In this document: one piece after another, positions 1 through 64,000 of the stretch
Layout of the letters: every line of letters begins with the position of its first letter
Position numbering within the stretch: the stretch's first letter is position 1
Source of the DNA: an uncultured Rhodobacterales bacterium
GTDB taxonomy: Bacteria; Pseudomonadota; Alphaproteobacteria; Rhodobacterales; Rhodobacteraceae
NCBI GenBank assembly: GCA_965368915.1
Contig: CBDUOT010000001.1
Coordinates: 672-64,671 of the forward strand
DNA length: 64,000 bases
Direction: 5' to 3'
The notes under the pieces: model-generated
What the model was told of the DNA's origin: nothing
Databases searched by the model: none
What the model saw: only the letters and a program-made list of their open reading frames with translations
Position numbers and translations under genes: made by a program

Positions 1-390
1 CTGGGCCTTGGGCGTGAGAATGACCTTCGCGCCGAGCATCCGCATCAGCCTGCGCCGCTCGACCGAGAAACTCTCGGCCATCGTCACGACAAGCGGGTAT
101 CCCTTCTGCGCGCAGACCATCGCAAGACCGATACCCGTATTGCCCGACGTCGCCTCGACAACCGTCTGGCCCGGCTTCAACCGGCCCTCGCGTTCGGCGG
201 CCTCGATGATGTTCACAGCCAGCCTGTCCTTGACCGAGGCGGCCGGATTGTAGGCTTCGGCCTTCACGTAAAGCGTGACGTGGTCGGGACCCAGGTTGTT
301 CACCCGGATCACCGGCGTATCCCCGATCGTGTCGAGCACGCTGTCGAACAGCCGTCCGCGCCCGTTCGTTGTTCTGATCTTGCCAGTCAT
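1..390 (-). CDS. cysK: Cysteine synthase A (O-acetylserine sulfhydrylase), N-terminal part; the 3' end lies beyond the window start
   Basis: Absent from the ORF track because there is no stop in the window. Manual reverse translation from ATG (complement of 388-390) gives MTGKIRTTNGRGRLFDSVLDTIGDTPVIRVNNL...YNPAASVKDRLA...EATSGNTGIGLAMV. This contains the PLP-lysine SVKDR motif and the TSGNTG loop of CysK/CysM. A GGGAGAG Shine-Dalgarno lies just upstream. Confidence 0.85.
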   Translation of the reverse strand, partial: MTGKIRTTNGRGRLFDSVLDTIGDTPVIRVNNLGPDHVTLYVKAEAYNPAASVKDRLAVNIIEAAEREGRLKPGQTVVEATSGNTGIGLAMVCAQKGYPLVVTMAESFSVERRRLMRMLGAKVILTPKAQ

Positions 391-463
391 AGCCACTCTC
401 CCTCGCGCATGTTCGGGGCGACTATACCAGCGCGCGCCGAGTCCCGCGATGGGACTCCACGGT

Positions 464-1546
464 TTACGCGCCGCGACCCCGGTGGCCGGTCTTGTAGTAG
501 CTCCCGGTCCGCGTCTCGAGGTAGGGCATGAGCGGGATCTCTTCCTGCTTGAGGAACCCTTTTGAAGGCAGCGCGCCGTCGCGCACCATCTCGATCACCG
601 CGACGACGGAAGCCGAGGTCGTCCACGCGATTGCGGTGCGCCGTTTCCCCTCGATCTCCAGCGGGTAGTAGGCGCGGACGTATTCCTTCCGTCTGAGCTG
701 CCCTTCGGTCCAACCCTCGGCCGCAACGTGGACGTAGACGACGTCTTCGTCCACCGGCGGCTTCGCGTGGGTCAGGATCTTGCCCGCCATCTCGCGGTTC
801 TCGCGCATCAGAAGCTCATGGAAGAAGAAGTTCATGAGCTGGACATGACCCGGATAGCGCATCGTCTTGTAGTCAAGATTCTCGACCCGGTCGGCATAGG
901 TTTCGCACATCGTGCCAAGCCCGCCGGAGGTGGTGAAGGCTTCAAGCTTCACGCCGTCTATATAGATCGTCTCCAGCCATTCCATCGCGGACACGGTCTT
1001 GTGGACGCCTTCCTCGATCACCTCGCAGTCGTTGAGATACTCGTTCACGACGCCTTCGGGCGACCAGTTGAACGCGTAGCCGAGAAGGCCCGTGGGGTTC
1101 TGCGGCAACGCGCCGACGCGGAGGCGGATCGATCGAGCCTTCTCGAACATGTCGGCCAGATGCGCGCCGACGATGCCGACGAAGCCGGGCGCAAGTCCGC
1201 ATTGCGGGGCCATGATGCCCTTGGCGGTCTTGGCTAGTTCGCGGATATGCTGGGTGGTCGGCACGTCCTCGGTGAGGTCGAAATAATGCAGGCCAAGGCC
1301 ATGCGCGACGGTCGAAATACCGATGTTCAGGTGATACGGCAGGCAGGAAAGAACGGCCTCCTGATCCTTCAGAATGCCTTTCAGACTCTCGGTATCTGTC
1401 AGATCGGCGACCACGACCGGGAAAGGGCAGCCCGAAACCGGGCGGGCGTCCACGCCGGTCACTTCGAACCCCGCCCCTGAAAGAAGTTCTGCCGCAAGAT
1501 GCCCTACCTTACCGAGCCCAAGCACCGCAATTTTTCTGAATGACAT
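464..1546 (-). CDS. Saccharopine dehydrogenase-fold NAD(P) oxidoreductase, putative L-lysine 6-dehydrogenase
   Basis: 360-aa ORF with an N-terminal Rossmann motif KIAVLGLGKVGHLAA. Size and fold fit the saccharopine/lysine dehydrogenase family. It is the last gene of an operon with ALDH7, glutaryl-CoA dehydrogenase and an aminotransferase. The substrate call comes from context only. Confidence 0.65.
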   Translation of the reverse strand: MSFRKIAVLGLGKVGHLAAELLSGAGFEVTGVDARPVSGCPFPVVVADLTDTESLKGILKDQEAVLSCLPYHLNIGISTVAHGLGLHYFDLTEDVPTTQHIRELAKTAKGIMAPQCGLAPGFVGIVGAHLADMFEKARSIRLRVGALPQNPTGLLGYAFNWSPEGVVNEYLNDCEVIEEGVHKTVSAMEWLETIYIDGVKLEAFTTSGGLGTMCETYADRVENLDYKTMRYPGHVQLMNFFFHELLMRENREMAGKILTHAKPPVDEDVVYVHVAAEGWTEGQLRRKEYVRAYYPLEIEGKRRTAIAWTTSASVVAVIEMVRDGALPSKGFLKQEEIPLMPYLETRTGSYYKTGHRGRGA

Positions 1547-1739
1547 CGATACTCTCCTCTTCCGGTCTTGCGTCCAGTCGACCGGTTTCGATTGCTCTCA
1601 TCGTCACATTCGCCTTAGGCGTTGGCGATTTCTCCGGTCATTCCGACGAAATTCGCGCTATTGCGCTAATAAGTGACGGCCCGGCGCGCCATTTCGACGT
1701 GCCGGGCCGCAAAGCAATTCAAGGTGAATCAGAGCCGAT

Positions 1740-3239
1740 TCAAAAGTCGAACTTCACACCCTGCGCCAGAGGCAGCTCAGCCGAGTAGTTCACCGTGTTC
1801 GTCTGCCGCCGCATGTAGCCCTTCCAGGCGTCCGAGCCGCTTTCGCGACCGCCGCCGGTTTCCTTCTCGCCGCCGAACGCACCGCCGATCTCTGCGCCCG
1901 AGGGGCCGATATTGACGTTGGCGATGCCGCAATCGGAACCCGTGGCCGACAGGAAGGTCTCGGCCTCGCGCATGTTCAGGGTGAAAATGCACGAAGACAG
2001 GCCTTGCGGCACGTCGTTGTGCAGCGCGATCGCCTCATCAAGCGTTTCGTAGCCCAGTACGTAGAGGATTGGGGCGAAGGTTTCGGTCCGCACCGTCTCG
2101 GTCTGTTCAGGCATCTCCGCAACGGCGGGAGAGACATAGGCGCCACCCTGCGGCACGCCTTCCGCCACGACCTTGCCCCCGTGAACCATCCCGCCTTCGG
2201 ATTTCGCCTTCTCCAGCGCCGCCTGCATCCGGTCGCGTGACGCGTGGTCAATGAGCGGGCCAACGAGAACGCCTTCCTTGCGTGGGTCGCCGATGGGCAG
2301 GGACGCATAGGCCTTGGTCAGCTTCGCCACCAGATCATCCCTGATCGAATTGTGGACGATCAGTCGGCGAAGCGACGTGCAGCGCTGCCCAGCGGTCCCG
2401 ACGGCCGAAAAGACGATCGCGCGCACTGCCATGTCGAGATCAGCCGAGGGCGCTACGATCATCGCGTTGTTGCCGCCGAGTTCAAGGATCGGGCGACCGA
2501 AACGCGCCATGACCTTCGGACCGACAATTGACCCCATGCGGGTCGAACCGGTGGCCGAGACGATCGGTACGTCCTTGGACTCTACCAGAGCCTCGCCAAT
2601 AGCGGGCCCGCCGACGACCAGCTGGCAAAGCCCCTCGGGTGCGTCTCCGAAGCGCATGAGCGCGCGTTCCATGATCTTCATCGTCGCCATAGCGGTCAGC
2701 GGTGTCTTTTCGGACGGTTTCCAGATCACCGGGTTGCCGCAGATCAGTGCGAGCGCCGCGTTCCACGACCAGACCGCAACCGGGAAATTGAAGGCAGTGA
2801 TAACCGCGCAGGGGCCAAGCGGGTGCCAGGTTTCCATCATCCGGTGGCCGGGGCGTTCAGACGCGATGGTCAACCCGTAGATCTGCCGCGAAAGCCCAAC
2901 GGCAAAATCGCAGATGTCGATCATCTCCTGCACTTCGCCGAGGCCTTCCGACGTGATCTTGCCAGCTTCCAGCGTCACGACGGCACCCAACGCTTCCTTG
3001 GAAGCGCGCAGTTCTTCGCCCAGCAGGCGGACAAGTTCACCCCGGCGAGGGGCGGGAACCTGTCGCCACGCCTTGAAGGCTTCCTGCGCCTGCGCGATCA
3101 CCTTCGGCATGTCAGCCGGGTCGGTTTCGCGGACTTTGGCCACTTCCGCCCCGTCAATCGGCGAATGCACCACAAGCGTCCCGCCCGTCAGCTCCGATTT
3201 TGAAAGGCCCGCGGCCTTCAGCACGTCGTCATGCGTCAT
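1740..3239 (-). CDS. amaB: ALDH7-type aldehyde dehydrogenase (alpha-aminoadipic semialdehyde / piperideine-6-carboxylate dehydrogenase)
   Basis: 499 aa. It has the ELGGNNAMIV catalytic-Glu region, GQRCTSLRRL catalytic Cys, and the antiquitin-like C-terminus GGEKETGGGRESGSDAWKGYMRRQTNTVNY. Confidence 0.85.
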   Translation of the reverse strand: MTHDDVLKAAGLSKSELTGGTLVVHSPIDGAEVAKVRETDPADMPKVIAQAQEAFKAWRQVPAPRRGELVRLLGEELRASKEALGAVVTLEAGKITSEGLGEVQEMIDICDFAVGLSRQIYGLTIASERPGHRMMETWHPLGPCAVITAFNFPVAVWSWNAALALICGNPVIWKPSEKTPLTAMATMKIMERALMRFGDAPEGLCQLVVGGPAIGEALVESKDVPIVSATGSTRMGSIVGPKVMARFGRPILELGGNNAMIVAPSADLDMAVRAIVFSAVGTAGQRCTSLRRLIVHNSIRDDLVAKLTKAYASLPIGDPRKEGVLVGPLIDHASRDRMQAALEKAKSEGGMVHGGKVVAEGVPQGGAYVSPAVAEMPEQTETVRTETFAPILYVLGYETLDEAIALHNDVPQGLSSCIFTLNMREAETFLSATGSDCGIANVNIGPSGAEIGGAFGGEKETGGGRESGSDAWKGYMRRQTNTVNYSAELPLAQGVKFDF

Positions 3240-3240
3240 G

Positions 3241-4278
3241 TCAGTCTCCCTTGATGACGGAGGTCCGCTGATCTTCCATTCCCATGGAGACCAAGAGCGG
3301 CTCCGCCTGTTGGCGCGTTTGAAAATCAGTCTTGGAGCCCATACCGCGCCAGTCCGAAAGGATCAGGGACTGGGCGACGGCCCCGCCCAGCGTCGTGCCG
3401 GGGCCTGTGATGATGAAAAGGTCGGGCGCGAATTCGCGCGCCGCGATCCGGATCGCATGGGTGAAATCGTAGGTCTCGGTCACTTGGTGCCCCAAAGTGT
3501 AGTCCCAGAGCGCATCGACATCGGTCGCACCGGGCCACCAGATGGCGCCACGCCCGTCGATCAGTGGCAATTCGGGCTGACCGAAGAGCGAGGGTGAGAG
3601 CCGCGCGCGGCCACGCTCAGCGACCGGTGTCTGAAGCTGCGAATGAAATGCGGCGTGATTGGCCAGTCGCATCGGGAATCGACCCTGTACCTGCGGAACG
3701 GCGACTTCGAACGCGGTCAAACCCGCTTCGTTACCGGCCAGAACCAGCATTCCTCCGAGGTCGATCGACAGGGTCAGAACGTGCCCCTCTCGCTTGGCAA
3801 TTTCCGTCACAAGCGCAAGTAGCTCTGCCTTGCGGCCGGGATCGGAACGCCAGTCCTCGTCCACGAACGGATAGATAAGCTGCCCACCGATCAGGGCTTC
3901 CTGCATAAGGGTGCCCATCGTGTTGGTAACCTCGAAGCCAGCTTCTGCGGAAAGCGCGCCACCACAGGCGAGCGCGGAGTACCAGCCCATCGAGTTGCCG
4001 GTTACGGCGACGACGTCGATCTTGCCGGCGTCGATGGAACGGAAATCCCCCAGCGTGGCCGCATAGATTAACGCCGAGGCATTGTCGCCCCGCGTGTGCT
4101 TCGCAACGGAATAGGTTGCTGCGCCGTCGAGAGACGATAGCGATTCTTGCCCCATACCCTCGCGAGTGCGGTCGAACGCCCCGAGAAGCGCGCGGTCGCC
4201 GAAGTGCCGCTTCAGATAGCCAAGTTCGGTCTTCGTGTAGGTGCCTCGCCCCGGGCAGATGACGACGGCGGTTCTCAT
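3241..4278 (-). CDS. FabD-like acyltransferase (malonyl-CoA:ACP transacylase superfamily) of unknown substrate
   Basis: 345 aa. The nucleophile elbow GNSMGWYSALACGG (GxSxG) and a downstream HAAFHSQL histidine match the FabD Ser-His dyad. Its start overlaps the stop of the upstream E1 gene by 4 nt (ATGA on the minus strand). Its stop is 1 nt from the amaB start. Confidence 0.7.
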   Translation of the reverse strand: MRTAVVICPGRGTYTKTELGYLKRHFGDRALLGAFDRTREGMGQESLSSLDGAATYSVAKHTRGDNASALIYAATLGDFRSIDAGKIDVVAVTGNSMGWYSALACGGALSAEAGFEVTNTMGTLMQEALIGGQLIYPFVDEDWRSDPGRKAELLALVTEIAKREGHVLTLSIDLGGMLVLAGNEAGLTAFEVAVPQVQGRFPMRLANHAAFHSQLQTPVAERGRARLSPSLFGQPELPLIDGRGAIWWPGATDVDALWDYTLGHQVTETYDFTHAIRIAAREFAPDLFIITGPGTTLGGAVAQSLILSDWRGMGSKTDFQTRQQAEPLLVSMGMEDQRTSVIKGD

Positions 4279-6464
4279 TTCGCCCCTCCGACCATCGACA
4301 TTGCAACATCGTAGATGCCGTCTGCGGACGGCATCGTGGCGGCATAGGCCGGGCCTGTCGCGATGAAGCTGTCTTCGGCGGTCAGGCGGGCATGTGGCAC
4401 ATCGGCGCGCTCGGTGAAAAGCGCCATGAGCGCTTCTGCGATGCCGCCGGATCGGCGTGTTTCGTCAACGATCAGGATGCGCTCTGCCCCGCCCACGGCC
4501 TGGATCAACGCGTCCGCGGGCAAGGGCGACAGCCAGCGCATGTCGATCACCCGAGCCTTGACGCCGCTTTCGGCAAGCCGCCGTTCAGCCTGCCGCGAAA
4601 GATAATAGCCGTTCCCAAACGTCACGATTGCAAGATCTTTGCCGTCGCCGTGCACCCCGACCTCGCCCAGCGAAATCACCTCATTTTGGGCAGGATAGAC
4701 ACTCATCCAGCCGCCATCCTTCTCTGCGTGAAGGTCCCGCATGGGGTAAAGCGCGATGGGCTCCAGGAATACCACGACCCGCTGCTCCTCCCGCGCAAGG
4801 CGCACGCTTTCGCGCAGCATCCTCGCCGCGTCCGCGCCGTTCGATGGGCATGCGAAGATCACTCCGGGGATGTCGCGGATCACGGCGACCGAGTTGTCGT
4901 TATGGAAGTGACCACCAAAGCCCTTCTGATAGCCAAGCCCCGCAATCCTGAGGACCATAGGATTCGTAAACTGACCGTTCGAGAAGAAGGGTAAGGTCGC
5001 CGCCTCGCCCCTGATCTGATCCTCCGCATTGTGCAGGTAGGCGAGGAACTGAATCTCCGGCATCGGAACGAAGCCGTTCTGCGCCATGCCGATGGCGAGG
5101 CCGAGGATCGACTGTTCGTCGAGAAGCGTGTCGATCATGCGGTCCGGCCCGAAGCGCTGGGTGAGCTTCTGGGTCACACCGTAGACGCCCCCTTTCCGGC
5201 CGACGTCCTCGCCCATCATCACGATCTCGGGGTGTTCCAGCATCAGGTCGGTCAGCGCCCAATTGATAAGCCGCGACATGATCTGGGGCTCTTTCATCGC
5301 CTTGAGGTCGCTGCCAAACGCAGCTTCCCGCGCCTCGGCTGCGGGCCCGTTGGTCGGGCGGCAAGCCCGCTTGGGTGGGATCAGGCTCGCCATGACATCA
5401 TTGGCCGTCTTCAGTCTTGGCCTTTTCACCGCCTCGCCAGCGATCCGCGTTACACGGGCATTCGTCTCCTTGTAGATCCTGAGCGCACCTTCGGGCGCCA
5501 GCGCACCGGCCTGATCCATCAGCCGAACCGAATGCAGAAGCGGGTCGTTCGCCTCCTCGGCTTCGACCTCATCTCGGCTGAGATAGGTTGTGGGGACGTC
5601 AGCGCCCGCATGACCGTAAAGACGTACGGTGCCGACGTGCAGGAATGCCGGCTTTTTCCGCGTGCGGACGTAATGCGCGGCTTCCGACGCCACCCGGAAC
5701 GTCTCGTAGATATCCAACCCGTTGCAATGGAAGTATTTAAGCCCCGGCCGATTTTGAAAGGTGGCTGCGATCCAGCCGGTCGGCGTCTTCGTCGAAATCC
5801 CGATCCCGTTGTCTTCGCAGACGAAGAGAAGCGGCAGGGGGATCGACTGATAAGCAGTCCACTGCGCGGTGTTGAACGCCCCTTGCGCAGTAGAGTGGTT
5901 TGCCGATGCGTCACCGAATGAGCAGTAAACGATAGCATCCTCAGACATCGACTGATGTTCAGGCTTGTGCCGCCGCGCCGCGCCGATTGCGTAGGCGGCC
6001 CCTACCGCTTTCGGCAGGTGCGAGGCGATGGTCGATGTCTGAGGCGGGATGTTCAGAGCCTTGGAACCAAGAACCTTGTGCCGTCCGCCGGAAATGGGGT
6101 CGTCCGACGAGGCCGCGAAGCTCAGAAGCATGTCCCAGGCAATGGACTGGCCGGGAACCTGCCCCGCGCGCGCGATCTGAAAGGCCGCGTCCCGGTAGTG
6201 CAGAAACGCCATGTCGGTGGGGCGCAGGGCCGTAGCCACAGCCGCCATACCCTCATGCCCGGACGAGCCGATCGTATAGAACCCTTGCCCGGCCTTCTGC
6301 ATTGCGCGGCTTTCCCGGTCGAGCGCACGGCTCAGGCAGGCCGCACGGTAGATCGCGACCGCGTCGACAGGCGCAAGCGGGCCGGATGGGGGCGCACCGG
6401 CCGGAAGATCAGCCGCCGCGACACGCCTCAGGAAGTTTTCGTGAACGATCTCGGCGCGGTCCAT
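4275..6464 (-). CDS. Fused thiamine-diphosphate-dependent 2-oxoacid dehydrogenase E1 component (alpha and beta subunits in one polypeptide)
   Basis: 729 aa. The N-terminal half carries the TPP-binding motif GDASANHSTAQGAFNTA...CEDNGIGIS. The C-terminal half (INWALTDLMLEHPEIVMMGEDVG...DTLLDEQSILGLAIGMA) is a transketolase-like pyrimidine-binding / E1-beta module. Confidence 0.8.
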   Translation of the reverse strand: MDRAEIVHENFLRRVAAADLPAGAPPSGPLAPVDAVAIYRAACLSRALDRESRAMQKAGQGFYTIGSSGHEGMAAVATALRPTDMAFLHYRDAAFQIARAGQVPGQSIAWDMLLSFAASSDDPISGGRHKVLGSKALNIPPQTSTIASHLPKAVGAAYAIGAARRHKPEHQSMSEDAIVYCSFGDASANHSTAQGAFNTAQWTAYQSIPLPLLFVCEDNGIGISTKTPTGWIAATFQNRPGLKYFHCNGLDIYETFRVASEAAHYVRTRKKPAFLHVGTVRLYGHAGADVPTTYLSRDEVEAEEANDPLLHSVRLMDQAGALAPEGALRIYKETNARVTRIAGEAVKRPRLKTANDVMASLIPPKRACRPTNGPAAEAREAAFGSDLKAMKEPQIMSRLINWALTDLMLEHPEIVMMGEDVGRKGGVYGVTQKLTQRFGPDRMIDTLLDEQSILGLAIGMAQNGFVPMPEIQFLAYLHNAEDQIRGEAATLPFFSNGQFTNPMVLRIAGLGYQKGFGGHFHNDNSVAVIRDIPGVIFACPSNGADAARMLRESVRLAREEQRVVVFLEPIALYPMRDLHAEKDGGWMSVYPAQNEVISLGEVGVHGDGKDLAIVTFGNGYYLSRQAERRLAESGVKARVIDMRWLSPLPADALIQAVGGAERILIVDETRRSGGIAEALMALFTERADVPHARLTAEDSFIATGPAYAATMPSADGIYDVAMSMVGGAK

Positions 6465-6505
6465 GCTCTCACCTGCTTGCCTTTACCTTGTTTGAGCAAT
6501 GGAAC

Positions 6506-7714
6506 TCAGAAAAACGCCTGAAGCCCCGTGATCGCGCGCCCGAGGATAAGCGCATGCACGTCGTGCGTGCCTTCGTAGGTGTTCACGGTTTCAAGGTTCA
6601 TCGCATGGCGCATGATCTGGAACTCCTCCTGAATACCGTTCCCGCCATGCATGTCGCGCGCCATCCGGGCGATATCCAAGGCCTTGCCGCAATTGTTGCG
6701 CTTGACGATAGAGATCATCTCGGGCGCGGCCTTTGCCTCGTCCATCAACCGACCGACACGCAAGCTGGCCTGCAGGCCGAGCGATATCTCCGTCATCATG
6801 TCGGCCAACTTCTTTTGGTAGAGCTGGGTCTGTGCCAACGGACGATTGAACTGCTTCCGGTCGAGACCGTATTGCCGGGCGGCATGCCAGCAGAACTCGG
6901 CCGCACCCAAAACGCCCCAGGAAATGCCGTAGCGCGCCCGGTTTAGACAGCCGAACGGCCCTTTCAGACCCTCGACATTCGGCAACAGGGCGTCCTCGCC
7001 GACCTCGACATTCTCCATTACGATCTCGCCCGTAATCGAGGCGCGAAGCGAGAGTTTCCCGCCGATCTTTGGCGCGGACAGACCCTTCATTCCCTTGTCG
7101 AGCACGAAACCACGGATCTTGCCACCATGGGCATCGGACTTCGCCCACACAACGAAGACGTCCGCGATGGGGGCATTCGAGATCCACATCTTCGACCCGT
7201 TCAGGACGTAGCCGCTTTCAGTCTTCGTCGCGCGGGTTTTCATACCCGCCGGGTCCGAGCCTGCGTCGGGTTCGGTCAGGCCGAAGCAGCCTATGAATTC
7301 GCCTGATGCCAGTTTAGGCAGGTATTTCTTCCGCTGCTCCTCGGATCCGTAGGCATAGATCGGATACATCACCAGCGAGGACTGCACAGACATCATCGAC
7401 CGATAGCCACTGTCGACGCGCTCCACCTCGCGCGCAACGAGCCCGTAGGAGACATAGGAGGCGCCGATCCCGCCGTACTCTTCCGGGACCGTGACGCCGA
7501 GCAGCCCCATTTCTCCCATTTCGCGAAAGATGTCGGGATCGGTCGTCTCTTCTCGATACGCGTCGATGACGCGGGTCTGAAGCTTCTCCTGCGCGTAAGC
7601 GCGCGCACCGTCGCGCAGCATTCTCTCTTCTTCCGAAAGCTGATCATCGAGTCGGAAGGCATCTTCCCAGTCAAAGCGCGACAGGTCGGGGGCGTCTTTG
7701 GGTTTCAAAGCCAT
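6506..7714 (-). CDS. gcdH: Glutaryl-CoA dehydrogenase
   Basis: 402-aa acyl-CoA dehydrogenase with the GcdH-typical N-terminus [32 protein letters not shown] and the C-terminal motif [18 protein letters not shown]. Confidence 0.85.
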
Positions 7715-7721
7715 GGGGTCC

Positions 7722-8927
7722 TCATCTGAGCGATGCGCAGAAACGCGCGATTCGGTTTGATGCCTCGTTCAGGGAGGCGTGGGAATAGGCGTAAGAGAGC
7801 CGAACGTGGCCCGGTGTACCAAAGGCACGGCCGGGGACGAGCGCCACGCCTTCTTCTTCAAGCAGAGCTTCGCAGAAATCCGCATCAGTCTCGATTCGTC
7901 GGCCCCTCGCAGTGGTTTTGCCAAAGGCCGCTGTGCAATCCGGGAACAGATAGAAAGCGCCGTCGGCAGTATCGCATTGGAGGATCCCACTCGTGTTGAG
8001 CCGTTCCGCCAGCATGTCCCGGCGCGCGCGGAAGTCGTCGCACCTTTCCGCGAGAAGCTGCTGGTCGCCAGTCAGAGCGGCAGCGGCGGCAGCCTGACTG
8101 ACAGAAGTTGCGCCAGAAGTGATCTGGCTCTGAATCGCAAGCATCGCCGCGGTCAGACGCTTTGGTCCGATCCCCCAACCGATGCGCCAGCCGGTCATTG
8201 CGTAGCTCTTGGACACACCATTCACGATCAGCGTCCTGTCGGCCAAGTCAGGCGCGACGGCGCGGAAGGAATGGAAGGGAACATAAGAAATGTGCTGGTA
8301 GATCTCATCGATCATGATGCCGACATGCGGTGCGTCGCGCAGAACGTCCGCAAGCGCTTCAAGATCGTCCTTTGAGTAAACCGCACCGGACGGATTGGAC
8401 GGTGAGTTTAGCAGCAGCCATCGCGTCCTAGGCCCGATTGCGGCGCGAAGCTGCTCTGGCGTGACGCGAAAGCCGGTGTCTGCGGTTGTTGGAAGCACAA
8501 CCGGCTTACCGTCGCAGACCGTGATAATGTCGGGATAGCTTGTCCAGTAGGGCGCGACGATCAGAACCTCGTCTCCGGGGTCAAGCGTTGCCGCGAATGC
8601 GTTGTATAGAACCTGCTTTGCGCCGGTGCAGACTATGATTTCACCGATTTCAGGCTTGTAGCCGCTCTCCCGCTGGCAAGCTTCGGCAATGGCGCTGCGA
8701 AGCTCGATCGTCCCGGCGGTGAGCGTATAGATCGTCTCACCTGCCAAGGCGGCCTCGTGCGCCGCCTCGATCACATGCGAAGGCGTGGGGAAGTCCGGTT
8801 CCCCGGTGCCGAGCGTAATGACGTCGCGGCCTTCTCGCTGCAGCGCTTCTGCCAATTCGGAAATCTTCAGGATCTCTGAAAGCTCAACCGCGTTGATGCG
8901 CGCAGAGCGGCGGAACGGATCGGACAT
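7722..8927 (-). CDS. Class I/II pyridoxal-phosphate aminotransferase (aspartate-aminotransferase-like; candidate 2-aminoadipate transaminase)
   Basis: 401 aa with the NSPSNPSG motif and PLP-lysine motif [12 protein letters not shown]. First gene of the lysine-catabolic operon. The substrate is inferred from context. Confidence 0.8.
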
Positions 8928-9021
8928 GGCGCGGACTCACTTAGCCTTTTATGCATTATGGGCCATTGTTCCTGCCATTGGGATCGCTATTCTCACGCTA
9001 TTATATGCATGGAGCTCATAC
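8928..9021. promoter_or_regulatory. Divergent promoter/operator region between the lysine operon and its LysR regulator
   Basis: This is a locally AT-rich stretch in a high-GC genome. It contains direct repeats GCCATTG (8962-8968 and 8974-8980) and two ATGCAT motifs (8951-8956 and 9005-9010). No binding has been demonstrated. Confidence 0.35.
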
Positions 9022-9939
9022 TTGGCGACGCCCCGACGGCTTCTTCCGTCCATCTCTCTGCTTACGGCCTTTGAGTCGGTGATCCGCACCGGTTCGACGC
9101 TTGCGGCGGCGCAGGACCTCGACCTGACGCAAGGCGCGGTCAGCCGTTTGATACAGAACCTCGAGTCGCAACTCGGCGTAACTCTTTTTCTCCGCGAAAG
9201 GCGAAGGCTGGTGCCGACTGACCATGCGCTGGCTTATGCACGCGACGTCGCAAAAGCACTTGATCTGATCTCGCGGGGTTCTATGCGCGTTCGGTCCAGC
9301 ACAGGGGGCGGAACCTTGTCCTTGGCGATCCTGCCGACGTTCGGCACCCGCTGGCTGGCACCGCGGCTGCCGCGGTTCCTGGCCGAGCATCCGGGCATCA
9401 CGATCAATCTTGGGACGCGCCTCAAACCCTTCGATTTTGAAGAAGAAGGATACGATGCGGCGATCCACTACGGAGAACAGAATTGGGCTGGAACAGGGTC
9501 TATAAAGCTCTTTGATGAGCGGCTCGTGGCATGTTGTGCGCCGTCGTTTCTTGCCAAGCAGTCCGTCTCTTCCGCGCGGGACCTGATCGGCTTTCCCCTC
9601 TTGCAGCTCGAAACGCGCCCGAACGCCTGGTCGTCTTGGTTTTCCCATCACGGCGTCACCGAGAACGTGCCCCAAGGCATGCTCTTCGACCAATTCGCCC
9701 CGATGATTCAGGCGGTTATCCACGGGCTCGGCGTCGCGTTGCTGCCCGAATTCCTCGCCAAGCCCGAGCTTGCCGAGGGGCGTCTTGTTGAAATCCTTGG
9801 GGGATCGGTCCGGGGTGAGGGAAGCTATTACCTTGTCTGGCCCTCTGTCGGGGCATGGTATCCGCCGCTTCAAGCCTTTCGCGACTGGCTTCAGACGGAA
9901 GCTGCCGACCCGGACGGGACAGAGATGCTGCCCCGTTGA
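9022..9939 (+). CDS. LysR-family transcriptional regulator (GcvA-like)
   Basis: The HTH region reads LLPSISLLTAFESVIRTGSTLAAAQDLDLTQGAVSRLIQNLESQLGVTLFLR and is followed by a LysR substrate-binding domain. The track ORF starts at 8785, but that extension is antisense to the aminotransferase gene. I favour in-frame TTG 9022 (305 aa). ATG 8926 is the alternative. Confidence 0.8.
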   Translation: MATPRRLLPSISLLTAFESVIRTGSTLAAAQDLDLTQGAVSRLIQNLESQLGVTLFLRERRRLVPTDHALAYARDVAKALDLISRGSMRVRSSTGGGTLSLAILPTFGTRWLAPRLPRFLAEHPGITINLGTRLKPFDFEEEGYDAAIHYGEQNWAGTGSIKLFDERLVACCAPSFLAKQSVSSARDLIGFPLLQLETRPNAWSSWFSHHGVTENVPQGMLFDQFAPMIQAVIHGLGVALLPEFLAKPELAEGRLVEILGGSVRGEGSYYLVWPSVGAWYPPLQAFRDWLQTEAADPDGTEMLPR

Positions 9940-9970
9940 CGTTTTCGGGTGGGAAGATCACCTTCAGCCA

Positions 9971-10531
9971 ATGAACACGCGCCCCGATATCCACGACCGA
10001 CTCGCCGCTTCGCTAAAATCGGCACGGAAGTCGAAGGGACTGAGCCTGGACGCGGTGGCCAAGCTGTCGGGCGTGTCGCGCTCCATGGTCAGCCAGATCG
10101 AGCGTGGTGAGTCGAGCCCTACCGTTTCTACGCTCTGGAACCTCACCCAGGCACTGCAAGTCGACTTTGCCGGCCTTCTGGAAGGGCGCACCGCGTCGGG
10201 AATCGAAGTAATCCGCGCCGACGCGGCGCCAGTGATTGCAGGTCGCGGGCAGGGCGTGAGGATCCGGATCCTCTCTCCAGCCGACGCCGCTGGCACCCAC
10301 GAGGTGTATGATCTTGTGTTCAACGTAGATGGAAAACTCGTCAGCGACGCGCACGGGCCGGGGTGCCGGGAGCATTTGACGGTGCTTGAGGGCGCGGTCA
10401 CGGTCGTTTCCGGCGACGAGTCGCAGCGTCTCGGCGTGGGCGATACGGCGCGCTACTTTGCCGACCGGCCGCACCGGATCGAAGCCGAGGGCGGCGCGGC
10501 GCGCGCAATCCTCATCGTTCAGAACAGTTAA
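9971..10531 (+). CDS. XRE-family HTH transcriptional regulator with C-terminal cupin domain
   Basis: From ATG 9971 the protein reads MNTRPDIHDRLAASLKSARKSKGLSLDAVAKLSGVSRSMVSQIERGESSPTVSTLWNL (XRE HTH), followed by a cupin-like beta-barrel tail. The track ORF from 9770 is an N-terminal over-extension. Confidence 0.8.
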   Translation: MNTRPDIHDRLAASLKSARKSKGLSLDAVAKLSGVSRSMVSQIERGESSPTVSTLWNLTQALQVDFAGLLEGRTASGIEVIRADAAPVIAGRGQGVRIRILSPADAAGTHEVYDLVFNVDGKLVSDAHGPGCREHLTVLEGAVTVVSGDESQRLGVGDTARYFADRPHRIEAEGGAARAILIVQNS

Positions 10532-10674
10532 AAGCAAAGGCTATTTTCGTTCACATATCCCCCTAGAGAATTGTGCGAGATAACGGGATTTCCTTGATAG
10601 CGGATTCTATTCCGACATATTGACAGCACAGCAAGGGCGAGGCATTGTTCCGCCATATCGGAGGAGTTTCTGTA

Positions 10675-11865
10675 ATGCCGGAAAACACCGCTTTCCTCGA
10701 CCATCTGACCGGAGTACTCGGCGGAATCGAAGCTGATGGCCTTTACAAGCGCGAGCGGCTGATCTCCTCAGCGCAAGGAGCGCACGTTAAGGTCGCCGGG
10801 CGCGATATGCTGAACCTTTGCGCGAACAACTACCTCGGATTGGCCAACCATCCGAAGCTGATCGAGGCGGCCAAGTCCGCGATGGACGATCACGGCTACG
10901 GCATGGCCTCGGTCCGGTTCATTTGCGGCACTCAGGACCTGCACCGGCAGCTCGAGGACCGGATCGCCCGATTCCTCGGAAAGGACGATTCCATACTCTT
11001 CGCCGCCTGTTTCGATGCGAATGGCGGCTTGTTCGAGCCTCTCCTCGGACCCGAGGACGCGGTGATATCGGACGCGCTGAACCACGCCTCGATCATCGAC
11101 GGCATTCGCCTCTGCAAGGCCAAGCGCTATCGCTACGCGAACTCAGACATGGCGGATCTGGAGACGCAGCTGAAAGCCGCGCGGAATGACGGCGCGCGCT
11201 TCGTCATGATCGCGACGGACGGCGTCTTTTCAATGGACGGATACCTCGCGAAACTGCCCGAGATTGTGGCGCTTGCCGAAAAGTACGGTGCACTCGTGAT
11301 GGTCGACGACTGTCACGCGACCGGCTTCATGGGTCCGAAGGGCGCGGGCACGCCCGCCCATGCGGGGGTCGATGTCGATATCCTGACCGGCACGCTCGGT
11401 AAGGCCTTGGGCGGGGCCCTTGGCGGCTACATCGCCGGCCCGCAGCCCGTCATCGACCTTCTGCGCCAGCGCGCACGGCCCTACCTCTTCTCGAACGCAC
11501 TGCCGCCCGCTGTGGTCGCCGCAGGGATTGCGGCCATCGACCTTGTGGAAGCGGCGGACGATCTGCGCACGCAGCTGTTTGAGAATGCCCGTTACTGGCG
11601 CGCGGGACTTGAGGATGCCGGCTTCACGCTTCTTCCCGGTGAGCATCCCATCATTCCGGTCATGCTGGGCGATGCGAAGCTGGCGCAGGCCATGGCGACA
11701 GAACTTTATGACCGCGGCGTCTATGTCTCGGGCTTCTTCTTCCCGGTCGTCCCGAAGGGGCAGGCGCGCATCCGCACACAAATGAATGCGCGGCTCAGCC
11801 GCGACGATCTCGATTTCGCGCTCGGTGCTTTCAAAAGCGCGGGCAAAGCCGTGGGGGCGATCTGA
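10675..11865 (+). CDS. kbl: Glycine C-acetyltransferase (2-amino-3-ketobutyrate CoA ligase)
   Basis: ATG 10675 is preceded by GGAGGA. Alpha-oxoamine synthase family: [18 protein letters not shown], and PLP-Lys region [10 protein letters not shown]. Immediately followed by tdh. Confidence 0.88.
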
Positions 11866-12902
11866 TGCGCAACGACATGAAGACGTTGGTGAAGGCGAAG
11901 CCGGAGCCGGGGCTTTGGATGGAGCATCGCGCGGTCCCCGAGATCGGGCCGGACGACGTCCTGATCCGCATTCGCAAGACCGGGATCTGCGGCACCGACA
12001 TCCACATCTGGAACTGGGACGAATGGGCGGCGAAGACCGTTCCCGTGGGTCTCGTGACAGGTCACGAATTCGCGGGCGAAATCGTTGAGATCGGGCGGAA
12101 TGTCGAAGGACTGACCATCGGCCAGCGATGTTCGGGAGAAGGGCACCTGATCGGCAAGCAATCGCGTCAGAGCAGGGCGGGCAAGTTCCACCTCGACCCC
12201 GCCACCCGCGGGATCGGCGTCAACGAGCACGGCGCCTTCGCAGAGTACTTGAAGCTTCCTGCCTTCAACGTGGTGCCACTCCCCGATGAGATCGATGACG
12301 ATATCGGCGCGATCCTCGACCCCTTGGGCAACGCGGTCCACACCGCGCTGAGCTTCGATCTGGTCGGCGAGGACGTGCTGATCACCGGCGCGGGACCGAT
12401 CGGCATCATGGCCGCCGCCGTTGCCCGCCATGTCGGCGCACGGCATGTCGTCATCACCGACGTTAATCAGGACCGTCTCGATCTCGCGGCGCAGGTCACC
12501 GACGTGGTCCCGGTGAACGTCGCCAAGCAAGACCTGCGCGAAGTCGAGGGCGCGCTACGGATGAAGGAAGGCTTCGATGTGGGGCTGGAGATGTCTGGAA
12601 ACCAGGCCGCGTTCGACCAGATGGTGGAAAACCTCGTCATGGGCGGGCGGATCGCGATGCTGGGCATCCCGCCGGGCAAGTCGCCGGTCGACTGGAGCCG
12701 CATCGTCTTCAAGGCCATCACGATCAAGGGCGTGTACGGTCGCGAGATCTTCGAGACCTGGTACAAGATGATCGCGATGCTGGAAAACGGGCTCGACATC
12801 AGGAAGGTCATCACGCACCGCTTTCCTGTCGATCAGTTCCGCGATGGATTCGAGATCATGCGTTCGGGCAAAAGCGGCAAGGTCGTACTCGACTGGGGCT
12901 GA
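11865..12902 (+). CDS. tdh: L-threonine 3-dehydrogenase (zinc-dependent MDR)
   Basis: 345 aa, with [15 protein letters not shown] and [12 protein letters not shown] zinc-ADH motifs and [13 protein letters not shown] Rossmann motif. Its start overlaps the kbl stop, the classic kbl-tdh pair. Confidence 0.9.
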
Positions 12903-13010
12903 CCTCGTCGACGAAGGCTCAAGAGCTTTGACGATATGGCCGTGAATCCATTTCTGGTAAAACTGCCGTTCTTGGCACAAAAATCAATGTGACAGGATCA
13001 GGAGGGCACG

Positions 13011-13775
13011 ATGAATCAGCAAGCGAAGATTAAGCCCGGCGCGAACATGGAACATTGGCAAGCGCGCGTCGACATGGCCGCCGCCTTCCGCTGGACCGCT
13101 CGGCTGAACATGCACGAGGCGGTTGCCAACCATTTCAGCCTCGCCGTCGACGAAGATGGTTCGAAGTTCCTCATGAACCCAAACCAGGTTCATTTCAGCC
13201 GGATCAAGGCGTCGGACCTTCTGCTCCTCGATGCGAACGATCCCAAGACGATGGACCGCCCTGACGCGCCGGATCCGACCGCATGGGGGCTGCACGGCTC
13301 GATCCACCGCCTATGCCCTCATGCCCGCTGCGTGATGCACGTTCACTCGATCCACGCGACGGTGCTGGCCTGCCTGGCCGACAGTACGCTGCCGCCGATC
13401 GACCAGAACACCGCGACATTCTACGGCCGCCACGTTGTGGACGGAGATTTCGGGGGGCTTGCGTTCGAAGATGAAGGCGCACGCTGCGCGGGCATGCTGA
13501 ACGATCCGAAGATCAAGGTCATGATCATGGGCAACCACGGGGTGCTGGTGATCGGAAGCGACGTGGCCGATACGTTCAACCGGCTCTACTATTTCGAGCG
13601 CGCCGCAGAAACATACATCCGCGCGCTGCAAACGGGCCAGCCTCTGCGTGTGCTGAGCGCGGAGGTCGCGGAGAAGACCGCGCAAGAGCTTGACGACTAT
13701 CCCGATCAGGCAGAGCGGCATCTGGCCGAACTCAAGGCGATCCTGGACGACGAGGGTTCGACCTACGCCAGCTGA
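13011..13775 (+). CDS. Class II aldolase/adducin-domain protein
   Basis: 254 aa. The histidine cluster (HGSIHRLCPHARCVMHVHS) and overall pattern fit the fuculose-phosphate-aldolase-like class II aldolase fold. Confidence 0.7.
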   Translation: MNQQAKIKPGANMEHWQARVDMAAAFRWTARLNMHEAVANHFSLAVDEDGSKFLMNPNQVHFSRIKASDLLLLDANDPKTMDRPDAPDPTAWGLHGSIHRLCPHARCVMHVHSIHATVLACLADSTLPPIDQNTATFYGRHVVDGDFGGLAFEDEGARCAGMLNDPKIKVMIMGNHGVLVIGSDVADTFNRLYYFERAAETYIRALQTGQPLRVLSAEVAEKTAQELDDYPDQAERHLAELKAILDDEGSTYAS

Positions 13776-13822
13776 CGTCGACGGGTCGCGTCGATCATTG
13801 CTGGCGCAGGTCTGATCGGCCC

Positions 13823-13960
13823 CTACTGCGCGTCCTGCGCGGCGTCCGTCACCGCCTCACCGGCGGACTCGATATCACGCCCGGCGCCTTCGACCGTTTC
13901 GCACGCGGAAAGGACGAAAGCCGACAGGATGGCGAGGGCGGAAAAGGTCTTGCTGAACAT
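13823..13960 (-). CDS. Entericidin EcnA/B-family small lipoprotein
   Basis: The internal Met gives the 45-aa protein MFSKTFSALAILSAFVLSACETVEGAGRDIESAGEAVTDAAQDAQ. It has a lipobox (LSAC) and the entericidin-like GxGxD core. The track ORF (to 14071) is over-extended. Confidence 0.7.
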   Translation of the reverse strand: MFSKTFSALAILSAFVLSACETVEGAGRDIESAGEAVTDAAQDAQ

Positions 13961-14103
13961 GGTATCTCCGATGCTGTTGCTACACCTGTGCAACGCGGGG
14001 AGCGCGGCATGGGTTCCACCTTGCGCTTGCGTCTGCCGTTCAACGTGCCCGCCCACCAAATCTTGTGTCATCGGCGTGACAATCCCCCCCGGAGCACCTA
14101 TAA

Positions 14104-16572
<2,469 letters not shown>

Positions 16573-16963
16573 GAGCTTTTCGGCGGACGGACGTTTTTTA
16601 GCCTCCGTGCCGCCCCGACAGGGCCGATCCCGTTCTTTGACGGGCTCGGTTAGGTCAACCGCATATGTCTGCTGCCTCAGGCGCTGCAGGCACGAAGCGC
16701 TGGCCCCAATTGGCGCGCAGGCCATGCTGACCGACGGTATCGCCTGCGCCTATCGCGCGAGTCACGACTGGCTCGTCGTGACTGCGGGCGTCCAGTAAGT
16801 TCTGAGCTCCGTATGCGATCAGCGCAACGCGACGCCTTCTCTCTTGGCCGCCACCGTCAGAGGGTTTGCTTACGCGGAAGCGCGAAGCGATAACGGTCAC
16901 CTACTCCGCCTCTGCGAACTCATGCGCCCGCAACACGCCTCCAGTCAGCTATCCGCCCAAGCG

Positions 16964-17626
16964 TCATTCAAGCACGCGTTCCGGATCGTTGAGCGTCGGC
17001 ACTTGCAGGCTCCATTCGTAATAGTCGCCTGATGTCGATCTCTGATAGAGGCGCTCAAGGTCGTGCAGTGGTGTCTTGCTATCATCGATTCGCAGGGTCA
17101 ACGGCGCGCGATCCGGCGAAAGTACGAGAAGCGCCGCTGACATAAGCCCGCGAGAGTCTCCTCCTGACTCATCGCCTGCCTTCAAGGCCTTCAGCAGTCG
17201 GCGCGCGAAGCAGCCTTCGGCAGCAAGAAAGCTCTCCGCGATCGCGTCGAGCACGGCTTCGGACGAAAGCAGGTTGCCCGTAACCACGCCACCTTGGACG
17301 AATCGGCTGCCCATCGCTGGTGTGTTCTGCTTCCCGGTGAAGGCTGCGACCCGACCGTCCGGTGAAAGTGCGGCGAGTTGCCGATACTCGCGCCCGCGAT
17401 CCGCCTCCGTCTCGGCATCAACAGCCTCTTGCGGAGAGCGCCCAGCGCGCATCGACTCGAGCACCGCTTCACCCCAGAGCGTACTGGGTGCAGCCCCCTG
17501 GCTTGCGGAAAGGCCCGCGTCGAAGTGGCCTCGTAGCACCCATCCGCCCACGCATAGACTGCCGGTCGCGGCGGCACCGCCAATTGCGCCGGTTTCAGGG
17601 TCTCGCGCAAGAATCGAAAACGTCAT
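16964..17626 (-). CDS. DUF1028-family protein (Ntn-hydrolase-like fold)
   Basis: Only the last 221 codons of the 786-aa track ORF are credible: MTFSILARDPETGAIGGAAATGSLCVGGWV...GDSRGLMSAALLV. The MTFSI(L/V)ARD start is typical of DUF1028. The rest of that ORF is antisense to the ABC binding-protein gene. Confidence 0.7.
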   Translation of the reverse strand: MTFSILARDPETGAIGGAAATGSLCVGGWVLRGHFDAGLSASQGAAPSTLWGEAVLESMRAGRSPQEAVDAETEADRGREYRQLAALSPDGRVAAFTGKQNTPAMGSRFVQGGVVTGNLLSSEAVLDAIAESFLAAEGCFARRLLKALKAGDESGGDSRGLMSAALLVLSPDRAPLTLRIDDSKTPLHDLERLYQRSTSGDYYEWSLQVPTLNDPERVLE

Positions 17627-17653
17627 GTCTCTGCCGATTGCATTATGTTTCGT

Positions 17654-17696
17654 ATTTATCATGAAAAATTGACCTTTGCAATTTATCATGATAAAT
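17654..17696. promoter_or_regulatory. Tandem operator-like palindromes in the divergent DUF1028 / ABC-transporter promoter
   Basis: A perfect 16-bp palindrome ATTTATCATGATAAAT lies at 17681-17696. A one-mismatch copy ATTTATCATGAAAAAT lies at 17654-17669. The centres are 27 bp apart, in the only strongly AT-rich patch of this region. Confidence 0.45.
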
Positions 17697-17728
17697 AGGC
17701 CCGATATGCCAACTTGGGAGAAGGCCCG

Positions 17729-19306
17729 ATGAAACTCTTCAACTGGACGCGCCGGGGGCTGTTCGCCGCTGTCGGCGCCGCGCTGGCTTTGGGTATGCCT
17801 TGGCAAATGGCAGAGGCGCAGACGCCTTCGGGTGTCCTGATCGTCGGCCAGATTGCCGAACCGAAATCGCTCGACCCGGCGGCTGTGACTGCAGTGAACG
17901 ACTTCCGTATTCTCGTGAACCTGTACGAGGGATTGGTGCGCTATAAATCCGGCACACTGGAAGTCGAACCGGGGCTTGCGACCGACTGGGCGATCAGTGA
18001 GGACGGAACGGAATACACCTTCACCCTGCGCGAAGGCGTCACATTCCATGACGGAACACCTTTCAACGCCGAGGCCGTGAAGTTCAATTTCGACCGGATG
18101 CTGGATGAATCCCATCCCTTCCACGATACCGGACCTTTCCCGCTCGCCTTCTTCTTCAGCGCAGTCGAGACTACCGAAGCGGTCGACGAACTGACGGTGA
18201 AGTTCACGCTGAACGCGCCTTACGCACCGTTCCTTTCGAACCTCGCCTATCCGACGGGTCTCATCGTGTCGCCCGCCGCCGTGGAGGCGAATGGCGCCGA
18301 TTTCGGCCGCAGCCCATCCGGCACGGGACCGTTCAAGTTTGCTGAATGGAGGTCGAACGAAGCCGTCGTCATCGAGCGGAACCCGGACTACTGGGGTGAC
18401 CCGGCAGGGACGGACGCGGTTGTCTTCCGGCCGATCACCGACGCCAACACCCGCGTTGCCGAGATGCTTGCCGGTGGGATCGACATGATGGTCGAGGTGC
18501 CGCCCACGTCGCTCTCGCAGTTCGGCGGAGATGCCTTCAACATCGTCGAGCAGGCGGGCCCGCACTTGTGGTTCCTGATTCTGAACGCCAAGGAAGGGCC
18601 ATTCGCCGATCAACGCGTGCGCCAGGCCGCGAACTACGCGATCAACAAGGAAGCCATCGTCAACGACGTCCTCGAAGGCACTGCCGACGTGGCCGCCGGT
18701 CCGACGCCGCCGGCCTTCGCCTGGGCTTACAACAGCGACCTCGATCCCTATCCCTACGATCCCGAGAAAGCCAAGGCGCTTCTGGCCGAAGCAGGCGCGG
18801 AAGGCGCGTCTCTGACCTTCTACGTGACCGAGGGTGGTTCGGGCATGCTCGATCCCGTTCCGATGGGCACCGCAATTCAGGCCGATCTGGCGGCAGTCGG
18901 GCTCGATGTGAAGATCGAGACCTATGAGTGGAACACCTTCCTCGGAGAGGTGAACCCCGGCCTCGAAGGCAAAGCGGACATGGCCGAGATGGCGTGGATG
19001 ACGAATGATCCCGACACTCTGCCCTATCTCGCGCTTCGTACCGAGGCATGGCCCGACAAGGGCGGCTTCAACTCGGGCTACTATTCGAACCCCGAAGTCG
19101 ACCAGCTTCTCGAAGCCGCGCGGACCTCGACTGATCAGGAGGAGCGCGCGCGCCTTTACCGAGAGATGCAGACGATCGTGAAGGAGGATGCACCCTGGGT
19201 CTTCGTCGCAAACTGGAAACAGAACGCCGTGACCAGCGACCGCGTGGAGAACTTCCAGCTTGAGCCGTCCTTCCTGCTGCATCTGCAGGATGTGGTGAAG
19301 AACTGA
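17729..19306 (+). CDS. ABC transporter substrate-binding protein, family 5 (peptide/nickel/opine type)
   Basis: ATG 17729 follows GGGAGAAGG. Signal peptide MKLFNWTRRGLFAAVGAALALGMPWQMAEAQ, then the SBP_bac_5 pattern (LDPA...NLYEGLV...). Confidence 0.88.
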   Translation: MKLFNWTRRGLFAAVGAALALGMPWQMAEAQTPSGVLIVGQIAEPKSLDPAAVTAVNDFRILVNLYEGLVRYKSGTLEVEPGLATDWAISEDGTEYTFTLREGVTFHDGTPFNAEAVKFNFDRMLDESHPFHDTGPFPLAFFFSAVETTEAVDELTVKFTLNAPYAPFLSNLAYPTGLIVSPAAVEANGADFGRSPSGTGPFKFAEWRSNEAVVIERNPDYWGDPAGTDAVVFRPITDANTRVAEMLAGGIDMMVEVPPTSLSQFGGDAFNIVEQAGPHLWFLILNAKEGPFADQRVRQAANYAINKEAIVNDVLEGTADVAAGPTPPAFAWAYNSDLDPYPYDPEKAKALLAEAGAEGASLTFYVTEGGSGMLDPVPMGTAIQADLAAVGLDVKIETYEWNTFLGEVNPGLEGKADMAEMAWMTNDPDTLPYLALRTEAWPDKGGFNSGYYSNPEVDQLLEAARTSTDQEERARLYREMQTIVKEDAPWVFVANWKQNAVTSDRVENFQLEPSFLLHLQDVVKN

Positions 19307-19412
19307 ACGAACGGGCGGGGCCAAACACTGCGCTCCGCCCGCCCTGCGATCACCCGAAGTCTGGCGCCGTGTCTTGCAAGGGCACGTGCCCCGTTCCCTC
19401 CGGAGGCGAGAG

Positions 19413-20360
19413 GTGGGCAGCTACATATTCAAGCGACTGATCTCGGCCGTGCCCGTTTTGCTCGGTATCACGATCATCGTCTTCCTGATCATGGCTATGA
19501 TCCCGGGCGATCCGGCCACCGCGATCCTCGGCAGCTACGCGACGCCGGAAAACGTCGAGAAGCTGAACCGCGATCTCGGGCTCGATAAGCCTCTGGTTCA
19601 GCGCTACTTCATCTGGCTCGGCAACATGCTTACCGGTGACTTCGGGCGATCATTCTCGCTCAACCGACCGGTTCTGGACGAGGTGCTGGAGCGCTTCAAC
19701 GCGACGCTCATTCTTGCTGGCGTGTCCTTCGTTCTCTGCGCGGTTCTGGGCATTCTTGCCGGCGTCGTGTCGGCTGCGCGGCAATACGGGCTGGCCGACA
19801 AGGTGATTACCTTCACGGTTCTCATCGGCATCTCGGTACCGTCCTTTTTCCTCGGCATGATGATGATCCTCCTCTTCGCCGTGAACCTGCGCTGGCTGCC
19901 TGTCTCGGGCATGTACGCGATATACGGTGGGGGGGATTTGCCGGACCTTCTTTACCACCTGATAATGCCCGCGCTCGCGCTGTCCGCCGTGGCCACCGGG
20001 GTCATCGCGCGCCTCTCGCGCTCCGCGATGCTGGAGGTGCTCCGGCAGGACTACATCCGCACGGCGCGCGCCAAGGGCGTTCCGGAACGGCGGGTGATCA
20101 TGGGTCACGCCCTTCGTGCCGCCATGGTCTCGATCATTCCGATTCTGGGCATCCAGGCGGGCTTTGTCCTGTCGGGCGCGGTCTACATCGAGATCGTATT
20201 CCAGTGGCCCGGCGTGGGCCGCATGCTTGTCGATGCAATCCTCAAGCGTGACATCCTGCTGGTTCAGGGCGGCGTGGTCCTCGTCGCGGCCTGCTACGTG
20301 ATGTTCAACATCGCAGTCGATGTCGCCCAAAGCCTTCTCGACCCAAGGATCAAGACGTGA
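19413..20360 (+). CDS. ABC transporter permease (DppB/OppB-like)
   Basis: A GTG 19413 start gives (M)GSYIFKRLISAVPVLLGITIIVFLIM, the canonical DppB N-terminus. The EAA-loop region is YIRTARAKGVPERRVIMGHALR. TTG 19374 is the alternative start. Confidence 0.85.
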   Translation: MGSYIFKRLISAVPVLLGITIIVFLIMAMIPGDPATAILGSYATPENVEKLNRDLGLDKPLVQRYFIWLGNMLTGDFGRSFSLNRPVLDEVLERFNATLILAGVSFVLCAVLGILAGVVSAARQYGLADKVITFTVLIGISVPSFFLGMMMILLFAVNLRWLPVSGMYAIYGGGDLPDLLYHLIMPALALSAVATGVIARLSRSAMLEVLRQDYIRTARAKGVPERRVIMGHALRAAMVSIIPILGIQAGFVLSGAVYIEIVFQWPGVGRMLVDAILKRDILLVQGGVVLVAACYVMFNIAVDVAQSLLDPRIKT

Positions 20361-22240
20361 GCGGGTTCCTGAAGCTGCTGTTCCGCAACCGGCTGGCCGC
20401 GATGGGGGCCGTCGTTCTGGCGTTCGTCCTTGTCGCAGCGATCATCGCACCGCTCTTGCCGTTGCAGGCGCCAAACATCACCTCGACAGGAGATCGTTTC
20501 ATACGACCCTTTAGCGAGGGGCACATCCTTGGCACCGATCATCTGGGCCGCGACCTGCTGTCACGTTTGTTGCATGGAACGCGGCTGTCGCTTGCCATCG
20601 GCATCGCAGCCGCTTTGATCGCGGGCACGATCGGCTCGGCGATCGGCATCATCGCCGGCTATTTCGGGGGCCGGACAGACAACCTGATCATGCGCGGCGT
20701 CGACATGCTGATGGCCTTTCCCTACATCCTGCTCGCTCTCGCCATCGTTGCAGCACTCGGGCCGGGCTTGATGAACGCTTTGGTCGCCGTCGCCGCCGTC
20801 AATATCCCGTTCTTCGCGCGCAACATCCGCGGCGTTACCGTTGGCCTCGCCGGGCGTGAGTTCATCGACGCGGCGCGGCTGTCGGGAATGGGAAACACCC
20901 GCATCATTCTGTTCGAGCTTTTGCCGAATGTCCTGCCGGTCATCGTCATCGCGATGTCGACCACGGTTGGTTGGATGATCCTTGAGACGGCGGGGCTTTC
21001 GTTCCTCGGCCTCGGCTCTCAACCTCCGCAAGCCGATCTCGGCTCGATGCTGGGCGAGGCGCGTTCGGCGCTGATCACCTCGCCACATACATCGATCGTG
21101 CCGGGCGTCATGATCTTCCTGATCGTGATGAGCATTAATCTTCTGGGCGACGGCGTGCGCGATGCGCTCGACCCGCGCTTGCGGTCTGGCGCGCTGAGCC
21201 GACCGCGCGCGACAACGCTTGTCGATCGTAAAGGCGATGTTCCCGGGGCCACCGACGATCTTCTGGCCATCCAGAGCCTGAAGACCGAGTTTCGCGTTGG
21301 CGAACGCATCTACAAGGCCGTCGGCGGCGTCAGTTTGGCGGTTAAGCCCGGTGAGTGCCTCGGCGTGATCGGCGAGTCGGGTTCAGGCAAGTCCGTCACA
21401 GCACTTTCCGTGATGGGCCTTGTCGCTTCGCCGCCCGGTGTCATCACCGGCGGTGCCGTGCGCTTCGAAGGCGAGGACCTGATCGGCGCGCCCTATGCGA
21501 CCCTGCGGCAGAAGCGCGGCAACCGCGTCGCTTACATCTTCCAGGATCCGCTCTCGACACTGCACCCGCTCTACCGCGTGGGTGACCAACTCATCGAGGC
21601 GATCCAATCTCATGAGAGCGTGAGCAAGGATAGGGCGCGCGCCCGTGCGGTCGAATTGCTGCAGGCCGTGCGCATCCCGAATGCAGAAAGCCGAATTGGG
21701 AACTTTCCGCATGAAATGTCTGGAGGGATGCGGCAGCGGGTCGGCATCGCGATGGCGCTCGCCAACGATCCCGACGTGATCATCGCGGACGAACCGACAA
21801 CCGCGCTCGATGTGACGGTACAGGCGCAGATTCTCGCGCTCCTCGACGATCTCCGGCGCGACCGGGGTCTCGCCATCATCTTCATCACGCATGACTTCGG
21901 TGTCGTGGCCCAACTGTGCGACCGAGTGGCGGTTATGTATGCAGGCCGGATCGTGGAAGAAGGGCCTACCAAGGCGGTGCTCGCCGCGCCAGCCCATCCC
22001 TACACCAAGCGCCTGATCGCCTGCGTGCCTGAATTGGGTCAAGGAAGACGAAAACTGGCAGCGATCCCCGGTATGCCGCCGGCGGTCGATGATCTGCCCG
22101 AAGGCTGTGCCTTCGCACCACGCTGCGACAAGGCGAGAGATCCCTGTCGCGTGGGAGAGGTTGCCCTGACCGCCAGCGGATCGCGTGCGGTGCGCTGTCA
22201 CTTCCCCGAGGAGGGTATCCATGCACGCTCTGCGGGTTGA
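20357..22240 (+). CDS. Fused ABC transporter permease (DppC-like) and ATP-binding protein (DppD-like)
   Basis: Single 627-aa ORF. Residues 1-~285 are a DppC-type permease ending in the usual DALDPRLR. A ~25-aa in-frame linker follows, then an ABC ATPase with Walker A GESGSGKS, signature MSGGMRQRV and Walker B VIIADEPTTALD. The GTG start overlaps the preceding stop. Confidence 0.85.
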   Translation: MSGFLKLLFRNRLAAMGAVVLAFVLVAAIIAPLLPLQAPNITSTGDRFIRPFSEGHILGTDHLGRDLLSRLLHGTRLSLAIGIAAALIAGTIGSAIGIIAGYFGGRTDNLIMRGVDMLMAFPYILLALAIVAALGPGLMNALVAVAAVNIPFFARNIRGVTVGLAGREFIDAARLSGMGNTRIILFELLPNVLPVIVIAMSTTVGWMILETAGLSFLGLGSQPPQADLGSMLGEARSALITSPHTSIVPGVMIFLIVMSINLLGDGVRDALDPRLRSGALSRPRATTLVDRKGDVPGATDDLLAIQSLKTEFRVGERIYKAVGGVSLAVKPGECLGVIGESGSGKSVTALSVMGLVASPPGVITGGAVRFEGEDLIGAPYATLRQKRGNRVAYIFQDPLSTLHPLYRVGDQLIEAIQSHESVSKDRARARAVELLQAVRIPNAESRIGNFPHEMSGGMRQRVGIAMALANDPDVIIADEPTTALDVTVQAQILALLDDLRRDRGLAIIFITHDFGVVAQLCDRVAVMYAGRIVEEGPTKAVLAAPAHPYTKRLIACVPELGQGRRKLAAIPGMPPAVDDLPEGCAFAPRCDKARDPCRVGEVALTASGSRAVRCHFPEEGIHARSAG

Positions 22241-23177
22241 GAATCTGTCGAAGACCTTTTCCCGGGGGCGAACGCTTCTCGGTCCGGAAAAGCCCGGCGT
22301 CCGCGCGGTCCGACCCGTGTCATTCGCGGTCTCGACTGGCGAAACGCTGGGCGTCGTAGGGGAATCCGGTTGTGGAAAGTCCACCTTCGCCCGGATGCTC
22401 GTCGGGCTTCTGCCACCGACAACCGGCCGGATAGAGATCGAGGGCAAGGCGCTCGACAACGCCGACCCCGCCGCGTTCGGCCGCATGATTCAATACGTCT
22501 TTCAGGATCCGATCAGCAGCCTCAACCCGCGCAAGACGGTCCGCCAGATAATGGAAGCGCCGCTGAAGCGCCTGCACAAAATGGACAAGGCCCAGCGCGG
22601 CACCCGCATCCGCGAGATCTTCGATGCCGTAAACCTGCGCGAAGAGTTCCTCGACCGGTACCCGCACGAATTCTCGGGTGGCCAGGCGCAGAGGATCGGT
22701 ATTGCGCGTGCATTGGCCGCCGACGCGCGCATCATTATTCTGGACGAGCCGGTCTCGGCGCTCGATGTCTCGGTTCAGGCTCAGGTGCTGAACCTGCTCG
22801 CTGATCTCAAGAACCGGTTCAATCTGACCTATCTGTTCATCAGTCACGATCTGGCCGTCGTCGAGGCCGTGAGTGACCGGGTTGTCGTCCTCTACTTCGG
22901 CTCGGTGGTGGAAATCGGCAGGGCCGAAAGGATTTTCAAGAGCCCGAAGCACCCCTATACAAAGCTCCTCGCCGACAGCGCGCCGGTGGTGGGCCGACCT
23001 CTCGCCGCACCCGAACAGAAGGACAGCGAGTTGCCCGACCCGCTCAACCCGCCGCCCGGATGCGCCTTCGCCGGACGCTGCCCACGAGCGACCGAGCATT
23101 GCAGGACAACCGAGCCACGACTTCAACAAATGGGAGATGACCAGCTTGCCGCCTGCCACTACCCGATCGAAGGATGA
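22221..23177 (+). CDS. ABC transporter ATP-binding protein (DppF/OppF-like)
   Basis: ATG 22221 gives MHALRVENLSKTF. Walker A GESGCGKST, signature FSGGQAQRIGIARAL, Walker B IIILDEPVSALD, and an oligopeptide-type C-terminal extension. It overlaps the previous gene by 20 nt. Confidence 0.88.
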   Translation: MHALRVENLSKTFSRGRTLLGPEKPGVRAVRPVSFAVSTGETLGVVGESGCGKSTFARMLVGLLPPTTGRIEIEGKALDNADPAAFGRMIQYVFQDPISSLNPRKTVRQIMEAPLKRLHKMDKAQRGTRIREIFDAVNLREEFLDRYPHEFSGGQAQRIGIARALAADARIIILDEPVSALDVSVQAQVLNLLADLKNRFNLTYLFISHDLAVVEAVSDRVVVLYFGSVVEIGRAERIFKSPKHPYTKLLADSAPVVGRPLAAPEQKDSELPDPLNPPPGCAFAGRCPRATEHCRTTEPRLQQMGDDQLAACHYPIEG

Positions 23178-23910
23178 ATCGCGCTCGAGCCGCCCGGTTC
23201 AGGTCGCCGAAGCCATCAAGCGCTGGGTGGTCGAACACGGATTGCAGGCGGGTGACCGTTTGCCGAGCGAGCCGGAACTGATCACACGTTTCGGTATGTC
23301 CAAGGGCACGATTCGCGAGGCGATGCGGCTTCTGGAGGCGCAGGGTTTGATCACCACGCGGACGGGACCGCGCGGCGGCAGTTTCGTCCATGAAGTGTCC
23401 AAGGAGCGCGCCCGCGCACTTCTGGGCAACTACTTCTACTTCAAGAACCTGACCATAGCCGACATCTACCAACTGCGCCGCATTCTCGAACCCGAGGTCG
23501 CCGCCTCTCTCGCCGGGCGCCTCAGTGATGCGGCGCTCGACGAACTCGAAACCAACATTGCTACCTATTCGGAACCTTCGCAGACACTCGAGGAGGAGCG
23601 CGACTACCATGTCCGTTCGCTTCGGTTCCATGGCTTGCTTGCCTCGCACTCGGAGAATGCGATGCTGGCCTTCCTGATCGATTTCATCGTCAGCATGCTC
23701 GCTGACCTCACGGTCTATCGCAGACTGTACTCGCCCCCGAATGTGGAACTTTGGGAACGCGGGCGCGACCACCAGGAGCGGCTCGTGCAGGCTCTGCGCG
23801 AAGGCGACGCGGATGCCGCCCGAACGATCATGCTGTCCCATATGCAGATCGCGCAGAAGCACATGGAAGGTCAGGAAGCCCAGATGCTGCGCGGGTTCAT
23901 CACCGAATGA
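23137..23910 (+). CDS. GntR-family transcriptional regulator, FadR/FCD subfamily
   Basis: Winged HTH LPSEPELITRFGMSKGTIREAMRLLEAQGLITTRTGPRGGSFV, followed by an all-helical FCD-like C-terminal domain. The start is uncertain (ATG 23137 or TTG 23146). The track ORF from 22873 overlaps the ATPase gene out of frame. Confidence 0.8.
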   Translation: MTSLPPATTRSKDESRSSRPVQVAEAIKRWVVEHGLQAGDRLPSEPELITRFGMSKGTIREAMRLLEAQGLITTRTGPRGGSFVHEVSKERARALLGNYFYFKNLTIADIYQLRRILEPEVAASLAGRLSDAALDELETNIATYSEPSQTLEEERDYHVRSLRFHGLLASHSENAMLAFLIDFIVSMLADLTVYRRLYSPPNVELWERGRDHQERLVQALREGDADAARTIMLSHMQIAQKHMEGQEAQMLRGFITE

Positions 23911-24151
23911 AGTCGGCGACGTATTGATCTGTCGGGGGGCACGATTCATTTCGCTCCCCGGCCCGGTTGAAGAAGTGGCTTCGCTTCTCGCCATGCGAGG
24001 TTCTCGGTTCACCAAACTCATCTAAATGGCTGCGGCGCATCTATCCGCGCCTCACAATTGACAGGTGAGAACCGGGTATCCACTATGACTGGATTGATCT
24101 CTCAACGGAAAAAGCGCGGCAATTTCGCGCCAGTACCAAGGTGAGGGGAAT

Positions 24152-24922
24152 ATGCGCGAACAACGACGCTTTTGTTTAACGAGGATTTTGTTTTCGCTTC
24201 TGGTTGCACAGATCAGTTTCCCGGTTTCGGCTGCATTGGCGCAGTCCACTACAGATGCGGACATGGAAACCGCATTGAAACTTGCCTCTCTGCTGCGTTC
24301 GGCCCGGACTGTCATCGCGTCGAACCAGGACCTGATCAACGATCCGGCCGGCGGCGACAAGCGGCTGACCGGCGACCGTGTTCTCGCGGAGGCGACTGAA
24401 TCCTATTTGGCGGCGAACGGAACGAAACCACTTCATGATGGTCAGGATGAGCGCGAAGCGCGGCTTATCTCTGCACAGATGGCCGCGATAAGCGAAGTGA
24501 TGGCCGCCAACCAGGCGACAATCAACCAAGATGGAGTGGGCTTCAAAGGCTTTGTACCCGCGGTTTTCGGGCGGCTCGTGAACGAACGTTTTGCCGGACT
24601 TGTCGGAGATGAGGCGGTGATCAAGGTCACAGCGCCACCAGAACTGGTCCGCAACCGCAAGGCCCGCCCTGACGAATGGGAAACCGGGGTAATCCGTGCC
24701 GATCTTTCCGCGCCTGACTGGCCCGAGGGCCAGGTTTTCGCGGCCGAAGCAGAACTGAACGGACGGCCCGCCTACCGAATTCTGGTCCCGGAATATTACA
24801 GCGAAGGATGCCTTGCCTGCCACGGCGAACCGGCAGGCGAGATCGACGTCACGGGCTACCCGAAGGAAGGCGGTCGGCTTGGCGATCTCGGCGGGGTCAT
24901 CAGCATAAGCTTGTTTCGCTGA
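24152..24922 (+). CDS. Secreted DUF3365-like protein with a single c-type heme-binding motif (Tll0287-like putative sensor)
   Basis: 256 aa. Signal peptide ...LLVAQISFPVSAALAQ. A single CxxCH motif CLACH is encoded at 24809-24823, near the C-terminus, as in DUF3365 heme-c PAS-like proteins. A GAGGGG Shine-Dalgarno precedes the ATG. Confidence 0.65.
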   Translation: MREQRRFCLTRILFSLLVAQISFPVSAALAQSTTDADMETALKLASLLRSARTVIASNQDLINDPAGGDKRLTGDRVLAEATESYLAANGTKPLHDGQDEREARLISAQMAAISEVMAANQATINQDGVGFKGFVPAVFGRLVNERFAGLVGDEAVIKVTAPPELVRNRKARPDEWETGVIRADLSAPDWPEGQVFAAEAELNGRPAYRILVPEYYSEGCLACHGEPAGEIDVTGYPKEGGRLGDLGGVISISLFR

Positions 24923-24987
24923 GATGGTCGCCACGGGCGACATATTCGCAGTGTATGTGAGCGTCGCGCCGCAGCCGGGGAAAACGA

Positions 24988-27900
24988 ATGGCTAGGATCT
25001 CGATCCTCGCGCGGCTCGTCTTCCTTTCCGCAGTGCTACTCGCGTTCCTCATCGCGACCAATGCGCTTTTGTCATCGCGACTTTCGCGTAATGCCGAGGC
25101 GATTTCCGAAGGTGCCTCTGCAATCGGGGTTCTTACGCACGCCCACGCCGCGAGCACCCATTTCGGGGAACTGAAGTATTGGCTGTCGGATCTGTCCGTC
25201 AGCCTCCTCATGCGCTCCGAGCAGAACGCGCTGACCGCGCGCGAGGCACTGGAGGCCGAACTCGCCGTTCTTGAGCCAGTCGCATCCGATCATGTCGCGG
25301 TGATCCGTACCGAGATCGACGGGCTGCTGGAACAATCCTTCCTTGCTGTCGATGCCTATACCGAGGATCAGCGGGTCCTCGGCAATTCGCTGGTCGCGAA
25401 GGGACAGCAGCATATTCGTCGTGTCGATGCCGAGCTTGGCGAACTGGTGGCCGAGCTGGAGGCCGCAGCAGTCGCCAAGAGCAATGCCGCCCATTCAGAA
25501 GCGGCCCAAGCGGTCAGGCTTTCAACCGGCATCGTCATCGCGGCAGGGCTTGTCGGGCTTTTGCTGACGCTGTTGGTCGTCGGTTCCATCACTTCGCCTC
25601 TCAGACGGCTCTTGGCCGCGATGAAAGAGATCACCGGGGGCAACCTTGCGGCCGAATTGCCAAAGCCCGGCCATGACGAGATCGGCGCGATGACCCGGAC
25701 GCTCGGCCTCTTCCGTGACAGTCTTGCCGAACGCGAACGCCTGGCGGCGGCCCGCGAAGAAGCGGACCGCGAGATCAAGCGGCTTCAGGTGCAACTGACC
25801 GAGGCGATCGAGGCGATCAGCGAGGGCTTCGCGCTCTTTGATGCCGAGGACCGGCTGGTCATCTGCAATGAACGTTACAAGCAAATGTATGCCAAGATCG
25901 GCTTTGACATTCGCCCCGGATGCACCTTCACCGAAATTTCCGAGCACGTGGCAAATTCAGGAATCATAGATGGTGCCACCGCAGGATGGGCCGAGAACCG
26001 CATCCGTCAGCACCGCAATCCCGAAGGTCCGTTCGAGCAGAAGCGCAGCAACGGCACCTGGATGAAAATCAGCGAACAGCCCACCGAAGCCGGCGGAATC
26101 GTTGGCGTCTTCACCGATATCACCGAGATGAAGGAGCGTGAGGCAAAGCTGCAGGAACTGGTCGACAGCCTCGCCGAAGCGCGAGATGTGGCGCTGAAGG
26201 CCACGACCGCGAAAAGCCAGTTCCTCGCCAATATGAGCCATGAGATCCGCACGCCGATGAACGGGGTCATCGGGATGAGCAACCTTCTCATGGACACCGA
26301 CCTTTCGCCCGAGCAGATGGACTTCGCCCGCACGATCAACGAAAGCGCCGAAAGCCTGCTGACGGTCATCAACGACATCCTCGACTATTCCAAGGTTGAG
26401 GCAGGCAAGCTGGAACTCGAGCGCGTGGCCTTCAATCTGCGCGATTGCGTCGAGGGTGCGCTGGATCTCGTCGCGATGGCAGCGGCGCGAAAGGGGCTGG
26501 ATCTGGCCTACTACATCGAGCCGGGCGTGCCTGAGACCATCGTCTCGGACGTCACAAGGCTTCGGCAGGTGCTCCTGAACCTCATCAACAACGCGATCAA
26601 GTTCACCGAGAAGGGCGAGGTCGTACTAACCGTCGCGCCCGGGTCGGATGACGTTCCCAAGGGCGAATGCGAACTGCTCTTCGCAGTGCGCGATACCGGA
26701 ATCGGCATTCCCGCCGACCGCAAGGACCGCCTTTTCCAGTCTTTCAGCCAGGTCGATGCGACCACGACGCGGCGATACGGTGGCACAGGCCTCGGCCTCG
26801 CAATCAGTCAACGGCTGGTGAATCTCATGGGCGGACGGATCTGGGTCGAGAGCGAACCCGGCGAGGGTACGACCTTCCGTTTCACGCTCACTGCACCCAA
26901 GGGCGAAACGATCGGAACGGTGAACCTGAACGAAGCGCGACCCGACCTTGAAGGCAAGCGGGTGCTCATCGTCGACGACAATCAGACGAACCGGGTGCTG
27001 TTGACGCGCCAGACCACAAGCTGGGCGATGGAGCCGGTCGCCGTCGAGGTGCCAGAAGAAGCGCTCCGGATGGTGGCCGGGGGCGAGAGGTTCGACGTTG
27101 CGATCCTCGACATGCATATGCCCGGATTGGACGGTGTGGATCTCGCTCAGAAGCTGCGGGGGACCGCGGCAGGGAAGGGCATGCCACTGATCCTCCTGTC
27201 CTCGCTCGGCCAGTCGAACGACCATAGTCCCGGCGAACTTGCCAAGGCGGATTTCGCCGAAGTTCTCGCCAAGCCGGTCAAGCCCTCGCCCCTTCTGAAC
27301 ACGCTCGTCAGTCTCTTCGCAGGCAAGCCAATCCGGGTCATCGACCGGGCGCAACGCAAGAAGCCGACCTTCGACGAGACCTTGGCGGAGCGATTGCCTC
27401 TGCGCATCCTTCTTGCCGACGACCATGTGACGAACCAGAAACTCGGGCGGATGATCCTTAAGCGGCTCGGATACCAATCCGACGTCGCGGGCAATGGCCG
27501 CGAAGTGGTCGAGGCGGTGGCGCGTCAGCCCTACGACGTCGTCCTGATGGATATCGAGATGCCGGAAATGGACGGCATGGAAGCCACGCGCCGGATCATC
27601 GCCGATCATCCCGAGCAAACGCGCCCAAGGATCATCGCGGTCACCGCGAACGCCATGGACGGGGACCGCGAACGGTTTATCGAAGCGGGTATGTGCGACT
27701 ACGTCAGCAAGCCAATTCGCGTCGATGCGCTGGTCAAGGCACTGCAAGCCTGCTCCGACGCGAAAATGAAGGAGACCGAAAAGATGTCCGACGCAACGCG
27801 CGCAACCTTTGATCCCGCGGCTCTCGACACGCTTCTCGACACAATCGGCGGCGACCGGGAAGCCTTGGGCGAACTGATCGAGAGTTTTCTTGAGGAAGGC

Positions 27901-28146
27901 CCGGATCTGATCGCCAAAATCGAAGATGCAGTGCGCAACGGCGATGCAGAGGGCTTGCGTCAGGCCGCACATACAATGAAGTCGAGCGCCGCCGATTTCG
28001 GCGCGCTTGAGCTATCGCATCTGTGCCGCGAGATCGAAGCGAAGGGGCGCGAGGGCGACGTCATCGGCGCGGCAGCGTTGTCCGAGAGCGCGGCCGTGTC
28101 GTTCGGCGCAGCGCGAGAGGAGCTGCAGAAAATGCAGATGCGCTGA
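24988..28146 (+). CDS. Hybrid sensor histidine kinase / response regulator (TM - periplasmic helical domain - TM - HAMP - PAS - HisKA - HATPase_c - REC - REC - Hpt)
   Basis: 1052 aa. Two TM segments flank a ~170-aa helical periplasmic region. HAMP: PLRRLLAAMKEITGGNL...DEIGAMTRTLGLF. PAS: ISEGFALFDAEDRLVICNERY. H-box: SHEIRTPMNGVIGMS. G-boxes: DTGIGIP and GGTGLGLAI. The two receiver domains have acceptor contexts VAILDMHMPGLDG and VVLMDIEMPEMDG. C-terminal Hpt: AAHTMKSSAADFGA. Confidence 0.9.
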   Translation: MARISILARLVFLSAVLLAFLIATNALLSSRLSRNAEAISEGASAIGVLTHAHAASTHFGELKYWLSDLSVSLLMRSEQNALTAREALEAELAVLEPVASDHVAVIRTEIDGLLEQSFLAVDAYTEDQRVLGNSLVAKGQQHIRRVDAELGELVAELEAAAVAKSNAAHSEAAQAVRLSTGIVIAAGLVGLLLTLLVVGSITSPLRRLLAAMKEITGGNLAAELPKPGHDEIGAMTRTLGLFRDSLAERERLAAAREEADREIKRLQVQLTEAIEAISEGFALFDAEDRLVICNERYKQMYAKIGFDIRPGCTFTEISEHVANSGIIDGATAGWAENRIRQHRNPEGPFEQKRSNGTWMKISEQPTEAGGIVGVFTDITEMKEREAKLQELVDSLAEARDVALKATTAKSQFLANMSHEIRTPMNGVIGMSNLLMDTDLSPEQMDFARTINESAESLLTVINDILDYSKVEAGKLELERVAFNLRDCVEGALDLVAMAAARKGLDLAYYIEPGVPETIVSDVTRLRQVLLNLINNAIKFTEKGEVVLTVAPGSDDVPKGECELLFAVRDTGIGIPADRKDRLFQSFSQVDATTTRRYGGTGLGLAISQRLVNLMGGRIWVESEPGEGTTFRFTLTAPKGETIGTVNLNEARPDLEGKRVLIVDDNQTNRVLLTRQTTSWAMEPVAVEVPEEALRMVAGGERFDVAILDMHMPGLDGVDLAQKLRGTAAGKGMPLILLSSLGQSNDHSPGELAKADFAEVLAKPVKPSPLLNTLVSLFAGKPIRVIDRAQRKKPTFDETLAERLPLRILLADDHVTNQKLGRMILKRLGYQSDVAGNGREVVEAVARQPYDVVLMDIEMPEMDGMEATRRIIADHPEQTRPRIIAVTANAMDGDRERFIEAGMCDYVSKPIRVDALVKALQACSDAKMKETEKMSDATRATFDPAALDTLLDTIGGDREALGELIESFLEEGPDLIAKIEDAVRNGDAEGLRQAAHTMKSSAADFGALELSHLCREIEAKGREGDVIGAAALSESAAVSFGAAREELQKMQMR

Positions 28147-28168
28147 AATCAATAAACCGGGGGGGACT

Positions 28169-29719
28169 ATGGCTGAGGCTCAGGGACGTGTGCTTGTGGT
28201 CGACGATCACAAGACAAATCGTATGAAGCTTGCGCTGGCGGTACAAAACCTCGGCCACGGGGTGGAAACCGTGGCGAGCGGGCAGGAATGCCTCGACGCG
28301 CTCAGACGGGACCGGTTCGACGTCGTGCTGCTCGACATCGTCATGCCCGAGATGAACGGCTTTCAGGTTCTTGCCGCGATCAAGGCCGACCCCGCCCTGC
28401 GCGACATCCCCGTAATTGTCATTTCCGCGCTCGAGGATACCGAAGATGCGGTCCGTGCAATCGAACTCGGGGCCGACGACTTCCTGACCAAGGCGTTCAA
28501 CCCGGTTCTGCTGAAGGCGCGCCTTGGCGCAGGGCTCGAACGCAAGCGGTACCGCGACAAGGAACTCGAGTACCTCCACCAGGTTGACCGGCTCGCCGCC
28601 GCCTCAGGAGTCGTTGAAGGCAAGGACTTCGATCCGGCAAGGCTCGGCCTCGACGATATTGCTCGACGAGACGACCAACTCGGCAACCTCGCGCGGGTCT
28701 TCCTGCAGATGGCTGGCGAGGTTTATCGCCGCGAACAGATCCTCCGGCAGCAGATCAGTCTGCTGAAAGGCGGGTTTCTGCTTCTGGTGCTTGGCGCCGC
28801 ATGGGGCCTGGTCCCATCCCTGTCGCGTATCATCATGCTGGACGGGCTGAAGCCCCTCGGCGTGGCGTTCTGGACGATCAGCCTAAGCGCGGTTCTGATG
28901 ATGATGGCGTCCCTCCTGACCGGGCGTTACCCGCACGCGACTGGGCCAGCGATCCGAAGCTACTTGATCCTTGGCCTCATCGGCTGCGTGCTTCCGCAAC
29001 TCTTCCTGTTCTGGGCTGCGGGGAACGTTCCAGCAATGATCATCGCCATCGTGCTCGCCGCCGAAAGTTTCATCGTCTTCATCATCGCCGCCTCGATGGG
29101 GCTTGAGGCACCAAGCCTGAAACGCTTCCTCGGCCTCAGTCTAGGTCTTGCCTGCGTTGCGCTCATCATGGTGCCAGGCAGCGATAATTCGGGAGTAGCC
29201 AGCTGGTTCTGGATACTGGTCACGCTGGCCGTGCCCTTCTGCTACGCGCTGGAAGACATCGTCATAGCCGCCCTGCCCGAAACAGATGCAGACATCTTCG
29301 GCTCCGCCACCGGCATCACCATCGCTGCGGCGCTCACTCTCGCGCCGGTGACTTTCGCAACTGGCTCCTTCATCTCGCCGGCCGAGGCGATCGCGGGATT
29401 CGGCTGGGCCTTCCTCCTCATCGCCGCGCTCAGCGCTTTTTCGACCGTGCTCCTGATCTACGCGATCCGCACCACCGGCGCTGTGTTCGCAAGCCAGGCG
29501 GGCTATTCGATGACCGCGGGTGGCATCCTTTGGAGCGTCCTGCTCTTGAACGAGCAAATGACCCTATGGGTATGGGCGGCGCTCGCGTGCCTCGTTTCGG
29601 GACTCGCGCTGGTGATGCCCAAGCAGATAGATGGCGAGGCTGACGTGGACCAGCGCATGGCGAAAGCCCAGCCCACAGCCCCCAAGGGCGCGCCCGGTTC
29701 GACGGCTCCCGGCGAATGA
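28169..29719 (+). CDS. Response-regulator receiver domain fused to a DMT/EamA-type 10-TM permease
   Basis: ATG 28169 lies 22 nt after the kinase stop and gives 516 aa. Residues 7-120 form a complete REC domain (DD at 12-13, acceptor Asp56 in VVLLDIVMPEMNG, conserved S/T and K in FLTKAF). A helical linker follows with a HAMP-like segment DDQLGNLARVFLQMAGEV. Then come ~300 aa of repeated hydrophobic helices with the two-repeat EamA pattern. The track ORF from 28007 is an out-of-context extension overlapping the kinase gene. Confidence 0.8.
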   Translation: MAEAQGRVLVVDDHKTNRMKLALAVQNLGHGVETVASGQECLDALRRDRFDVVLLDIVMPEMNGFQVLAAIKADPALRDIPVIVISALEDTEDAVRAIELGADDFLTKAFNPVLLKARLGAGLERKRYRDKELEYLHQVDRLAAASGVVEGKDFDPARLGLDDIARRDDQLGNLARVFLQMAGEVYRREQILRQQISLLKGGFLLLVLGAAWGLVPSLSRIIMLDGLKPLGVAFWTISLSAVLMMMASLLTGRYPHATGPAIRSYLILGLIGCVLPQLFLFWAAGNVPAMIIAIVLAAESFIVFIIAASMGLEAPSLKRFLGLSLGLACVALIMVPGSDNSGVASWFWILVTLAVPFCYALEDIVIAALPETDADIFGSATGITIAAALTLAPVTFATGSFISPAEAIAGFGWAFLLIAALSAFSTVLLIYAIRTTGAVFASQAGYSMTAGGILWSVLLLNEQMTLWVWAALACLVSGLALVMPKQIDGEADVDQRMAKAQPTAPKGAPGSTAPGE

Positions 29720-29828
29720 GGACGACGCTCCGACTGGCTGCCTCCGCCGCTGATATTATCTAGCTGCATACTGGTAAGCGCAGCGCCTCGGTAGAGCGGC
29801 GCGCCGTATGAGGACGCCCGAAAGGTTG

Positions 29829-29845
29829 TGCCCAACGATTGGGCA
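29829..29845. promoter_or_regulatory. Palindrome TGCCCAA-CGA-TTGGGCA upstream of the fructosidase/sucrose-type operon
   Basis: Perfect 7-bp arms around a central CGA, about 125 bp upstream of the first gene. It resembles LacI-type operators with a central CG. No cognate regulator is visible nearby. Confidence 0.3.
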
Positions 29846-29922
29846 GATTGCATGACGGACGATGCAGATCCTTTCGACGCGTCATTGCGACAAGCGATCT
29901 GTGGATGGAGCGCCAACGACCC

Positions 29923-29940
29923 ATGCAATCAAAATTGCAT
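29923..29940. promoter_or_regulatory. Palindrome ATGCAAT-CAAA-ATTGCAT upstream of the fructosidase/sucrose-type operon
   Basis: Perfect 7-bp inverted arms, 30 bp upstream of ATG 29970. Confidence 0.3.
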
Positions 29941-29969
29941 TCGCCCGGAAACCGGGACATGCTTGCGTC

Positions 29970-31520
29970 ATGTACGCTTCACACGGCTTTCTGCGCTCGG
30001 ACATTGGTGACGTCGATGTTGTCTTTCACCAAGGCCTTTACCACCTGTTTCACCTCGTCCTTCCAAACCATGATTTCATCGCGCATGCGGTGAGCAAGGA
30101 CGGCATGACGTGGCGGCGCGTCGCAAATGCGCTGTTTGTGGGGGATCCCGGCCAATGGGATGATGACATGCTCTGGACGATGCATGTGACGCCCGACCCA
30201 GAGCGCCCAGGCTCTTGGCGGATGTTCTACACTGGTCTTTCGCGTGCCGAGTATGGACGCGTCCAGCGCATTGGTCTGGCGCGGTCCGACGATCTGTACA
30301 CATGGAAACGCTGCGAGTCCGGCGATTACCCGCTGGAAATCAAAGGTCCCTGGTACGAATCCGATATCGACGAGGGCCGGAAATGGGTCAGTTTCCGCGA
30401 TCCGTTCTTCTATCACGACCCTGTAAGCGGTGACCGGCTGCTCATGGCATCAGCACGCGTGAAGAACGGACCGGTCGTCCGTCGGGGATGCGTTGGCCTC
30501 GCTCGGGAAACCGCGCCTGACCGGTTCGAATTCGCGGCGCCGCTTTACAAACCGGGGCTTTACGATGACGTCGAAGTACCGAACCTCGTTCATCAGGACG
30601 GCCGGTTCTATCTGATCGGATCGATCCGCGAGGATACCAAGGTTCATTACTGGTATGCGGACAAGATCGAGGGCCCCTATCAGAACTTTGCCGACAACGT
30701 GCTATTGCCCAAGGGTAATTACGCGGCAAGGGTTTGCCGAAGCGACGGCCGCTATCTGCTTTTCAACTTCTTCCAGCGCAAGGAAACCATCTATGGCCGC
30801 GAAACCGTGGCTCGGCTGTTGCCGCCACCCAAAGAGCTGGTCACAGACAAGAACGGGCGGTTGCTGCTGAAATCGTTCAAGGGTTTCGATGCCCTCGTTC
30901 ACCATTCTTTCGACATAACGAATCCAGCTGAATTCGATGCCCTGTTCGGCAACTCTCACGCAGCGATTAGCGGCGACGACGGGTCGATCCATGTCGCCTG
31001 CCCAAGCGGGTTCGAGGCGTTTCTTCTGCCGGGCGAGCACGAGGATTTCCGGCTACGCGCAACCGTCAAACTCGAGGGCGTGGGCAAGTGCGGCATGGTC
31101 CTGCGCGTCTCGGAGGAGGGCGACGGCTACTTCCTGTCTCTCGACCTAGTCAAAGGCTACGCGCAGCTAAGACGATGGGGCGCCAATCCGCGTCCCGAGT
31201 TCGAATTCGCTTTCCAGTACGAGACGCTTCAGGCCGGTAACTACGTCGCGCTTGATCCTGCGCACCCCCTACAGATCGAGGTCGTCACTCATGGCGCCTA
31301 TATCGAGTTTTCGATCAACGGTCAGGTCACTCTATCGGTCGTGGACGATACATACAGCGCGGGCCGCGTGGGATTCTACACAGAGTCGGCGCAACTGAAG
31401 CTCGAAAACATCAGCATGGAGTGGCTGCGCCGCCCGGTTGCCGAGGAAGAAGCTGTCTATACAGCGACACGCTCAACCGAAACTCTCGACGTCACGCTGG
31501 ACGAGTCCGCGGCCTCATGA
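29970..31520 (+). CDS. Divergent GH32/GH-J clan beta-fructofuranosidase-like hydrolase with C-terminal beta-sandwich (lectin/DUF1080-like) domain
   Basis: From ATG 29970, the segment LRSDIGDVDVVFHQGLYHLFHL aligns with the GH32 WMNDPNG...YHLFYQ nucleophile block. FRDPFFY matches the RDP motif, and DVEVPNL matches the EC(P) acid/base motif. The C-terminal ~170 aa (KCGMVLR...GRVGFYTESAQLKLENISM) looks like a concanavalin-type sandwich. There is no signal peptide. Confidence 0.6.
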   Translation: MYASHGFLRSDIGDVDVVFHQGLYHLFHLVLPNHDFIAHAVSKDGMTWRRVANALFVGDPGQWDDDMLWTMHVTPDPERPGSWRMFYTGLSRAEYGRVQRIGLARSDDLYTWKRCESGDYPLEIKGPWYESDIDEGRKWVSFRDPFFYHDPVSGDRLLMASARVKNGPVVRRGCVGLARETAPDRFEFAAPLYKPGLYDDVEVPNLVHQDGRFYLIGSIREDTKVHYWYADKIEGPYQNFADNVLLPKGNYAARVCRSDGRYLLFNFFQRKETIYGRETVARLLPPPKELVTDKNGRLLLKSFKGFDALVHHSFDITNPAEFDALFGNSHAAISGDDGSIHVACPSGFEAFLLPGEHEDFRLRATVKLEGVGKCGMVLRVSEEGDGYFLSLDLVKGYAQLRRWGANPRPEFEFAFQYETLQAGNYVALDPAHPLQIEVVTHGAYIEFSINGQVTLSVVDDTYSAGRVGFYTESAQLKLENISMEWLRRPVAEEEAVYTATRSTETLDVTLDESAAS

Positions 31521-32245
31521 TGACCGGTGCCCGGAATTCTCCGTGGCTTCTGGTTAGTGATATCGACGATACACTGACAGGCGATGACGCTGCTTTATCT
31601 CGCCTGGCCGAAGCAGTGATCCGGAACCGAGATCGCCTCTGTTTCGCGGTGAACTCCTCCCGGCCCTCCGGCAGTGTGGCCGAAACATTGCGCGACGATT
31701 TTCCGCCTAATCTGGTCCCTGACGCGATCATCACCGCGCTCGGAACCGAAATAACCGTCGGCGGCAAACGACTCCCGCCGCATTTTTCCGACTGGCCCGG
31801 GAACGACGTGTTCGAGGCACTCGCAGCGCTGGGCCACCGACCTCACGCCGCGGAGTTTCAGACCGCTTACAAGGTGAGCTTCGCGGTGCCGCCCGATGCG
31901 CAGCCGGAAGCCCGGCAGGCTCTCGCGCCCTTCGAGTGTCAGATCATCGCGTCTGGGTCGGACGATTTCGACGTGATCCCGCCGGGCGCCGGAAAAGGCG
32001 CCGCCACGGTGTTTCTGGCCGGTGAACTTGGCTATGATCTCGAACTGGTGGTAGCCGCTGGCGATAGCGGCAATGATGTAGCGATGATGAAGGCCGTTCC
32101 TAACCGGATTGTTGTCGGCAACGCGCGCTCCGAACTGGTTGCCGCGCTGCCGCCGGGGACGTTCTTTCATGCCCGTGATCACCATGCGGCTGGGGTATTG
32201 GAGGGACTTGTGGAATTCGGCATCATCCCGCCCCCCGACTACTGA
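31517..32245 (+). CDS. HAD-IIB phosphatase, sucrose-6F-phosphate phosphohydrolase-like (SPP family)
   Basis: ATG 31517 overlaps the preceding stop (ATGA). HAD motif I LLVSDIDDTLTG and motif IV AAGDSGNDVAMM (GDSGND is characteristic of SPP-type enzymes). 242 aa. Confidence 0.7.
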   Translation: MMTGARNSPWLLVSDIDDTLTGDDAALSRLAEAVIRNRDRLCFAVNSSRPSGSVAETLRDDFPPNLVPDAIITALGTEITVGGKRLPPHFSDWPGNDVFEALAALGHRPHAAEFQTAYKVSFAVPPDAQPEARQALAPFECQIIASGSDDFDVIPPGAGKGAATVFLAGELGYDLELVVAAGDSGNDVAMMKAVPNRIVVGNARSELVAALPPGTFFHARDHHAAGVLEGLVEFGIIPPPDY

Positions 32246-32267
32246 AACGAAACAAGCAGGAACACCC

Positions 32268-33542
32268 ATGGCAGGCAGCATCTCCGGTTCACTCATGATG
32301 ATCTCGCTGCACGGCTATGTTGCCGGCACACCCGAACTCGGCAAGCCGGATACAGGCGGGCAGGTCGTTTTCGTGATGGAGCTCGCCAAGCGTTTCGCCC
32401 GGCTCGGCTACAATGTCGATGTCATGACGCGGCGTTTCGAGGATCAGCCGGCTGAGGACGTCATCAACGAAAACCTTCGTGTCCGCCGCATTCCGTTCGG
32501 TGGCCCCGACTTCATCCGCAAGGAAGACATGCACGACTGGTACGGCGACTTCGTGTCGAACGTGCTTGCCGCGGTCCGGCGTCACGGGCTGCGCTACGAT
32601 GTGGTGAACAGCCATTACTGGGATGCCGGGGTGGCGGGCCAGAAGATCGCCGAGGAACTCCAGATTCCGCATATCCACACGCCGCATTCGCTTGGCTGGT
32701 GGAAAGCGAAGGACATGAAAAGCCTCGGCGAAGGCAAGAAGGCCAACTACCGGTTCGAAGAACGCATCCAGAAGGAATTCGTGCTTTACCGGAATTGCGA
32801 CCATATCATCGTCACCTCCGAGCAGCAGGCGCAGATCATCGAGGATCACTACGACCTGCCGAGTGAGCACATCACGATGATCCCGCCCGGGATCGACGAA
32901 CAACGCTTTACCGCGATCACGCCTATGCAGTTGGACGAGGTCCGCGCAAGGCTCGGCATGTCGCAGAACGACGTCTACGTTGTCGGTCGCGCGGCGACGA
33001 ACAAGGGCTACGACCTGATGATCCAAGCCCTGCCCCACCTGCGCGAGTTGCAGCCTGAGGCACGGCTGGTGCTTGCAGCGGGCGCGAATTCTACCGAGGA
33101 CAAGAAGCTCGTTGAAACATGGAAGAAGCAGGCCGCCGAGCTGGGCGTCTCGGATGCCATTTCCTGGCGCGGCTACATTTCCGACGACGATCTTGCCGAC
33201 TACTACCGCGCGCCGGGCGTCTTCGCCTTACCCTCGCGCTATGAGCCTTTCGGGATGACCGCGGTCGAGGCGATGTGCTGTGGCACGCCCACGGTGCTGA
33301 CCACCCGCGGCGGACTTCATGAGCAGATCGAGTTCGGGCGCCATGCGCTGATCGCAGATCCCACCCGGCCACGAGAGTTCGCGGCGATGGTCAACATGCC
33401 GATGCAGCATTCCTGGCTGCGCGAGAAGCTCATGGTCGAGGGCGCCCGATTTGCCCGCCGCACCTTCGGCTGGACCGGCATTGCACGCCGCACCCTTGCG
33501 GTTTTCGACGCCTTTCTGGGGCGGTACGACACGGCATCCTGA
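32268..33542 (+). CDS. GT4 glycosyltransferase, sucrose-phosphate synthase-like (could equally be a mannosylfructose-phosphate synthase-type enzyme)
   Basis: ATG 32268 gives 424 aa. MMISLHGYVAGTPELGKPDTGGQVVFVMELAKRFARLGYNVDV is the SPS/SuSy-type N-terminal block. The GT4 EX7E motif is PSRYEPFGMTAVEAMCCGTP. Confidence 0.7.
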   Translation: MAGSISGSLMMISLHGYVAGTPELGKPDTGGQVVFVMELAKRFARLGYNVDVMTRRFEDQPAEDVINENLRVRRIPFGGPDFIRKEDMHDWYGDFVSNVLAAVRRHGLRYDVVNSHYWDAGVAGQKIAEELQIPHIHTPHSLGWWKAKDMKSLGEGKKANYRFEERIQKEFVLYRNCDHIIVTSEQQAQIIEDHYDLPSEHITMIPPGIDEQRFTAITPMQLDEVRARLGMSQNDVYVVGRAATNKGYDLMIQALPHLRELQPEARLVLAAGANSTEDKKLVETWKKQAAELGVSDAISWRGYISDDDLADYYRAPGVFALPSRYEPFGMTAVEAMCCGTPTVLTTRGGLHEQIEFGRHALIADPTRPREFAAMVNMPMQHSWLREKLMVEGARFARRTFGWTGIARRTLAVFDAFLGRYDTAS

Positions 33543-33564
33543 CGACGCCGACGGCCCGGAAGCC

Positions 33565-34461
33565 TTATCTGGTTCCGATTTGCTGGCGGGATATCTCGCG
33601 TCCGAACAGTCGCTCCGCGTTCCTGTAAGCGATTTTTTCCGCCACATCGCGGGGCAGTCTAGATAGCCATGCCCGGTTGGATGCCATGATGGATCCGTAG
33701 CGGTCCCACTGGCTGTTCACCCATGTGTCGCTTCCCACCATCAGGCGATCCTGAAACGACATGATTATCTTCTTCCAATCCGGATCCAACGCGTCACCCG
33801 TTCCAAGGATCTCATGTTCTCGCAACGAGGTGTCGGCTACGAGGGTCGGGTGGTCGCGCATCACGTCGTAGACAGTGCTGGCCCGTTCGCCGAGGCCAGC
33901 ATGGGCCCATATGACTTTTATGTCCGGGTCGAGTTCATAAAGCCAGCGGACCGGCGCTGCGCCGGAGTGAACATGCAGGTAGATATCTCGCTCTTTCGCC
34001 ATCGCAATGACTTCGCGGAACAATGGTTCATCCGAGACGTCCAGATTGTGGATGTGGAACTCACCTATACCCTCGTGCGGATAGGCTTTCAGGCGCCGCG
34101 CCAGATAGCTTTTCATATCCGGGGCCTTGGTCCAATTCGAGGAACCCGCGTCGCCGTGATAGGGGCGTAGCTCGGGGACGATGCGGTTGGGTGCATACTC
34201 CCACAGCATGATCGTACCCTCATCAGGCGTCGAAGACACAAGCGCCATGGCAACGCCATTCCTGTCCATCAGTTCGACGACGCTTTGGACGGAGTATGCT
34301 TTCCAGGCTGGTTCCTTGTAGTGCATGTGCGCGTCAAAGATCGGAACACCGTCGATCGCGCTTCCGATAGGGTCGTCGGCACGAGCAGGGATCGGTGCGA
34401 AGAAGGAATGGAAGAGCGCCGCCAGCAGAAATATCGATCCTTTGAACGTCACAAGGTTCAT
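33565..34461 (-). CDS. Secreted metal-dependent amidohydrolase (Amidohydro_2 / TIM-barrel family)
   Basis: 298 aa. Signal peptide MNLVTFKGSIFLLAALFHSFFAPIPARADDP. An early DAHMHY metal-binding motif and later HVH / HAG histidines are typical of PF04909-like hydrolases. Confidence 0.6.
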   Translation of the reverse strand: MNLVTFKGSIFLLAALFHSFFAPIPARADDPIGSAIDGVPIFDAHMHYKEPAWKAYSVQSVVELMDRNGVAMALVSSTPDEGTIMLWEYAPNRIVPELRPYHGDAGSSNWTKAPDMKSYLARRLKAYPHEGIGEFHIHNLDVSDEPLFREVIAMAKERDIYLHVHSGAAPVRWLYELDPDIKVIWAHAGLGERASTVYDVMRDHPTLVADTSLREHEILGTGDALDPDWKKIIMSFQDRLMVGSDTWVNSQWDRYGSIMASNRAWLSRLPRDVAEKIAYRNAERLFGREISRQQIGTR

Positions 34462-34609
34462 CGCTTCACTCCAGATTTCCCACCACGCTGCGAACGCGCT
34501 GCACTCGATCGTGCACGTCCCCCGTCAACTTGGCGCAAGATGGGACAGCCTGCAAAGGCAGATGTCAAAAGCCGAAGTAAAGCAGTTGCCGGGAAGCAGC
34601 GCGTCCCTG

Positions 34610-35587
34610 TCAGGGCTTCCGAATAACCTCGGAGAAATCGGCACCCGCAGCGGCAGCCTGTGCCCTCATGGTGATCAGGGCGGCCCGGCGGCGCGACTCC
34701 ATAGGCCCCTCACCGCCCAGAACGCCAAGCGAGTCGATGTAGTCGGGCAGGTATCCTGACATTATGATCCGCCAATCGATCGGCAGATCGGGCTTGAGGA
34801 CCTGTGCCAGCTGATAAACCACCGTCGTGCAGTTCGCCGTCAGCGTATTGTAGAATTCGGGACGTTTCTCGAGCCGCTGGGCCAGCGCGAGATAGGACAT
34901 GAACAGTTTGCGTCGCTGTTCGGCGTCGAGCTTGATCGGATAAAGGCTCACCTGTTCCTGGCGGTAGTTGGTGCGCAGCTTGACGATGTCTTCTTCGGTT
35001 GCTGCAATCAGCACCAGTTCGAATTGACGAAAAAAGCCGCCAATCTGGTTGAATTTCTCGCCCGCTTCGCGCCGGATCTCGACTGAGAAGACGACATGCT
35101 CTCCGTCGTCGAACCCAAAACTCACGAGAAGATGCGCGATGTCCGGGCTGTCCCAGACCGATGTCAGCATGTCGACGCTTTGAAGTCTGGTCAGGTCGTA
35201 CTGCGCGCTGATCCATCGCTCTTGCGCCTCATCCTTGGTGATCCAATCGAAATCGCGAACGTCGCGAAGCTTGACCGTATCGCCCGAAACTTCGGCCTTC
35301 ACGCCGCGCTGCACGTCGAAATCCCAGTCGCGATCCTCACGCGGGGCAATCGTCTGATACCAGCCACCGACGGCCAACGCCGCGAGAACGAGCAGCGTCC
35401 ATCCCGCGCGCCGAGAGCGCATTCGCGCCAGCCCCACAACGATTAGTCCGACGCCGAGCGCGCACCAAGCCGCGTAAAGCCAAGCGCCGTTCAGATGCAC
35501 CCAGAGCGCCGTCGCGGCCCAGGCAGTCCCGCCCAGTGCGACCAAGGCGAACACGGCGAAACCGAAGACGCGATATACTTGGGCCAT
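34610..35587 (-). CDS. DUF4105-domain membrane protein
   Basis: 325 aa. Three or four N-terminal TM helices, followed by the conserved pattern HLLVSFGF...VFSVEIRRE...FELVLIAATEEDIV...YNTLTANCTT seen in DUF4105 (Lnb N-terminal-like) proteins. Confidence 0.6.
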   Translation of the reverse strand: MAQVYRVFGFAVFALVALGGTAWAATALWVHLNGAWLYAAWCALGVGLIVVGLARMRSRRAGWTLLVLAALAVGGWYQTIAPREDRDWDFDVQRGVKAEVSGDTVKLRDVRDFDWITKDEAQERWISAQYDLTRLQSVDMLTSVWDSPDIAHLLVSFGFDDGEHVVFSVEIRREAGEKFNQIGGFFRQFELVLIAATEEDIVKLRTNYRQEQVSLYPIKLDAEQRRKLFMSYLALAQRLEKRPEFYNTLTANCTTVVYQLAQVLKPDLPIDWRIIMSGYLPDYIDSLGVLGGEGPMESRRRAALITMRAQAAAAGADFSEVIRKP

Positions 35588-35922
35588 GCTGCTCGTCCTG
35601 ATTCAAAAGCGGTCGGAGCTGTATCTGAAATCCCGGCCGCGGGTAGCCGTTCGGCATTAGATGTGACGATCGCCGGTTCCGCAGGTGTCATCAAGGGCGC
35701 TCGAAGGAGTAGAGCGTTCAAAGAGAAAGTGCTGCCGAGAAGTCGAAGGGAAGCGGCAGAGCGGCCATTCCATCCGGCACTGATCGAAAGCGCTGCTCTA
35801 CCGCTGGCGGCAAAATTCGGCCCTTGCCAACTCTATTGTGCAACACTCTGCCGCCGGGATGCGTATAGTCTGCTGCGCCGATAGTGCGCGAGGACACCAA
35901 TGACGGAAATGAAAGCAAGCAA

Positions 35923-37554
35923 ATGAAGCAAGGCGAAGGATCCGCGCGGATCGCGGTTGTCGGCATGGGGCCGCGCGGCCTAGGTGCTCTCGAGGCGCTC
36001 GCGGCGCGGGCGCAGGCCGCTGGTTGCTCCTTGTCCGTCGACGTCTTCGATCCGTTTCCGGCCGCCGGCGCGGGTCCGAACTTCGACCCCGACGAAAGCC
36101 CGCTCTGCCTGCTGAACATTCCGATGCGCGACATCTCCATTCGCCCGCCCGGCTTCTCGCGTTGCGGCAGCTTTGCCGATTGGCTGAAGCAAGCGCCCGA
36201 CCCGGACGCTTTTCCGACACGGGTTGACCTTGGCCGTTATCTGGAGGCCCGGTACGCGGACTTGCTGGACCTCGGCATTCTGAAGATCGTTCGCCACGCC
36301 AAGCGGGTTGAAGTCCTGGGAGGGGACGATGAAGGCTGGCGGCTAAGGGTCGACGGCCAGTGGCGCGGACCCTACGACGAGGTGCTGTTGACGCTTGGCC
36401 AGCCGGAGGTCACGCCGGATGACCAATGGGGCGAATGGCAAGAACACGCCAAGCAATCGGCGGGCGAACTGGCGCAGGCCTACCCGGCGAGGCGCCTCGC
36501 GAAGGCCGCCTCGGACTGGACCGGCAAGGTCGTCGCGATCCGCGGATTGGGCTTGTCTGCCTTCGACGTCCTTCGCGTTCTGACAGTGGCTCAGGGCGGG
36601 CGGTTTCAACAGGGACGCTATCTGGCATCGGGGCGCGAACCCAGAGCAATCCTGCCCTTTTCACTCGACGGCAAGCCGCCCTTTCCAAAGCCCGAGACCG
36701 AGGCCCTGGATGCGCGGTTCGAACCTCTGCCGGACGAAACGCGGGCCTTTGAGGACGCGATCGCCAAAGCGGCGACTGTAAGCCCAGACGCCGGAACGCG
36801 GCTTATCAATGCCGCGCTGGTGCCCGCAGTCACGCGCATCTTGCGCCAGTGTGGCGGCGAAGCGGACGCGCATGGTGTTTCCGACTGGCTGGAAACGGAA
36901 TGGGCCTCTCCGGGGTCGCAGGAAACGGGCGGGCCCTACGACACGTTGCGTTCGGGCATGGCATTGGCCGATGGGTCGTGCCCGCCGACGGTCGGCTACA
37001 CCGTCGGGCAGGTCTGGCGGAAATGGCAGAACGAACTCAGGGCGGGCTACAATCCCGCACGAACCCCTGCCGACACCGCGAAGGCGATCATCGATTTCGA
37101 CGAGGGGCTGAAGCGTTATTCCTATGGTCCGCCCTTGTCAGCCGCCCACGAACTGGTCGGGCTGATCGAAGCCGACATTGTCGATCTGGACCTGTCCGCC
37201 GATCCCGATATCGAGATGACTGCGACTGGCTGGAACTTGAAAGGCGAAGCCGACTCGGCGCGGGCATCGGTCATGATCGACGCCGTCCTTCCGTCACCTG
37301 ACCTTTCCAGCGTCACGGCAAGCCTGGTGTCCGATCTGGTGGCTGAGGGACGCCTGAGCACGATTGCCGAGGGTCTTGCGGCGTACACCGCCGAGGACGG
37401 CAGCGTGATCGGCAAGGACGGGCAGGTCAAACCGGGGCTGTGCCTTCTGGGGCGCCTTGCACTTGGCAGCGTCGTGGCAGCGGACTCGCTTCATGACTGC
37501 TTTGGCGACGCAGCCAATCGCTGGGCGAAGGGCGTAATCGACCGCATGGGCTAA
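35923..37554 (+). CDS. FAD/NAD(P)-binding domain protein (PF13454-like), function unknown
   Basis: From ATG 35923 the protein reads [30 protein letters not shown], a dinucleotide-binding GxGxxG motif. A second Rossmann-like motif is [17 protein letters not shown] 35884 is an alternative start. Confidence 0.6.
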
Positions 37555-37658
37555 GCGGCAAAACTCATCGGAACCATCTGGTCAGGTCTGGCGTTTTCAT
37601 TGCGTCACTCGCTCCGCAAGGGCGAGTCCGCATCGCAAACCAGCCAAAAGGATCTGTC

Positions 37659-39770
37659 ATGAACAACCGGCCCACGTTCGACCCTTCCTCGACCTCGCAG
37701 TCCGGCGACGACACGACTGATCACAAGCATGAAACCGGCAAGGCCGGCGAAGTGCACCAGCAGCCTTCCGGCGATACGCAAAGAATGACCACGGCGCAGG
37801 GTGTGCCGATTTCCGACGATCAGAACACACTGCGGGCGGGTGCCCGAGGACCGGCGCTCCTCGAAGATTTCGTGATGCGCGAAAAGATCTTCCATTTCGA
37901 TCATGAACGCATTCCCGAACGGGTCGTCCACGCCCGTGGTTACGGCGCACACGGTTATCTTGAAGTGACTGAGGCCATTCCAGAACTCACGTCCGCCAGC
38001 CTGTTCCAGGAAAAGGGCACCAAGGTCCCGGCCTTCGTGCGGTTCTCGACCGTTGCAGGCAGCAAGGGTTCACCCGATCTTGCGCGTGATGTGCGCGGAT
38101 TTGCGGTTAAGCTTTATACCGATGAAGGCAATTGGGACATCGTCGGCAACAACATCCCTGTTTTCTTCATTCAGGATGCGATGAAGTTTCCTGACCTCGT
38201 CCATTCGGTCAAACCCGAGCCTGACCGTGGGTTTCCGCAGGCGCAGTCGGCGCATGACAACTTCTGGGACTTTATCTCCCTCATGCCGGAATCGATGCAT
38301 ATGGTCATGTGGGCCATGTCCGACCGTGCCATCCCTCGGTCCTTCCGGTTCATGGAAGGCTTTGGCGTGCACACGTTCCGCTTCGTGAATGCCGACGGAA
38401 AGGGAACTTTCGTGAAGTTCCACTGGAAACCGAAGCAGGGTCTGCAATCGGTGATCTGGGACGAAGCGGTCAAGATCAACGGCGCCGATCCGGATTTCCA
38501 CCGCCGCGATCTGTGGGGCGCGATCCAGTCGGGCGACTATCCCGAGTGGGAGCTGGGCGTTCAGGTTTTCGATGACGACTTCGCGGATTCGTTCGAATTC
38601 GACGTTCTCGACGCGACGAAACTCATCCCCGAAGAACAGGTGCCGGTCCGCATTGTCGGTCGGCTCGTTCTGGACCGCATGGTCGACAACTTCTTCGCAG
38701 AGACCGAGCAGGTGGCGTTCTGTACCCAGAACATCGTGCCCGGCGTCGACTTCACGAACGACCCGCTGCTGCAGGGCAGGAACTTCTCCTACCTCGATAC
38801 GCAGACCAAGCGGCTGGGTGGCCCGAACTTCACCCATATCCCGATCAATGCGCCCCGATGCCCGATGCATCACTTCCAGCAGGACGGCCACATGGCCATG
38901 CACAACCCGACTGGACGCGCGAACTACGAGCCGAATTCCTGGAAGGACGGCGGCCCGCGCGCGGACTCGATCGGTGGCTTCAAGAGCGCCCCAGTGCGCG
39001 AGCAGGGCGACAAACGGCGCATCCGGCCAGAGACCTTCGCCGACCACTACAGCCAGGCACGGCAGTTCTACAAAAGTCAGACCGATGTCGAACAATCCCA
39101 CATCGCCGACGCCCTCGTCTTTGAGCTTTCCAAGGTGGAAACACCCGCGATCCGCGAACGGGTCGTGAGCCATCTTCTGAACATCGACGAAGGCCTTGCC
39201 CAGAGCGTCGCGAACGGGCTGCGTCTTGGCGATTTGCCTGAAGCGGCCGAGCCTGCGCGCGCACCGATCGACCTGCCGGTTTCGGACAAGCTCTCGATCC
39301 TGAAGAACGGCCCCGACAGCTTCGCCGGCCGCAAACTGGGATTGCTGGTTGCCGAAGGCGCGGACGCCGATATCGTCTCGGGCCTCAAGGAGGCGGCCGA
39401 AAACCTTGGCGCCATGATCGAGGTTGTCGCGCCCGCAGTGGGTGGCGTCACCTTGTCGGACGGCACTCATCTGTCCGCCCAGCAGAAGATCGACGGCGCA
39501 CCAGCGGTGCTCTACGACGCCGTCGCCATCGTCGGCTCGACCGAGGGCATCGAGATTTTGAAGTCGTCATACGCGGCGCGCACGTTCGTTAACGACGCCT
39601 ATCAATTTGGCAAATACATCGCCCACAGCGAAGAAGGCGCCGCACTGCTTTCACATTGCGGATGCGATTCTGATGGCGACGACGCGATCGTGCAGTTGTC
39701 CAACTCCCAAGATTGCGAGCAATTCCTCGACGCGGCCAAGAAACTGAGGAACTGGAACCGGGGGCGGTAA
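37659..39770 (+). CDS. katE: Large-subunit monofunctional catalase (HPII type) with C-terminal DJ-1/PfpI-like domain
   Basis: 703 aa: [20 protein letters not shown] (distal His), [11 protein letters not shown], the proximal-Tyr region RLFSY-like NFSYLDTQ, and the ~150-aa C-terminal flavodoxin-like extension typical of clade 2 catalases. Confidence 0.93.
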
Positions 39771-40031
39771 CTCACCGCCCCCCGCTGGGCAGCGGGATGG
39801 TCGATGCCACGCTTTGTGCGCTTCTTCTCAAACCAACCGCCCGGCACAATTGGCGGCATGTCGCGCTTTTTCATGAGGCGATGCAGGAAAATGTCGTTTC
39901 GCGACAATTCGTGACGAAAACGTGTGGACGGACATAGGCATTCGGCAGTCCAAAAGGGGCGCCTGCCGAAGATCGCAGGCTTCGATGATAGCCAGCGAAT
40001 CTTCCTCGTGAACGCATGTCGGGGAAGAGAG

Positions 40032-41702
40032 ATGCCTATGGGAGAGAAATCGATGATCGACGACACCAAAACGGGCCGACTGCATCCGGCTGCGCCGCGT
40101 TATGCCGGGGAAGTGCAGGACGGTACGCTCAGCCGCCGCGAGTTCTTGACGCGGGTTTCGGCTCTGGGCGTATCGACCGCTGCCGCTTACGGCCTTCTTG
40201 GCCTTGAGGCTCCGGCCATCGCTCAGGAAGCGGGCACCCCAGGCGGCACGCTTCGCGTGCAGATGGAGACCAAGGGTCTCAAGGATCCCCGCACCTATGA
40301 CTGGGCCGAGATGGCCAACTTCAGCCGCGGCTGGCTCGAGTATCTCGTCGAGTACAACAACGACGGCTCGATCCGCGGCATGCTGCTGGAAAGCTGGGAG
40401 GTAAATGAGGACGCGACCGAATACACTCTCAACATCCGCAAGGGTGTGAAGTGGAACAACGGCGACGACTTCACCGCCGAGGATGTGGCCAACAACATCG
40501 CCCGCTGGTGCGACAAGTCGGTCGAAGGCAACTCCATGGCGGCGCGCATGGAAAGCCTGATCGATGCCGAGACCGGACAGGCGCGGGAAGGCGGGATCAC
40601 GGTCGTCGATCCGCATACCGTAAAGCTGGTGCTCGGCAGACCCGACATCACGATCGTTCCGGGCATGGCCGACTACCCGGCCGCGATCGTGCATTCGAGC
40701 TATGATGGTGGCGACCCGGCGGCGAACCCGATCGGCACCGGGCCCTACCTGCCGGATACCAACGAGGTCGGCGTCACGCAGGTTCTGGTTCGCAACGCCG
40801 ATCACACCTGGTGGGGCACCGATGTCTATGGCGGCCCCTATCTCGACCAGATCGAGTACATCGATCTCGGCACCGACCCGTCATCTTTCCTGGCCGCGGC
40901 CGACTCAGAGGAAATCGACGCGACCCACCGCACCGACACCGATTTCGTCGAGATTTTCGACGGCATCGGCTGGACCCGGACGGAAGCCACCACCGCCAAC
41001 ACGATCACTGTGCGCTTCAATCAGGATTCCGAACCCTACAACGACATCAAGGTGCGCAAGGCGATCCAGATGGCCGTCGACAATGCCGTGGTTCTAGAAC
41101 TCGGTTACGCCAATCTCGGCACACTGGGGGAAAACCACCATGTCTGCCCGATTCACCCGGAATATGCCGAACTTCCGCCTCTGGCAGTCGATCCGGCCGC
41201 GGCGAAGGCGATGCTGGACGAGGCGGGCCACGGCGACACCGAGTTCGAACTGATCTCGGTCGATGACGGCTGGCAGGCGGCGACCTGCGATGCCGTTGCG
41301 GGGCAGATGCGCGACGCGGGCATGAACGTGACGCGAAAGGTCCTGCCCGGGGCGACCTTCTGGAACGACTGGACCAAGCATCCGTTCTCGGCCACGGACT
41401 GGAACATGCGCCCGCTCGGCGTTCAGGTTCTGTCGCTCGCCTACACGTCGGGCGCTGCCTGGAACGAGACCGCCTTCCGCAATGCTGAGTTCGACGCGCT
41501 TCTCGCCGAGGCAATGTCGATCGCGGATGCGGATGCGCGGCGCGAGGTAATGGCCAAGATCGAGAAGCTGCTTCAGGACGAGGGCGTGCTGATTCAGCCC
41601 TACTGGCGATCCGTCTTCAACCACCATCGCGAATACGTCCGCGGCATGCAGATTCACGCGACGATGGAACACCACCATTACAAGTGGTGGATCGAAGCCT
41701 GA
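40032..41702 (+). CDS. Orphan ABC transporter substrate-binding protein, family 5, with twin-arginine signal
   Basis: From ATG 40032, the Tat motif is [24 protein letters not shown] and the rest follows the SBP_bac_5 pattern. No permease or ATPase gene is adjacent. The start is ambiguous among ATGs at 40032, 40038 and 40053. Confidence 0.8.
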
Positions 41703-41887
41703 TCAAGGCAGAGAGGCGCGGGGTTCGCTCCGCGCCTCGACATGAATTCGGCCAGAACACCCAGTCGCCCAGTTCGGGGCCGAAATGACGGTACCGGAAC
41801 AGGATGAGTGGCAAGCATTAGCCTGCGCGCGCATTTGTGAACACGATAGGTCTCGACTCCCAGCGCGATTTTCGCGAGTCGGAGGTT

Positions 41888-42256
41888 ATGCGATTGGCCC
41901 GATCCTTGTTTCTCGTGCTCTTGGTCCTCACCATTCTGCCTTGGGGAGCATACGCCGCTGCGTTCTCTGCGAGCGGCTCGAGCAAGGCATTCGGGGTCTA
42001 CACTTTCGCGCGGCCTCACGCCGCTTCTGATGATCAGGCGGTTCTCCCCTCCCCCGATACGGTGAAGGTCTTCGTCAAGAAGAAGTGCCGCACCGCCAAC
42101 CTGCCCGGATCGGCCTGCGGGCTAGACATCGCCTTGAACGCATCGGCGCAGCCTCCAGCATACAGTGCCTCGACGCCCATTCAGCGCGCCGCAGACGGCT
42201 GGGGCGCGACCGGGCTTTCCCAGGCGCCGCCCGGCGACCCTCCCCGATCCTTCTGA
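41888..42256 (+). CDS. Hypothetical secreted protein
   Basis: The internal Met gives MRLARSLFLVLLVLTILPWGAYAAAF, a signal peptide. 122 aa, two cysteines, and an Ala/Pro-rich tail. I recognise no family. Confidence 0.4.
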   Translation: MRLARSLFLVLLVLTILPWGAYAAAFSASGSSKAFGVYTFARPHAASDDQAVLPSPDTVKVFVKKKCRTANLPGSACGLDIALNASAQPPAYSASTPIQRAADGWGATGLSQAPPGDPPRSF

Positions 42257-42309
42257 CCGGACACGCGGCGCCTCGCGCCAATCCCGTTCAGAACGAAAAG
42301 GAACACCCC

Positions 42310-43014
42310 ATGCTGACCAGACGCAGATTCGTCGCCCTTGGGGCGATTGCCGGACTTTCCGCCTGTGCCGCGCCTCAGGACGCAGACGTGGCCCGCGCCG
42401 TCGCCACGCCACCCGAACCGGCCTATCCCCCCTTGCCGGACTTCTATGCCGCGATCACCGACGAGCCCTATCCGATCCCGGCGATTCCGGAAGGCGTCCT
42501 GCCGCCTGAATACTGGCGTCAGCCAGTCGCCAACCCGTGGCCCGAACATCCGCACGGCACGATCGTGGTCGATCCCGATGCGGCCATGCTTCACTTCATC
42601 GACACGCCAGAGCGGGCGATCCGCTACGGCGTCAGCGTCGGCGCAGCCGGATTCGGTTGGGCGGGCACCGCGAGGCTTCAGTTCATGCGCAAATGGCCGC
42701 GCTGGAACGTTCCCGATACCATGATCGCGCGGCGACCGGAGCTTGAGCCCTATTCAGTCGCCAATGGTGGCATGGATCCGGGGCCGGACAACCCGCTGGG
42801 CGCGCGCGCGCTCTACCTCTTTCAGAACGGGGTCGACACGCTTTACCGCATCCACGGCGACGCCGTTCCACGGGAACTCGGACAGGCGGTGTCGTCAGGA
42901 TGCATCCGGATGCTCGACCAGGATGTCATCGACCTTTACGACCGCGCAGTTCACGGTGCGTCGGTGATCGTCCTGCCTTCGATGAAGCCGGAGGGGTTGG
43001 CTCAACTCTACTGA
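42310..43014 (+). CDS. L,D-transpeptidase (YkuD domain) lipoprotein
   Basis: ATG 42310 gives MLTRRRFVALGAIAGLSACAAP (Tat-like signal plus lipobox). The catalytic motif is HGDAVPRELGQAVSSGCIRM. The track ORF from 42085 is over-extended. Confidence 0.85.
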   Translation: MLTRRRFVALGAIAGLSACAAPQDADVARAVATPPEPAYPPLPDFYAAITDEPYPIPAIPEGVLPPEYWRQPVANPWPEHPHGTIVVDPDAAMLHFIDTPERAIRYGVSVGAAGFGWAGTARLQFMRKWPRWNVPDTMIARRPELEPYSVANGGMDPGPDNPLGARALYLFQNGVDTLYRIHGDAVPRELGQAVSSGCIRMLDQDVIDLYDRAVHGASVIVLPSMKPEGLAQLY

Positions 43015-43066
43015 GCACGGCTCGGACCGCCGATACTCCCTCGCATGGTCAGGCCTTGGCCAAAAG

Positions 43067-43094
43067 GAAAGGGCCGCCCCAGGGCGGCCCTTTC
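43067..43094. terminator. Bidirectional rho-independent-type hairpin between the convergent ldt and hup genes
   Basis: 12-bp perfect stem GAAAGGGCCGCC / GGCGGCCCTTTC with loop CCAG. The flanking A-run and T-run give a U-tail on both strands, best on the minus strand after hup. Confidence 0.7.
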
Positions 43095-43133
43095 TGCAAT
43101 CCATTGGTGCGCCGCAAGCGGCGTCTGGCAGCC

Positions 43134-43421
43134 TCAGCCGTTCACGCTGTCCTTCAGCGCTTTGGCGATCGAGACTTTCACGACCTTGTCGGCAGCTTTC
43201 ATCATCGTCTCGCCGGTGGCCGGGTTGCGGACCTGGCGTTCGGGACGGGCGCGGCACTGAACCTTGCCAATTCCGGGCAGCGTGACGGCGCCGCCGGCAG
43301 CCACTTCGCGGGTCACCACGGCCGAGATGGCGTCGAGCGCCGCAGAGGCCACTTTTTTATCCGACCCCATTTCTTCGGCCAGGCTGGCAACAAGCTGGGT
43401 CTTGGTCATCGGTTTGGACAT
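43134..43421 (-). CDS. hup: HU-family nucleoid-associated DNA-binding protein
   Basis: 95 aa: MTKTQLVASLAEEMGSDKKVASAALDAISAVVTREVAAGGAVTLPGIGKV...RNPATGETM, the canonical HU/IHF arm motif. Confidence 0.92.
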   Translation of the reverse strand: MSKPMTKTQLVASLAEEMGSDKKVASAALDAISAVVTREVAAGGAVTLPGIGKVQCRARPERQVRNPATGETMMKAADKVVKVSIAKALKDSVNG

Positions 43422-43585
43422 GTCTGTCTCCTCACTTTACCCCGTCGGTTGGGGGGTCATTCGCGCTATTAAGCGTCATGTTGTGTTGCTACACAACGTT
43501 TTGTGGCATGTGGCAAGTGATTTTCAGCGAAAAATGGCGATTTTCCGCGCTTCGTGGCCCATGACCCGGTGAATTTCGTAGATTC

Positions 43586-45067
43586 TCAGAGAAAAGCGGT
43601 CTCTTCGAAGCTGCGTAGCTTACGACTGTGTATGCGTTCAAGCGGCATTTCCCGCAACCGCTCCATCGCGCGAACACCGATCAAAAGGTGGCGCGAAACC
43701 TGTGTGCGGTAGAATTCGGTCGCCATACCCGGCAGCTTGAGTTCCCCGTGAAGTGGTTTGTCGGACACGCAAAGCAGCGTTCCGTAGGGCACCCGGAAAC
43801 GGAATCCGTTCGCCGCGATCGTGGCGCTTTCCATGTCGAGCGCGATCGCGCGGCTAAGGCTGAGCCGGTGGACGGGTCCGGCCTGGTCGCGCAACTCCCA
43901 GTTCCGGTTGTCGACGGTCGCGACCGTCCCAGTCCGCATGATGCGCTTCAGGTCAAACCCGTCCATATGGGCGACCTCGGCGACTGCCTCTTGCAGAGCG
44001 ATCTGAATTTCGGCAAGCGCGGGGATGGGCACCCAGACGGGCAGATCGTCATCCAGCACCTTGTCTTCGCGAAGGTAGGCGTGGGCGAGCACGAAATCGC
44101 CAAGGCTCTGGCTGTTTCTCAGTCCCGCGCAGTGACCGACCATCATCCACGCATGAGGCCTCAGCACCGCGATATGGTCGGTCGCGGTCTTTGCATTCGA
44201 CGGACCGACCCCGATATTGACCAGCGTGATGCCCTGCCCGCCCCGGCGCTTGAGGTGATAGGACGGCATCTGCGGCATCTTCGCCAGGACCGGAATGTCG
44301 CCGTCAGGCTCCGTGATCTCATGATTGCCGGGCGCGACAAAGGACGTGTAGCCGGACGCGGGGTCGGTCAGCATCTGGCGCGCGAACGTCTCGAACTCGT
44401 CGACGTAGAACTGGTAGTTGGTGAACAGAACGTGGTTCTGGAAATGCTCGGGGCCCGTCGCGGTATAATGCGACAGCCGCGCGAGCGAATAGTCCACGCG
44501 CTGCGCAGTGAACGGTGCCAGATGCCAGGATCCGTCGGGATTTGCCTGCGCCGTACCGTTGACGATGTCGTCGTTGGTGGTCGAAAGATCCGGCACATCG
44601 AAGATATCGCGCAGCGTGAAGTCGAGCACACCCTCTTGCGGGACAGCAACCGCCGGGTTCGACGAGACGGCGAAATGAACGGGGATGGGGGTCGTGCTCG
44701 GTCCGACGACGACGGGAACGCCGTGATTGCGGATCAGGATGCCCAGCTGCTGGATCAAGTAGTTGCGAAACAAATCGGGCCGCGTGATCGTGGCGGCATA
44801 GGTGCCGGGCGCCGCGACATGGCCGAAGCTCAGCCGGCTGTCGGTCTTGGCGTGGCTCGTCGTCGTGATCCGGACCTCCGGATAAAAGGCGCGCATCTGC
44901 GCAGTGGGCCGGGTGCCCGACAAAGCCTTGATGAAACTGTCATGCAGAAACTGGGTCGCCTGAGTGTAAAGCGATTCAAGCCGTGAAACCGCCGCCTCGG
45001 CATCGAGGAAAGCCTCGGGCGCGGCAGCGTCCGGCATCCGGATCGGCAACTGGTCTTGAGCGTTCAT
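43586..45067 (-). CDS. amn: AMP nucleosidase
   Basis: The internal Met (complement of 45065-45067) gives 494 aa. An N-terminal regulatory domain is followed by a PNP/UDP-phosphorylase-like catalytic domain (VNIGVGPSNAKT...MVGHCAGL...ALDMES). The track ORF is extended by 61 codons. Confidence 0.85.
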   Translation of the reverse strand: MNAQDQLPIRMPDAAAPEAFLDAEAAVSRLESLYTQATQFLHDSFIKALSGTRPTAQMRAFYPEVRITTTSHAKTDSRLSFGHVAAPGTYAATITRPDLFRNYLIQQLGILIRNHGVPVVVGPSTTPIPVHFAVSSNPAVAVPQEGVLDFTLRDIFDVPDLSTTNDDIVNGTAQANPDGSWHLAPFTAQRVDYSLARLSHYTATGPEHFQNHVLFTNYQFYVDEFETFARQMLTDPASGYTSFVAPGNHEITEPDGDIPVLAKMPQMPSYHLKRRGGQGITLVNIGVGPSNAKTATDHIAVLRPHAWMMVGHCAGLRNSQSLGDFVLAHAYLREDKVLDDDLPVWVPIPALAEIQIALQEAVAEVAHMDGFDLKRIMRTGTVATVDNRNWELRDQAGPVHRLSLSRAIALDMESATIAANGFRFRVPYGTLLCVSDKPLHGELKLPGMATEFYRTQVSRHLLIGVRAMERLREMPLERIHSRKLRSFEETAFL

Positions 45068-45303
45068 CGGTCGGTTTTCCTGGACGAGGCGGCCTCGCGC
45101 GGAAGCGATCGCCAACGCATGGTTCGACGGTTTTGAGTGTGAAAGACGTTGGTGAACAAGGGGCGCGCGAAATCCATGCCGAAACGTGCCAGATCGCCTT
45201 GCCCGCCGCAAGACCGCGAGGGCTTCGCGACCACTACCCAACGCCGGCACACGATCCGCAAGCTCGCACGCCTTTCTACACCGGGTTCACACGTATAATT
45301 TGT

Positions 45304-46143
45304 TCACGCCTTTCCGGGCTTGCCTGGCCGTTCACGCGGCCCCGGCAGGTACTCGACTCCCCCCGCCTGGCGCAGCGGTTGCGGATAAAGCGTCATCAGC
45401 GTGAGCACCTCGTCGGGCATCTCGGTGGCGACCGGCAGGCCCAGCGCCGCCGCTTCGGCCGCAGGGATGGGGTAGTCGTGCGTCCACGTGCCCGAGGCGA
45501 GCTTCTGCGCCAGCGCTTCCGCTTCCTCCCTCGGCATCCGCACCGCGAGCAGTTCCGTCGCTGCCCGGATCACCTGGTCAAGCGCCTTGCGGCCGACGTC
45601 CGCAAGGATCAGCGTTTCGTCATCGATTTCAGCCACGGGCTTGGCCTCAACGGCCTTTATGATCGACGCCGCGGGAAATTGGCCGATCTGGGGATCGATC
45701 GGACCGAGGACCGAATGCTCACACATAACGATTTCATCGGCCGCAAGCGCGATGAGGGTCCCGCCCGACATCGCGTGATGGGGCACGAAGACCGTGACCT
45801 TACCCTTATGCGCCTCGACCGCCCGCGCGATCTGAAGCGCAGCGAGGACGAGCCCGCCCGGCGTGTGCAGCACGATATCCAGCGGCATGTCGTCATCCGT
45901 CATCCGGATCGCGCGAAGCACGTCCTCGCTGTCCTGAATGTCGATGTAGCGGACGATCGGAAAGCCCAGAAGCCGCATCGTTTCCTGCCGGTGCACCATC
46001 ACGATCACACGGCTCCCGCGCTTCTTCTGGATGCGCGAGATCATCGAAAGCCGCTGCATGTCGGTCAGCTTGCGCGCGAACATCGGCTGCAGCATCGACA
46101 TGATCACGAGAAACCAGAGGAGGTCCGAGACCGAGAAGTCCAT
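45304..46143 (-). CDS. SDH-family ClpP-fold serine protease, membrane anchored
   Basis: 279 aa. N-terminal TM LLWFLVIMSMLQPMF, then ...IVLHTPGGLVLAALQIARAV...VPHHAMSGGTLIALAADEIVM, the ClpP/crotonase-fold Ser protease pattern of PF01972. Confidence 0.65.
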   Translation of the reverse strand: MDFSVSDLLWFLVIMSMLQPMFARKLTDMQRLSMISRIQKKRGSRVIVMVHRQETMRLLGFPIVRYIDIQDSEDVLRAIRMTDDDMPLDIVLHTPGGLVLAALQIARAVEAHKGKVTVFVPHHAMSGGTLIALAADEIVMCEHSVLGPIDPQIGQFPAASIIKAVEAKPVAEIDDETLILADVGRKALDQVIRAATELLAVRMPREEAEALAQKLASGTWTHDYPIPAAEAAALGLPVATEMPDEVLTLMTLYPQPLRQAGGVEYLPGPRERPGKPGKA

Positions 46144-46146
46144 AGC

Positions 46147-46446
46147 TTAACCTTTCGTCTCGGATGCGCGGGCGCGATCCGTATGGCCGAGATCGCGGCC
46201 CGGGTCGAGCACGTCGCGCACGCGCTGCTTCAGAACCGCGGCATCGGGGAACCCGCCGTCAGCCTTCCGCTCCCAGATGAGACGGTCGTCCAGCCGGATC
46301 TCGAAGATACCGCCAGTGCCCGGGATCAGCGTGACGCCGCCGAGGTCTTCGCCGAAGGTCGACAGCAGTTCCTGCGCCATCCAACCGGCGCGGAGAAGCC
46401 AGTTGCACTGGCGGCAATACTGGATGGAAATAACCTTATCGCTCAT
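46147..46446 (-). CDS. Rdx-family (SelW/SelT/SelH-like) thioredoxin-fold protein, Cys form
   Basis: The internal Met gives the 99-aa protein MSDKVISIQYCRQCNWLLRAGWMAQELL..., with the N-terminal CxxC redox motif typical of the Rdx family. Its stop is 3 nt from the protease start. The track ORF (to 46698) is over-extended. Confidence 0.7.
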   Translation of the reverse strand: MSDKVISIQYCRQCNWLLRAGWMAQELLSTFGEDLGGVTLIPGTGGIFEIRLDDRLIWERKADGGFPDAAVLKQRVRDVLDPGRDLGHTDRARASETKG

Positions 46447-46704
46447 GGCACACCCCGCTTTCGGGACGCCATTTGGCCATTGCGGCGACCTCATGCCAAG
46501 CGTGAATGTATTTTGAGCAATTCGCAACAAAGTTGCCGGATGAGGTCGTTTGAAAGCGATTCCGCCACGAGAGCCGCGGTTTTCTGCCGCACAAGGCGTT
46601 GGAATCAATGGCGTGAACGCTTCGATTCTGGCATTGTTGGCGTGGACATGTGGGGATCCGCGTCCGCGGCTCTCCTGCGAATTGTGACCGGAAGGCAATA
46701 GCTA

Positions 46705-46944
46705 ATGAGCAAGACTTTTTTCAGCATCACCATTTTTGCACTCGCGTTCGCGATCCTCCCCGATCCGGCGATGGCCTATATCGGACCCGGCGTGGGCGCA
46801 GGCGCAATCGCCGCGGTCATCGGCGTGCTCGGCTCCATCTTTCTCGCGATCGTCGCGGTTCTCTACTATCCGATCAAGCGGATGATGAAGGGCCGCAAGG
46901 CACGCGCGGAAAAGGCATCGCAGCCCAACAATCCAGCCGAGTAA
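46705..46944 (+). CDS. Small membrane protein (79 aa), unknown function
   Basis: High GC3 codon usage. A signal-like N-terminus ...LPDPAMA is followed by YIGPGVGAGAIAAVIGVLGSIFLAIVAVLYY (TM helix) and a basic tail KRMMKGRKARAEK. Confidence 0.55.
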   Translation: MSKTFFSITIFALAFAILPDPAMAYIGPGVGAGAIAAVIGVLGSIFLAIVAVLYYPIKRMMKGRKARAEKASQPNNPAE

Positions 46945-47316
46945 ATGGTCTGGATCTTCGCTCTGGTTGCCGCGGTTCTCGCGAGTGAGGCGTTTCTTCG
47001 CCTTCCTCTTATCCCTGTCATCCGCCGCGTCACCGAGACGTCTCGCAAATCCGGTCGCGTGCTGACCTCCAAACGCATTTCGGATCACTGGAAGGAAAAG
47101 ATCCTTCCGTCTTACGCTTGGGTAATCGGCAAAGGGTCTCTGCAATTCTTCGGCATGCTCTGCCTCGCGCTCCTGCCCGTCGTCGCGCTCGGCCTGATCT
47201 TTCCGGGCGGGATGTCGGCCTGGGCAGAGGCGCTGATGCGGCCTGCGGTGATCGCAGTCCTCTGCGTTGCATCCATCCTTTACGTCTGGCTCAGGCTTAA
47301 GGTGGCGCGTGCCTGA
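46945..47316 (+). CDS. Membrane protein (123 aa), unknown function
   Basis: The ATG follows directly after the TAA of the preceding ORF. Three predicted hydrophobic helices. Its end overlaps the sulfotransferase start by 8 nt. Confidence 0.5.
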   Translation: MVWIFALVAAVLASEAFLRLPLIPVIRRVTETSRKSGRVLTSKRISDHWKEKILPSYAWVIGKGSLQFFGMLCLALLPVVALGLIFPGGMSAWAEALMRPAVIAVLCVASILYVWLRLKVARA

Positions 47317-48358
47317 CTACTCAACGCTCGACCGTATCCTGCATCGCATGGCGCTTGCCTCGCCCATCCGGGCCGAGATGATGCACGATATGGAGCGCGG
47401 GATGTACCTGAAACGCGCGCCCAAGGATAACGGCCAGCATGTCTTCGTCACCGGGCTTGCACGCGCGGGAACGACCATTCTCATGCGCGAAATTCACCGG
47501 ACGGGCGCGTTCGGGTCGCTCACCTATGCCGACATGCCCTTCGTTCTTGCGCCAAATCTCTGGGCGAAGCTCAGCCGCAAAGGCCAGACGCCGGGCCAGA
47601 AGGCCGAGCGCGCCCATGGCGACGGGATCGAGGTCGATACCCAAAGCCCCGAGGCGCTTGACGAGGTCTATTGGCGCGTCTTCGACGGAAAGGCCTATAT
47701 CGGCGCGCACGGGCTTTCGCCGCACGATCCCTCGGACGAACTCATCGACGGATACCGCGACCTCATCCGGTTGGTGCTTCTGAAGACCGACCGGCCGCGC
47801 TACGTCTCGAAGAACAACAACAACATCCTGAGGCTTCGGTCGCTTGCCCGCGCGATGCCCGAGTCGCAATTCCTCGTCCCGCTGCGCCAGCCGCTGTCGC
47901 ATGCCGCGAGCCTTCTTGGCCAGCATCGCCGGTTCCGCGACGCCGATCCGTTCACGCGCGACTACATGAAATGGCTCGGCCACCACGAATTCGGGGCAAC
48001 CCATCGGCCATTCCTGTTCAACGGACGTCCCGAGGGCGATCCGGACGGCATGGATTACTGGCTCAGGACCTGGATCGCCGCCTACTCCTCGCTCGACCGC
48101 GCAGAGGCAGAGGCCAGGAATGTCTGCTTCGTGCCGTATGAGGCTCTGTCAGCCGACCCCGCGGTCTGGCGGGCCGTCGCACGCCGGATCGGGCTGGACG
48201 CGGGCCCCGCCACGGAACTCCGGCCCGTCGGCGACAAGGAACCCGAAACGCACGACCCCGACCTCGCCCGACAAGCCACCGAACTGCATGCCCGGCTTGA
48301 GGCGCGCGGTTTCGCGGCGCTGTCACCGGGGGCCTCTGAAAAAGGCGCGGCGTCCTGA
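47309..48358 (+). CDS. Sulfotransferase-family protein
   Basis: A GTG 47309 start gives (M)PDYSTLDRILHRMALAS.... The PAPS 5'-phosphosulfate-binding loop is VFVTGLARAGTTILMREI, and a later SKNNNNILRL segment fits the 3'-phosphate-binding region. ~349 aa. Confidence 0.65.
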   Translation: MPDYSTLDRILHRMALASPIRAEMMHDMERGMYLKRAPKDNGQHVFVTGLARAGTTILMREIHRTGAFGSLTYADMPFVLAPNLWAKLSRKGQTPGQKAERAHGDGIEVDTQSPEALDEVYWRVFDGKAYIGAHGLSPHDPSDELIDGYRDLIRLVLLKTDRPRYVSKNNNNILRLRSLARAMPESQFLVPLRQPLSHAASLLGQHRRFRDADPFTRDYMKWLGHHEFGATHRPFLFNGRPEGDPDGMDYWLRTWIAAYSSLDRAEAEARNVCFVPYEALSADPAVWRAVARRIGLDAGPATELRPVGDKEPETHDPDLARQATELHARLEARGFAALSPGASEKGAAS

Positions 48359-48381
48359 CCGTAGTGACCTGATGGCCCTGT

Positions 48382-49011
48382 TCAGGTCTTGAGGAAGCTC
48401 ACGATCCACCCGATGTCGTCGCGATGCTCACCCTCCGCTCCCTGTCCATAAATGCGGAACGGTTCGGTCTTGAACCGGGCGATTCGGTCCCCGAGTCCGG
48501 CAAAGTAAGCAGCGAACCCGGCGGCATCGTAAAAGGCGCTGTGCACCGTGACGGCGAAAATCCCGCCGGGTCTGGTCACACGCAGCAGTTCATCGAACGC
48601 TTCAGGCCCGACATGCCCGGTCGTGAAGGTGCCCGCACTGACGCAGCCAGCATAGACCGCATCGCCAATATCAATCTTCCGGGTCAGATTGGCCTCGATC
48701 GTGGCGCGATAGACACCTTTGGCCCTCGCCGCCTCCAGCATCTCTGCCGATATGTCGAGCGCATCGACCGGCCCGATCCCCTCATGCGCCAGCGCTTCGC
48801 CGACAAGCCCCGTTCCCGCGCCCACGTCCAGAACCGGCCCTGCTCCGCCCAATAGCGCGTAGGCCCCCGCGATCACCGCCGGACTGCGGTAGTGCATCGC
48901 CTCGGCGAAATCCTGATCGTAGCTTGTCGCCCAGTCGCGATAGTAGCGCACAGAGTCCTCGGGCGTTCGCAACTGGTAGGCGCTGTCGAGATCATGTTCG
49001 TTATCTTCCAT
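48382..49011 (-). CDS. Class I SAM-dependent methyltransferase
   Basis: The internal Met (complement of 49009-49011) gives 209 aa. Motif I is VLDVGAGTGLVGEAL. The track ORF is over-extended. Confidence 0.75.
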   Translation of the reverse strand: MEDNEHDLDSAYQLRTPEDSVRYYRDWATSYDQDFAEAMHYRSPAVIAGAYALLGGAGPVLDVGAGTGLVGEALAHEGIGPVDALDISAEMLEAARAKGVYRATIEANLTRKIDIGDAVYAGCVSAGTFTTGHVGPEAFDELLRVTRPGGIFAVTVHSAFYDAAGFAAYFAGLGDRIARFKTEPFRIYGQGAEGEHRDDIGWIVSFLKT

Positions 49012-49089
49012 GTCCCCATCCCGCCATGCCCGGGCCGAAGGGTCAATACGCCCCTTGCACGCCCCGGCGGCAGTCGGGATAGTCCATCC

Positions 49090-49947
49090 ATGACCGGCAC
49101 GCTGCTTTCCCTTGGCCATGGCTATTCCGCCGCCGCCCTCGCCCGCCGCCTTGAAGGCTGGCGGATCATCGGCACGACCCGAAGGACCGAGAAGGCCGAT
49201 CGGCTCCGCGCCCACGGAATAGAGCCTGTTCTCTGGCCCGGCGAAGACCTTTCACCAGCGATTGCCGAGGCGACACACATCCTCGTCTCCATCGCGCCGA
49301 ACGACGAGGGCGACGTGATCCTCGGGCACTATTCTGATGCGATCGCCAAGGCCGCGCCGCACCTGAAATGGGTCGGCTACCTGTCGACGACCGGCGTCTA
49401 CGGCGACCATCAGGGCGGTTGGGTGGACGAAGACACGCCGCTCGCCCCGACCACAAAGCGCGGCCGCATCCGCGTTCTGGCCGAAAGCCAGTGGCAGGCG
49501 CTCGCGGAGCGATCGGGTCTGCCGCTGCACATCTTCCGGCTTGCCGGGATCTACGGCCCCGGCAGGGGGCCGTTCGAAAAGGTCCGCAACGGCACCGCGC
49601 GCCGCATCATCCGGGAAAACCAGTTCTTCAGCCGCATCCATGTCGAGGATATCGCGACGGTCCTCGCCGCCTCGATCGCCAATCCGGATCCCGGCGCGAT
49701 CTACAACGTCGCCGACGACGACCCTTCGCCGCCCGAGGACGTTCTGGCCGAAGCCGCGCGCCTGCTCGGCCTGCCGCTGCCGCCCGAAGTGCCGTTCGAA
49801 GAGGCCGATATGAGCCCGCTCGCCCGAAGCTTCTATGCGGAATCAAAGCGCGTGCGGAATGAGCGGATCAAGCGCGACCTAGGGGTCGCGCTTGCCTATC
49901 CGGACTATCGTGCGGGCCTTGCGGCGCTGCTTAGAGAAACGGGCTAA
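49090..49947 (+). CDS. NAD(P)-binding Rossmann-fold protein (atypical SDR / epimerase-like)
   Basis: ATG 49090 gives MTGTLLSLGHGYSAAALARRL (GxGxxA). Later motifs YLSTTGVYGD and RLAGIYGPGRGPF fit NAD-dependent epimerase/dehydratase-like proteins. Confidence 0.7.
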   Translation: MTGTLLSLGHGYSAAALARRLEGWRIIGTTRRTEKADRLRAHGIEPVLWPGEDLSPAIAEATHILVSIAPNDEGDVILGHYSDAIAKAAPHLKWVGYLSTTGVYGDHQGGWVDEDTPLAPTTKRGRIRVLAESQWQALAERSGLPLHIFRLAGIYGPGRGPFEKVRNGTARRIIRENQFFSRIHVEDIATVLAASIANPDPGAIYNVADDDPSPPEDVLAEAARLLGLPLPPEVPFEEADMSPLARSFYAESKRVRNERIKRDLGVALAYPDYRAGLAALLRETG

Positions 49948-49972
49948 GCCGAAACGCGCCGCGATCCGAAGG

Positions 49973-50842
49973 TCAGGCCCGGACCAGCTTTTCGTATTCC
50001 GAGGCCACCCGCTTCGTCAGATCGCCGACCTCGAAGTTGTAGTCGCCAATCGACCCCACCGGCGTCACCTCGGCGGCCGTACCCGTCAGCCAGCACTGCT
50101 CGAAGCTTTCCAGCTCTTCCGGCATGATGTGCCGCTCGTGCACCTTGATCTGCATGTCCTTCAGCATCTGGATGACCGTCTGGCGGGTCAGACCGTTGAG
50201 GAAGCAGTCCGCAAGCGGGGTATGCACTTCGCCGTCCTTGACGAAGAAGATGTTGGCGCCCGTCGCCTCGGCGACATAGCCGCGATAGTCGAACATCATC
50301 GCGTCCGAACAGCCCTTCGCCTCGGCCGCGTGCTTCGACATCGTGCAGATCATGTAAAGACCGGCCGCCTTCGCCTGGCTCGGGATCGTCTCGGGCGAGG
50401 GCCGCTTCCACTTGGAAATGTCGAGCTTCGCACCCTTCAGCTTCGCGTCGCCGTAGTAGTTGCCCCATTCCCATCCCGCGACACACATGCGGACCGGGTT
50501 GCGGCGCGCCGAAACCCCCATATCCTCGCCCGCACCGCGCCATGCGAAGGCGCGGACATAGGCGTTGGTCCAGCCATTGGCCTTCAGCATCGCGTCCTTG
50601 GCGGCATCGATTTCCTCGGCGGTGTAGGGGATCGGCATGTCGAGCAGCTCACCCGACCGCAGCAGGCGCTTGGAATGCTCGTGGCCCTTGAAGATCTTGC
50701 CATCATAGCACCGCTCGCCCTCGAACACCGAAGAGGCATAGTGCAGAGCATGCGTCAGGACGTGCACCTTGGCGTCGCGCCACTCCACGAGCTTGCCGTC
50801 CAGCCAGATCTTGCCATCGCGATCGTCGTATGCCCCAGCCAT
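49973..50842 (-). CDS. ilvE: Branched-chain amino acid aminotransferase
   Basis: 289 aa from the internal Met: MAGAYDDRDGKIWLDGKLVEWRDAKVHVLTHALHYASSVFEGERCY (fold-type IV PLP enzyme), and EVTPVGSIGD near the C-terminus. Confidence 0.88.
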   Translation of the reverse strand: MAGAYDDRDGKIWLDGKLVEWRDAKVHVLTHALHYASSVFEGERCYDGKIFKGHEHSKRLLRSGELLDMPIPYTAEEIDAAKDAMLKANGWTNAYVRAFAWRGAGEDMGVSARRNPVRMCVAGWEWGNYYGDAKLKGAKLDISKWKRPSPETIPSQAKAAGLYMICTMSKHAAEAKGCSDAMMFDYRGYVAEATGANIFFVKDGEVHTPLADCFLNGLTRQTVIQMLKDMQIKVHERHIMPEELESFEQCWLTGTAAEVTPVGSIGDYNFEVGDLTKRVASEYEKLVRA

Positions 50843-51019
50843 TACATCCTCCTCAGGAAGCGTGCGTTTTTCGAATATTGCGCAAGTTAGGTCCACATCG
50901 GACATAATGTTGCGCCAAATCCGGGATTCGCTAACAGTTGAGTCTTGGAAAGTCAACATCACTGACATAAAATCGGCCCGTACAGGGTAACAGGCGAACA
51001 ACGCCGGGGGATCAGTGAC

Positions 51020-51529
51020 ATGGCTGCGGGCAGTCCGGGGGGTCAGAGCGGGGAAAGCCTGCTATTCCTGACCGACGAACAGCTTCGGAAGGGAATCGAG
51101 GCGATGTTTTTCGCCTACCGCGCCTTTACGGCCGATCCCGACCGGATACTCGAGAACTATGAATACGGGCGTGCCCATCACCGGGCCATCCACTTCATCA
51201 ACCGACAACCGGGACTCACCGTGAACACGCTTCTGACCATGCTCGGCGTAACGAAGCAGTCCCTGAACCGCGTCCTGAGAACGCTGATCGACGACGGGCT
51301 CGTCGAAGCGCGCGTGGGCCGGCGCGACAAGCGCGAGCGCAACCTGTTCCTGACCGAAAAAGGGGCCGAACTTGAACGCGAGCTTTCCGACGCCCAGCGC
51401 GCCCGGATGCGCGCCGCCTACCGCGCGGCGGGTCCCGCGGCAGTGGCGGGCTTCCGGCAGGTGCTCGAAGCGATGATGGATCCCGAAATCCGGCGTCACT
51501 ACCAATCGATCAAGGACGGTGCAGCATGA
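51020..51529 (+). CDS. MarR-family transcriptional regulator
   Basis: 169 aa. Winged HTH LTVNTLLTMLGVTKQSLNRVLRTLIDDGLVEARVGRRDKRERNLFLTEKG. Its end overlaps the next gene by 4 nt. Confidence 0.8.
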   Translation: MAAGSPGGQSGESLLFLTDEQLRKGIEAMFFAYRAFTADPDRILENYEYGRAHHRAIHFINRQPGLTVNTLLTMLGVTKQSLNRVLRTLIDDGLVEARVGRRDKRERNLFLTEKGAELERELSDAQRARMRAAYRAAGPAAVAGFRQVLEAMMDPEIRRHYQSIKDGAA

Positions 51530-52242
51530 GTGAGCAGCCCGATGTGCATCTGCTGATCGTCGACGACGACGAACGCATCCGAAGCCTGTTGCAGAAGTTT
51601 CTCGTGCGCCACGGATTCTGGGTATCCGCCGCGCGCGATGCCGCCCATGCGCGGCGCCTGCTCGAAGGGCTCGAATTCGACCTGATCGTGCTTGACGTGA
51701 TGATGCCCGGCGAAGACGGCATCAGCTTCACACGCGACCTGCGCCAAACGATGCAGACACCGATCCTTCTGCTGACCGCGCGGGGCGAGACTTCCGACCG
51801 CATCTCGGGGCTCGAAGCGGGTGCTGACGACTACCTCGCCAAGCCGTTCGAGCCGAAAGAGCTTCTTCTCAGGATCAACGCCATCCTGCGCCGCACGCCG
51901 GTCGAGGCCACGCCCAAGGTGCCGAAGGTGCTGCATCTGGGCCAAGTCCGCTACGACGTCGACCGGGGCGAGATGTGGCACGGCGACAGCCAGGTCCGAC
52001 TGACGGCGACAGAGGCCGCGCTCATGCGGATCTTCGCCGCCCGTCCCGGCGAGCCGGTCAGCCGCGGCGAACTGGTCGAGGACCTGAACCGCGGCACCGG
52101 CCGGGGCGAGAGCGGTCAAAGCCAGGAACGCGCGGTCGACGTCCAGATCACCCGGCTCCGCCGCAAATTCGAAGCGGACCCGAAGCAACCGAGATATCTT
52201 CAGACGGTGCGCGGCGCGGGCTATATGCTCGCGCCGGAATAA
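51526..52242 (+). CDS. OmpR-family response regulator (PetR/CenR-like, tentative)
   Basis: 238 aa. REC domain: LLIVDDDERIRSLL, DLIVLDVMMPGEDG, LLLTARG, YLAKPFEP. Winged-helix output: ...VDVQITRLRRKFE...IQTVRGAGYML. No kinase gene is adjacent. Confidence 0.85.
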   Translation: MSEQPDVHLLIVDDDERIRSLLQKFLVRHGFWVSAARDAAHARRLLEGLEFDLIVLDVMMPGEDGISFTRDLRQTMQTPILLLTARGETSDRISGLEAGADDYLAKPFEPKELLLRINAILRRTPVEATPKVPKVLHLGQVRYDVDRGEMWHGDSQVRLTATEAALMRIFAARPGEPVSRGELVEDLNRGTGRGESGQSQERAVDVQITRLRRKFEADPKQPRYLQTVRGAGYMLAPE

Positions 52243-52294
52243 TCCGCATAGGAACGCACCGGCACCAGCGCCTGACAACAGGGGGGACAGGCAC

Positions 52295-53227
52295 GTGAGC
52301 ACCATCCTTTATAGCCACCATTCGAGTCTGTCCCACGTGACACCGCCCGGCCATCCCGAACGGGTGGAGCGCATGGAAGCCGTCTCTGCCGCATTGAGCG
52401 ACGCGGATTTCGCCGCGCTCGACCGGCGCGAGGCACCGCTGGCCAACGAAGACGAGGTTCTGCGCGGCCACTCGCAGGCCTATCTCGACCGGATCCGCAA
52501 CGCCCGGCCGGAAGAGGGTTGGTCACAGCTCGACCCCGATACCTTCATGGCGCCAGGGTCTTGGGAAGCTGCGCTCCGCATCGTCGGCGGCGTCGAAGCG
52601 GCGATCGACGCCGTCCTCGCCGGCGAGGCTTCTAATGCGTTCGTCGGCATGCGCCCACCCGGCCACCATGCCGAACGCGAACGTCCGATGGGCTTTTGCC
52701 TGTTCAGCACGGTCGCTATCGCCGCGAAATACGCGCTCGACCATCACGGCCTTGGCCGCGTCGCGGTCCTCGATTTCGACGTCCACCACGGCAACGGCAC
52801 GCAGGATGTCCTGTGGGACGAGGCGCGCGCGATGTTCGTTTCCTCCCACCAGATGCCGCTCTATCCCGGAACAGGTGCCGCCTCTGAAACCGGCGCGCAC
52901 GGCCAGATCGTCAACCTTCCGCTCGCTCCGGGGTCCGGCGGGCACGAAATGCGCGCGGCATGGGAAAGCGCGCTGGTGCAAGTTGCCGAGTTCCAGCCCG
53001 AACTGATCCTTGTTTCCGCCGGTTTCGACGCCCATCGCGACGATCCGCTGGCCAACCTCAACTGGACCGGCCCGGACTTTGCGTGGATCACCCACGCCAT
53101 CATGGACGTCGCCGAGGATTGCTGCTCCGGCCGGGTGGTATCCTCCCTCGAGGGTGGCTATGATCTCGACGCGCTGGGCGCTTCGGTCGCCCTGCATGTG
53201 AAAGTGCTGATGGAGCGGGGCGCATGA
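52295..53227 (+). CDS. Histone deacetylase-family (HDAC/AcuC/acetylpolyamine amidohydrolase-like) protein
   Basis: 310 aa from GTG. Motifs RPPGHHAE, DFDVHHGNGTQ and SAGFDAH are the zinc-deacetylase signature. Its end overlaps the xseB start (ATGA). Confidence 0.85.
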   Translation: MSTILYSHHSSLSHVTPPGHPERVERMEAVSAALSDADFAALDRREAPLANEDEVLRGHSQAYLDRIRNARPEEGWSQLDPDTFMAPGSWEAALRIVGGVEAAIDAVLAGEASNAFVGMRPPGHHAERERPMGFCLFSTVAIAAKYALDHHGLGRVAVLDFDVHHGNGTQDVLWDEARAMFVSSHQMPLYPGTGAASETGAHGQIVNLPLAPGSGGHEMRAAWESALVQVAEFQPELILVSAGFDAHRDDPLANLNWTGPDFAWITHAIMDVAEDCCSGRVVSSLEGGYDLDALGASVALHVKVLMERGA

Positions 53228-53460
53228 GCGACATATCCAAGATGAGCTTCGAAGAGGCCATGAAGGCGCTGGAAACGGTCGTGCGCGACCTCGAATCCGG
53301 CAATGTGGAGCTGGAGAAGTCCATCGCGCTCTATGAACAGGGCGCCAAGCTCAAGGCGCATTGCGAGAAGAAGCTGAAGGACGCCGAAGAGAAGGTCGCC
53401 AAGATCACGCTCGGCCCCAGCGGTCAGCCCACCGGAACCGAACCGGTCGAAGGGCTCTAG
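53224..53460 (+). CDS. xseB: Exodeoxyribonuclease VII small subunit
   Basis: 78 aa. SFEEAMKALETVVRDLESGNVELEKSIALYEQGAKLKAHCEKKL is the canonical XseB helical hairpin. Confidence 0.9.
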   Translation: MSDISKMSFEEAMKALETVVRDLESGNVELEKSIALYEQGAKLKAHCEKKLKDAEEKVAKITLGPSGQPTGTEPVEGL

Positions 53461-54326
53461 TGTTTTCAGACCGGCTGAAAGCGGCACAGGAAAGTGTCCA
53501 GGCCGCGCTCGACGCGGCTTTGTCGGCACGCGCCGAACTGCCGGTAGTCCACGCGATGCGTTACGCGCTGAAGGGTGGCAAGCGGCTGCGCGGTTTCCTC
53601 GTGCTCGAAAGTGCGGCACTGCACGGGCTGTCCGCCGACAGCGCCATGCCCGCGGCTGCGGCGGCCGAGGCGCTCCACGCCTATTCGCTCGTGCATGACG
53701 ACCTGCCTTGCATGGATGACGACGATCTTCGGCGCGGTCAGCCCACGGTCCACGTGAAATGGGATGAGGCGACGGCCGTTCTCGCGGGCGACGCGCTTCA
53801 GACGCTCGCGTTCGAACTATGCACCCACCCGGCCCTCGGTCCCGCCGACCGCAGGATCGAACTCGTCCGCTCGCTCGCGCTTGCCTCCGGTGCGGAAGGC
53901 ATGGTGCTTGGCCAGGCGCTCGACATCGCTGCCGAAACCGCACCCCGGCCCCTGACGCTCGACGAAATCACGTCACTTCAGGCCGGGAAGACCGGCGCGC
54001 TCATCGCCTTCGCCGCGACGGCGGGCGCAGTGCTTGCCGATGCCGACCCGACGCCGCTTTCCCACTACGCCCGCGCGCTCGGCCTTGCCTTCCAGATCGC
54101 CGACGACATTCTCGACGTCGAGGGCGATCCCGCGAAGGCGGGCAAGCGGCTTAACAAGGATCACGAGGCGGGCAAGGCGACCTTCGTCTCTCTCCTCGGC
54201 CTCGACGGCGCGAAATCCCGCGCAAAAGAGCTTGTCGACGACGCCGAAGCGGCACTTTCCCCCTACGGCGACAAAGCCCAGACCTTGAGAGAAGCCGCGC
54301 GTTTCGTTATTGCACGCGAGATGTGA
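53460..54326 (+). CDS. ispA: Farnesyl-diphosphate synthase / (2E,6E)-geranyltranstransferase
   Basis: GTG 53460 overlaps the xseB stop by 1 nt. First Asp-rich motif LVHDDLPCMDDDDLRRG, second motif FQIADDILD. Confidence 0.88.
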   Translation: MFSDRLKAAQESVQAALDAALSARAELPVVHAMRYALKGGKRLRGFLVLESAALHGLSADSAMPAAAAAEALHAYSLVHDDLPCMDDDDLRRGQPTVHVKWDEATAVLAGDALQTLAFELCTHPALGPADRRIELVRSLALASGAEGMVLGQALDIAAETAPRPLTLDEITSLQAGKTGALIAFAATAGAVLADADPTPLSHYARALGLAFQIADDILDVEGDPAKAGKRLNKDHEAGKATFVSLLGLDGAKSRAKELVDDAEAALSPYGDKAQTLREAARFVIAREM

Positions 54327-54344
54327 AACGACCGAAAGCCGGTG

Positions 54345-56261
54345 ATGAGCGACCGACCGCATACCCCGACGCTGGACCGCGTGACGGTTCCCGCCGACAT
54401 GAAGGCTCTTTCGGACCGTGAACTCGGGCTGCTTGCCGATGAACTTCGCGCCGAAACGATCAGCGCCGTTTCCGTCACCGGCGGCCATCTTGGCGCCGGG
54501 CTTGGCGTCGTCGAACTGACGGTCGCACTGCACGCCGTCTTCGACGCGCCGCACGACAAGATCATCTGGGACGTCGGCCACCAGTGCTATCCGCACAAGA
54601 TCCTGACCGGTCGGCGCGAACGTATCCGGACGCTGCGCCAGAAGGACGGGCTTTCGGGTTTCACGAAGCGCTCAGAAAGCCCCTACGACCCGTTCGGTGC
54701 CGCCCACAGCTCGACCTCGATCTCCGCCGCGCTGGGCTTTGCCGCCTCGCGCGATCTTGGCGGAGAATCCGGCGACGCGGTCGCCGTGATCGGTGACGGC
54801 GCGATGTCGGCCGGCATGGCCTACGAGGCGCTGAACAATGCAGGGCACCTGAAAAAGCGCCTTTTCGTCATTCTCAACGACAACGAAATGTCGATCGCCC
54901 CGCCGGTTGGCGCGATGTCGGCCTATCTCTCGCGCCTCTACGCCGGCGCGCCCTACCAGGAATTCAAGGCCGCCGCCAAGGGCGCGATCAGCCTTCTTCC
55001 CGGCCCCTTCCAGGAAGGCGCCCGCCGCGCGAAAGAGATGCTGAAAGGCATGACCGTCGGCGGCACTCTCTTTGAAGAACTCGGCTTCACCTATGTCGGC
55101 CCGATTGACGGGCACGATCTGGAAATCCTTCTTCCGGTCCTGCGCACCGCGCACGACCGCGCCACCGGGCCGACGCTTATCCACGTGGTGACCAAGAAGG
55201 GCAAAGGCTACGCCCCCGCCGAACGCGCCGCCGACAAGGGCCACGCAACGGCCAAGTTCGACGTGTTGACCGGCGAACAGAAAAAGGCGCCCTCGAACGC
55301 GCCGTCCTACACCAAAGTCTTTGCGCAGACCCTGATCAAAGAGGCGGAGAAGGACGAAAAGATCGTCGCGATCACCGCCGCCATGCCGGACGGTACGGGC
55401 CTGAACCTTTTCGCGGAACGCTTTCCGAAGCGCTGTTTCGATGTCGGCATCGCCGAACAGCACGCCGTGACATTCTCGGCCGGTCTCGCGGCGTCGGGGC
55501 TGAAGCCGTTCTGCGCGATCTACTCGACCTTCCTGCAGCGCGGGTATGATCAGGTCGTCCACGACGTCGCGATTCAGCGCCTGCCGGTCCGCTTTGCCAT
55601 CGACAGGGCGGGCCTTGTCGGGGCTGACGGCGCGACCCATGCCGGGGCCTTCGACATCGCGTTCCTGGCGAACCTGCCCGACATGGTCGTCATGGCTGCT
55701 GCGGATGAAGCCGAACTGGTCCACATGGTCGCCACCGCCGCCGCGATCGACGACCGCCCCTCGGCCTTCCGCTTCCCGCGCGGCGAGGGCGTCGGCGTCG
55801 ACATGCCCGAACGGGGCGAACCCCTCGAAATCGGAAAGGGCCGCATCGTGGCTGAAGGCGGCCGCGTCGCGATCCTGTCTTTCGGCACGCGCCTGTCCGA
55901 GGTCATGAAAGCCCGCGAATCCCTTGGCGCGCGCGGCCTTGCACCGACCGTCGCCGACGCCCGGTTCGCCAAGCCCCTGGACCGCGATCTCATATTGCGG
56001 TTGGCTGCCGAACACGAAGCGCTGATCACCATCGAAGAGGGCGCCGTGGGCGGCTTCGGCTCTCACGTCGCGCAGCTTCTGGCCGGGGAAGGCGTCTTCG
56101 ACCGGGGACTGAAGTTCCGCTCCATGGTCCTGCCCGACACCTTCATCGACCAGGCAAGCCCCGACGACATGTATGCCGTTGCGGGCATGAATGCGCCGCA
56201 GATCGAGGCGAAGGTTCTGGAAGTTCTGGGTGTCGCGACCGTGGCTGGAAAACGGGCCTAA
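54345..56261 (+). CDS. dxs: 1-deoxy-D-xylulose-5-phosphate synthase
   Basis: 638 aa from ATG 54345: [33 protein letters not shown], the TPP motif [18 protein letters not shown], and the transketolase-like C-terminal domains. Confidence 0.95.
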
Positions 56262-56356
56262 CCGGCCCGTGCCTTCCCTTCGGCAAAGCGACCTATTCTA
56301 AGACGCGCAGCCGGTGGGCGATCGCTCGCCCGCCAGACACGCGTTTTCAGCTTGGC

Positions 56357-56551
56357 TCAGGCCTTATGGCCGCGCTCGATCCGCACATATTCGCGAACCC
56401 GAGCGGCGTCGCCGCGTTCGGCGGGACGCTCGTAAAGCTTTTTCGACGCTGGATGCGTCCCTTCCTCGCCCGAGTTCTTCTCAACTTTGATGAAGTTCTT
56501 CAGGCGGCCACCTTCGGTTGATTTACGGTGGTCGACAGAATGCCGGCTCAT
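56357..56551 (-). CDS. Small basic hypothetical protein (64 aa)
   Basis: The internal Met gives MSRHSVDHRKSTEGGRLKNFIKVEKNSGEEGTHPASKKLYERPAERGDAARVREYVRIERGHKA. It is charged with no hydrophobic core, and I recognise no family. The coding status itself is uncertain. Confidence 0.35.
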   Translation of the reverse strand: MSRHSVDHRKSTEGGRLKNFIKVEKNSGEEGTHPASKKLYERPAERGDAARVREYVRIERGHKA

Positions 56552-56623
56552 GCGTTTCTCCTTCCTCTGGTGCGTTCCCTCAGGGTGGAACACTCCAAAG
56601 ATGGGGCCGAATCGGCGCGATTG

Positions 56624-57718
56624 CTACCCTTTTGCGCGAGTGTCGGGTGCGCTCCGGCCGTTCTTCGCCAATCGACTGACAGCCCAGCGCGCGGCATCCG
56701 CCACGGTCGGGTCGGCGTCGCCCTGAAGTCCGGACGCCACGGCGGCAAGCGCCGAATCGCCCGAATTTCCGATTGCATAGAGCACGTTGCGCACGAACCG
56801 GTCGCGCCCGATCCGCTTGATCGGACTGCCGGAAAACAGCGACCGGAAGGCCGCGTCATCCAGGGCAGCCAGTTCGGCCAGCGGCGGCGCGCCCACTCGC
56901 GCCGCATAGCCCGTCTCGCGCGCTTTTGCGGCGAACTTGTTCCACGGACAGACCGCAAGACAGTCGTCGCAGCCATAGATCCGGTTGCCGAGAAGCGGCC
57001 TCAACTCCTCGTCGACCGGTCCTTTGTGCTCGATCGTCAGATACGAGATGCAGCGCCGCGCATCGAGTTGATAGGGCGCCGGAAAGGCCCGTGTCGGACA
57101 GATATCGAGACACGCCCGGCACGACCCGCAATGATCGCTTTCGGCCATGTCCTTCGGCAGATCGAGCGTGGTGAAGATCGCGCCGAGGAAGAACCAGTTG
57201 CCAAGCTCCCTGCTCAGAAGGTTCGTGTGCTTGCCCTGCCAGCCGATCCCGGCCGCCTGTGCCAGCGGTTTCTCCATGACCGGCGCCGTATCGACGAAAA
57301 CCTTGATTTCCGCTGGAACAGAGCCTTTTTTTGCTTCCTCTATCAGCCAGCGCCCGACGCGCTTTAGCCGCTTCTTGACCAGGTCGTGATAGTCGCGTCC
57401 CTGCGCATAGCAGGACACTCCGGCCCGGTCCGGCGTCTGCAGAACGGCAAGCGGATCACCTTCGGGCGTGTAGACTTCGGCCAGCATGATGACCGTCTTC
57501 GCCTCGGGCCAAAGCGCCGCCGGGTTTCCCCGCCAGCCCATGCGCTCTTCCATCCAGCCCATCTGCCCATGCCACCCCGCCTCGACGAAGGCGCTCAGGC
57601 GGTCAGCCGCTTGCGGGATCGCATCGGGCGCGCAGAAGCCGACGGCCGAAAACCCCTCGGTCGTGGCCCGGTCTGCGATGCGTGCCTTGAGGGCAAGAAG
57701 ATCCAAGATCTCTCCCAC
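56624..57718 (-). CDS. queG: tRNA epoxyqueuosine(34) reductase
   Basis: 364 aa. The 4Fe-4S ferredoxin motifs are [13 protein letters not shown] and [14 protein letters not shown]-terminal HEAT-like repeats are present. Confidence 0.88.
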
Positions 57719-57774
57719 GTTCTATCCTGAGCTTCTCCGCAGCGGCGCAAAGCCCCCCGGGTCGCCGGCGGGGT

Positions 57775-58449
57775 TCAGAAATCGAGGTCCGCGTAATGCG
57801 GCGGCGGCGGGAAACCAGGCACCTGATCGGCGAGGATTGATCGGAACGACGGGCGGGACTTGATCTTGGCGTACCAGTCCTTGACGTTCTGGCTGCGGTT
57901 CCAGTCCACGTCCGAGATGTAGTCGAGGCTCGACAGATGCGCCGCCGCCGAGAAATCGGCCAGCGTCATCTCGTTTCCGGCCAGCCAGCGGCGCTGATCC
58001 AGAAGCCAGCTCATGTAATCGAGGTGATACTTGACCCGGTTGGCGCCGAATTTCACGTTTTTTGAGTCCGGATAGCCCTGGCCCATGACCTTCTTGTTGA
58101 CCCGCTCGTAAAGCAGCTTGGACGTCACCTCGCCATGGAACTTGTCGTCGAACCACGAACAGAGCCGCCGAACCTCATAGCGCTCCTCCGGGTTGGACGG
58201 CATGAGCTTCGGATCGGGGATCGTTTCGTCGAGATACTCGCAGATCGCCTGGCTTTCCGACATGACCCGGCCGTTCATCTTGATCACCGGCACCTTGCCG
58301 GCGGGATTGCGGCGCAGGAACTCCGCCCCCTGTTCCCAGTAGCGCTCTTCCACAAGCTCCACTTCGACCTTCTTTTCCGCCAGCGTCAGCCGCACCTTGC
58401 GGCAGAAGGGCGAGAGGGGGACGTGATAGAGACGTGTCATGGGCACCAA
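57775..58449 (-). CDS. Glutathione S-transferase family protein
   Basis: 224 aa. The N-terminal thioredoxin-like domain has LYHVPLSPFCRKVRL and GKVPVI. The C-terminal domain is helical, as in GSTs. Confidence 0.82.
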   Translation of the reverse strand: MVPMTRLYHVPLSPFCRKVRLTLAEKKVEVELVEERYWEQGAEFLRRNPAGKVPVIKMNGRVMSESQAICEYLDETIPDPKLMPSNPEERYEVRRLCSWFDDKFHGEVTSKLLYERVNKKVMGQGYPDSKNVKFGANRVKYHLDYMSWLLDQRRWLAGNEMTLADFSAAAHLSSLDYISDVDWNRSQNVKDWYAKIKSRPSFRSILADQVPGFPPPPHYADLDF

Positions 58450-58497
58450 TTCTTCGTCGGGAGTTGCCTTCGGTGATAGCGGTGGGCGGGCTTGCGT

Positions 58498-59238
58498 TCA
58501 ATCCTCGAAACAGGCCGCGCGACCATCGGCGCGGATCGTCGCCGCTCCGTCGGCGATCGCACGGGCGCGCGACCTCAGGAAACCCGACGGCCGCGCCGGG
58601 TTGCGGCCCTTCGGATCGGGCAGTGCCGAGGCGATAAGCGCGGCCTGACCGGCGCTCAGCTCGGCCGCGGACACGCCGAAATAGGCTTGGGCCGCCGCTC
58701 CGGCCCCGAAGACGCCCTTCCCGGTTTCGGCCACGTTCAGATACACCTCGACGATCCGCTTCTTCGTCCAGACCATTTCCACGACCGGCGTCATGACGGC
58801 CTCGAGCGCCTTGCGGGGCCAGCTTCGACCCTGCCAAAGAAAGACGTTCTTGACGACCTGCTGCGACAGCGTCGATGCACCGCGGCCCGCGCCTTCGTCC
58901 AACGCGGCGCGAATCGCGGCCATGTCAAAGCCCCAGTGCAGACAAAAATTCGCGTCCTCCGCCGCGACCACGGACCGCGCGAGCGTAGGTGTCATCTCTT
59001 CCAGCGGGACCCAATCGCGGCGGACACCCCCCTGCCGCCAGCTTTCGGCGATCATGTAGGGCGTCATCACCGGATTGACGAAGGTGAACAGCAATACGAG
59101 CACGAACCAGAACAGGACGACACCAGCAATACCCCGCAGTACGAACCGGAGGAGCCGCCTCGGCGTAAGCCGTGCCTGTTTCGCCGTGGCCTTTTTCTTT
59201 TTGGTGGTCCGCTTAGCGGTCGTTCTGCTCTTTGCCAT
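58498..59238 (-). CDS. mtgA: Monofunctional biosynthetic peptidoglycan transglycosylase
   Basis: 246 aa. N-terminal TM anchor. GT51 motifs AAEDANFCLHWGFD and GASTLSQQVVKN. Confidence 0.9.
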   Translation of the reverse strand: MAKSRTTAKRTTKKKKATAKQARLTPRRLLRFVLRGIAGVVLFWFVLVLLFTFVNPVMTPYMIAESWRQGGVRRDWVPLEEMTPTLARSVVAAEDANFCLHWGFDMAAIRAALDEGAGRGASTLSQQVVKNVFLWQGRSWPRKALEAVMTPVVEMVWTKKRIVEVYLNVAETGKGVFGAGAAAQAYFGVSAAELSAGQAALIASALPDPKGRNPARPSGFLRSRARAIADGAATIRADGRAACFED

Positions 59239-59307
59239 CGGAACTGAGCATAGCCATGCTCAGCCCCACCCGGTCAAGGCGCGAGCCAAGCTTTTTCGGC
59301 CGGAGTG

Positions 59308-60243
59308 TCAGGCGGCGATGACGCGTGCTTCCCGGGCAGTGATGACGCGCCGTGCGGTGGGCACGATCTGCGCTCGGGAAATAGTGTCTATTTCTGGGAA
59401 AATCGCCTGAATCTCGGCCCTCATCGCGCGGTCGTCTTCCAGCATCCAGCTGCCTGGATGGAAGCTCTCGCTCGGCGCGCCCTCGGCAAAGACGATCTCA
59501 TGCTCACCGAAAAGCAGATGCACATAGGTCACCCGCTCCATCGGCGCGGCTTCGACACCGGGCCAGTGCAGAAGATGCTTGGCGGCGATCAGCACTTCCG
59601 GCTCGCCAAACCACAGATCCGCCCGCCAGTCGCGGATCAGCATGCGGTGCTGTGGCGAAACCAGAAGCGGCCGCTCATTGCCGACAACCTCTGTCTCGAA
59701 CCGGATCGGCGCGAACGGACCGGTCGCCGCAACTTCGCGCTGACCGATCCAGCGAACCGGCTGGGGCCCGTGGTCGAGCGTCTCGACCAGATCGCCCACG
59801 GCCAGCGTCTCGATCGCGACCTGCCCGCCGGGAACGGCAATCCGGGTTCCCGTCGTGAAACAGGGCGGGCTAAGCGATGTAATCGCCACCGACGCATTGG
59901 ACGAGCCGGTCGACACCGTGGCGACGAAAGTTGCCGGATCGAGATTCGTCCCGTCCGTCGGCGTGAAGAACCGCCGCCCGTCAGCCAGATAGAAGGTCGC
60001 CCCGGAAATGTTCTGGGTCACGCCATTCATCGTGACCGTAATCGTGTCGAGATAGATGGCCGTGATATCGGTGTTGTCGATCCGGTCGCCGTTGGTGGCG
60101 GTCGTACCCGCGCTGGACAGCGTGTTTATGCTGCCCGAGCCGGCGACGTTGCTTACCTGAAGATACTGCTGCTGAAGAACCGTTCCACCCGCAGGCGGGC
60201 TGAACGGGTCTATCTCGTAGAACTGTTCGGAAAAAACTGGCAT
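59308..60243 (-). CDS. Hint (Hedgehog/intein-like, Hint_2-type) domain-containing protein
   Basis: 311 aa. A ~127-aa Ser/Thr/Gly/Asn-rich N-terminal region precedes CFTTGTRIAVPGGQVAIETLAVGDLVETLDHGPQPVRWIG...LLVSPQHRMLI...YVHLLFGEHEIVFAEG, the bacterial Hint_2 pattern starting at Cys128. There is no signal peptide. Confidence 0.8.
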   Translation of the reverse strand: MPVFSEQFYEIDPFSPPAGGTVLQQQYLQVSNVAGSGSINTLSSAGTTATNGDRIDNTDITAIYLDTITVTMNGVTQNISGATFYLADGRRFFTPTDGTNLDPATFVATVSTGSSNASVAITSLSPPCFTTGTRIAVPGGQVAIETLAVGDLVETLDHGPQPVRWIGQREVAATGPFAPIRFETEVVGNERPLLVSPQHRMLIRDWRADLWFGEPEVLIAAKHLLHWPGVEAAPMERVTYVHLLFGEHEIVFAEGAPSESFHPGSWMLEDDRAMRAEIQAIFPEIDTISRAQIVPTARRVITAREARVIAA

Positions 60244-60527
60244 TACACACCGCCCGGTTGAGCCTCGGAACCATTAGAAGGGAGAGCTTCCTTTTATAAT
60301 ACAGCGTTTTCGCCCTCAACCATAGGAGTGAAAGGGTTAAGGAAGTCGGAGATCGCACTCGGCACCGCGTTTGCTGCATCGCGGGAAGGGCCTGCAAATC
60401 CGCGCGGATAGCCGCCCGCCTCTCCGAATCTGCACCTGTTGGGCCTTTCGCCCCCGCCCTTGATGCCGATCAGTGCGCCCTCACCCCAAATAAGACACTA
60501 TTTCAGCAGAATCCGAAGGAGGTCAGG

Positions 60528-61034
60528 ATGAAAACGAACGCCCTTCCCGCCTACGACATGTCGGACAATCCCACCGGTTGCTGCCCGCGCTTCAACCCCG
60601 AAGGCTGGGACGCAGCCGAGCTTCACTTCCGCGACAAGCGCTTTCTCCGGGCGACGACGAAAAGCCTGATGCACGTGCCGCTGAACATGGGGAAGGTCTT
60701 CACGCGGGTGATGGAGAACATGGAAAAGGCCGGCGCACTCGACGAGAAGGACGTGATCGTTCTGTCGCGCGACCGGTCATCCTTCGAATCCGAACATCTC
60801 TTCTCGGTCGCCAAGGACGTGCCTGGGGAAGAGATGACGACGCTTTCGGGCGATTTCCTCACAAAGGTTTTCGAGGGCCCATACCGGGAAGCCAAGCAGT
60901 GGCATGCCGAGATGGAAGCCTTGGCTCACGCCCGTGGGAAAGAGCCGAAATCGGTCTGGTTCTTCTACACGACCTGCCCGAAATGCGCGAAGGCGTATGG
61001 CAAGAACTACGTCGTCGGTCTGGTAGACATGTGA
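60528..61034 (+). CDS. Conserved hypothetical cytoplasmic protein with CC...CxxC cysteine motifs
   Basis: 168 aa. A GGAGG Shine-Dalgarno precedes the ATG. An N-terminal NPTGCCPRFNPEGWD and a C-terminal TTCPKCAKAYGKNYV suggest a four-Cys metal or redox site. I cannot assign a family from memory. Confidence 0.5.
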   Translation: MKTNALPAYDMSDNPTGCCPRFNPEGWDAAELHFRDKRFLRATTKSLMHVPLNMGKVFTRVMENMEKAGALDEKDVIVLSRDRSSFESEHLFSVAKDVPGEEMTTLSGDFLTKVFEGPYREAKQWHAEMEALAHARGKEPKSVWFFYTTCPKCAKAYGKNYVVGLVDM

Positions 61035-61043
61035 CACATGAAA

Positions 61044-61070
61044 ATGGGCCGGACGCACGGTCCGGCCCAT
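61044..61070 (-). terminator. Rho-independent-type terminator hairpin downstream of gltB (shared with the convergent upstream gene)
   Basis: 11-bp perfect stem ATGGGCCGGAC / GTCCGGCCCAT with loop GCACG. On the minus strand the hairpin is followed by TTTT. Confidence 0.65.
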
Positions 61071-61091
61071 CCAAAACGCTTGAAAAAGGCT

Positions 61092-64000
61092 CTATTCCGC
61101 CGGAACAGCCTCCGAATCCGCACTCAGCGGATGGGCGAGGTGGGGCAGCATCTCTTTCGGGCAGACCTGGATGAACCGGGACCGCTCGCTGGACCAGAAC
61201 TGCAGGATCGCCTTGGCCTTCAGGCTTCCGGTTTCCTGGGCATGACGCTCGACAAGCCCCTTCAACTGCGCTTCCCAGTGCGGATGCGTGACCGCGCAGG
61301 TGACAAGCGTCTCGAGGTTCATCAGCTCTTCCGCCTCGCCGTCGGGGTCATAGACATAGGCCATCCCGCCCGTCATGCCCGCGCCGAAGTTCGTGCCGAT
61401 CTGGCCGAGGATGACCGCAACGCCGCCGGTCATGTATTCGCACCCGTTCGACCCGCAGCCCTCGATGACCACCTTCGCGCCCGAATTCCGGACCGCGAAA
61501 CGCTCGCCCGCGCGTCCGGCAGCGAACAGATGCCCGTCGGTGGCACCATAGAGCACGGTGTTCCCGATGATCGTGTTCTCCGACGCGTCCAGCGGTGACA
61601 CCATCGGCGGCCGGACGACGATCAGACCTCCAGAAAGGCCCTTTCCGACATAGTCATTGGCGTCGCCCGACACTTCGAGCTTCAGCCCCGGCGCCGCGAA
61701 CGCGCCCAGGGACTGACCGCACGACCCCGTCAGCTTGACTGTCAGGTGATCGGGCTGAAGAGCGTTGTTCATGCCGAAGTTCTTGACGATCAGCGACGAG
61801 ACACGCGTCCCGATGGTGCGGTGCGTGTTTCGGACCGCGTAGGACAACTGCATCTTCTCGCCGTCCTCGAAGAACCGCGCGCCGTCGCGGATGATCTCTG
61901 CATCCAGCGTATCGGGCACCGCGTTCCTCGGCTTGGACCGGTCATAGACGATCCGGTCCGCGCCATCGACGGTGATCAGCAACGGATTCAGGTCGAGGTC
62001 GTCGAGATGGGCGGACCCACGGCTCACCTGGCTCAAGAGGTCCGCGCGCCCGATGATCTCGTCCAGCGACCGCGCGCCGATCTGGCTCAGGATCTCGCGC
62101 ACTTCCTGGGCGTAGAAGGTGATGAGGTTCACCACCTTGTCGGCCGATCCGGTGAACTTGGCGCGCAGGCGTTCGTCCTGCGTACAGACACCGACCGGGC
62201 AGGTGTTCGACTGGCACTGACGCACCATGATACAGCCCATCGCGATCAGCGCCGCGGTGCCGATGCCGTACTCCTCGGCCCCCATCATCGCCGCGATGAC
62301 GATGTCGCGCCCCGTGCGCAGACCGCCATCGGTGCGCAGCGTGATCCGGTCGCGAAGCTTGTTCATCGCAAGCACCTGATGCGCCTCGGTCAGGCCCATT
62401 TCCCACGGCAGACCCGCATACTTGATGCTGGTTGCGGGCGACGCGCCCGTGCCGCCGTTATGGCCCGAAATCAGGATCACGTCGGCCTTGGCCTTGGCCA
62501 CGCCCGCCGCGATCGTGCCGACACCGGAGGACGCCACCAGCTTGACCGTCACCTTGGCGCGCGGGTTGATCTGCTTCAGGTCGTAGATCAGCTGCGCGAG
62601 GTCCTCGATCGAATAGATGTCGTGGTGCGGCGGCGGCGAGATCAGCGTCACGCCCGGGGTCGAGTGCCGAAGGCGCGCGATCAGCTTGGTCACCTTCATG
62701 CCGGGCAGTTGGCCGCCCTCGCCGGGCTTCGCGCCCTGCGCCACCTTGATTTCAAGCTCCTCGCAGGCGTTGAGGTATTCCGCCGTGACGCCAAAGCGCC
62801 CGGACGCCACCTGCTTGATCTTGGCCGACGGGTTGTCGCCGTTCGGCTCGGGCACGAAATGCGCCGGATCCTCACCGCCCTCGCCGCTATCGGACTTGGC
62901 ACCGATCCGGTTCATGGCGATGTTCAGGGTCTTGTGCGCCTCGGGCGACAGCGCGCCCAGCGACATCCCCGGCGTCACGAACCGCTTGCGGATCGAGGTG
63001 ATCGACTCGACCTCTTCGATCGGCACCGGCCGGCCGAGAGGCTTGATGTCGAGAAGATCGCGCAGATGGATCGGCGGGTTGGCCCGCATCGTGGCCGAAT
63101 ACTTTTTCCACATGTCGAAGGACGCGCGGTCGCAGGCCGACTGCAAAAGATGCATGGTCGTCGCTTCCCAGGCATGCTTCTCGCCCGAGCGGCGCGCCTT
63201 GTAGAAGCCGCCGACGGGCAGCACGTCGGCGCCACCCATCCAGCCCTTCGCGTGAATCTCCTCCAGCTTGTGCTGGATACCGCTGATGCCGATCCCCGAA
63301 ATGCGGGAATGCATGCCGGGGAAGTAATCGGCGCAGAGCGCGCGGGACAGGCCCACCGCCTCGAAGTTCAGCCCGCCGCGATAGGACGAGATGACCGAGA
63401 TGCCCATCTTCGACATGATCTTCAGAAGGCCGGCGTCGATGGCATCGCGATAGCGCCGCATCGCATCCAGAAGCGATCCCTCGATCAGCCCTCGGCGCTG
63501 CCGGTCGGCGATCGAATCCTGCGCGAGATATGCGTTCACCGTGGTCGCCCCGCAGCCGATCAGCACCGCGAAGTAATGCGGATCGATGCACTCGGCCGAA
63601 CGCACGTTGATCGAACAGAAGGTCCGAAGCCCCTTGCGCGTCAGCCAGCTATGCACAGCACTCGTGGCAAGGATCATCGGCATCGCCACCTTGTCCGGAC
63701 CCTGATGCTGTTCGCTCAGAACGATGTGTCCCGCGCCCGACCGAACCGCATCCTCGGCCTCTGCCCGGATGCGTTCAAGTCCGGCTTTCAGCGCTTCAGG
63801 CTCGCCGCCAGCAGGGAAGGTGCAATCGATATGGGCGACGTTCTCGCCGAACTGGCGCACCATCTCGTCGAACTCGCCGTTCGCGATGAACGGGCTTTCC
63901 AGCACGAGGATCTCGGTCTGCGACGAATCCTCGTCGAGCACGTTCTTCAGGTTCCCGAACCGGGTCTTGAGGCTCATCACCCGGCTTTCGCGAAGCGAGT
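61092..64000 (-). CDS. gltB: Glutamate synthase large subunit, C-terminal ~970 residues (N-terminus beyond window end)
   Basis: Central domain, then the FMN/3Fe-4S domain (ISPPPHHDIYSIEDL, GHNGGTGASP, CIMVRQCQSNTCPVGVCTQ), then the GXGXG beta-helix (GNTVLYGATDGHLFAAGRAGERFAVRNSG). The reading frame stays open to position 64000, so the Met at 63980 in the track is internal. Confidence 0.93.
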   Translation of the reverse strand, partial: SLRESRVMSLKTRFGNLKNVLDEDSSQTEILVLESPFIANGEFDEMVRQFGENVAHIDCTFPAGGEPEALKAGLERIRAEAEDAVRSGAGHIVLSEQHQGPDKVAMPMILATSAVHSWLTRKGLRTFCSINVRSAECIDPHYFAVLIGCGATTVNAYLAQDSIADRQRRGLIEGSLLDAMRRYRDAIDAGLLKIMSKMGISVISSYRGGLNFEAVGLSRALCADYFPGMHSRISGIGISGIQHKLEEIHAKGWMGGADVLPVGGFYKARRSGEKHAWEATTMHLLQSACDRASFDMWKKYSATMRANPPIHLRDLLDIKPLGRPVPIEEVESITSIRKRFVTPGMSLGALSPEAHKTLNIAMNRIGAKSDSGEGGEDPAHFVPEPNGDNPSAKIKQVASGRFGVTAEYLNACEELEIKVAQGAKPGEGGQLPGMKVTKLIARLRHSTPGVTLISPPPHHDIYSIEDLAQLIYDLKQINPRAKVTVKLVASSGVGTIAAGVAKAKADVILISGHNGGTGASPATSIKYAGLPWEMGLTEAHQVLAMNKLRDRITLRTDGGLRTGRDIVIAAMMGAEEYGIGTAALIAMGCIMVRQCQSNTCPVGVCTQDERLRAKFTGSADKVVNLITFYAQEVREILSQIGARSLDEIIGRADLLSQVSRGSAHLDDLDLNPLLITVDGADRIVYDRSKPRNAVPDTLDAEIIRDGARFFEDGEKMQLSYAVRNTHRTIGTRVSSLIVKNFGMNNALQPDHLTVKLTGSCGQSLGAFAAPGLKLEVSGDANDYVGKGLSGGLIVVRPPMVSPLDASENTIIGNTVLYGATDGHLFAAGRAGERFAVRNSGAKVVIEGCGSNGCEYMTGGVAVILGQIGTNFGAGMTGGMAYVYDPDGEAEELMNLETLVTCAVTHPHWEAQLKGLVERHAQETGSLKAKAILQFWSSERSRFIQVCPKEMLPHLAHPLSADSEAVPAE

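What the first reader, a model, noticed from the sequence alone, without database searches (positions are those of the whole stretch)
3241..6464. Fused E1 alpha-beta TPP enzyme translationally coupled to a FabD-like acyltransferase: candidate non-canonical 2-oxoadipate to glutaryl-CoA module with no E2 or E3 in sight
The only step missing from the lysine operon is oxidative decarboxylation of 2-oxoadipate to glutaryl-CoA. Two genes occupy exactly that position.

- One is a 729-aa single-chain E1 with an intact TPP motif GDAS...EDNG plus a transketolase-like beta module.
- The other overlaps it by 4 nt. It is a 345-aa FabD-superfamily acyltransferase with an intact GxSxG serine and FHS histidine.
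- No lipoyl-bearing E2 or E3 is encoded in the cluster.

FabD enzymes move dicarboxylic acyl groups (malonyl) between CoA and a carrier thiol. One hypothesis is therefore that this protein handles the glutaryl group in place of, or alongside, a classical E2 core. I do not know of a characterised E1 plus FabD-like pairing, so this may be an undescribed variant of 2-oxoacid dehydrogenase chemistry.
Basis: inference. Interest (0 to 1): 0.75.

Follow-up and report, generated by a model that had tools for sequence, protein, structure and literature searches.

The report
Fused E1 plus FabD-like enzyme pair
A single-chain thiamine-dependent E1 enzyme and a divergent FabD-fold serine acyltransferase form a strictly conserved, translationally coupled pair with no E2 or E3 nearby; it sits where lysine breakdown needs 2-oxoadipate turned into glutaryl-CoA, and no described precedent for the pairing was found.

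Summary
Window 6464-4275(-) encodes a 729-aa fused E1 alpha-beta. Its ThDP motif and both catalytic histidines are intact. Window 4278-3241(-) overlaps it by ATGA and encodes a 345-aa FabD-fold protein with an invariant Ser96-His212 dyad.

The flanking genes are a canonical glutaryl-CoA dehydrogenase, an aminotransferase, AmaB, a lysine-dehydrogenase-like gene and a LysR regulator.

The pair is real and ancient:
- The fused E1 lies directly upstream of the FabD-like gene in every related locus with room, including five clades at 33-45% identity.
- The 4-nt overlap is kept in 77 of 82 loci.
- In marine eukaryote-like contigs the two are one polypeptide, next to a GCDH homologue.
- No E2, E3, lipoyl protein or ACP lies nearby in 1.58 Mb of related loci.

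The annotation "ACP S-malonyltransferase" is probably wrong: FabD Arg117 is never Arg in 55 family members.

[quoted passage not shown] This is inferred, not shown.

Two cautions apply. Fused-E1 orthologues exist without the partner (Legionella, Nonomuraea). Distant clades lack lysine context.

The parts
4275..6464 (-). Fused E1 alpha-beta ThDP enzyme ('E1f'), 729 aa; proposed 2-oxoadipate decarboxylating E1
   Evidence: Pfam E1_dh, Transket_pyr and Transketolase_C. The nearest solved relatives are alpha2beta2 E1s: T. thermophilus 1um9 A/B and human BCKDH 1dtw. ThDP motif at residues 184-220. His285 aligns with human E1b-alpha His291, and His521 with G. stearothermophilus E1-beta His128. Public annotation is generic only: 'thiamine pyrophosphate-dependent enzyme', or even 'MFS transporter'.
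3241..4278 (-). FabD-fold Ser-His acyltransferase-like protein ('FabDl'), 345 aa; proposed glutaryl transferase to CoA
   Evidence: No Pfam hit. TIGR00128 at 1.5e-11, far below its cut-off. AF2 pLDDT 96.9 and Foldseek FabD matches at TM 0.69-0.85 with 17-21% identity. Ser96 is invariant (55/55) and His212 is kept in 53/55. FabD Arg117 -> Met121 (0/55 Arg), Gln11 -> Arg11 (53/55), His91 -> Asn95. FabD's ACP-docking K189/R190/K286/R287 are not conserved.
4275..4289 (-). Translational-coupling junction: GGAGG (4289-4285), a 6-nt spacer, then ATGA (4278-4275), where the FabDl start overlaps the E1f stop
   Evidence: Sequence read directly. The same 4-nt overlap is present in 77 of 82 related loci.
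6506..7714 (-). Glutaryl-CoA dehydrogenase (GcdH), 402 aa; consumes the predicted product
   Evidence: phmmer against the PDB: Burkholderia GCDH 3gnc at 2.9e-185 and human GCDH 1sir at 6.8e-172. An orthologue lies upstream of the pair in 33 of the 80 related loci, in Shewanella, and head-to-head with the eukaryote-like fusion gene.
7722..8927 (-). Class I/II aminotransferase, 401 aa; presumed 2-aminoadipate -> 2-oxoadipate (inferred)
   Evidence: Pfam Aminotran_1_2 at 1.2e-71. It is first in the operon, 7 nt before gcdH. Homologues are upstream of the pair in 17 of the 52 loci with at least 4 kb on both flanks.
1740..3239 (-). AmaB, L-piperideine-6-carboxylate (2-aminoadipate semialdehyde) dehydrogenase, 499 aa
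   Evidence: NCBIfam NF050084 at 823 bits, above the cut-off of 730. It starts 1 nt after the FabDl stop. It lies next to the pair in 43 of 80 loci.
464..1546 (-). Saccharopine-dehydrogenase-fold protein, 360 aa; probable L-lysine 6-dehydrogenase (inferred)
   Evidence: Pfam Sacchrp_dh_NADP and Sacchrp_dh_C. The best PDB match is 3abi (P. horikoshii PH1688) at 2e-15. It is syntenic in 26 loci.
8785..9939 (+). Divergent LysR-family regulator. The ORF is given as listed; the real start is probably near 9040, because the HTH begins at residue 92.
   Evidence: Pfam HTH_1 and LysR_substrate. It is the commonest neighbour of the pair: 46 of 80 loci, divergent upstream. A promoter-like site lies on the minus strand at 9028-9000, but this is a weak consensus match only.

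Best explanation
The two genes together carry out the one step the operon otherwise lacks: oxidative decarboxylation of 2-oxoadipate to glutaryl-CoA.

The proposed mechanism runs as follows.
1. The fused E1 binds ThDP and decarboxylates 2-oxoadipate.
2. Like any alpha2beta2-type E1, it reductively transfers the glutaryl group onto a dihydrolipoyl arm. That arm is not encoded here and would be borrowed in trans from a housekeeping lipoyl protein or E2.
3. A housekeeping E3 re-oxidises the dihydrolipoyl arm. This mirrors human DHTKD1, which borrows DLST and DLD.
4. The FabD-fold partner is made in 1:1 coupling with the E1 and probably docks on it. Its Ser96-His212 dyad takes the glutaryl thioester as glutaryl-O-Ser96 and passes it to CoA.
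5. In this way it does the job normally done by the catalytic core of a dedicated E2, and it keeps the borrowed lipoyl arms free.
6. Glutaryl-CoA then goes to the adjacent GcdH.

Shown: gene anatomy, folds, catalytic residues, strict synteny, the gene fusion, the absence of E2/E3, and the pathway context.

Inferred: the substrate, the lipoyl donor, the direction and acceptor of acyl transfer, and the physical complex.
For: - Pathway logic. The operon encodes a LysDH-like enzyme, AmaB (above the equivalog cut-off), an aminotransferase and a canonical GcdH. Only 2-oxoadipate -> glutaryl-CoA has no gene other than this pair.
- Unbiased neighbour census. In the 80 nearest species the conserved neighbours are LysR (46 loci), AmaB (43), GcdH (33), LysDH (26), an aminotransferase (20) and a DAO-family oxidase cluster (16), judged AmaA-like from the Ruegeria neighbour. 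No CoA-transferase, E2, E3, lipoyl protein or ACP appears.
- Minimal modules. GcdH-E1f-FabDl recurs in Shewanella, and aminotransferase-GcdH-E1f-FabDl in Ruegeria.
- Obligate-looking pairing. E1f is immediately upstream of FabDl in every locus with room and in five clades at 33-45% identity. The ATGA overlap is kept in 77/82 loci.
- Rosetta stone. One ORF carries the E1f C-terminal domain, a linker and FabDl in three assemblies, and two further homologues at 55-60% identity show the same architecture. These contigs are eukaryote-like, and the gene lies head-to-head with a GCDH homologue.
- E1f looks like a working, lipoamide-using E1. It has the ThDP motif and both catalytic histidines.
- FabDl looks like a working acyl-enzyme catalyst. 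It has the FabD fold and a conserved Ser-His dyad and Gln265. It is not a malonyl-ACP enzyme: Arg117 and the ACP-docking basic residues are lost. A family-specific Arg11 sits at the oxyanion-hole position and could bind a longer dicarboxylate (inference).
- Precedents. DHTKD1 works with a shared E2o and E3 (PMC9367764, 10.1101/2020.01.20.912931). Glutaryl-lipoyl adducts on a shared E2 are persistent enough in human cells to need a dedicated Ser-His enzyme, ABHD11 (PMC12643935).
Against: - There is no experimental datum for substrate or activity. No fitness or biochemical paper was found.
- E1f orthologues at 48-50% identity occur without FabDl: Legionella adelaidensis has E1f-GcdH, and the 11.85-Mb Nonomuraea record has no FabDl hit at E<=1e-10. 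So E1f can apparently work without it, and FabDl may be an accessory.
- In five distant clades the pair has no lysine or glutaryl neighbours. Of 52 close loci with at least 4 kb on both flanks, 16 lack AmaB, GcdH, LysDH and the aminotransferase within 8 kb, although at least the Ruegeria locus examined (L067) has an AmaA-like oxidase.
- No lipoyl donor is identified, and E1s are normally selective for their own lipoyl domain.
- Transfer to CoA versus hydrolysis cannot be told apart from sequence.
Confidence: 0.42

Rival explanations
1. Classical borrowed complex plus a repair enzyme. E1f docks on a housekeeping E2 core, which itself makes glutaryl-CoA, and E3 is shared. FabDl is an accessory thioesterase or proofreader that strips stalled glutaryl (or other wrong) groups from dihydrolipoyl arms. 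This would protect the TCA-cycle or PDH complex during growth on lysine. It would work like human ABHD11 or like the FabD-fold acyl hydrolases of trans-AT polyketide synthases.
For: - E1f orthologues function in genomes or loci without FabDl.
- ABHD11 is a Ser-His glutaryl-lipoyl thioesterase needed because OADHc and OGDHc share an E2 (PMC12643935).
- FabD-fold hydrolases exist; PksD (8avz) is among the profile hits, and its hydrolase role is from my own knowledge.
- Loss of Arg117 and of the ACP-docking residues fits a non-malonyl, non-ACP substrate.
Against: - Hydrolysis would yield glutarate, yet no glutarate CoA-transferase or ligase is among the conserved neighbours, while GcdH, which needs glutaryl-CoA, is.
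- Strict 4-nt coupling in 77/82 loci and fusion into one polypeptide suggest a stoichiometric catalytic partner rather than a housekeeping repair enzyme.
- The family profile is closer to true FabD transacylases (2e-19) than to PksD (1.5e-9).
Confidence: 0.22
2. Lipoyl-protein-free system. The E1f-FabDl complex is self-contained. FabDl Ser96 takes the acyl group directly from an oxidised 2-acyl-ThDP on E1f, or the complex uses a small dithiol or disulfide instead of a lipoyl domain, and then hands the acyl group to CoA. No E2 takes part at all.
For: - No E2, lipoyl protein or E3 is near the pair in 88 loci or 1.58 Mb.
- The pair occurs as an isolated two-gene unit in diverse contexts.
- The two proteins are fused in eukaryote-like contigs.
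Against: - No oxidant or redox cofactor domain is present in either protein.
- E1f keeps both histidines that serve reductive acylation of lipoamide.
- E1f orthologues also occur without FabDl.
- Housekeeping E2 and E3 are nearly universal, so their absence from the locus is weak evidence.
Confidence: 0.1
3. The pair acts on another 2-oxoacid, or is a broad-specificity 2-oxoacid-to-acyl-CoA module. On this reading its place in the lysine operon of this lineage does not mean 2-oxoadipate is the substrate.
For: - Distant clades carry the pair beside unrelated genes: EamA, a glycosyltransferase, FAA-hydrolase and luciferase-like genes, or a peptide-binding protein.
- The closest solved E1 relatives are branched-chain and pyruvate enzymes.
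- 16 of 52 close loci lack the four lysine markers.
Against: - In this window and in most close relatives every conserved neighbour belongs to lysine -> glutaryl-CoA catabolism.
- GcdH adjacency recurs in Shewanella, Legionella (E1f only) and the eukaryote-like contigs.
- Identity to characterised E1s is only about 30%, so their specificity does not transfer.
Confidence: 0.12
4. The 345-aa protein is what it is annotated as, malonyl-CoA:ACP transacylase, or a glutaryl-CoA:ACP transacylase feeding BioZ-type biotin synthesis. It would then merely be co-located with the E1.
For: - Public records name it 'ACP S-malonyltransferase'.
- It has the FabD fold.
- Alphaproteobacteria draw glutaryl-CoA from lysine catabolism for biotin synthesis (PMC7645780).
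Against: - It scores 44 bits against the 261-bit cut-off of TIGR00128 and has no Pfam hit.
- Arg117 is absent in 55/55 members, and the ACP-docking residues are not conserved.
- No acpP or fab genes lie nearby.
- The partnership with E1f is strict and includes fusion.
- The pair also occurs in Shewanella and in eukaryote-like contigs, so it is not confined to alphaproteobacteria.
Confidence: 0.04

Closest known systems
Human 2-oxoadipate dehydrogenase complex (DHTKD1 E1a with shared DLST E2o and DLD E3)
   Same: The pathway position is the same: lysine -> 2-aminoadipate -> 2-oxoadipate -> glutaryl-CoA -> GCDH. In both cases a dedicated E1 has no E2 or E3 of its own and must borrow them (PMC9367764; 10.1101/2020.01.20.912931).
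   Different: DHTKD1 is a homodimeric OGDH-type E1. The E1 here is a single-chain fusion of the alpha and beta subunits of the BCKDH/PDH type, about 30% identical to those. DHTKD1 has no FabD-like partner. [quoted passage not shown]
FabD, malonyl-CoA:ACP transacylase (TIGR00128; E. coli 1MLA/2G2Z)
   Same: Two-subdomain FabD fold (TM 0.69-0.85). Ser-His dyad, Gln250 equivalent, and the GxSxG and PGxG motifs.
   Different: Identity is 17-21%. Arg117 -> Met, His91 -> Asn and Gln11 -> Arg. The ACP-docking basic residues are lost. There is an extra conserved C-terminal region of about 40 residues. The protein scores below all curated cut-offs. Its context is a ThDP E1, not fab genes.
ABHD11, mitochondrial glutaryl-lipoyl thioesterase
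   Same: It is a Ser-His enzyme that acts on S-glutaryl-dihydrolipoyl arms, which arise when a 2-oxoadipate E1 shares an E2 (PMC12643935). This is the nearest functional precedent for an extra serine enzyme servicing this step.
   Different: ABHD11 has an alpha/beta-hydrolase fold, not a FabD fold. It hydrolyses rather than transfers to CoA and does not accept CoA. It is not genetically linked or fused to the E1.
Heterotetrameric alpha2beta2 E1 components of BCKDH and PDH complexes (T. thermophilus 1UM9, human 1DTW, G. stearothermophilus 1W85)
   Same: Same three domains, ThDP motif and both active-site histidines.
   Different: Alpha and beta are fused in one 729-aa chain. No cognate E2 or E3 genes are adjacent. 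The Ser292 phosphorylation site of the mitochondrial enzymes is Ala here (alignment).
HglS (DUF1338) route of Pseudomonas putida and plants
   Same: It solves the same problem, the fate of 2-oxoadipate from lysine catabolism (10.1101/450254; 10.1101/2020.01.30.927905).
   Different: HglS is an Fe(II) oxygenase that makes D-2-hydroxyglutarate, with no CoA thioester. None of the ORFs scanned with Pfam in the window gave a DUF1338 hit.

Membership tests
FabD / malonyl-CoA:ACP transacylase (TIGR00128, Pfam Acyl_transf_1) | Two-subdomain FabD fold | tested here: met
   AF2 model pLDDT 96.9. The top 14 Foldseek matches, and most of the top 50, are FabD/MCAT structures, and the rest are polyketide-synthase AT domains: TMq 0.69-0.76, TMt 0.77-0.85, E about 1e-17.
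FabD / malonyl-CoA:ACP transacylase (TIGR00128, Pfam Acyl_transf_1) | Catalytic Ser92-His201 dyad | tested here: met
   Ser96 in 55/55 and His212 in 53/55 family members, by HMM alignment to E. coli FabD.
FabD / malonyl-CoA:ACP transacylase (TIGR00128, Pfam Acyl_transf_1) | Arg117, which binds the malonyl carboxylate | tested here: not met
   The position is Met121 here. Across the family it is Met 39, Thr 9, and Arg 0 of 55.
FabD / malonyl-CoA:ACP transacylase (TIGR00128, Pfam Acyl_transf_1) | Score above the curated family cut-offs | tested here: not met
   TIGR00128 gives 44.3 bits against a cut-off of 260.9. No Pfam family is reported even at E<=10.
FabD / malonyl-CoA:ACP transacylase (TIGR00128, Pfam Acyl_transf_1) | Basic ACP-docking residues (E. 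coli K189, R190, K286, R287) and a fab/acpP neighbourhood | tested here: not met
   These positions are gapped or variable, or Ala/Gly. No ACP is present in 88 loci. The neighbours are lysine-catabolic genes. The residue list itself is recalled from the FabD-AcpP literature.
2-oxoacid dehydrogenase E1, alpha2beta2 type | E1_dh, Transket_pyr and Transketolase_C domains with the ThDP-binding GDG...N motif | tested here: met
   (residues 184-220).
2-oxoacid dehydrogenase E1, alpha2beta2 type | Active-site histidines for reductive acylation of lipoamide (human E1b alpha-His291; G. stearothermophilus beta-His128) | tested here: met
   His285 and His521 align to them. The roles of these residues are from established literature, recalled.
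2-oxoacid dehydrogenase E1, alpha2beta2 type | Separate alpha and beta chains encoded with cognate E2 (lipoyl + PSBD + catalytic core) and usually E3 | tested here: not met
   A single 729-aa chain. No E2, lipoyl or E3 gene was detected in the window or in 88 related loci.
2-oxoadipate dehydrogenase E1a (DHTKD1 / OGDH-type) | Homology to homodimeric OGDH-type E1 of about 900 aa | tested here: not met
   All PDB and NCBIfam relatives are alpha/beta-type E1s, DXS or transketolase. No OGDH or DHTKD1 hit appears.
2-oxoadipate dehydrogenase E1a (DHTKD1 / OGDH-type) | Preference for 2-oxoadipate and use of a shared E2 and E3 | not testable with these tools
   Only genomic context supports it.
ABHD11-type glutaryl-lipoyl thioesterase | Alpha/beta-hydrolase fold with a Ser-His(-Asp) triad | tested here: not met
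   The fold is FabD-type. This is a functional analogy only.

The most novel reading that the evidence does not exclude
The fused E1 and the FabD-fold enzyme form a self-sufficient, E2-free 2-oxoacid:CoA acyl-transfer machine. The FabD-fold protein replaces the whole E2. It would collect the acyl group at the E1 active site, either from acyl-ThDP or through a small dithiol rather than a lipoyl domain, and deliver it to CoA. That would be a previously undescribed architecture of 2-oxoacid dehydrogenase. It is spread across several bacterial lineages (alpha- and gammaproteobacteria, plus clades of unknown taxonomy), and is fused into one polypeptide in some marine eukaryote-like contigs.
Probability: 0.1. 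Interest if true: 0.9.

Novelty: new variant of a known kind. Interest (0 to 1): 0.72.

Why it matters
- **A missing bacterial step.** The conversion of 2-oxoadipate to glutaryl-CoA is well known in mammals, but it has been said not to be observed in bacteria (10.1101/450254). This module would supply it with a non-orthologous E1, which would fill a gap in lysine-catabolism reconstruction for many Rhodobacterales, Sphingomonadales, Hyphomicrobiales and others.
- **A possible new type of 2-oxoacid dehydrogenase.** If the FabD-fold partner really moves the acyl group to CoA, this is a new variant in which a FabD-fold serine enzyme does the work of the E2 catalytic core. It would also parallel the recent finding that shared E2 arms get clogged with glutaryl groups in human cells (ABHD11).
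- **Annotation errors.** Thousands of database entries call the partner 'ACP S-malonyltransferase', and some call the E1 'MFS transporter'. Both names are probably wrong.
- **Testability.** The hypothesis is directly testable with two knock-outs and a four-protein reconstitution.

Tried and rejected
- **Single-sequence AF2 of FabDl.** It gave pLDDT 35 and was discarded. It was repeated with a 55-sequence alignment.
- **MAFFT --add of E. coli FabD to the family alignment.** It put Ser92 out of register and was rejected. hmmalign replaced it and agrees with the HMMER pairwise alignments.
- **Regex scans for E2, E3, lipoyl and ACP motifs.** They gave only chance hits inside unrelated frames.
- **The Lpd-like hit near the operon in L002/L006.** It is a DedA-fused pyridine-nucleotide disulfide oxidoreductase, separated from the operon by proline racemase and TetR genes. 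It is not an E3 for this system.
- **P0131 as a second fusion.** The E1-beta segment jumps into the middle of FabDl, so it looks like a chimera or misassembly and was not used as evidence.
- **Nonomuraea E1f neighbourhood.** Uninformative: a kinase, CorA and an ABC transporter.
- **Literature searches.** Six full-text searches and checks inside five papers, including the GapMind supplements, found nothing on this pair.
- **Ruegeria upstream ACAD as a second GcdH.** It is LCAD-like, not GCDH.
- **Promoter and terminator scan.** It gave no more sites than shuffled sequence.

Full report
**Observation**

The minus strand of window 464-8927 carries a tightly packed operon. In order of transcription it holds:
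- a class I/II aminotransferase (8927-7722);
- an acyl-CoA dehydrogenase (7714-6506);
- a 729-aa ORF (6464-4275);
- a 345-aa ORF (4278-3241);
- an aldehyde dehydrogenase (3239-1740);
- a saccharopine-dehydrogenase-fold protein (1546-464).

A LysR regulator is divergent upstream.

The 729-aa protein has E1_dh, Transket_pyr and Transketolase_C domains in one chain. Its ThDP motif GDAS...EDNG is intact at residues 184-220.

The 345-aa ORF starts at the ATG of an ATGA that also holds the E1 stop codon. A GGAGG lies 6 nt upstream.

Pfam does not recognise the 345-aa protein at all, even at E<=10. Its FabD relationship is nevertheless real:
- NCBIfam fabD at 1.5e-11 and mdcH at 2e-10, both far below their cut-offs.
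- PDB FabD sequences at 2.4e-8 for the single protein and 2e-19 for the family profile.
- An AlphaFold model built on 55 family members (pLDDT 96.9) whose best structural matches are FabD enzymes, at TM 0.69-0.85 and 17-21% identity.

**Context**

- The acyl-CoA dehydrogenase is a canonical decarboxylating glutaryl-CoA dehydrogenase: 2.9e-185 to Burkholderia GCDH and 6.8e-172 to human GCDH.
- The aldehyde dehydrogenase passes NCBI's equivalog cut-off for L-piperideine-6-carboxylate dehydrogenase AmaB (823 bits against 730).
- The last gene resembles the P. horikoshii PH1688 (3ABI) protein only remotely. I recall 3ABI as an L-lysine dehydrogenase, but this was not checked here.
- Nothing in the 64-kb window looks like an E2, E3, lipoyl protein, ACP, HglS or CoA-transferase.

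The operon thus encodes lysine -> 2-aminoadipate semialdehyde -> 2-aminoadipate -> 2-oxoadipate, and then glutaryl-CoA -> crotonyl-CoA. The 2-oxoadipate -> glutaryl-CoA step is the only one left for the two genes in question. This last point is an inference from established pathway knowledge.

**Is the pair real?**

The FabD-like protein (FabDl) defines a distinct family. It has 154 clusters (at 50% identity) with E<=1e-30, and members are 330-380 aa. None has a precomputed Pfam domain, and those that carry a source name are mostly called 'ACP S-malonyltransferase'.

A scan of one genome per species found at least 598 relatives.

- In the 80 best loci the fused E1 (E1f) lies directly upstream of FabDl wherever the contig allows.
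- The 4-nt overlap is kept in 77 of 82 loci.
- In five further clades at only 33-45% identity a 720-756-aa fused E1 again sits immediately upstream with an overlapping stop and start.
- On marine, eukaryote-like contigs (neighbours include a septin and a metacaspase) the C-terminal domain of E1f, a Pro/Ser-rich linker and FabDl are one open reading frame. This is seen in three assemblies and in two further homologues at 55-60% identity. The gene lies head-to-head with a GCDH homologue.

Gene order, coupling and fusion together make a physical and functional partnership very likely.

**Does it track lysine and glutaryl-CoA genes?**

Largely, in the lineage of this window. An unbiased clustering of all ORFs within 6 kb of the pair in the 80 loci gave these recurrent neighbours:

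| Neighbour | Loci of 80 |
|---|---|
| LysR regulator | 46 |
| AmaB | 43 |
| GcdH | 33 |
| LysDH | 26 |
| Aminotransferase | 20 |
| DAO-family oxidase | 16 |

The remaining large clusters are antisense shadows of these genes.

- Of 52 loci with at least 4 kb on both flanks, 36 carry at least one of the four marker genes within 8 kb.
- The Ruegeria locus examined among the 'none' loci has an AmaA-like pipecolate oxidase (413 bits against a cut-off of 600) and a LysR gene.
- Shewanella aestuarii carries the minimal trio GcdH-E1f-FabDl, and Ruegeria THAF33 carries aminotransferase-GcdH-E1f-FabDl.
- The five distant clades show no lysine context: EamA, an AlkA-like protein and a glycosyltransferase; FAA-hydrolase and luciferase-like genes; or a peptide-binding protein.

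The pair is therefore best seen as a generic two-gene module. In this lineage it is dedicated to 2-oxoadipate.

**No E2 or E3, and what that means**

Across 88 loci (1.58 Mb) the only hits were Lpd-like. Two of them (L002, L006) proved to be a DedA-fused oxidoreductase behind proline-racemase and TetR genes; a short 36-residue match in L047 was not followed up.

Yet E1f looks like an ordinary lipoamide-using E1. His285 aligns with human E1b alpha-His291, and His521 with G. stearothermophilus beta-His128. These are the two histidines that serve reductive acylation.

The simplest reading is that lipoyl arms and E3 are borrowed in trans. Human DHTKD1 borrows DLST and DLD in the same way (PMC9367764; 10.1101/2020.01.20.912931).

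**What the FabD-like protein can and cannot be**

HMM-based mapping onto E. coli FabD shows:
- the Ser-His dyad is kept (Ser96 in 55/55, His212 in 53/55);
- Gln250 is kept (Gln265);
- Arg117, the residue that grips the malonyl carboxylate, is Met121 and is never Arg in 55 sequences;
- His91 is Asn;
- Gln11 at the oxyanion hole is a near-invariant Arg11.

The basic residues that dock AcpP are not conserved. The family also has its own conserved residues and a C-terminal extension.

FabDl therefore fails the membership test for malonyl-CoA:ACP transacylase, but it very probably still works through an acyl-O-serine intermediate. Arg11 could play the carboxylate-binding role for a longer acyl chain, though this is speculation.

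**Mechanism proposed (inferred)**

1. E1f decarboxylates 2-oxoadipate.
2. E1f glutarylates a borrowed dihydrolipoyl arm.
3. FabDl, made 1:1 with E1f and probably bound to it, moves the glutaryl group through Ser96 to CoA. This yields the substrate of the adjacent GcdH and frees the arm.
4. A housekeeping E3 closes the cycle.

The recent discovery of ABHD11 gives a functional precedent. In human cells glutaryl-lipoyl adducts on the shared E2 persist and need a dedicated Ser-His enzyme to be removed (PMC12643935).

Transfer to CoA is favoured over hydrolysis for three reasons:
- no glutarate-activating enzyme is among the conserved neighbours;
- the coupling is stoichiometric, and the two proteins are fused in some contigs;
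- the family profile is nearer to true transacylases than to the FabD-fold hydrolase PksD.

**Counter-evidence**

- E1f orthologues at 48-50% identity exist without FabDl. In Legionella adelaidensis E1f is followed directly by GcdH. The 11.85-Mb Nonomuraea gerenzanensis record has E1f but no FabDl hit at E<=1e-10. So E1f can apparently work without the partner, and the 'accessory or repair enzyme' rival stays alive.
- No lipoyl donor is identified.
- No experiment bears on substrate or activity.

**Novelty**

Six full-text searches and checks inside five papers found nothing on this pair. [quoted passage not shown] Database names are generic or wrong.

I rate the finding as a new variant of a known kind: a 2-oxoacid dehydrogenase system with a fused E1 and a FabD-fold partner in place of a dedicated E2.

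**Verdict and scores**

- Interest: about 0.7.
- The pair performs the 2-oxoadipate step: roughly 0.65-0.7.
- FabDl is the CoA-transferring component: roughly 0.4.
- The system is wholly E2-free: about 0.1.

Noticed in passing
window 10645-13775 (+): A second class I/II aminotransferase (406 aa), a Zn-dependent alcohol dehydrogenase (345 aa) and a class II aldolase/adducin-family protein (254 aa) lie beyond the LysR gene. The aminotransferase and ADH keep this position relative to the lysine operon in the closest relatives (L002, L004-L006, L009, L011), so they may belong to an extended regulon.
   Followed up: partly
L085 6400-9788 (+), also L086 and L087: Marine eukaryote-like contigs (septin, SAP-metacaspase and ART-domain neighbours; 63% GC; one from a TARA sample) encode E1f and FabDl as a single polypeptide. 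It is divergent from a GCDH homologue at 47% identity. The organism was not identified.
   Followed up: partly
L083 7998-11370 (Legionella adelaidensis NZ_LR134418.1): An E1f orthologue (49% identity) is followed, with a 23-nt overlap, by a GcdH orthologue (50% identity), and no FabD-like gene is present in the locus. This is a natural 'partner-less' variant and would be worth comparing.
   Followed up: partly
L088 5731-11110 and L090 5749-11134: In a distant clade (33-35% identity; the nucleophile motif is ASSTG or GSSIG instead of GNSMG) the pair is flanked by an EamA transporter, an AlkA/HhH-GPD-like protein and an EryCIII/MGT-like glycosyltransferase. This suggests a different substrate or role.
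   Followed up: no
table (homologues of window 4275-6464): Many NCBI MAG records annotate the fused E1 as 'MFS transporter', an evident propagated annotation error. JGI calls it '2-oxoisovalerate dehydrogenase E1 component'.
   Followed up: no
L002 16551-18704 and L006 about 17305-18669: A 717-aa fusion of a DedA/VTT membrane domain with a pyridine-nucleotide disulfide oxidoreductase lies about 3 kb beyond LysDH in the closest relatives, after proline-racemase-family and TetR genes. It was the only substantial Lpd-like hit in 88 loci and is probably unrelated to the pair.
   Followed up: yes
window 20357-22240 (+) and 28007-29719 (+): Two unusual ORF-level fusions appear: an ABC permease joined to an ATPase with an oligo_HPY domain (627 aa), and a response-regulator receiver joined to an EamA transporter (570 aa). 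The second may be an artefact of the longest-ORF call overlapping the end of the upstream hybrid histidine kinase.
   Followed up: no
window 16964-19324 (-): A 786-aa ORF has a DUF1028 domain only in its C-terminal 190 residues. The long N-terminal part has no Pfam match.
   Followed up: no
window 14134-16572, 37659-39770, 54342-56261, 61092-63980: Housekeeping landmarks in the window are gyrB, a large-subunit catalase, DXP synthase preceded by a polyprenyl synthetase, and part of the glutamate synthase large subunit. The closest relatives of the operon proteins are Defluviimonas/Albidovulum (Paracoccaceae) at 85-89% identity.
   Followed up: no

What the first reader, a model, noticed from the sequence alone, without database searches (positions are those of the whole stretch)
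24152..29719. Three-gene module: periplasmic c-type-heme DUF3365 protein, multi-step hybrid kinase, and a receiver-domain-gated DMT transporter
Three co-directional genes (gaps 65 and 22 nt) encode the following.

- A secreted protein with a single CxxCH heme-c site, of the DUF3365/Tll0287-like putative redox or gas sensor type.
- A 1052-aa hybrid kinase with a helical periplasmic domain, HAMP, PAS, catalytic core, two receivers and an Hpt domain.
- A protein whose only non-receiver part is a 10-TM EamA/DMT permease.

No DNA-binding, GGDEF or other classical output is present. The simplest reading is therefore a phosphorelay: periplasmic heme signal, to kinase, to Hpt, to receiver. Its end point would be direct post-translational control of a membrane transporter rather than transcription. 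I am not aware of a characterised system of this kind.
Basis: partly seen in the sequence, partly recalled or inferred. Interest (0 to 1): 0.8.

Follow-up and report, generated by a model that had tools for sequence, protein, structure and literature searches.

The report
Phosphorelay ending in a receiver-fused membrane transporter
Three adjacent genes encode a periplasmic heme sensor protein, a multi-step sensor kinase and a membrane transporter carrying its own phospho-receiver domain; kinase and transporter stay linked across many Alphaproteobacteria, which suggests an uncharacterised signalling pathway that switches a transporter directly instead of switching genes.

Summary
Genes lie at 24152-24922, 24988-28146 and 28169-29719, with gaps of 65 and 22 nt.

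- **Gene 1** is a secreted Cache_heme (DUF3365) protein with one CLACH site.
- **Gene 2** is a hybrid kinase: HAMP-PAS-HisKA-HATPase-REC-REC-Hpt.
- **Gene 3** is a canonical receiver fused to a 10-TM EamA/DMT fold.

Three things were missed.

- A conserved, divergent HAMP-like two-helix linker joins REC helix alpha5 to TM1.
- The conserved core is hybrid kinase/Hpt plus REC-linker-DMT. Of 63 such genes, 45 have an Hpt ORF within 500 nt. In some contigs the whole set is fused into one ~1370-aa protein.
- The periplasmic partner is swappable: Cache_heme in 10 loci, a solute-binding-like protein in about 7, and none where the kinase is a large PAS/GAF type.

No DNA-binding regulator is conserved in the module. 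The best reading is that phosphotransfer from Hpt to D56 alters transporter activity through the linker. This is inferred, not shown, and the substrate is unknown.

Rivals: the DMT domain acts as a co-sensor, the receiver is a phosphate sink, or a distant regulator is the real output.

Seven literature searches found no characterised member; RefSeq annotates a Mesorhizobium loti homologue only as "response regulator". I rate it a new variant of a known kind, interest 0.65.

The parts
24152..24922 (+). Gene 1: secreted stand-alone Cache_heme (DUF3365/Tll0287-like) protein, 256 aa
   Evidence: Pfam PF11845, E 3.4e-16, 60.4 bits. Orthologues sit in the same position in 9 other loci.
24152..24241 (+). 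Signal peptide of gene 1 (aa 1-30, AxA cleavage ALA|Q)
   Evidence: Read directly from the translation. No signal-peptide predictor was available.
24809..24823 (+). CLACH c-type heme attachment motif (C220, C223, H224)
   Evidence: Invariant in 9 orthologues. No other conserved Cys, His or Met.
24988..28146 (+). Gene 2: membrane hybrid histidine kinase with Hpt, 1052 aa
   Evidence: Pfam. Best NCBIfam models are TorS, BarA and ArcB, all below their cut-offs.
24988..25575 (+). TM1, periplasmic domain of about 145 aa (four helices) and TM2 of the kinase
   Evidence: Single-sequence AF2 model, pLDDT 70. Weak NarQ-like fold match. This domain is found only in kinases that sit next to a Cache_heme gene.
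25576..25728 (+). HAMP domain of the kinase (aa 197-247)
   Evidence: Pfam PF00672, 45.2 bits.
25807..26142 (+). PAS_7 domain (aa 274-385)
   Evidence: Pfam PF12860, 83.9 bits.
26209..26895 (+). HisKA (H418 at 26239-26241) and HATPase_c catalytic core
   Evidence: Pfam. H-box SHEIRTP.
26956..27312 (+). First receiver domain of the kinase (D708 at 27109-27111)
   Evidence: Pfam reports two Response_reg stretches. phmmer and motifs.
27406..27744 (+). Second receiver domain of the kinase (D855 at 27550-27552)
   Evidence: Pfam aa 807-919. Motif.
27871..28086 (+). Hpt domain (H995 at 27970-27972, motif AHTMKSS)
   Evidence: Pfam PF01627, 52.7 bits. In many relatives this domain is a separate gene of about 120 aa, immediately next to the REC-DMT gene.
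28169..29719 (+). Gene 3: REC, HAMP-like linker and 10-TM DMT protein, 516 aa
   Evidence: Pfam. 584 homologues at E<=1e-10; the 120 listed all carry Response_reg and EamA. AF2 model pLDDT 89.
28190..28522 (+). Receiver domain of gene 3 (phospho-acceptor D56 at 28334-28336)
   Evidence: Pfam aa 8-118. D12, D56 and S86 are invariant; D13 and K108 are kept in >=90% of 87 sequences.
28571..28738 (+). Conserved HAMP-like linker (about aa 135-190): helix continuous with REC alpha5, connector, then helix continuous with TM1
   Evidence: - AF2 secondary structure shows H112-149, a connector, then H170-223.
- Pfam HAMP matches 13 of 87 family members at E<=0.1 (best 9.8e-5), but not the window's own copy.
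- The best PDB match of the linker profile is the NarQ HAMP (E 0.15).
- hhalign against the kinase HAMPs gives P 0.0019.
- Mean pairwise identity is 0.56, against 0.41 for the DMT part.
28760..29623 (+). 10-TM EamA/DMT transporter domain (aa 198-485)
   Evidence: Two EamA repeats. Ten helices in the AF2 model. Foldseek TPT 5y78 and LicB 7paf, TM-scores 0.77 and 0.76. TM1, TM4 and TM9 are the most conserved helices.

Best explanation
This is a self-contained His-Asp-His-Asp phosphorelay whose terminal acceptor is a membrane transporter.

**Proposed steps**
1. The secreted heme-c Cache protein (gene 1) binds its signal in the periplasm, either NO or a redox change. It then modulates the kinase through the kinase's four-helix periplasmic domain. 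Known parallels, recalled from my own knowledge and not checked here, are TorT with TorS and LuxP with LuxQ.
2. The kinase autophosphorylates on H418. It passes the phosphoryl group to an internal receiver (D708 or D855) and on to H995 of its Hpt domain.
3. Hpt phosphorylates D56 of the REC-linker-DMT protein.
4. The receiver's alpha5 helix runs straight into a HAMP-like two-helix module, and the second helix of that module runs straight into TM1 of the DMT domain. In a dimer, phosphorylation would repack this module and shift the transporter's conformational equilibrium, turning import or export of a still unknown small metabolite on or off. No transcription would be involved.

**Shown here:** domain content, key residues, the continuous helical connection in a confident model, and very strong conserved linkage of Hpt and kinase with REC-DMT.

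**Inferred:** every phosphotransfer step, the interaction between the heme protein and the kinase, dimerisation, any effect on transport, and the substrate.
For: **Domains and residues**
- Domains and catalytic residues are all present and canonical.

**Conserved synteny**
- In all 8 full-length REC-DMT loci from isolate or MAG genomes, a gene-2-like hybrid kinase lies directly upstream.
- Over 58 sequences holding 63 REC-DMT genes, 45 have an Hpt-coding ORF within 500 nt. Of the 23 with at least 4 kb on both sides, 22 have Hpt and a kinase core within 5 kb.
- Flanking genes differ completely between loci, so the unit moves as a module.
- Hpt stays next to REC-DMT even where it is a separate gene, or where no kinase is adjacent (L083, L085, L097; M. 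loti pML2037).

**Fusions**
- Rosetta-stone fusions exist: REC-linker-DMT-PAS-PAS-HisKA-HATPase-REC-REC proteins of about 1370 aa, followed by an Hpt gene (L119-L123, P0138).
- A tandem [REC-linker-DMT]x2 protein fits a dimeric working unit (L132/P0122).

**Absence of another output**
- No DNA-binding or enzymatic regulator is conserved in the module.

**Linker and transporter domain**
- The linker is nearly as conserved as the receiver (0.56 against 0.60). It is HAMP-like by four weak but concordant tests.
- The AF2 model (pLDDT 89) shows alpha5 continuous with helix 112-149 and helix 170-223 continuous with TM1.
- The DMT domain keeps a complete fold and conserved TM1, TM4 and TM9.

**Input partner**
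- The Cache_heme gene co-occurs 10 of 10 times with kinases that carry the gene-2-type periplasmic domain. Where the kinase has a different (CHASE5-like) sensor domain, another secreted protein takes its place.
- Cache_heme domains bind c-type heme, and a signalling-coupled member binds NO with slow off-rates (bioRxiv 10.64898/2026.02.01.703092).
Against: - There is no biochemical or genetic evidence for any step.
- The window's own linker does not reach any Pfam HAMP score. All HAMP evidence is sub-threshold (best 22.4 bits against a cut-off of 25).
- The fused REC-DMT-PAS-kinase proteins place the DMT domain where kinases normally carry membrane sensor domains, so signal could flow from DMT to kinase.
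- A few REC-DMT genes have no Hpt or kinase within several kb (L101, L132, and second paralogues in L004 and L131).
- The published stand-alone Cache_heme protein behaved as redox-like rather than as a ligand sensor.
- An orphan OmpR-type regulator lies 22 kb away at 51526-52242. Other regulators elsewhere in the genome cannot be excluded as targets.
- The substrate is unknown.
Confidence: 0.55

Rival explanations
1. The DMT domain is a co-sensor or 'transceptor'. It reports substrate occupancy or flux to the kinase by physical contact, or by covalent linkage in the fused forms. The receiver provides feedback on the sensor. The true output would then be another regulator, or the loop itself.
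For: - Fusions REC-DMT-PAS-PAS-HisKA-HATPase-REC-REC and REC-DMT-PAS-GAF-GAF put the DMT N-terminal to cytoplasmic sensor or kinase modules, as in membrane sensor domains.
- In L117 and L118 a soluble PAS/GAF kinase gene overlaps the end of the REC-DMT gene.
- Transporter-like domains fused to kinases (the CbrA type) and transporter co-sensors (DctA with DcuS) are established precedents (own knowledge).
Against: - In the window, the kinase already has its own periplasmic sensor domain and a dedicated periplasmic partner.
- No second output regulator is conserved in any version of the module.
- The receiver and linker sit on the input side of TM1 and are the most conserved parts. That fits regulation of the DMT better than reporting by it.
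Confidence: 0.2
2. The REC-DMT protein is a membrane-anchored phosphate sink or scaffold. It drains or localises the relay, and the DMT part serves mainly as an anchor.
For: Extra receiver proteins that act as sinks are known in Hpt-type and chemotaxis relays (own knowledge). Several loci carry two or three REC-DMT paralogues (L004, L106, L128, L131, L132).
Against: - An anchor would not need a complete 10-TM DMT fold with invariant residues in TM1, TM4, TM5, TM6 and TM9, nor a conserved HAMP-like coupler.
- No alternative output is conserved nearby.
Confidence: 0.1
3. The kinase signals mainly to a distant DNA-binding regulator, for example the orphan OmpR-type protein at 51526-52242. The adjacency to REC-DMT would then reflect co-regulation rather than phosphotransfer.
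For: An orphan OmpR-family regulator without an adjacent kinase is present in the window. Hybrid kinases with Hpt often serve unlinked regulators (own knowledge: BarA with UvrY, ArcB with ArcA).
Against: - The linkage of Hpt to REC-DMT survives gene-order changes, Hpt splitting and full fusion across about 40 clusters at 50% identity.
- The orphan regulator is 22 kb away, between unrelated genes (MarR-type and deacetylase-like).
Confidence: 0.1

Closest known systems
LacS lactose carrier of Streptococcus thermophilus, with a fused IIA domain phosphorylated by HPr(His~P)
   Same: A secondary transporter carries a fused cytoplasmic phospho-acceptor domain. A phosphotransfer protein phosphorylates that domain and transport kinetics change. 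LacS works as a dimer (PMC8154325).
   Different: - The regulatory domain is a PTS IIA domain phosphorylated on His, not a receiver phosphorylated on Asp.
- It is C-terminal, the carrier is of a different superfamily, and there is no HAMP-like coupler.
- The signal is PTS sugar status, not a sensor kinase.
TorT/TorS and LuxP/LuxQ: a periplasmic binding protein plus a hybrid kinase (own knowledge)
   Same: A separate periplasmic ligand-binding protein is encoded next to a membrane hybrid kinase and is thought to act on its periplasmic domain. TorS is the best-scoring NCBIfam model for gene 2 (508.6 bits), and TorS has an Hpt domain.
   Different: - Gene 2 scores below the TorS cut-off (676.5).
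- The partner here is a heme-c Cache protein, not a solute-binding protein.
- The outputs of TorS and LuxQ are DNA-binding regulators (TorR, and LuxO through LuxU).
Cache_heme-HAMP receptor with its Ser/Thr kinase in Pseudomonas azotoformans (bioRxiv 10.64898/2026.05.25.727664)
   Same: A periplasmic c-type-heme Cache domain without an enzymatic output of its own signals to a kinase encoded in the same operon. NO binding changes phosphorylation.
   Different: - There the Cache_heme domain is membrane-anchored with its own HAMP.
- The partner is a Ser/Thr kinase bound in the cytoplasm.
- Here the protein is soluble in the periplasm and the partner is a histidine kinase.
H-NOX/HnoK and NosP/NahK NO-responsive hybrid kinase relays (own knowledge)
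   Same: A stand-alone heme sensor protein is encoded next to a hybrid kinase that feeds an Hpt relay. Gene 2 hits the NahK-type model near_NosP_CTERM at 187.8 bits, below its cut-off of 400.
   Different: - Those sensors are cytoplasmic and bind heme b.
- Their outputs are c-di-GMP enzymes or transcription factors.
- No transporter is involved.
Response regulators with enzymatic or protein-binding outputs (PleD, CheB, CheY)
   Same: A receiver domain controls a non-transcriptional output after translation. The receiver of gene 3 is closest to the PleD receiver by sequence and structure.
   Different: The output here is an integral-membrane transporter, reached through a HAMP-like linker. No such output class turned up in the literature searches.
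CbrA/CrbS-type kinases with an N-terminal SLC5 transporter-like domain (own knowledge)
   Same: A transporter fold is covalently joined to two-component signalling domains. The fused relatives (L119-L123, P0138) have the same order, transporter followed by PAS and kinase.
   Different: The transporter superfamily differs (SSS, not DMT). There is no receiver or HAMP-like module in front of the transporter. In the window, transporter and kinase are separate proteins.

Membership tests
Cache_heme (sCache_heme; DUF3365/Tll0287-like, PF11845) | Match to the family profile above the curated cut-off | tested here: met
   60.4 bits against a cut-off of 24.1, E 3.4e-16, aa 100-253.
Cache_heme (sCache_heme; DUF3365/Tll0287-like, PF11845) | Strictly conserved CXXCH motif near the C-terminal end of the domain | tested here: met
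   CLACH at aa 220-224, invariant in 9 orthologues. The motif is conserved in 99% of the family according to bioRxiv 10.64898/2026.02.01.703092.
Cache_heme (sCache_heme; DUF3365/Tll0287-like, PF11845) | Extracytoplasmic location, needed for c-type heme attachment | tested here: met
   N-terminal signal peptide with an AxA site, read from the sequence. No predictor was run.
Cache_heme (sCache_heme; DUF3365/Tll0287-like, PF11845) | Covalently bound heme c | not testable with these tools
   Needs heme staining or spectroscopy of the expressed protein.
Tll0287 / P. putida-type stand-alone 'redox' Cache_heme subgroup | Axial Cys ligand (Cys/His ligation) | tested here: not met
   The mature protein has no Cys outside CXXCH, and none is conserved in 9 orthologues. 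phmmer against the PDB does not retrieve Tll0287.
Hybrid histidine kinase with Hpt (multi-step phosphorelay) | HisKA with the H-box His, HATPase_c, receiver(s) with the acceptor Asp, and Hpt with its His | tested here: met
   All Pfam domains are above their cut-offs. H418, D708, D855 and H995 sit in canonical motifs.
TorS (TIGR02956), BarA, ArcB equivalogs | Score above the curated equivalog cut-off | tested here: not met
   TorS 508.6 against 676.5; BarA 477.6 against 890; ArcB 388.2 against 838. Gene 2 shares the architecture but is not an orthologue.
Response regulator receiver (PF00072) | Acidic pocket DD, phospho-acceptor D, T/S and K | tested here: met
   99.5 bits. D12, D56 and S86 are invariant; D13 and K108 are kept in >=90% of 87 sequences.
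HAMP domain (PF00672), for the gene 3 linker | Match to the HAMP profile above the cut-off | tested here: not met
   The window's copy gives no hit. Among homologues, 13 of 87 hit at E<=0.1 (best 9.8e-5); the best linker-only score is 22.4 bits against a cut-off of 25. HAMP is the only family besides REC and EamA that recurs at that position.
HAMP domain (PF00672), for the gene 3 linker | Helix, connector of about 14-20 residues, helix, with the conserved Gly/Pro and DExG-like connector motifs | tested here: inconclusive
   - AF2 shows helix 112-149, connector 150-169 and helix 170-223.
- The consensus is ...LExGxFxPxxLGL...RxDxLGxLARVFxxMA....
- The profile's best PDB hit is the NarQ HAMP 177-227, E 0.15.
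- hhalign gives P 0.0019.
HAMP domain (PF00672), for the gene 3 linker | Parallel four-helix bundle in a homodimer | not testable with these tools
   Only monomer prediction was available. The natural tandem [REC-linker-DMT]x2 fusion (L132/P0122) is indirect support.
DMT superfamily, EamA-type (PF00892) | Two EamA repeats giving 10 TM helices | tested here: met
   Two EamA stretches, 69.9 bits against 28.2. Ten TM helices in the model.
DMT superfamily, EamA-type (PF00892) | DMT fold | tested here: met
   Foldseek: TPT 5y78 TM-score 0.77 over 305 columns; LicB 7paf 0.76.
DMT superfamily, EamA-type (PF00892) | Transport activity and a defined substrate | not testable with these tools
   There are only weak hints. 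One is the generic model TIGR00950, E 2.7e-4. The other is a related DMT fused to a PLP Orn/DAP/Arg decarboxylase, P0139.
PTS-IIA-regulated carriers (LacS type) | Fused IIA(Glc)-like domain phosphorylated by HPr | tested here: not met
   No PTS domain is detected. The resemblance is functional only.

The most novel reading that the evidence does not exclude
REC-HAMP-DMT proteins are a so far unrecognised class of response regulator whose output is the transporter itself. A HAMP-like module would work 'inside-out': it carries a cytoplasmic phosphorylation signal into TM1 of a DMT carrier, so that a sensor kinase gates metabolite import or export within seconds and without gene expression. Because the same output is wired to interchangeable inputs (heme-c Cache protein, solute-binding-like protein, PAS/GAF kinases), the family would be a general signal-gated valve in Alphaproteobacteria.
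Probability: 0.45. Interest if true: 0.8.

Novelty: new variant of a known kind. Interest (0 to 1): 0.65.

Why it matters
Two-component systems are taught as sensor-to-transcription devices, with a few enzymatic or motor-binding outputs. A conserved family in which the terminal receiver is built into a transporter would add direct, fast control of membrane transport to the output repertoire.

It would also give a natural case of a HAMP-like module passing a signal from the cytoplasm into a membrane domain, the reverse of its usual direction.

In addition, the module gives the newly described periplasmic heme-c Cache sensors a defined downstream pathway. And it links an orphan DMT subfamily to a physiological signal, which may help to find its substrate.

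The system is experimentally accessible. Homologous operons exist in cultured Defluviimonas (Albidovulum) aquaemixtae and on plasmid pML2037 of Mesorhizobium loti NZP2037.

Tried and rejected
1. **Genome-collection scan with the full-length alignment.** The tool picked receiver motifs, so 72 of 80 loci were unrelated response regulators. Only L001-L008 were usable.
2. **First metagenome scan with a 16-sequence linker+DMT alignment.** A 7-sequence alignment worked.
3. **Substrate hints.**
   - The sucrose-synthesis genes just downstream in the window are not next to the module in L081 or L082.
   - Neighbourhoods of the nearest receiver-less DMTs showed nothing consistent: SDR, GST, aldolase, PrpD and others.
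   - No decarboxylase lies near them.
   - A sequence search of the DMT part against the PDB found nothing.
4. **Cache_heme subtype.** phmmer of gene 1 against the PDB did not retrieve Tll0287 or the Geobacter domains, so the axial ligand was judged from family conservation only.
5. **The alternative periplasmic partner.** It has no Pfam or PDB match. Its only hit is a weak one to the EhuB solute-binding model (E 2.9e-4), so 'solute-binding-like' is tentative.
6. **Promoter and terminator scan of 23700-30100.** It gave nothing above the shuffled expectation, so the operon structure rests on gaps and synteny only.
7. **Literature.** Seven searches and several reads found no paper on receiver-DMT or receiver-transporter fusions. 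The Galperin response-regulator census papers I tried by PMC id were not held, so a passing mention in them cannot be excluded.
8. **Tat export of gene 1.** I considered it because of the RR in its n-region and rejected it, since orthologues lack the RR.


Full report
**1. What is in the sequence**

Three co-directional ORFs lie at 24152-24922, 24988-28146 and 28169-29719, with gaps of 65 and 22 nt. Each is preceded by a purine-rich Shine-Dalgarno sequence. The mechanical ORF for the third gene starts at a TTG at 28007, inside gene 2. However, the ATG at 28169 follows GGGGGGGAC, and all homologues begin there.

- Gene 1: Tll0287-like/DUF3365.
- Gene 2: HAMP, PAS_7, HisKA, HATPase_c, two Response_reg and Hpt.
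- Gene 3: Response_reg plus two EamA repeats.

Gene 1 has a signal peptide (AxA cleavage after A30) and one CLACH motif at aa 220-224. Gene 2 has H418, D708, D855 and H995 in canonical motifs.

A single-sequence AF2 model of gene 2's first 260 residues (pLDDT 70) is all-helical, with four helices between TM1 and TM2. Its best fold matches, though not significant, are NarQ sensor-TM-HAMP fragments and other four-helix periplasmic kinase sensors.

Neighbouring genes:
- Upstream are a peptide ABC transporter and a GntR/FCD regulator.
- Downstream are a GH32-like protein, a sucrose-phosphate phosphatase and a GT4 sucrose-phosphate-synthase-like protein.

The closest named relative of gene 3 is from Defluviimonas (Albidovulum) aquaemixtae (86% identity). 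The window is therefore from a Paracoccaceae/Rhodobacterales genome.

**2. Anatomy of the third protein**

At E<=1e-10 there are 584 homologues. The 120 listed are all about 500-520 aa, apart from a few shorter ones (374-498 aa) and one of 542 aa, and all carry Response_reg and EamA.

In an 87-sequence alignment going down to 38% identity, D12, D56 and S86 are invariant, and D13 and K108 are kept in at least 90%. The receiver should therefore be phosphorylatable.

An AF2 model built on this alignment is confident (pLDDT 89, pTM 0.73). It shows, in order:
- a CheY-like fold;
- alpha5 extended into one long helix (112-149);
- a 20-residue connector;
- a second long helix (170-223) that becomes TM1;
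- nine further TM helices.

Foldseek matches the membrane part to the triose-phosphate translocator (5y78, TM-score 0.77) and to the choline importer LicB (7paf, 0.76).

Its mean pairwise identity (0.56) is close to that of the receiver (0.60) and well above the DMT domain (0.41). Its consensus...LExGxFxPxxLGL...RxDxLGxLARVFxxMA..., looks like a HAMP domain.

Tests of that idea are individually weak but agree:
- Pfam HAMP matches isolated linkers of two homologues (E 1.5e-4 at 22.4 bits, and E 0.011).
- It matches 13 of 87 full-length members at E<=0.1, making HAMP the only recurring family besides REC and EamA.
- The best PDB hit of a linker profile is the NarQ HAMP domain (E 0.15).
- hhalign against the HAMP domains of the associated kinases gives P 0.0019 over the correct segment.
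- The window's own copy does not score.

I therefore call it HAMP-like and leave membership open.

**3. Comparative genomics**

The genome-collection scan was swamped by receiver motifs. Even so, its eight true loci (Hoeflea, Mesorhizobium, Brevirhabdus, Tateyamaria and others) all have a gene-2-like hybrid kinase directly upstream.

Look-ups of individual homologues gave these arrangements:
- Tll0287-like + hybrid kinase + REC-EamA at 86% and 62% identity, in completely different neighbourhoods (L081, L082).
- At 44% identity, a different secreted protein + hybrid kinase without Hpt + a separate 119-aa Hpt gene + REC-EamA (L083, L084).
- At 40% identity, REC-EamA followed by a lone Hpt gene (L085).

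A metagenome scan seeded only with linker+DMT motifs added 80 loci. I mapped window-derived domains onto all ORFs with phmmer. This gave 63 REC-DMT genes in 58 sequences; a few loci are near-duplicates of each other.
- 45 of the 63 have an Hpt ORF within 500 nt.
- 23 of the 63 have at least 4 kb on both sides. Of these, 19 have Hpt within 500 nt and 22 have both Hpt and a kinase core within 5 kb.

The input side varies:
- A Cache_heme gene is present in 10 loci. In each it accompanies a kinase with the gene-2-type periplasmic domain.
- A secreted protein of about 250 aa is present in about 7 loci. It has a weak EhuB-like match (E 2.9e-4) and accompanies kinases with a CHASE5-like sensor (24.7 bits).
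- There is no partner where the kinase is a 1200-1500-aa multi-domain protein (L002, L095, L109, L112, L116, L122).

Gene order can also be REC-DMT, kinase, Hpt (L117, L118).

In L119-L123 everything except Hpt is one polypeptide of about 1370 aa: REC-linker-DMT-PAS-PAS-HisKA-HATPase-REC-REC (P0138). Another relative is REC-DMT-PAS-GAF-GAF (P0140). L132/P0122 is a tandem [REC-linker-DMT]x2.

An exhaustive search of 1.84 billion representatives with the linker+DMT part finds 75 representatives at E<=1e-30. About 40 of those listed are REC-linker-DMT proteins. The next relatives are plain DMTs of about 300 aa at 30-37% identity.

On plasmid pML2037 of Mesorhizobium loti NZP2037, RefSeq annotates the trio as 'GAF domain-containing protein', 'Hpt domain-containing protein' and 'response regulator'.

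**4. Interpretation**

The conserved unit is hybrid kinase + Hpt + REC-linker-DMT, with a swappable periplasmic input. No other regulator is conserved in it.

The structural model suggests how. The receiver is rigidly connected through a HAMP-like module to TM1, so repacking on phosphorylation, probably in a dimer, could bias the carrier's alternating-access cycle. TM1, TM4 and TM9 are the most conserved helices. This fits a preserved substrate site; the role of these helices in DMT substrate binding is from my own knowledge of TPT and YddG structures.

Every biochemical step is inferred.

The fusions also allow a rival in which the DMT domain informs the kinase, as a co-sensor or transceptor. 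A phosphate-sink role and a distant DNA-binding target are less likely but not excluded. One candidate for the latter is the orphan OmpR-type regulator at 51526-52242.

**5. The heme protein**

Two 2026 preprints redefine DUF3365 as Cache_heme. A stand-alone P. putida protein with Cys/His ligation was redox-like. A membrane Cache_heme-HAMP receptor lacking the axial Cys bound NO tightly and regulated an operon-encoded Ser/Thr kinase.

Gene 1 is stand-alone but has no Cys outside CXXCH, and no other conserved Cys, His or Met in nine orthologues. It is also locked to a kinase with a matching periplasmic domain. It therefore does not fit the simple rule 'stand-alone = redox'. I cannot decide between NO and redox sensing.

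**6. Comparison with known systems and novelty**

The closest functional analogue is LacS, a carrier with a fused IIA domain phosphorylated by HPr (PMC8154325). The input side resembles TorT/TorS, LuxP/LuxQ and H-NOX or NosP kinase pairs (own knowledge; NCBIfam scores are below cut-offs).

None of these combines a two-component receiver, a HAMP-like coupler and a transporter. Literature searches found no description of such proteins. The two census papers I tried to open by PMC id were not held.

The parts and the logic are familiar, but the output class and the orientation of the coupler are new. I therefore rate this a new variant of a known kind, with interest 0.65.

Noticed in passing
window 29862-33542 (+): Directly downstream of the module, after a 142-nt gap and on the same strand, lie three genes. 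They are a GH32-like protein, a sucrose-6F-phosphate phosphohydrolase (S6PP) and a GT4 sucrose-phosphate-synthase-like glycosyltransferase. This is a sucrose synthesis and turnover cluster in a Rhodobacterales genome. It is not next to the module in relatives L081 and L082.
   Followed up: partly
window 51526-52242 (+): An orphan OmpR-family response regulator (REC + Trans_reg_C) with no adjacent kinase. It is flanked by a MarR-type regulator (51020-51529) and a histone-deacetylase-like gene (52295-53227). It is a conceivable alternative target of the hybrid kinase.
   Followed up: partly
window 20357-22240 (+): One 627-aa ORF combines an ABC permease domain (BPD_transp_1, OppC_N) with an ABC ATPase (ABC_tran, oligo_HPY). 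This is a fused DppC/DppD-like protein within the peptide ABC transporter operon upstream.
   Followed up: no
L119 7536-11660; L120; L121 949-5061; L123; protein P0138: Natural fusion of the whole system except Hpt into one protein of about 1370 aa: REC-linker-DMT-PAS-PAS-HisKA-HATPase-REC-REC. A separate Hpt gene follows.
   Followed up: yes
L132 6048-9131; protein P0122 (1027 aa): Tandem duplication [REC-linker-DMT]x2 in a single polypeptide, a natural single-chain 'dimer'. No Hpt or kinase lies within the 10-kb contig piece.
   Followed up: partly
L004 9686-18369 (Brevirhabdus MAG); also L106, L128, L131: Several REC-DMT paralogues sit around one kinase/Hpt set: two or three in L004, one of them split or truncated. 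This hints at one relay controlling several transporters.
   Followed up: no
protein P0139 (766 aa): A receiver-less DMT, 37% identical to the window's DMT domain, is fused to a PLP-dependent Orn/DAP/Arg decarboxylase. This is the only, and weak, hint that the subfamily may move basic amino acids or amines.
   Followed up: partly
L083 6078-6815; L084 475-1278; L004 13291-14061; L131 3613-4428: A secreted protein of about 250 aa replaces Cache_heme upstream of the kinase. It has no Pfam or PDB match and only a weak hit to the EhuB solute-binding model (E 2.9e-4). It may be an undescribed periplasmic sensor partner family.
   Followed up: partly
window 37659-39770 (+): Large-subunit catalase with a C-terminal DJ-1/PfpI-like domain, about 8 kb downstream of the module. 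A link to the redox or NO theme is speculative.
   Followed up: no
L166 (Mesorhizobium loti NZP2037 plasmid pML2037, record 320367-326182): A homologous kinase-Hpt-REC-DMT operon lies on a 474-kb plasmid of a cultured model rhizobium. It sits next to plasmid replication and conjugation genes, and the REC-DMT gene is annotated only as 'response regulator'.
   Followed up: partly

What the first reader, a model, noticed from the sequence alone, without database searches (positions are those of the whole stretch)
28169..29719. REC - HAMP-like helix - EamA/DMT fusion: a transporter with a built-in phospho-switch
The receiver domain is catalytically complete. It has acidic pair D12-D13, acceptor D56 in VVLLDIVMPEMNG, a conserved Ser/Thr, and Lys in FLTKAF. 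It joins the first TM helix through a ~90-residue helical linker. That linker contains DDQLGNLARVFLQMAGEV, which closely resembles the second amphipathic helix of a HAMP domain (DEIGxLaxaFNxM). This suggests helical-rotation or piston signalling from the phosphorylated receiver into the permease. Receiver domains fused to secondary transporters appear to be rare, and I know of none that has been studied mechanistically. The substrate is unknown, since DMT/EamA carriers move amino acids, nucleotide sugars and other metabolites.
Basis: partly seen in the sequence, partly recalled or inferred. Interest (0 to 1): 0.75.

Follow-up and report, generated by a model that had tools for sequence, protein, structure and literature searches.

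The report
Phosphorelay receiver fused to a membrane transporter
One real, conserved gene joins a two-component receiver domain, through a complete but divergent HAMP signalling domain, to a 10-helix DMT/EamA membrane carrier and sits directly after its own sensor-kinase phosphorelay, so transport is probably switched by phosphorylation rather than by gene expression; nobody appears to have studied this.

Summary
Window 28169..29719 (+) is one uninterrupted 516-aa ORF. It holds a catalytically complete receiver (REC, D12/D13/D56/S86/K108), an ~80-residue helical linker and a 10-TM DMT/EamA domain. At least 120 full-length homologue clusters (100% down to ~40% identity, Alphaproteobacteria where named) share this architecture, so it is not a frameshift or mis-assembly.

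The linker is more than one HAMP-like helix. It is REC helix α5 extended into a complete, divergent HAMP domain (AS1, a longer connector, AS2). In the AlphaFold model AS2 runs without a break into TM1. A family-linker profile matches canonical HAMPs in hhalign at 94.5% probability.

In 11 of 12 loci examined, a hybrid histidine kinase plus Hpt lies immediately upstream. In the twelfth only an Hpt gene is adjacent, immediately downstream. The protein is therefore the terminal acceptor of a dedicated His-Asp-His-Asp relay.

The same REC-HAMP cassette is fused elsewhere to cyclases, Ser/Thr kinases, PP2C phosphatases, σ54 activators, ParA-like ATPases and histidine kinases.

Best reading: a phosphorylation-gated secondary transporter, with a HAMP signalling from the cytoplasm into the membrane. 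The substrate and the sign of regulation are unknown. No literature on it was found. I rate it a new variant of a known kind, moderately to highly interesting.

The parts
24152..24922 (+). Tll0287-like (PF11845) periplasmic protein with a signal peptide and a CLACH (CxxCH) haem-c motif. It is a probable accessory sensor of the kinase.
   Evidence: Pfam E 3.4e-16. The translation shows the signal peptide and CLACH. The same gene precedes the kinase in L001 and L008.
24988..28146 (+). Hybrid sensor histidine kinase, 1052 aa: 2 TM + HAMP + PAS_7 + HisKA + HATPase_c + REC + REC + Hpt. It is the presumed phosphodonor.
   Evidence: Pfam. HAMP 197-247, PAS_7 274-385, HisKA 408-473, HATPase 521-636, two Response_reg stretches (best 807-919), Hpt 962-1033.
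27871..28086 (+). Hpt domain of the kinase (aa 962-1033), the likely immediate donor to D56 of the next gene.
   Evidence: Pfam Hpt E 5e-14. In homologous loci Hpt is a separate 116-122 aa gene. In several of these loci (L002, L003, L004, L005, L006) its end overlaps the start of the REC-DMT gene by 4-8 nt.
28159..28166 (+). G-rich ribosome-binding site (GGGGGGGA) 3 nt upstream of the ATG at 28169.
   Evidence: Read directly from the sequence.
28169..29719 (+). REC-HAMP-DMT gene, 516 aa plus stop.
   Evidence: AlphaFold2 mean pLDDT 88.9, pTM 0.74.
28187..28522 (+). Receiver domain (aa 7-118) with D12, D13, D56 (acceptor), S86, F105 (switch aromatic) and K108.
   Evidence: Pfam. Family conservation. 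Foldseek matches receivers at TM 0.84-0.96.
28523..28573 (+). α5 extension / junction helix (aa 119-135) with the conserved basic-acidic run K126 R127 R129 D130 E132 Y135.
   Evidence: AF2 predicts a single helix 112-149. Conservation.
28574..28741 (+). Divergent complete HAMP domain (aa 136-191). AS1 is ~135-150, the connector ~151-167 (4-5 residues longer than canonical), and AS2 starts at 168.
   Evidence: hhalign against 15 canonical HAMPs gives Prob 94.5%, E 7.5e-8 over 51 columns. Pfam HAMP hits on homologues' linkers have E 1.4e-4 to 0.011. The A2 linker profile hits aa 297-376 of the more distant relative P0220, and Pfam HAMP passes its cut-off inside that stretch (318-365, 35.2 bits).
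28670..28723 (+).
   Evidence: D169, L171, G172, L174, V177, F178, M181 and A182 are at least 90% conserved.
28760..29620 (+). 10-TM DMT/EamA domain (aa 198-484) made of two EamA repeats. TM1 is continuous with AS2.
   Evidence: Pfam EamA x2. AF2 predicts 10 TM helices. Foldseek matches TPT 5y78 (TM 0.77), LicB 7paf (0.77) and SLC35B1 9i20 (0.71). Conserved polar TM residues are listed.
29621..29716 (+). Poorly conserved, largely disordered cytoplasmic C-terminal tail (aa 485-516).
   Evidence: Mean pairwise identity 0.20. pLDDT falls to 42-63.

Best explanation
The gene encodes a membrane-embedded response regulator whose output domain is a secondary carrier of the DMT/EamA superfamily.

Shown by sequence and model:
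- an N-terminal, catalytically competent receiver;
- receiver helix α5 running on as one helix into AS1 of a divergent but complete HAMP domain;
- HAMP helix AS2 running without a break into TM1 of a 10-TM DMT fold;
- a hybrid histidine kinase with two receivers and an Hpt domain encoded immediately upstream. This arrangement is conserved across the family even where the kinase's sensor domains differ.

Inferred mechanism: a periplasmic or cytoplasmic signal activates the kinase. Phosphate then passes His -> Asp -> His(Hpt) -> D56 of this protein. Phosphorylation changes receiver dimer packing at the α4-β5-α5 face. That shifts the α5/AS1 helices, toggles the dimeric HAMP four-helix bundle, and displaces or rotates AS2 and hence TM1. 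TM1 is one of the helices expected to line the DMT transport cavity. The carrier would thereby be locked or released. Transport of a still unknown small metabolite would then be switched within seconds, without transcription.

In effect this is a chemoreceptor-type HAMP used in the opposite direction, from cytoplasm to membrane.
For: - Single ORF with REC + 2x EamA above the Pfam cut-offs.
- At least 120 full-length homologue clusters with the same architecture.
- D12, D56 and S86 are invariant. D13, F105 and K108 are at least 90% conserved in 81 sequences.
- The linker is almost as conserved as the REC (0.55 against 0.61 mean pairwise identity). The DMT is at 0.41 and the C-tail at 0.20. This argues for conformational coupling rather than a passive tether.
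- The AF2 model (pLDDT 88.9) gives helix 112-149, connector 150-169, helix 170-223 and 10 TM helices.
- Foldseek matches receivers and the DMT carriers TPT, LicB and SLC35B1.
- HAMP homology: hhalign 94.5%, sub-threshold Pfam HAMP on homologues, and above-threshold Pfam HAMP on the same cassette in P0220 and P0171.
- The same REC-HAMP cassette drives cyclase, Pkinase, PP2C, σ54-AAA+, ParA-like and HisKA outputs. It is therefore a general input-to-effector transmitter.
- HK + Hpt lies immediately upstream in the window, L001, L002/L003, L004, L006, L008 and L009-L013. Hpt is adjacent in L007.
- No other response-regulator gene is present in the module.
- Rosetta-stone fusions join REC-HAMP-DMT to the kinase itself: P0147 (kinase core 48% identical to the window kinase) and P0156.
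- A natural in-frame tandem (REC-HAMP-DMT)x2, P0130, fits a dimeric working unit.
- Conserved polar residues lie inside TM helices (E299, Y359, E362, Q443, Y446, T449, S456), as expected for a substrate pocket.
Against: - No transport, phosphotransfer or dimerisation was or could be tested here.
- The window protein's own linker does not reach any Pfam HAMP hit. HAMP assignment rests on profile-profile comparison and transitive evidence.
- The substrate is unknown. No flanking metabolic genes are conserved. The DMT part matches no named NCBIfam subfamily (TIGR00950 scores 17 bits against a cut-off of 230).
- Coupling through a HAMP is in principle bidirectional. The transporter could instead be informing the receiver.
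- Several structurally characterised DMT carriers are, to my knowledge, treated as monomeric working units. An obligate dimer is therefore an assumption.
Confidence: 0.55

Rival explanations
1. Transceptor or co-sensor. The DMT domain senses its substrate or transport state. It passes that information backwards through the HAMP to the receiver, changing phosphorylation or dephosphorylation rates, or passes it to the kinase by direct contact. The protein would then tune the phosphorelay rather than be its output. DctA/DcuB with DctB/DcuS and SLC5-fused kinases such as CbrA work this way (own knowledge).
For: - Fusion proteins exist in which REC-HAMP-DMT is followed by PAS-PAS-HisKA-HATPase-REC-REC (P0147) or PAS-GAF-GAF (P0156). 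There the DMT occupies the place of a kinase's membrane sensor.
- HAMP domains can in principle transmit either way.
Against: - In the window-type protein nothing follows TM10 except a short, unconserved tail.
- In P0147 the DMT and PAS parts are joined by a long low-complexity segment, not a rigid helix. That looks like tethering rather than conformational transmission.
- The kinase already has its own sensor: a periplasmic domain, HAMP and PAS_7, plus a haem-c partner.
- The module encodes no other response regulator that could be the real output.
Confidence: 0.22
2. Phosphate sink or membrane scaffold. The receiver merely drains phosphate from Hpt, or recruits partners to the membrane. The DMT domain would serve as an anchor with constitutive or no transport activity.
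For: - Receiver-only sinks are known in other phosphorelays (own knowledge).
- Hpt-to-REC transfer is reversible.
- No substrate can be proposed.
Against: - A mere anchor would not need a 10-TM domain with invariant polar residues or a linker at 55% mean identity.
- It would not need a helix continuous from HAMP into TM1.
- The cassette is attached to catalytic outputs elsewhere.
- No alternative output regulator is encoded nearby.
Confidence: 0.1
3. Annotation or assembly artefact. REC and EamA are really two genes joined by a frameshift or mis-assembly.
For: None found.
Against: - The reading frame is continuous.
- The same architecture occurs in at least 120 independent clusters, including isolate genomes and Mb-scale contigs.
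- The junction, HAMP into TM1, is among the best conserved parts.
Confidence: 0.01

Closest known systems
Response regulators with enzymatic outputs driven through an α5 helical extension, such as PleD/WspR-type REC-GGDEF proteins. PleD is the best NCBIfam and a top Foldseek match for the REC part.
   Same: It has a phospho-accepting receiver with the full catalytic quintet. It is the terminal acceptor of a two-component pathway. The output is presumably controlled by receiver dimerisation transmitted through a helix that continues α5.
   Different: The output is a 10-TM secondary carrier, not a soluble enzyme or DNA-binding domain. A HAMP domain lies between receiver and output. NCBIfam scores are far below every equivalog cut-off (PleD 106.8 against 474).
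Canonical HAMP modules of transmembrane receptors and kinases (Af1503, NarQ, Tsr; PF00672).
   Same: It shows the helix-connector-helix organisation, the a/d heptad pattern and the 'D-x-L-G-x-L-A-x-x-F-x-x-M' AS2 motif. The profile-profile match is 94.5%.
   Different: The position and presumed direction are inverted. Input comes from a cytoplasmic receiver and the output helix enters the membrane as TM1. The connector is 4-5 residues longer. The canonical AS1 proline and the AS2 glutamate of 'DEIG' are not conserved. The window sequence itself falls below the Pfam threshold.
LacS of Streptococcus thermophilus, a secondary transporter with a fused IIA-like domain phosphorylated by HPr(His~P) (own knowledge, not checked here).
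   Same: It is a secondary carrier carrying its own phospho-accepting regulatory domain, so that transport is tuned post-translationally by a phosphotransfer chain.
   Different: LacS uses PTS-type His phosphorylation on a C-terminal IIA domain of a GPH-family carrier. Here Asp phosphorylation occurs on an N-terminal receiver, coupled via HAMP, on a DMT carrier. There is no sequence relationship.
Transporter-fused sensor kinases such as CbrA/CrbS with an SLC5/SSS domain (own knowledge).
   Same: A secondary-transporter fold is covalently joined to two-component signalling domains. The variants P0147 and P0156 come close to this layout.
   Different: In those proteins the transporter is the input to a kinase. 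In the window protein it sits downstream of a receiver and is the only possible output domain.
10-TM DMT carriers of known structure: triose-phosphate/phosphate translocator (5y78), LicB choline importer (7paf), SLC35B1 (9i20).
   Same: The fold is the same, with TM-scores of 0.71-0.77 over ~295-300 aligned columns and two inverted EamA repeats.
   Different: Sequence identity is only 15-17%. There is no phmmer hit to any PDB chain. No shared substrate can be inferred. None of these matched carriers is known to me to carry a receiver or HAMP (own knowledge).

Membership tests
Response regulator receiver (REC, PF00072) | Profile score above the curated cut-off | tested here: met
   99.5 bits against 30.2, E 1.7e-28, aa 8-118.
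Response regulator receiver (REC, PF00072) | Catalytic quintet: acidic pair, acceptor Asp, Ser/Thr and Lys, plus the switch aromatic | tested here: met
   D12, D13, D56, S86, K108 and F105 are present. They are invariant or at least 90% conserved in 81 homologues.
Response regulator receiver (REC, PF00072) | (βα)5 fold | tested here: met
   AF2 secondary structure for residues 7-111 plus α5. Foldseek TM 0.84-0.96 to solved receivers.
Response regulator receiver (REC, PF00072) | Actually phosphorylated by a cognate His donor | not testable with these tools
   Only the genetic linkage to HK + Hpt is shown.
HAMP domain (PF00672) | Pfam profile score above the gathering cut-off (25 bits) | tested here: not met
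   The window sequence gives no HAMP hit. Family members P0077, P0084 and P0083 score 22.5, 21.0 and 16.5 bits. More distant carriers of the same cassette do pass: P0220 at 35.2 bits and P0171 at 28.2 bits.
HAMP domain (PF00672) | Profile-profile homology to canonical HAMPs over AS1, connector and AS2 | tested here: met
   hhalign Prob 94.5%, E 7.5e-8, 51 columns, aa 136-191. A weak PDB profile hit covers exactly the NarQ HAMP, residues 179-227.
HAMP domain (PF00672) | Helix - connector - helix of about 50 residues with a/d heptad hydrophobics | tested here: met
   AF2 gives helix to 149, connector 150-169 and helix from 170. Conserved Y135, V139, L142, A145, L171, L174, F178 and M181, together with mostly hydrophobic positions 146, 149 and 185 (alignment), are spaced 3/4 residues apart.
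HAMP domain (PF00672) | Parallel homodimeric four-helix bundle | not testable with these tools
The only indirect hint is the natural tandem fusion P0130.
HAMP domain (PF00672) | Canonical position directly after a transmembrane helix | tested here: not met
   Here it follows a receiver and precedes TM1.
DMT superfamily / EamA (PF00892), 10-TMS type | Two EamA repeats above the cut-off | tested here: met
   69.9 bits against 28.2, two stretches.
DMT superfamily / EamA (PF00892), 10-TMS type | Ten TM helices in the DMT fold, with N- and C-termini on the same (cytoplasmic) side | tested here: met
   AF2 predicts 10 TM helices. Foldseek matches TPT, LicB and SLC35B1 at TM 0.71-0.77. An even helix count places the receiver and the C-tail on the same side.
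DMT superfamily / EamA (PF00892), 10-TMS type | Membership of a named, substrate-defined subfamily | tested here: not met
   Only TIGR00950 (2A78) matches, at 17.2 bits against 230.2. There is no PDB sequence hit.
DMT superfamily / EamA (PF00892), 10-TMS type | Transport activity | not testable with these tools
   Conserved intramembrane polar residues are the only hint.
Multistep His-Asp-His-Asp phosphorelay | HisKA + HATPase, an internal receiver, Hpt and a terminal receiver encoded together | tested here: met
   Window kinase domains. The same gene order is found in 11 of 12 loci, with Hpt fused or as a separate gene.

The most novel reading that the evidence does not exclude
This would be the first example of a two-component phosphorelay whose terminal response regulator is itself a secondary transporter. 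A HAMP domain would work 'in reverse', carrying a phosphorylation signal from the cytoplasm into a transmembrane helix to gate solute flux directly.

It would also be one branch of a large, undescribed REC-HAMP input cassette. That cassette has at least 972 clusters at 50% identity and is plugged into at least eight different classes of effector.
Probability: 0.45. Interest if true: 0.8.

Novelty: new variant of a known kind. Interest (0 to 1): 0.66.

Why it matters
Two-component systems are studied almost entirely as transcriptional switches, or as switches of second messengers and motility. A receiver wired directly to a carrier would be a fast, post-translational route from an environmental signal to metabolite import or export.

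It would also give a clean, genetically compact system for two open mechanistic questions. The first is how a HAMP bundle moves a transmembrane helix, here with a chemically controllable input (Asp~P, BeF3-). The second is how the alternating-access cycle of DMT carriers can be allosterically locked.

The modular REC-HAMP cassette could also serve as an engineering part for putting enzymes or carriers under kinase control.

Tried and rejected
- **Frameshift or mis-assembly.** Rejected: the ORF is continuous and at least 120 homologue clusters share the architecture.
- **Substrate from gene context.** The window's downstream sucrose genes (GH32-like, S6PP, GT4 sucrose-phosphate-synthase-like) are absent from all other loci. 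Only the kinase, Hpt and sometimes the Tll0287-like gene are conserved. Rejected as a clue.
- **Named DMT subfamily.** NCBIfam gives only TIGR00950 at 17 bits. PDB phmmer gives nothing meaningful.
- **The search for homologous proteins with the linker profile.** It returned only nine short fragments and was uninformative. The index-free representative search was used instead.
- **Natural tandem protein P0130 as a stand-in dimer.** All 62 homologues aligned to its second half only, leaving the first half without an alignment. The job was not submitted.
- **Literature.** Eight full-text searches and four papers opened or requested gave nothing on receiver-EamA/DMT fusions or 'REC-HAMP'. Galperin's 2006 and 2010 response-regulator surveys are not held in the library, so a passing mention there cannot be excluded.
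- **Terminator/promoter, tRNA and Rfam scans.** Nothing relevant was found.
Full report
**1. The observation**

Window 28169..29719 (+) is a single open reading frame of 516 codons ending in TGA. A run of G (28159-28166) precedes the ATG. The gene begins 22 nt after the stop of a 1052-aa hybrid histidine kinase. The ORF listing also offers a longer TTG start at 28007. That start overlaps the kinase, and homologues start at the position of 28169.

Pfam finds Response_reg at aa 8-118 (E 1.7e-28) and two EamA repeats (E 3.4e-19), both well above the curated cut-offs.

**2. Is the fusion real?**

A search of 5.8 billion proteins returned at least 120 clusters of about 500-520 aa, running from 100% to about 40% identity. 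Every one carries PF00072 + PF00892. They include an isolate genome (Defluviimonas aquaemixtae, 86% identity, 2.4-Mb contig) and several Mb-scale contigs.

Named sources are all Alphaproteobacteria: Rhodobacterales/Paracoccaceae, and Hyphomicrobiales such as Devosia, Pseudaminobacter, Taklimakanibacter, Rhizobium setariae and Hoeflea.

In an 81-sequence alignment D12, D56 and S86 are invariant. D13, F105 and K108 are at least 90% conserved. The 'frameshift / two genes' refutation fails, and the receiver is a true receiver, not a pseudo-receiver.

**3. Anatomy**

An AlphaFold2 model built on that alignment is confident (mean pLDDT 88.9, pTM 0.74). It shows:

- a (βα)5 receiver;
- a single long helix 112-149 (α5 running on without a break);
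- a 20-residue connector with two short turns (150-169);
- a second long helix 170-223 that continues directly into the first of ten transmembrane helices;
- a short disordered tail.

Foldseek matches the N-terminal part to solved receivers (TM 0.84-0.96). It matches the membrane part to DMT carriers of known structure:

| Structure | PDB | TM-score |
|---|---|---|
| Triose-phosphate/phosphate translocator | 5y78 | 0.77 |
| LicB | 7paf | 0.77 |
| SLC35B1 | 9i20 | 0.71 |

An even number of helices keeps the receiver and the C-terminus on the same, cytoplasmic side.

The membrane domain matches no named subfamily. TIGR00950 scores 17 bits against a cut-off of 230, and there is no PDB sequence hit.

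**4. The linker is a whole HAMP domain**

Several lines of evidence show more.

- The family's linker profile gives a weak PDB hit that covers exactly the NarQ HAMP, residues 179-227.
- Pfam HAMP hits the linkers of three family members over model positions 7/8-50/51 of 53, at E 1.4e-4 to 0.011. These are below the 25-bit cut-off.
- An index-free HMMER search of 1.84 billion representatives with the linker profile found 972 clusters (E <= 1e-3) that carry the same element.
- In some of those more distant carriers Pfam HAMP passes its cut-off on exactly that region. P0220 scores 35.2 bits at 318-365 and P0171 scores 28.2 bits.
- hhalign of the family linker against 15 canonical, TM-linked HAMPs gives probability 94.5%, E 7.5e-8, over 51 columns corresponding to aa 136-191. 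Those HAMPs came from the window kinase, the PDB outputs and fetched loci.

Three differences from canonical HAMPs stand out. The connector is 4-5 residues longer. The AS1 proline and the Glu of 'DEIG' are not conserved. The domain follows a receiver and precedes a TM helix instead of following one.

The window protein itself scores below Pfam's threshold. I therefore call it a divergent HAMP on profile-profile and transitive evidence.

**5. A general REC-HAMP cassette**

Among the best 150 linker hits the receiver always directly precedes the linker wherever the N-terminus is present.

- 35 hits carry the family's DMT domain.
- One more, P0136, carries the same cassette on an EamA domain with no BLAST similarity to the window's. 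The cassette has therefore been joined to DMT carriers more than once, or the carriers have diverged very deeply.

Other outputs on the same cassette:

- adenylate/guanylate cyclase, with or without AAA_16;
- Ser/Thr protein kinase;
- SpoIIE/PP2C phosphatase;
- σ54 activator + HTH_8;
- ParA/MinD-like ATPase;
- HisKA-HATPase;
- cNMP-binding + DUF6909;
- a numerous ~400-aa class, HisKA-REC-HAMP-coiled coil.

This makes the cassette a generic input-to-effector transmitter. By analogy it makes the DMT domain the regulated effector here.

**6.

Immediately upstream lie two genes.

- A Tll0287-like periplasmic protein with a signal peptide and a CLACH haem-c motif (24152..24922).
- The hybrid kinase (24988..28146): HAMP, PAS_7, HisKA, HATPase, two receivers and Hpt.

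Context in the twelve independent loci:

| Loci | Arrangement |
|---|---|
| Window, L001, L002/L003, L004, L006, L008, L009-L013 (11 loci) | Hybrid kinase with internal receivers, then Hpt (fused or a separate 116-122 aa gene), then the REC-HAMP-DMT gene |
| L007 (1 locus) | Hpt immediately downstream; no kinase adjacent |

Where Hpt is a separate gene, in several loci its end overlaps the REC-HAMP-DMT start by a few nucleotides.

The kinases' sensor parts differ: HAMP-PAS_7 with the haem protein, GAF-GAF, or PAS_7 next to an SBP_bac_3 gene. The flanking metabolic genes also differ.

No other response regulator is encoded in the module.

Two fusion proteins join REC-HAMP-DMT to the kinase itself. 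In P0147 the kinase core is 48% identical to the window kinase. P0156 is the second. The protein is thus the terminal acceptor of a dedicated His-Asp-His-Asp relay.

**7. Mechanism**

Shown: the domain order, the continuous helices, the conservation gradient and the conserved polar residues. Mean pairwise identity is 0.61 for the REC, 0.55 for the linker, 0.41 for the DMT and 0.20 for the tail. The conserved polar residues within TM helices are E299, Y359, E362, Q443, Y446, T449 and S456.

Inferred: phosphorylation of D56 alters receiver dimer packing. It shifts α5/AS1, toggles the HAMP bundle, and moves AS2 and hence TM1. TM1 is a helix expected to line the cavity. This would gate the carrier.

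A natural in-frame tandem of two 48%-identical copies (P0130) fits a dimeric unit.

I put this reading at about 0.55.

Rivals:

- **Transceptor/co-sensor model (about 0.22).** The P0147 and P0156 layouts favour it. Three things weaken it: the unconserved tail after TM10, the low-complexity DMT-PAS linker in P0147, and the kinase's own sensors.
- **Phosphate sink or anchor (about 0.10).** The conserved HAMP-TM1 junction and the pocket residues weaken it.
- **Artefact (about 0.01).**

**8. Comparison with what is known**

The receiver is a bona fide REC. Its closest matches are PleD-type, but far below every equivalog cut-off. The HAMP is homologous to receptor HAMPs but used in the inverse position. 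The carrier has the DMT fold but no assignable subfamily.

Functionally the nearest analogue I know is LacS with its PTS-phosphorylated IIA domain (own knowledge). Architecturally the nearest are transporter-fused kinases such as CbrA, which have the opposite logic (own knowledge).

Eight full-text searches found no paper on receiver-EamA/DMT fusions or on 'REC-HAMP'. Galperin's response-regulator surveys could not be read, so a passing mention of the architecture cannot be excluded. Public annotation is only generic ('response regulator', or a mis-assigned 'PleD').

**9. Verdict**

It is a new variant of a known kind: a response regulator with a transporter as output. It is uncharacterised and mechanistically attractive, but the function and substrate remain unproven. 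Interest 0.66.

Noticed in passing
window 24152..24922 (+): This is a Tll0287-like (PF11845) protein with a signal peptide and a C-terminal CLACH haem-c binding motif. It sits directly upstream of the hybrid kinase. The same pairing occurs in L001 and L008. It is probably a periplasmic haem-based co-sensor (redox or gas ligand) for this phosphorelay.
   Followed up: partly
window 29862..33542 (+): Directly downstream lies a three-gene cluster that looks like sucrose synthesis and turnover. It comprises a GH32-like protein with a 3-keto-disaccharide-hydrolase-like C-terminus, a sucrose-6F-phosphate phosphohydrolase (S6PP, E 4e-36), and a GT4 glycosyltransferase with a sucrose-synthase-type N-domain. 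It is not conserved next to REC-HAMP-DMT genes elsewhere, so it is probably unrelated.
   Followed up: partly
P0130 (1027 aa; representative-library hit): This is a natural in-frame tandem of two complete REC-HAMP-DMT units whose halves are 48% identical. It is either a covalent heterodimer or two adjacent paralogues joined by loss of a stop codon.
   Followed up: partly
P0147 (1353 aa) and P0156 (1086 aa): REC-HAMP-DMT is fused at its C-terminus to PAS-PAS-HisKA-HATPase-REC-REC (kinase core 48% identical to the window kinase), or to PAS-GAF-GAF. The join is a low-complexity linker. These are Rosetta-stone fusions of the regulator with its own kinase.
   Followed up: partly
P0169-P0173, P0177, P0180-P0183 and about 40 further hits: This is a numerous family of ~380-440 aa proteins with a HisKA-like N-terminus, then REC, the same divergent HAMP, and a C-terminal coiled coil carrying a conserved 'QVAEITETDYF' motif. 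No catalytic ATPase domain was detected and the function is unknown.
   Followed up: no
P0136 (534 aa): The same REC-HAMP cassette sits on a 10-TM EamA domain that has no BLAST similarity to the window's DMT domain. This suggests a second, independent receiver-DMT fusion.
   Followed up: partly
window 17714..23177 (+) and 22873..23910 (+): An oligopeptide/dipeptide-type ABC importer lies here: an SBP_bac_5 protein, permeases (one ORF fuses a permease to an ATPase), and a second ATPase. A GntR/FCD regulator follows. The 627-aa permease-ATPase ORF (20357..22240) is an unusual fusion, or it may be two genes read through.
   Followed up: no
window 1..64000: No tRNA or tmRNA genes and no Rfam family at gathering threshold were found in the whole 64-kb window. 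GC content is 60-66% throughout, with a steadily negative GC skew after ~42 kb.
   Followed up: no
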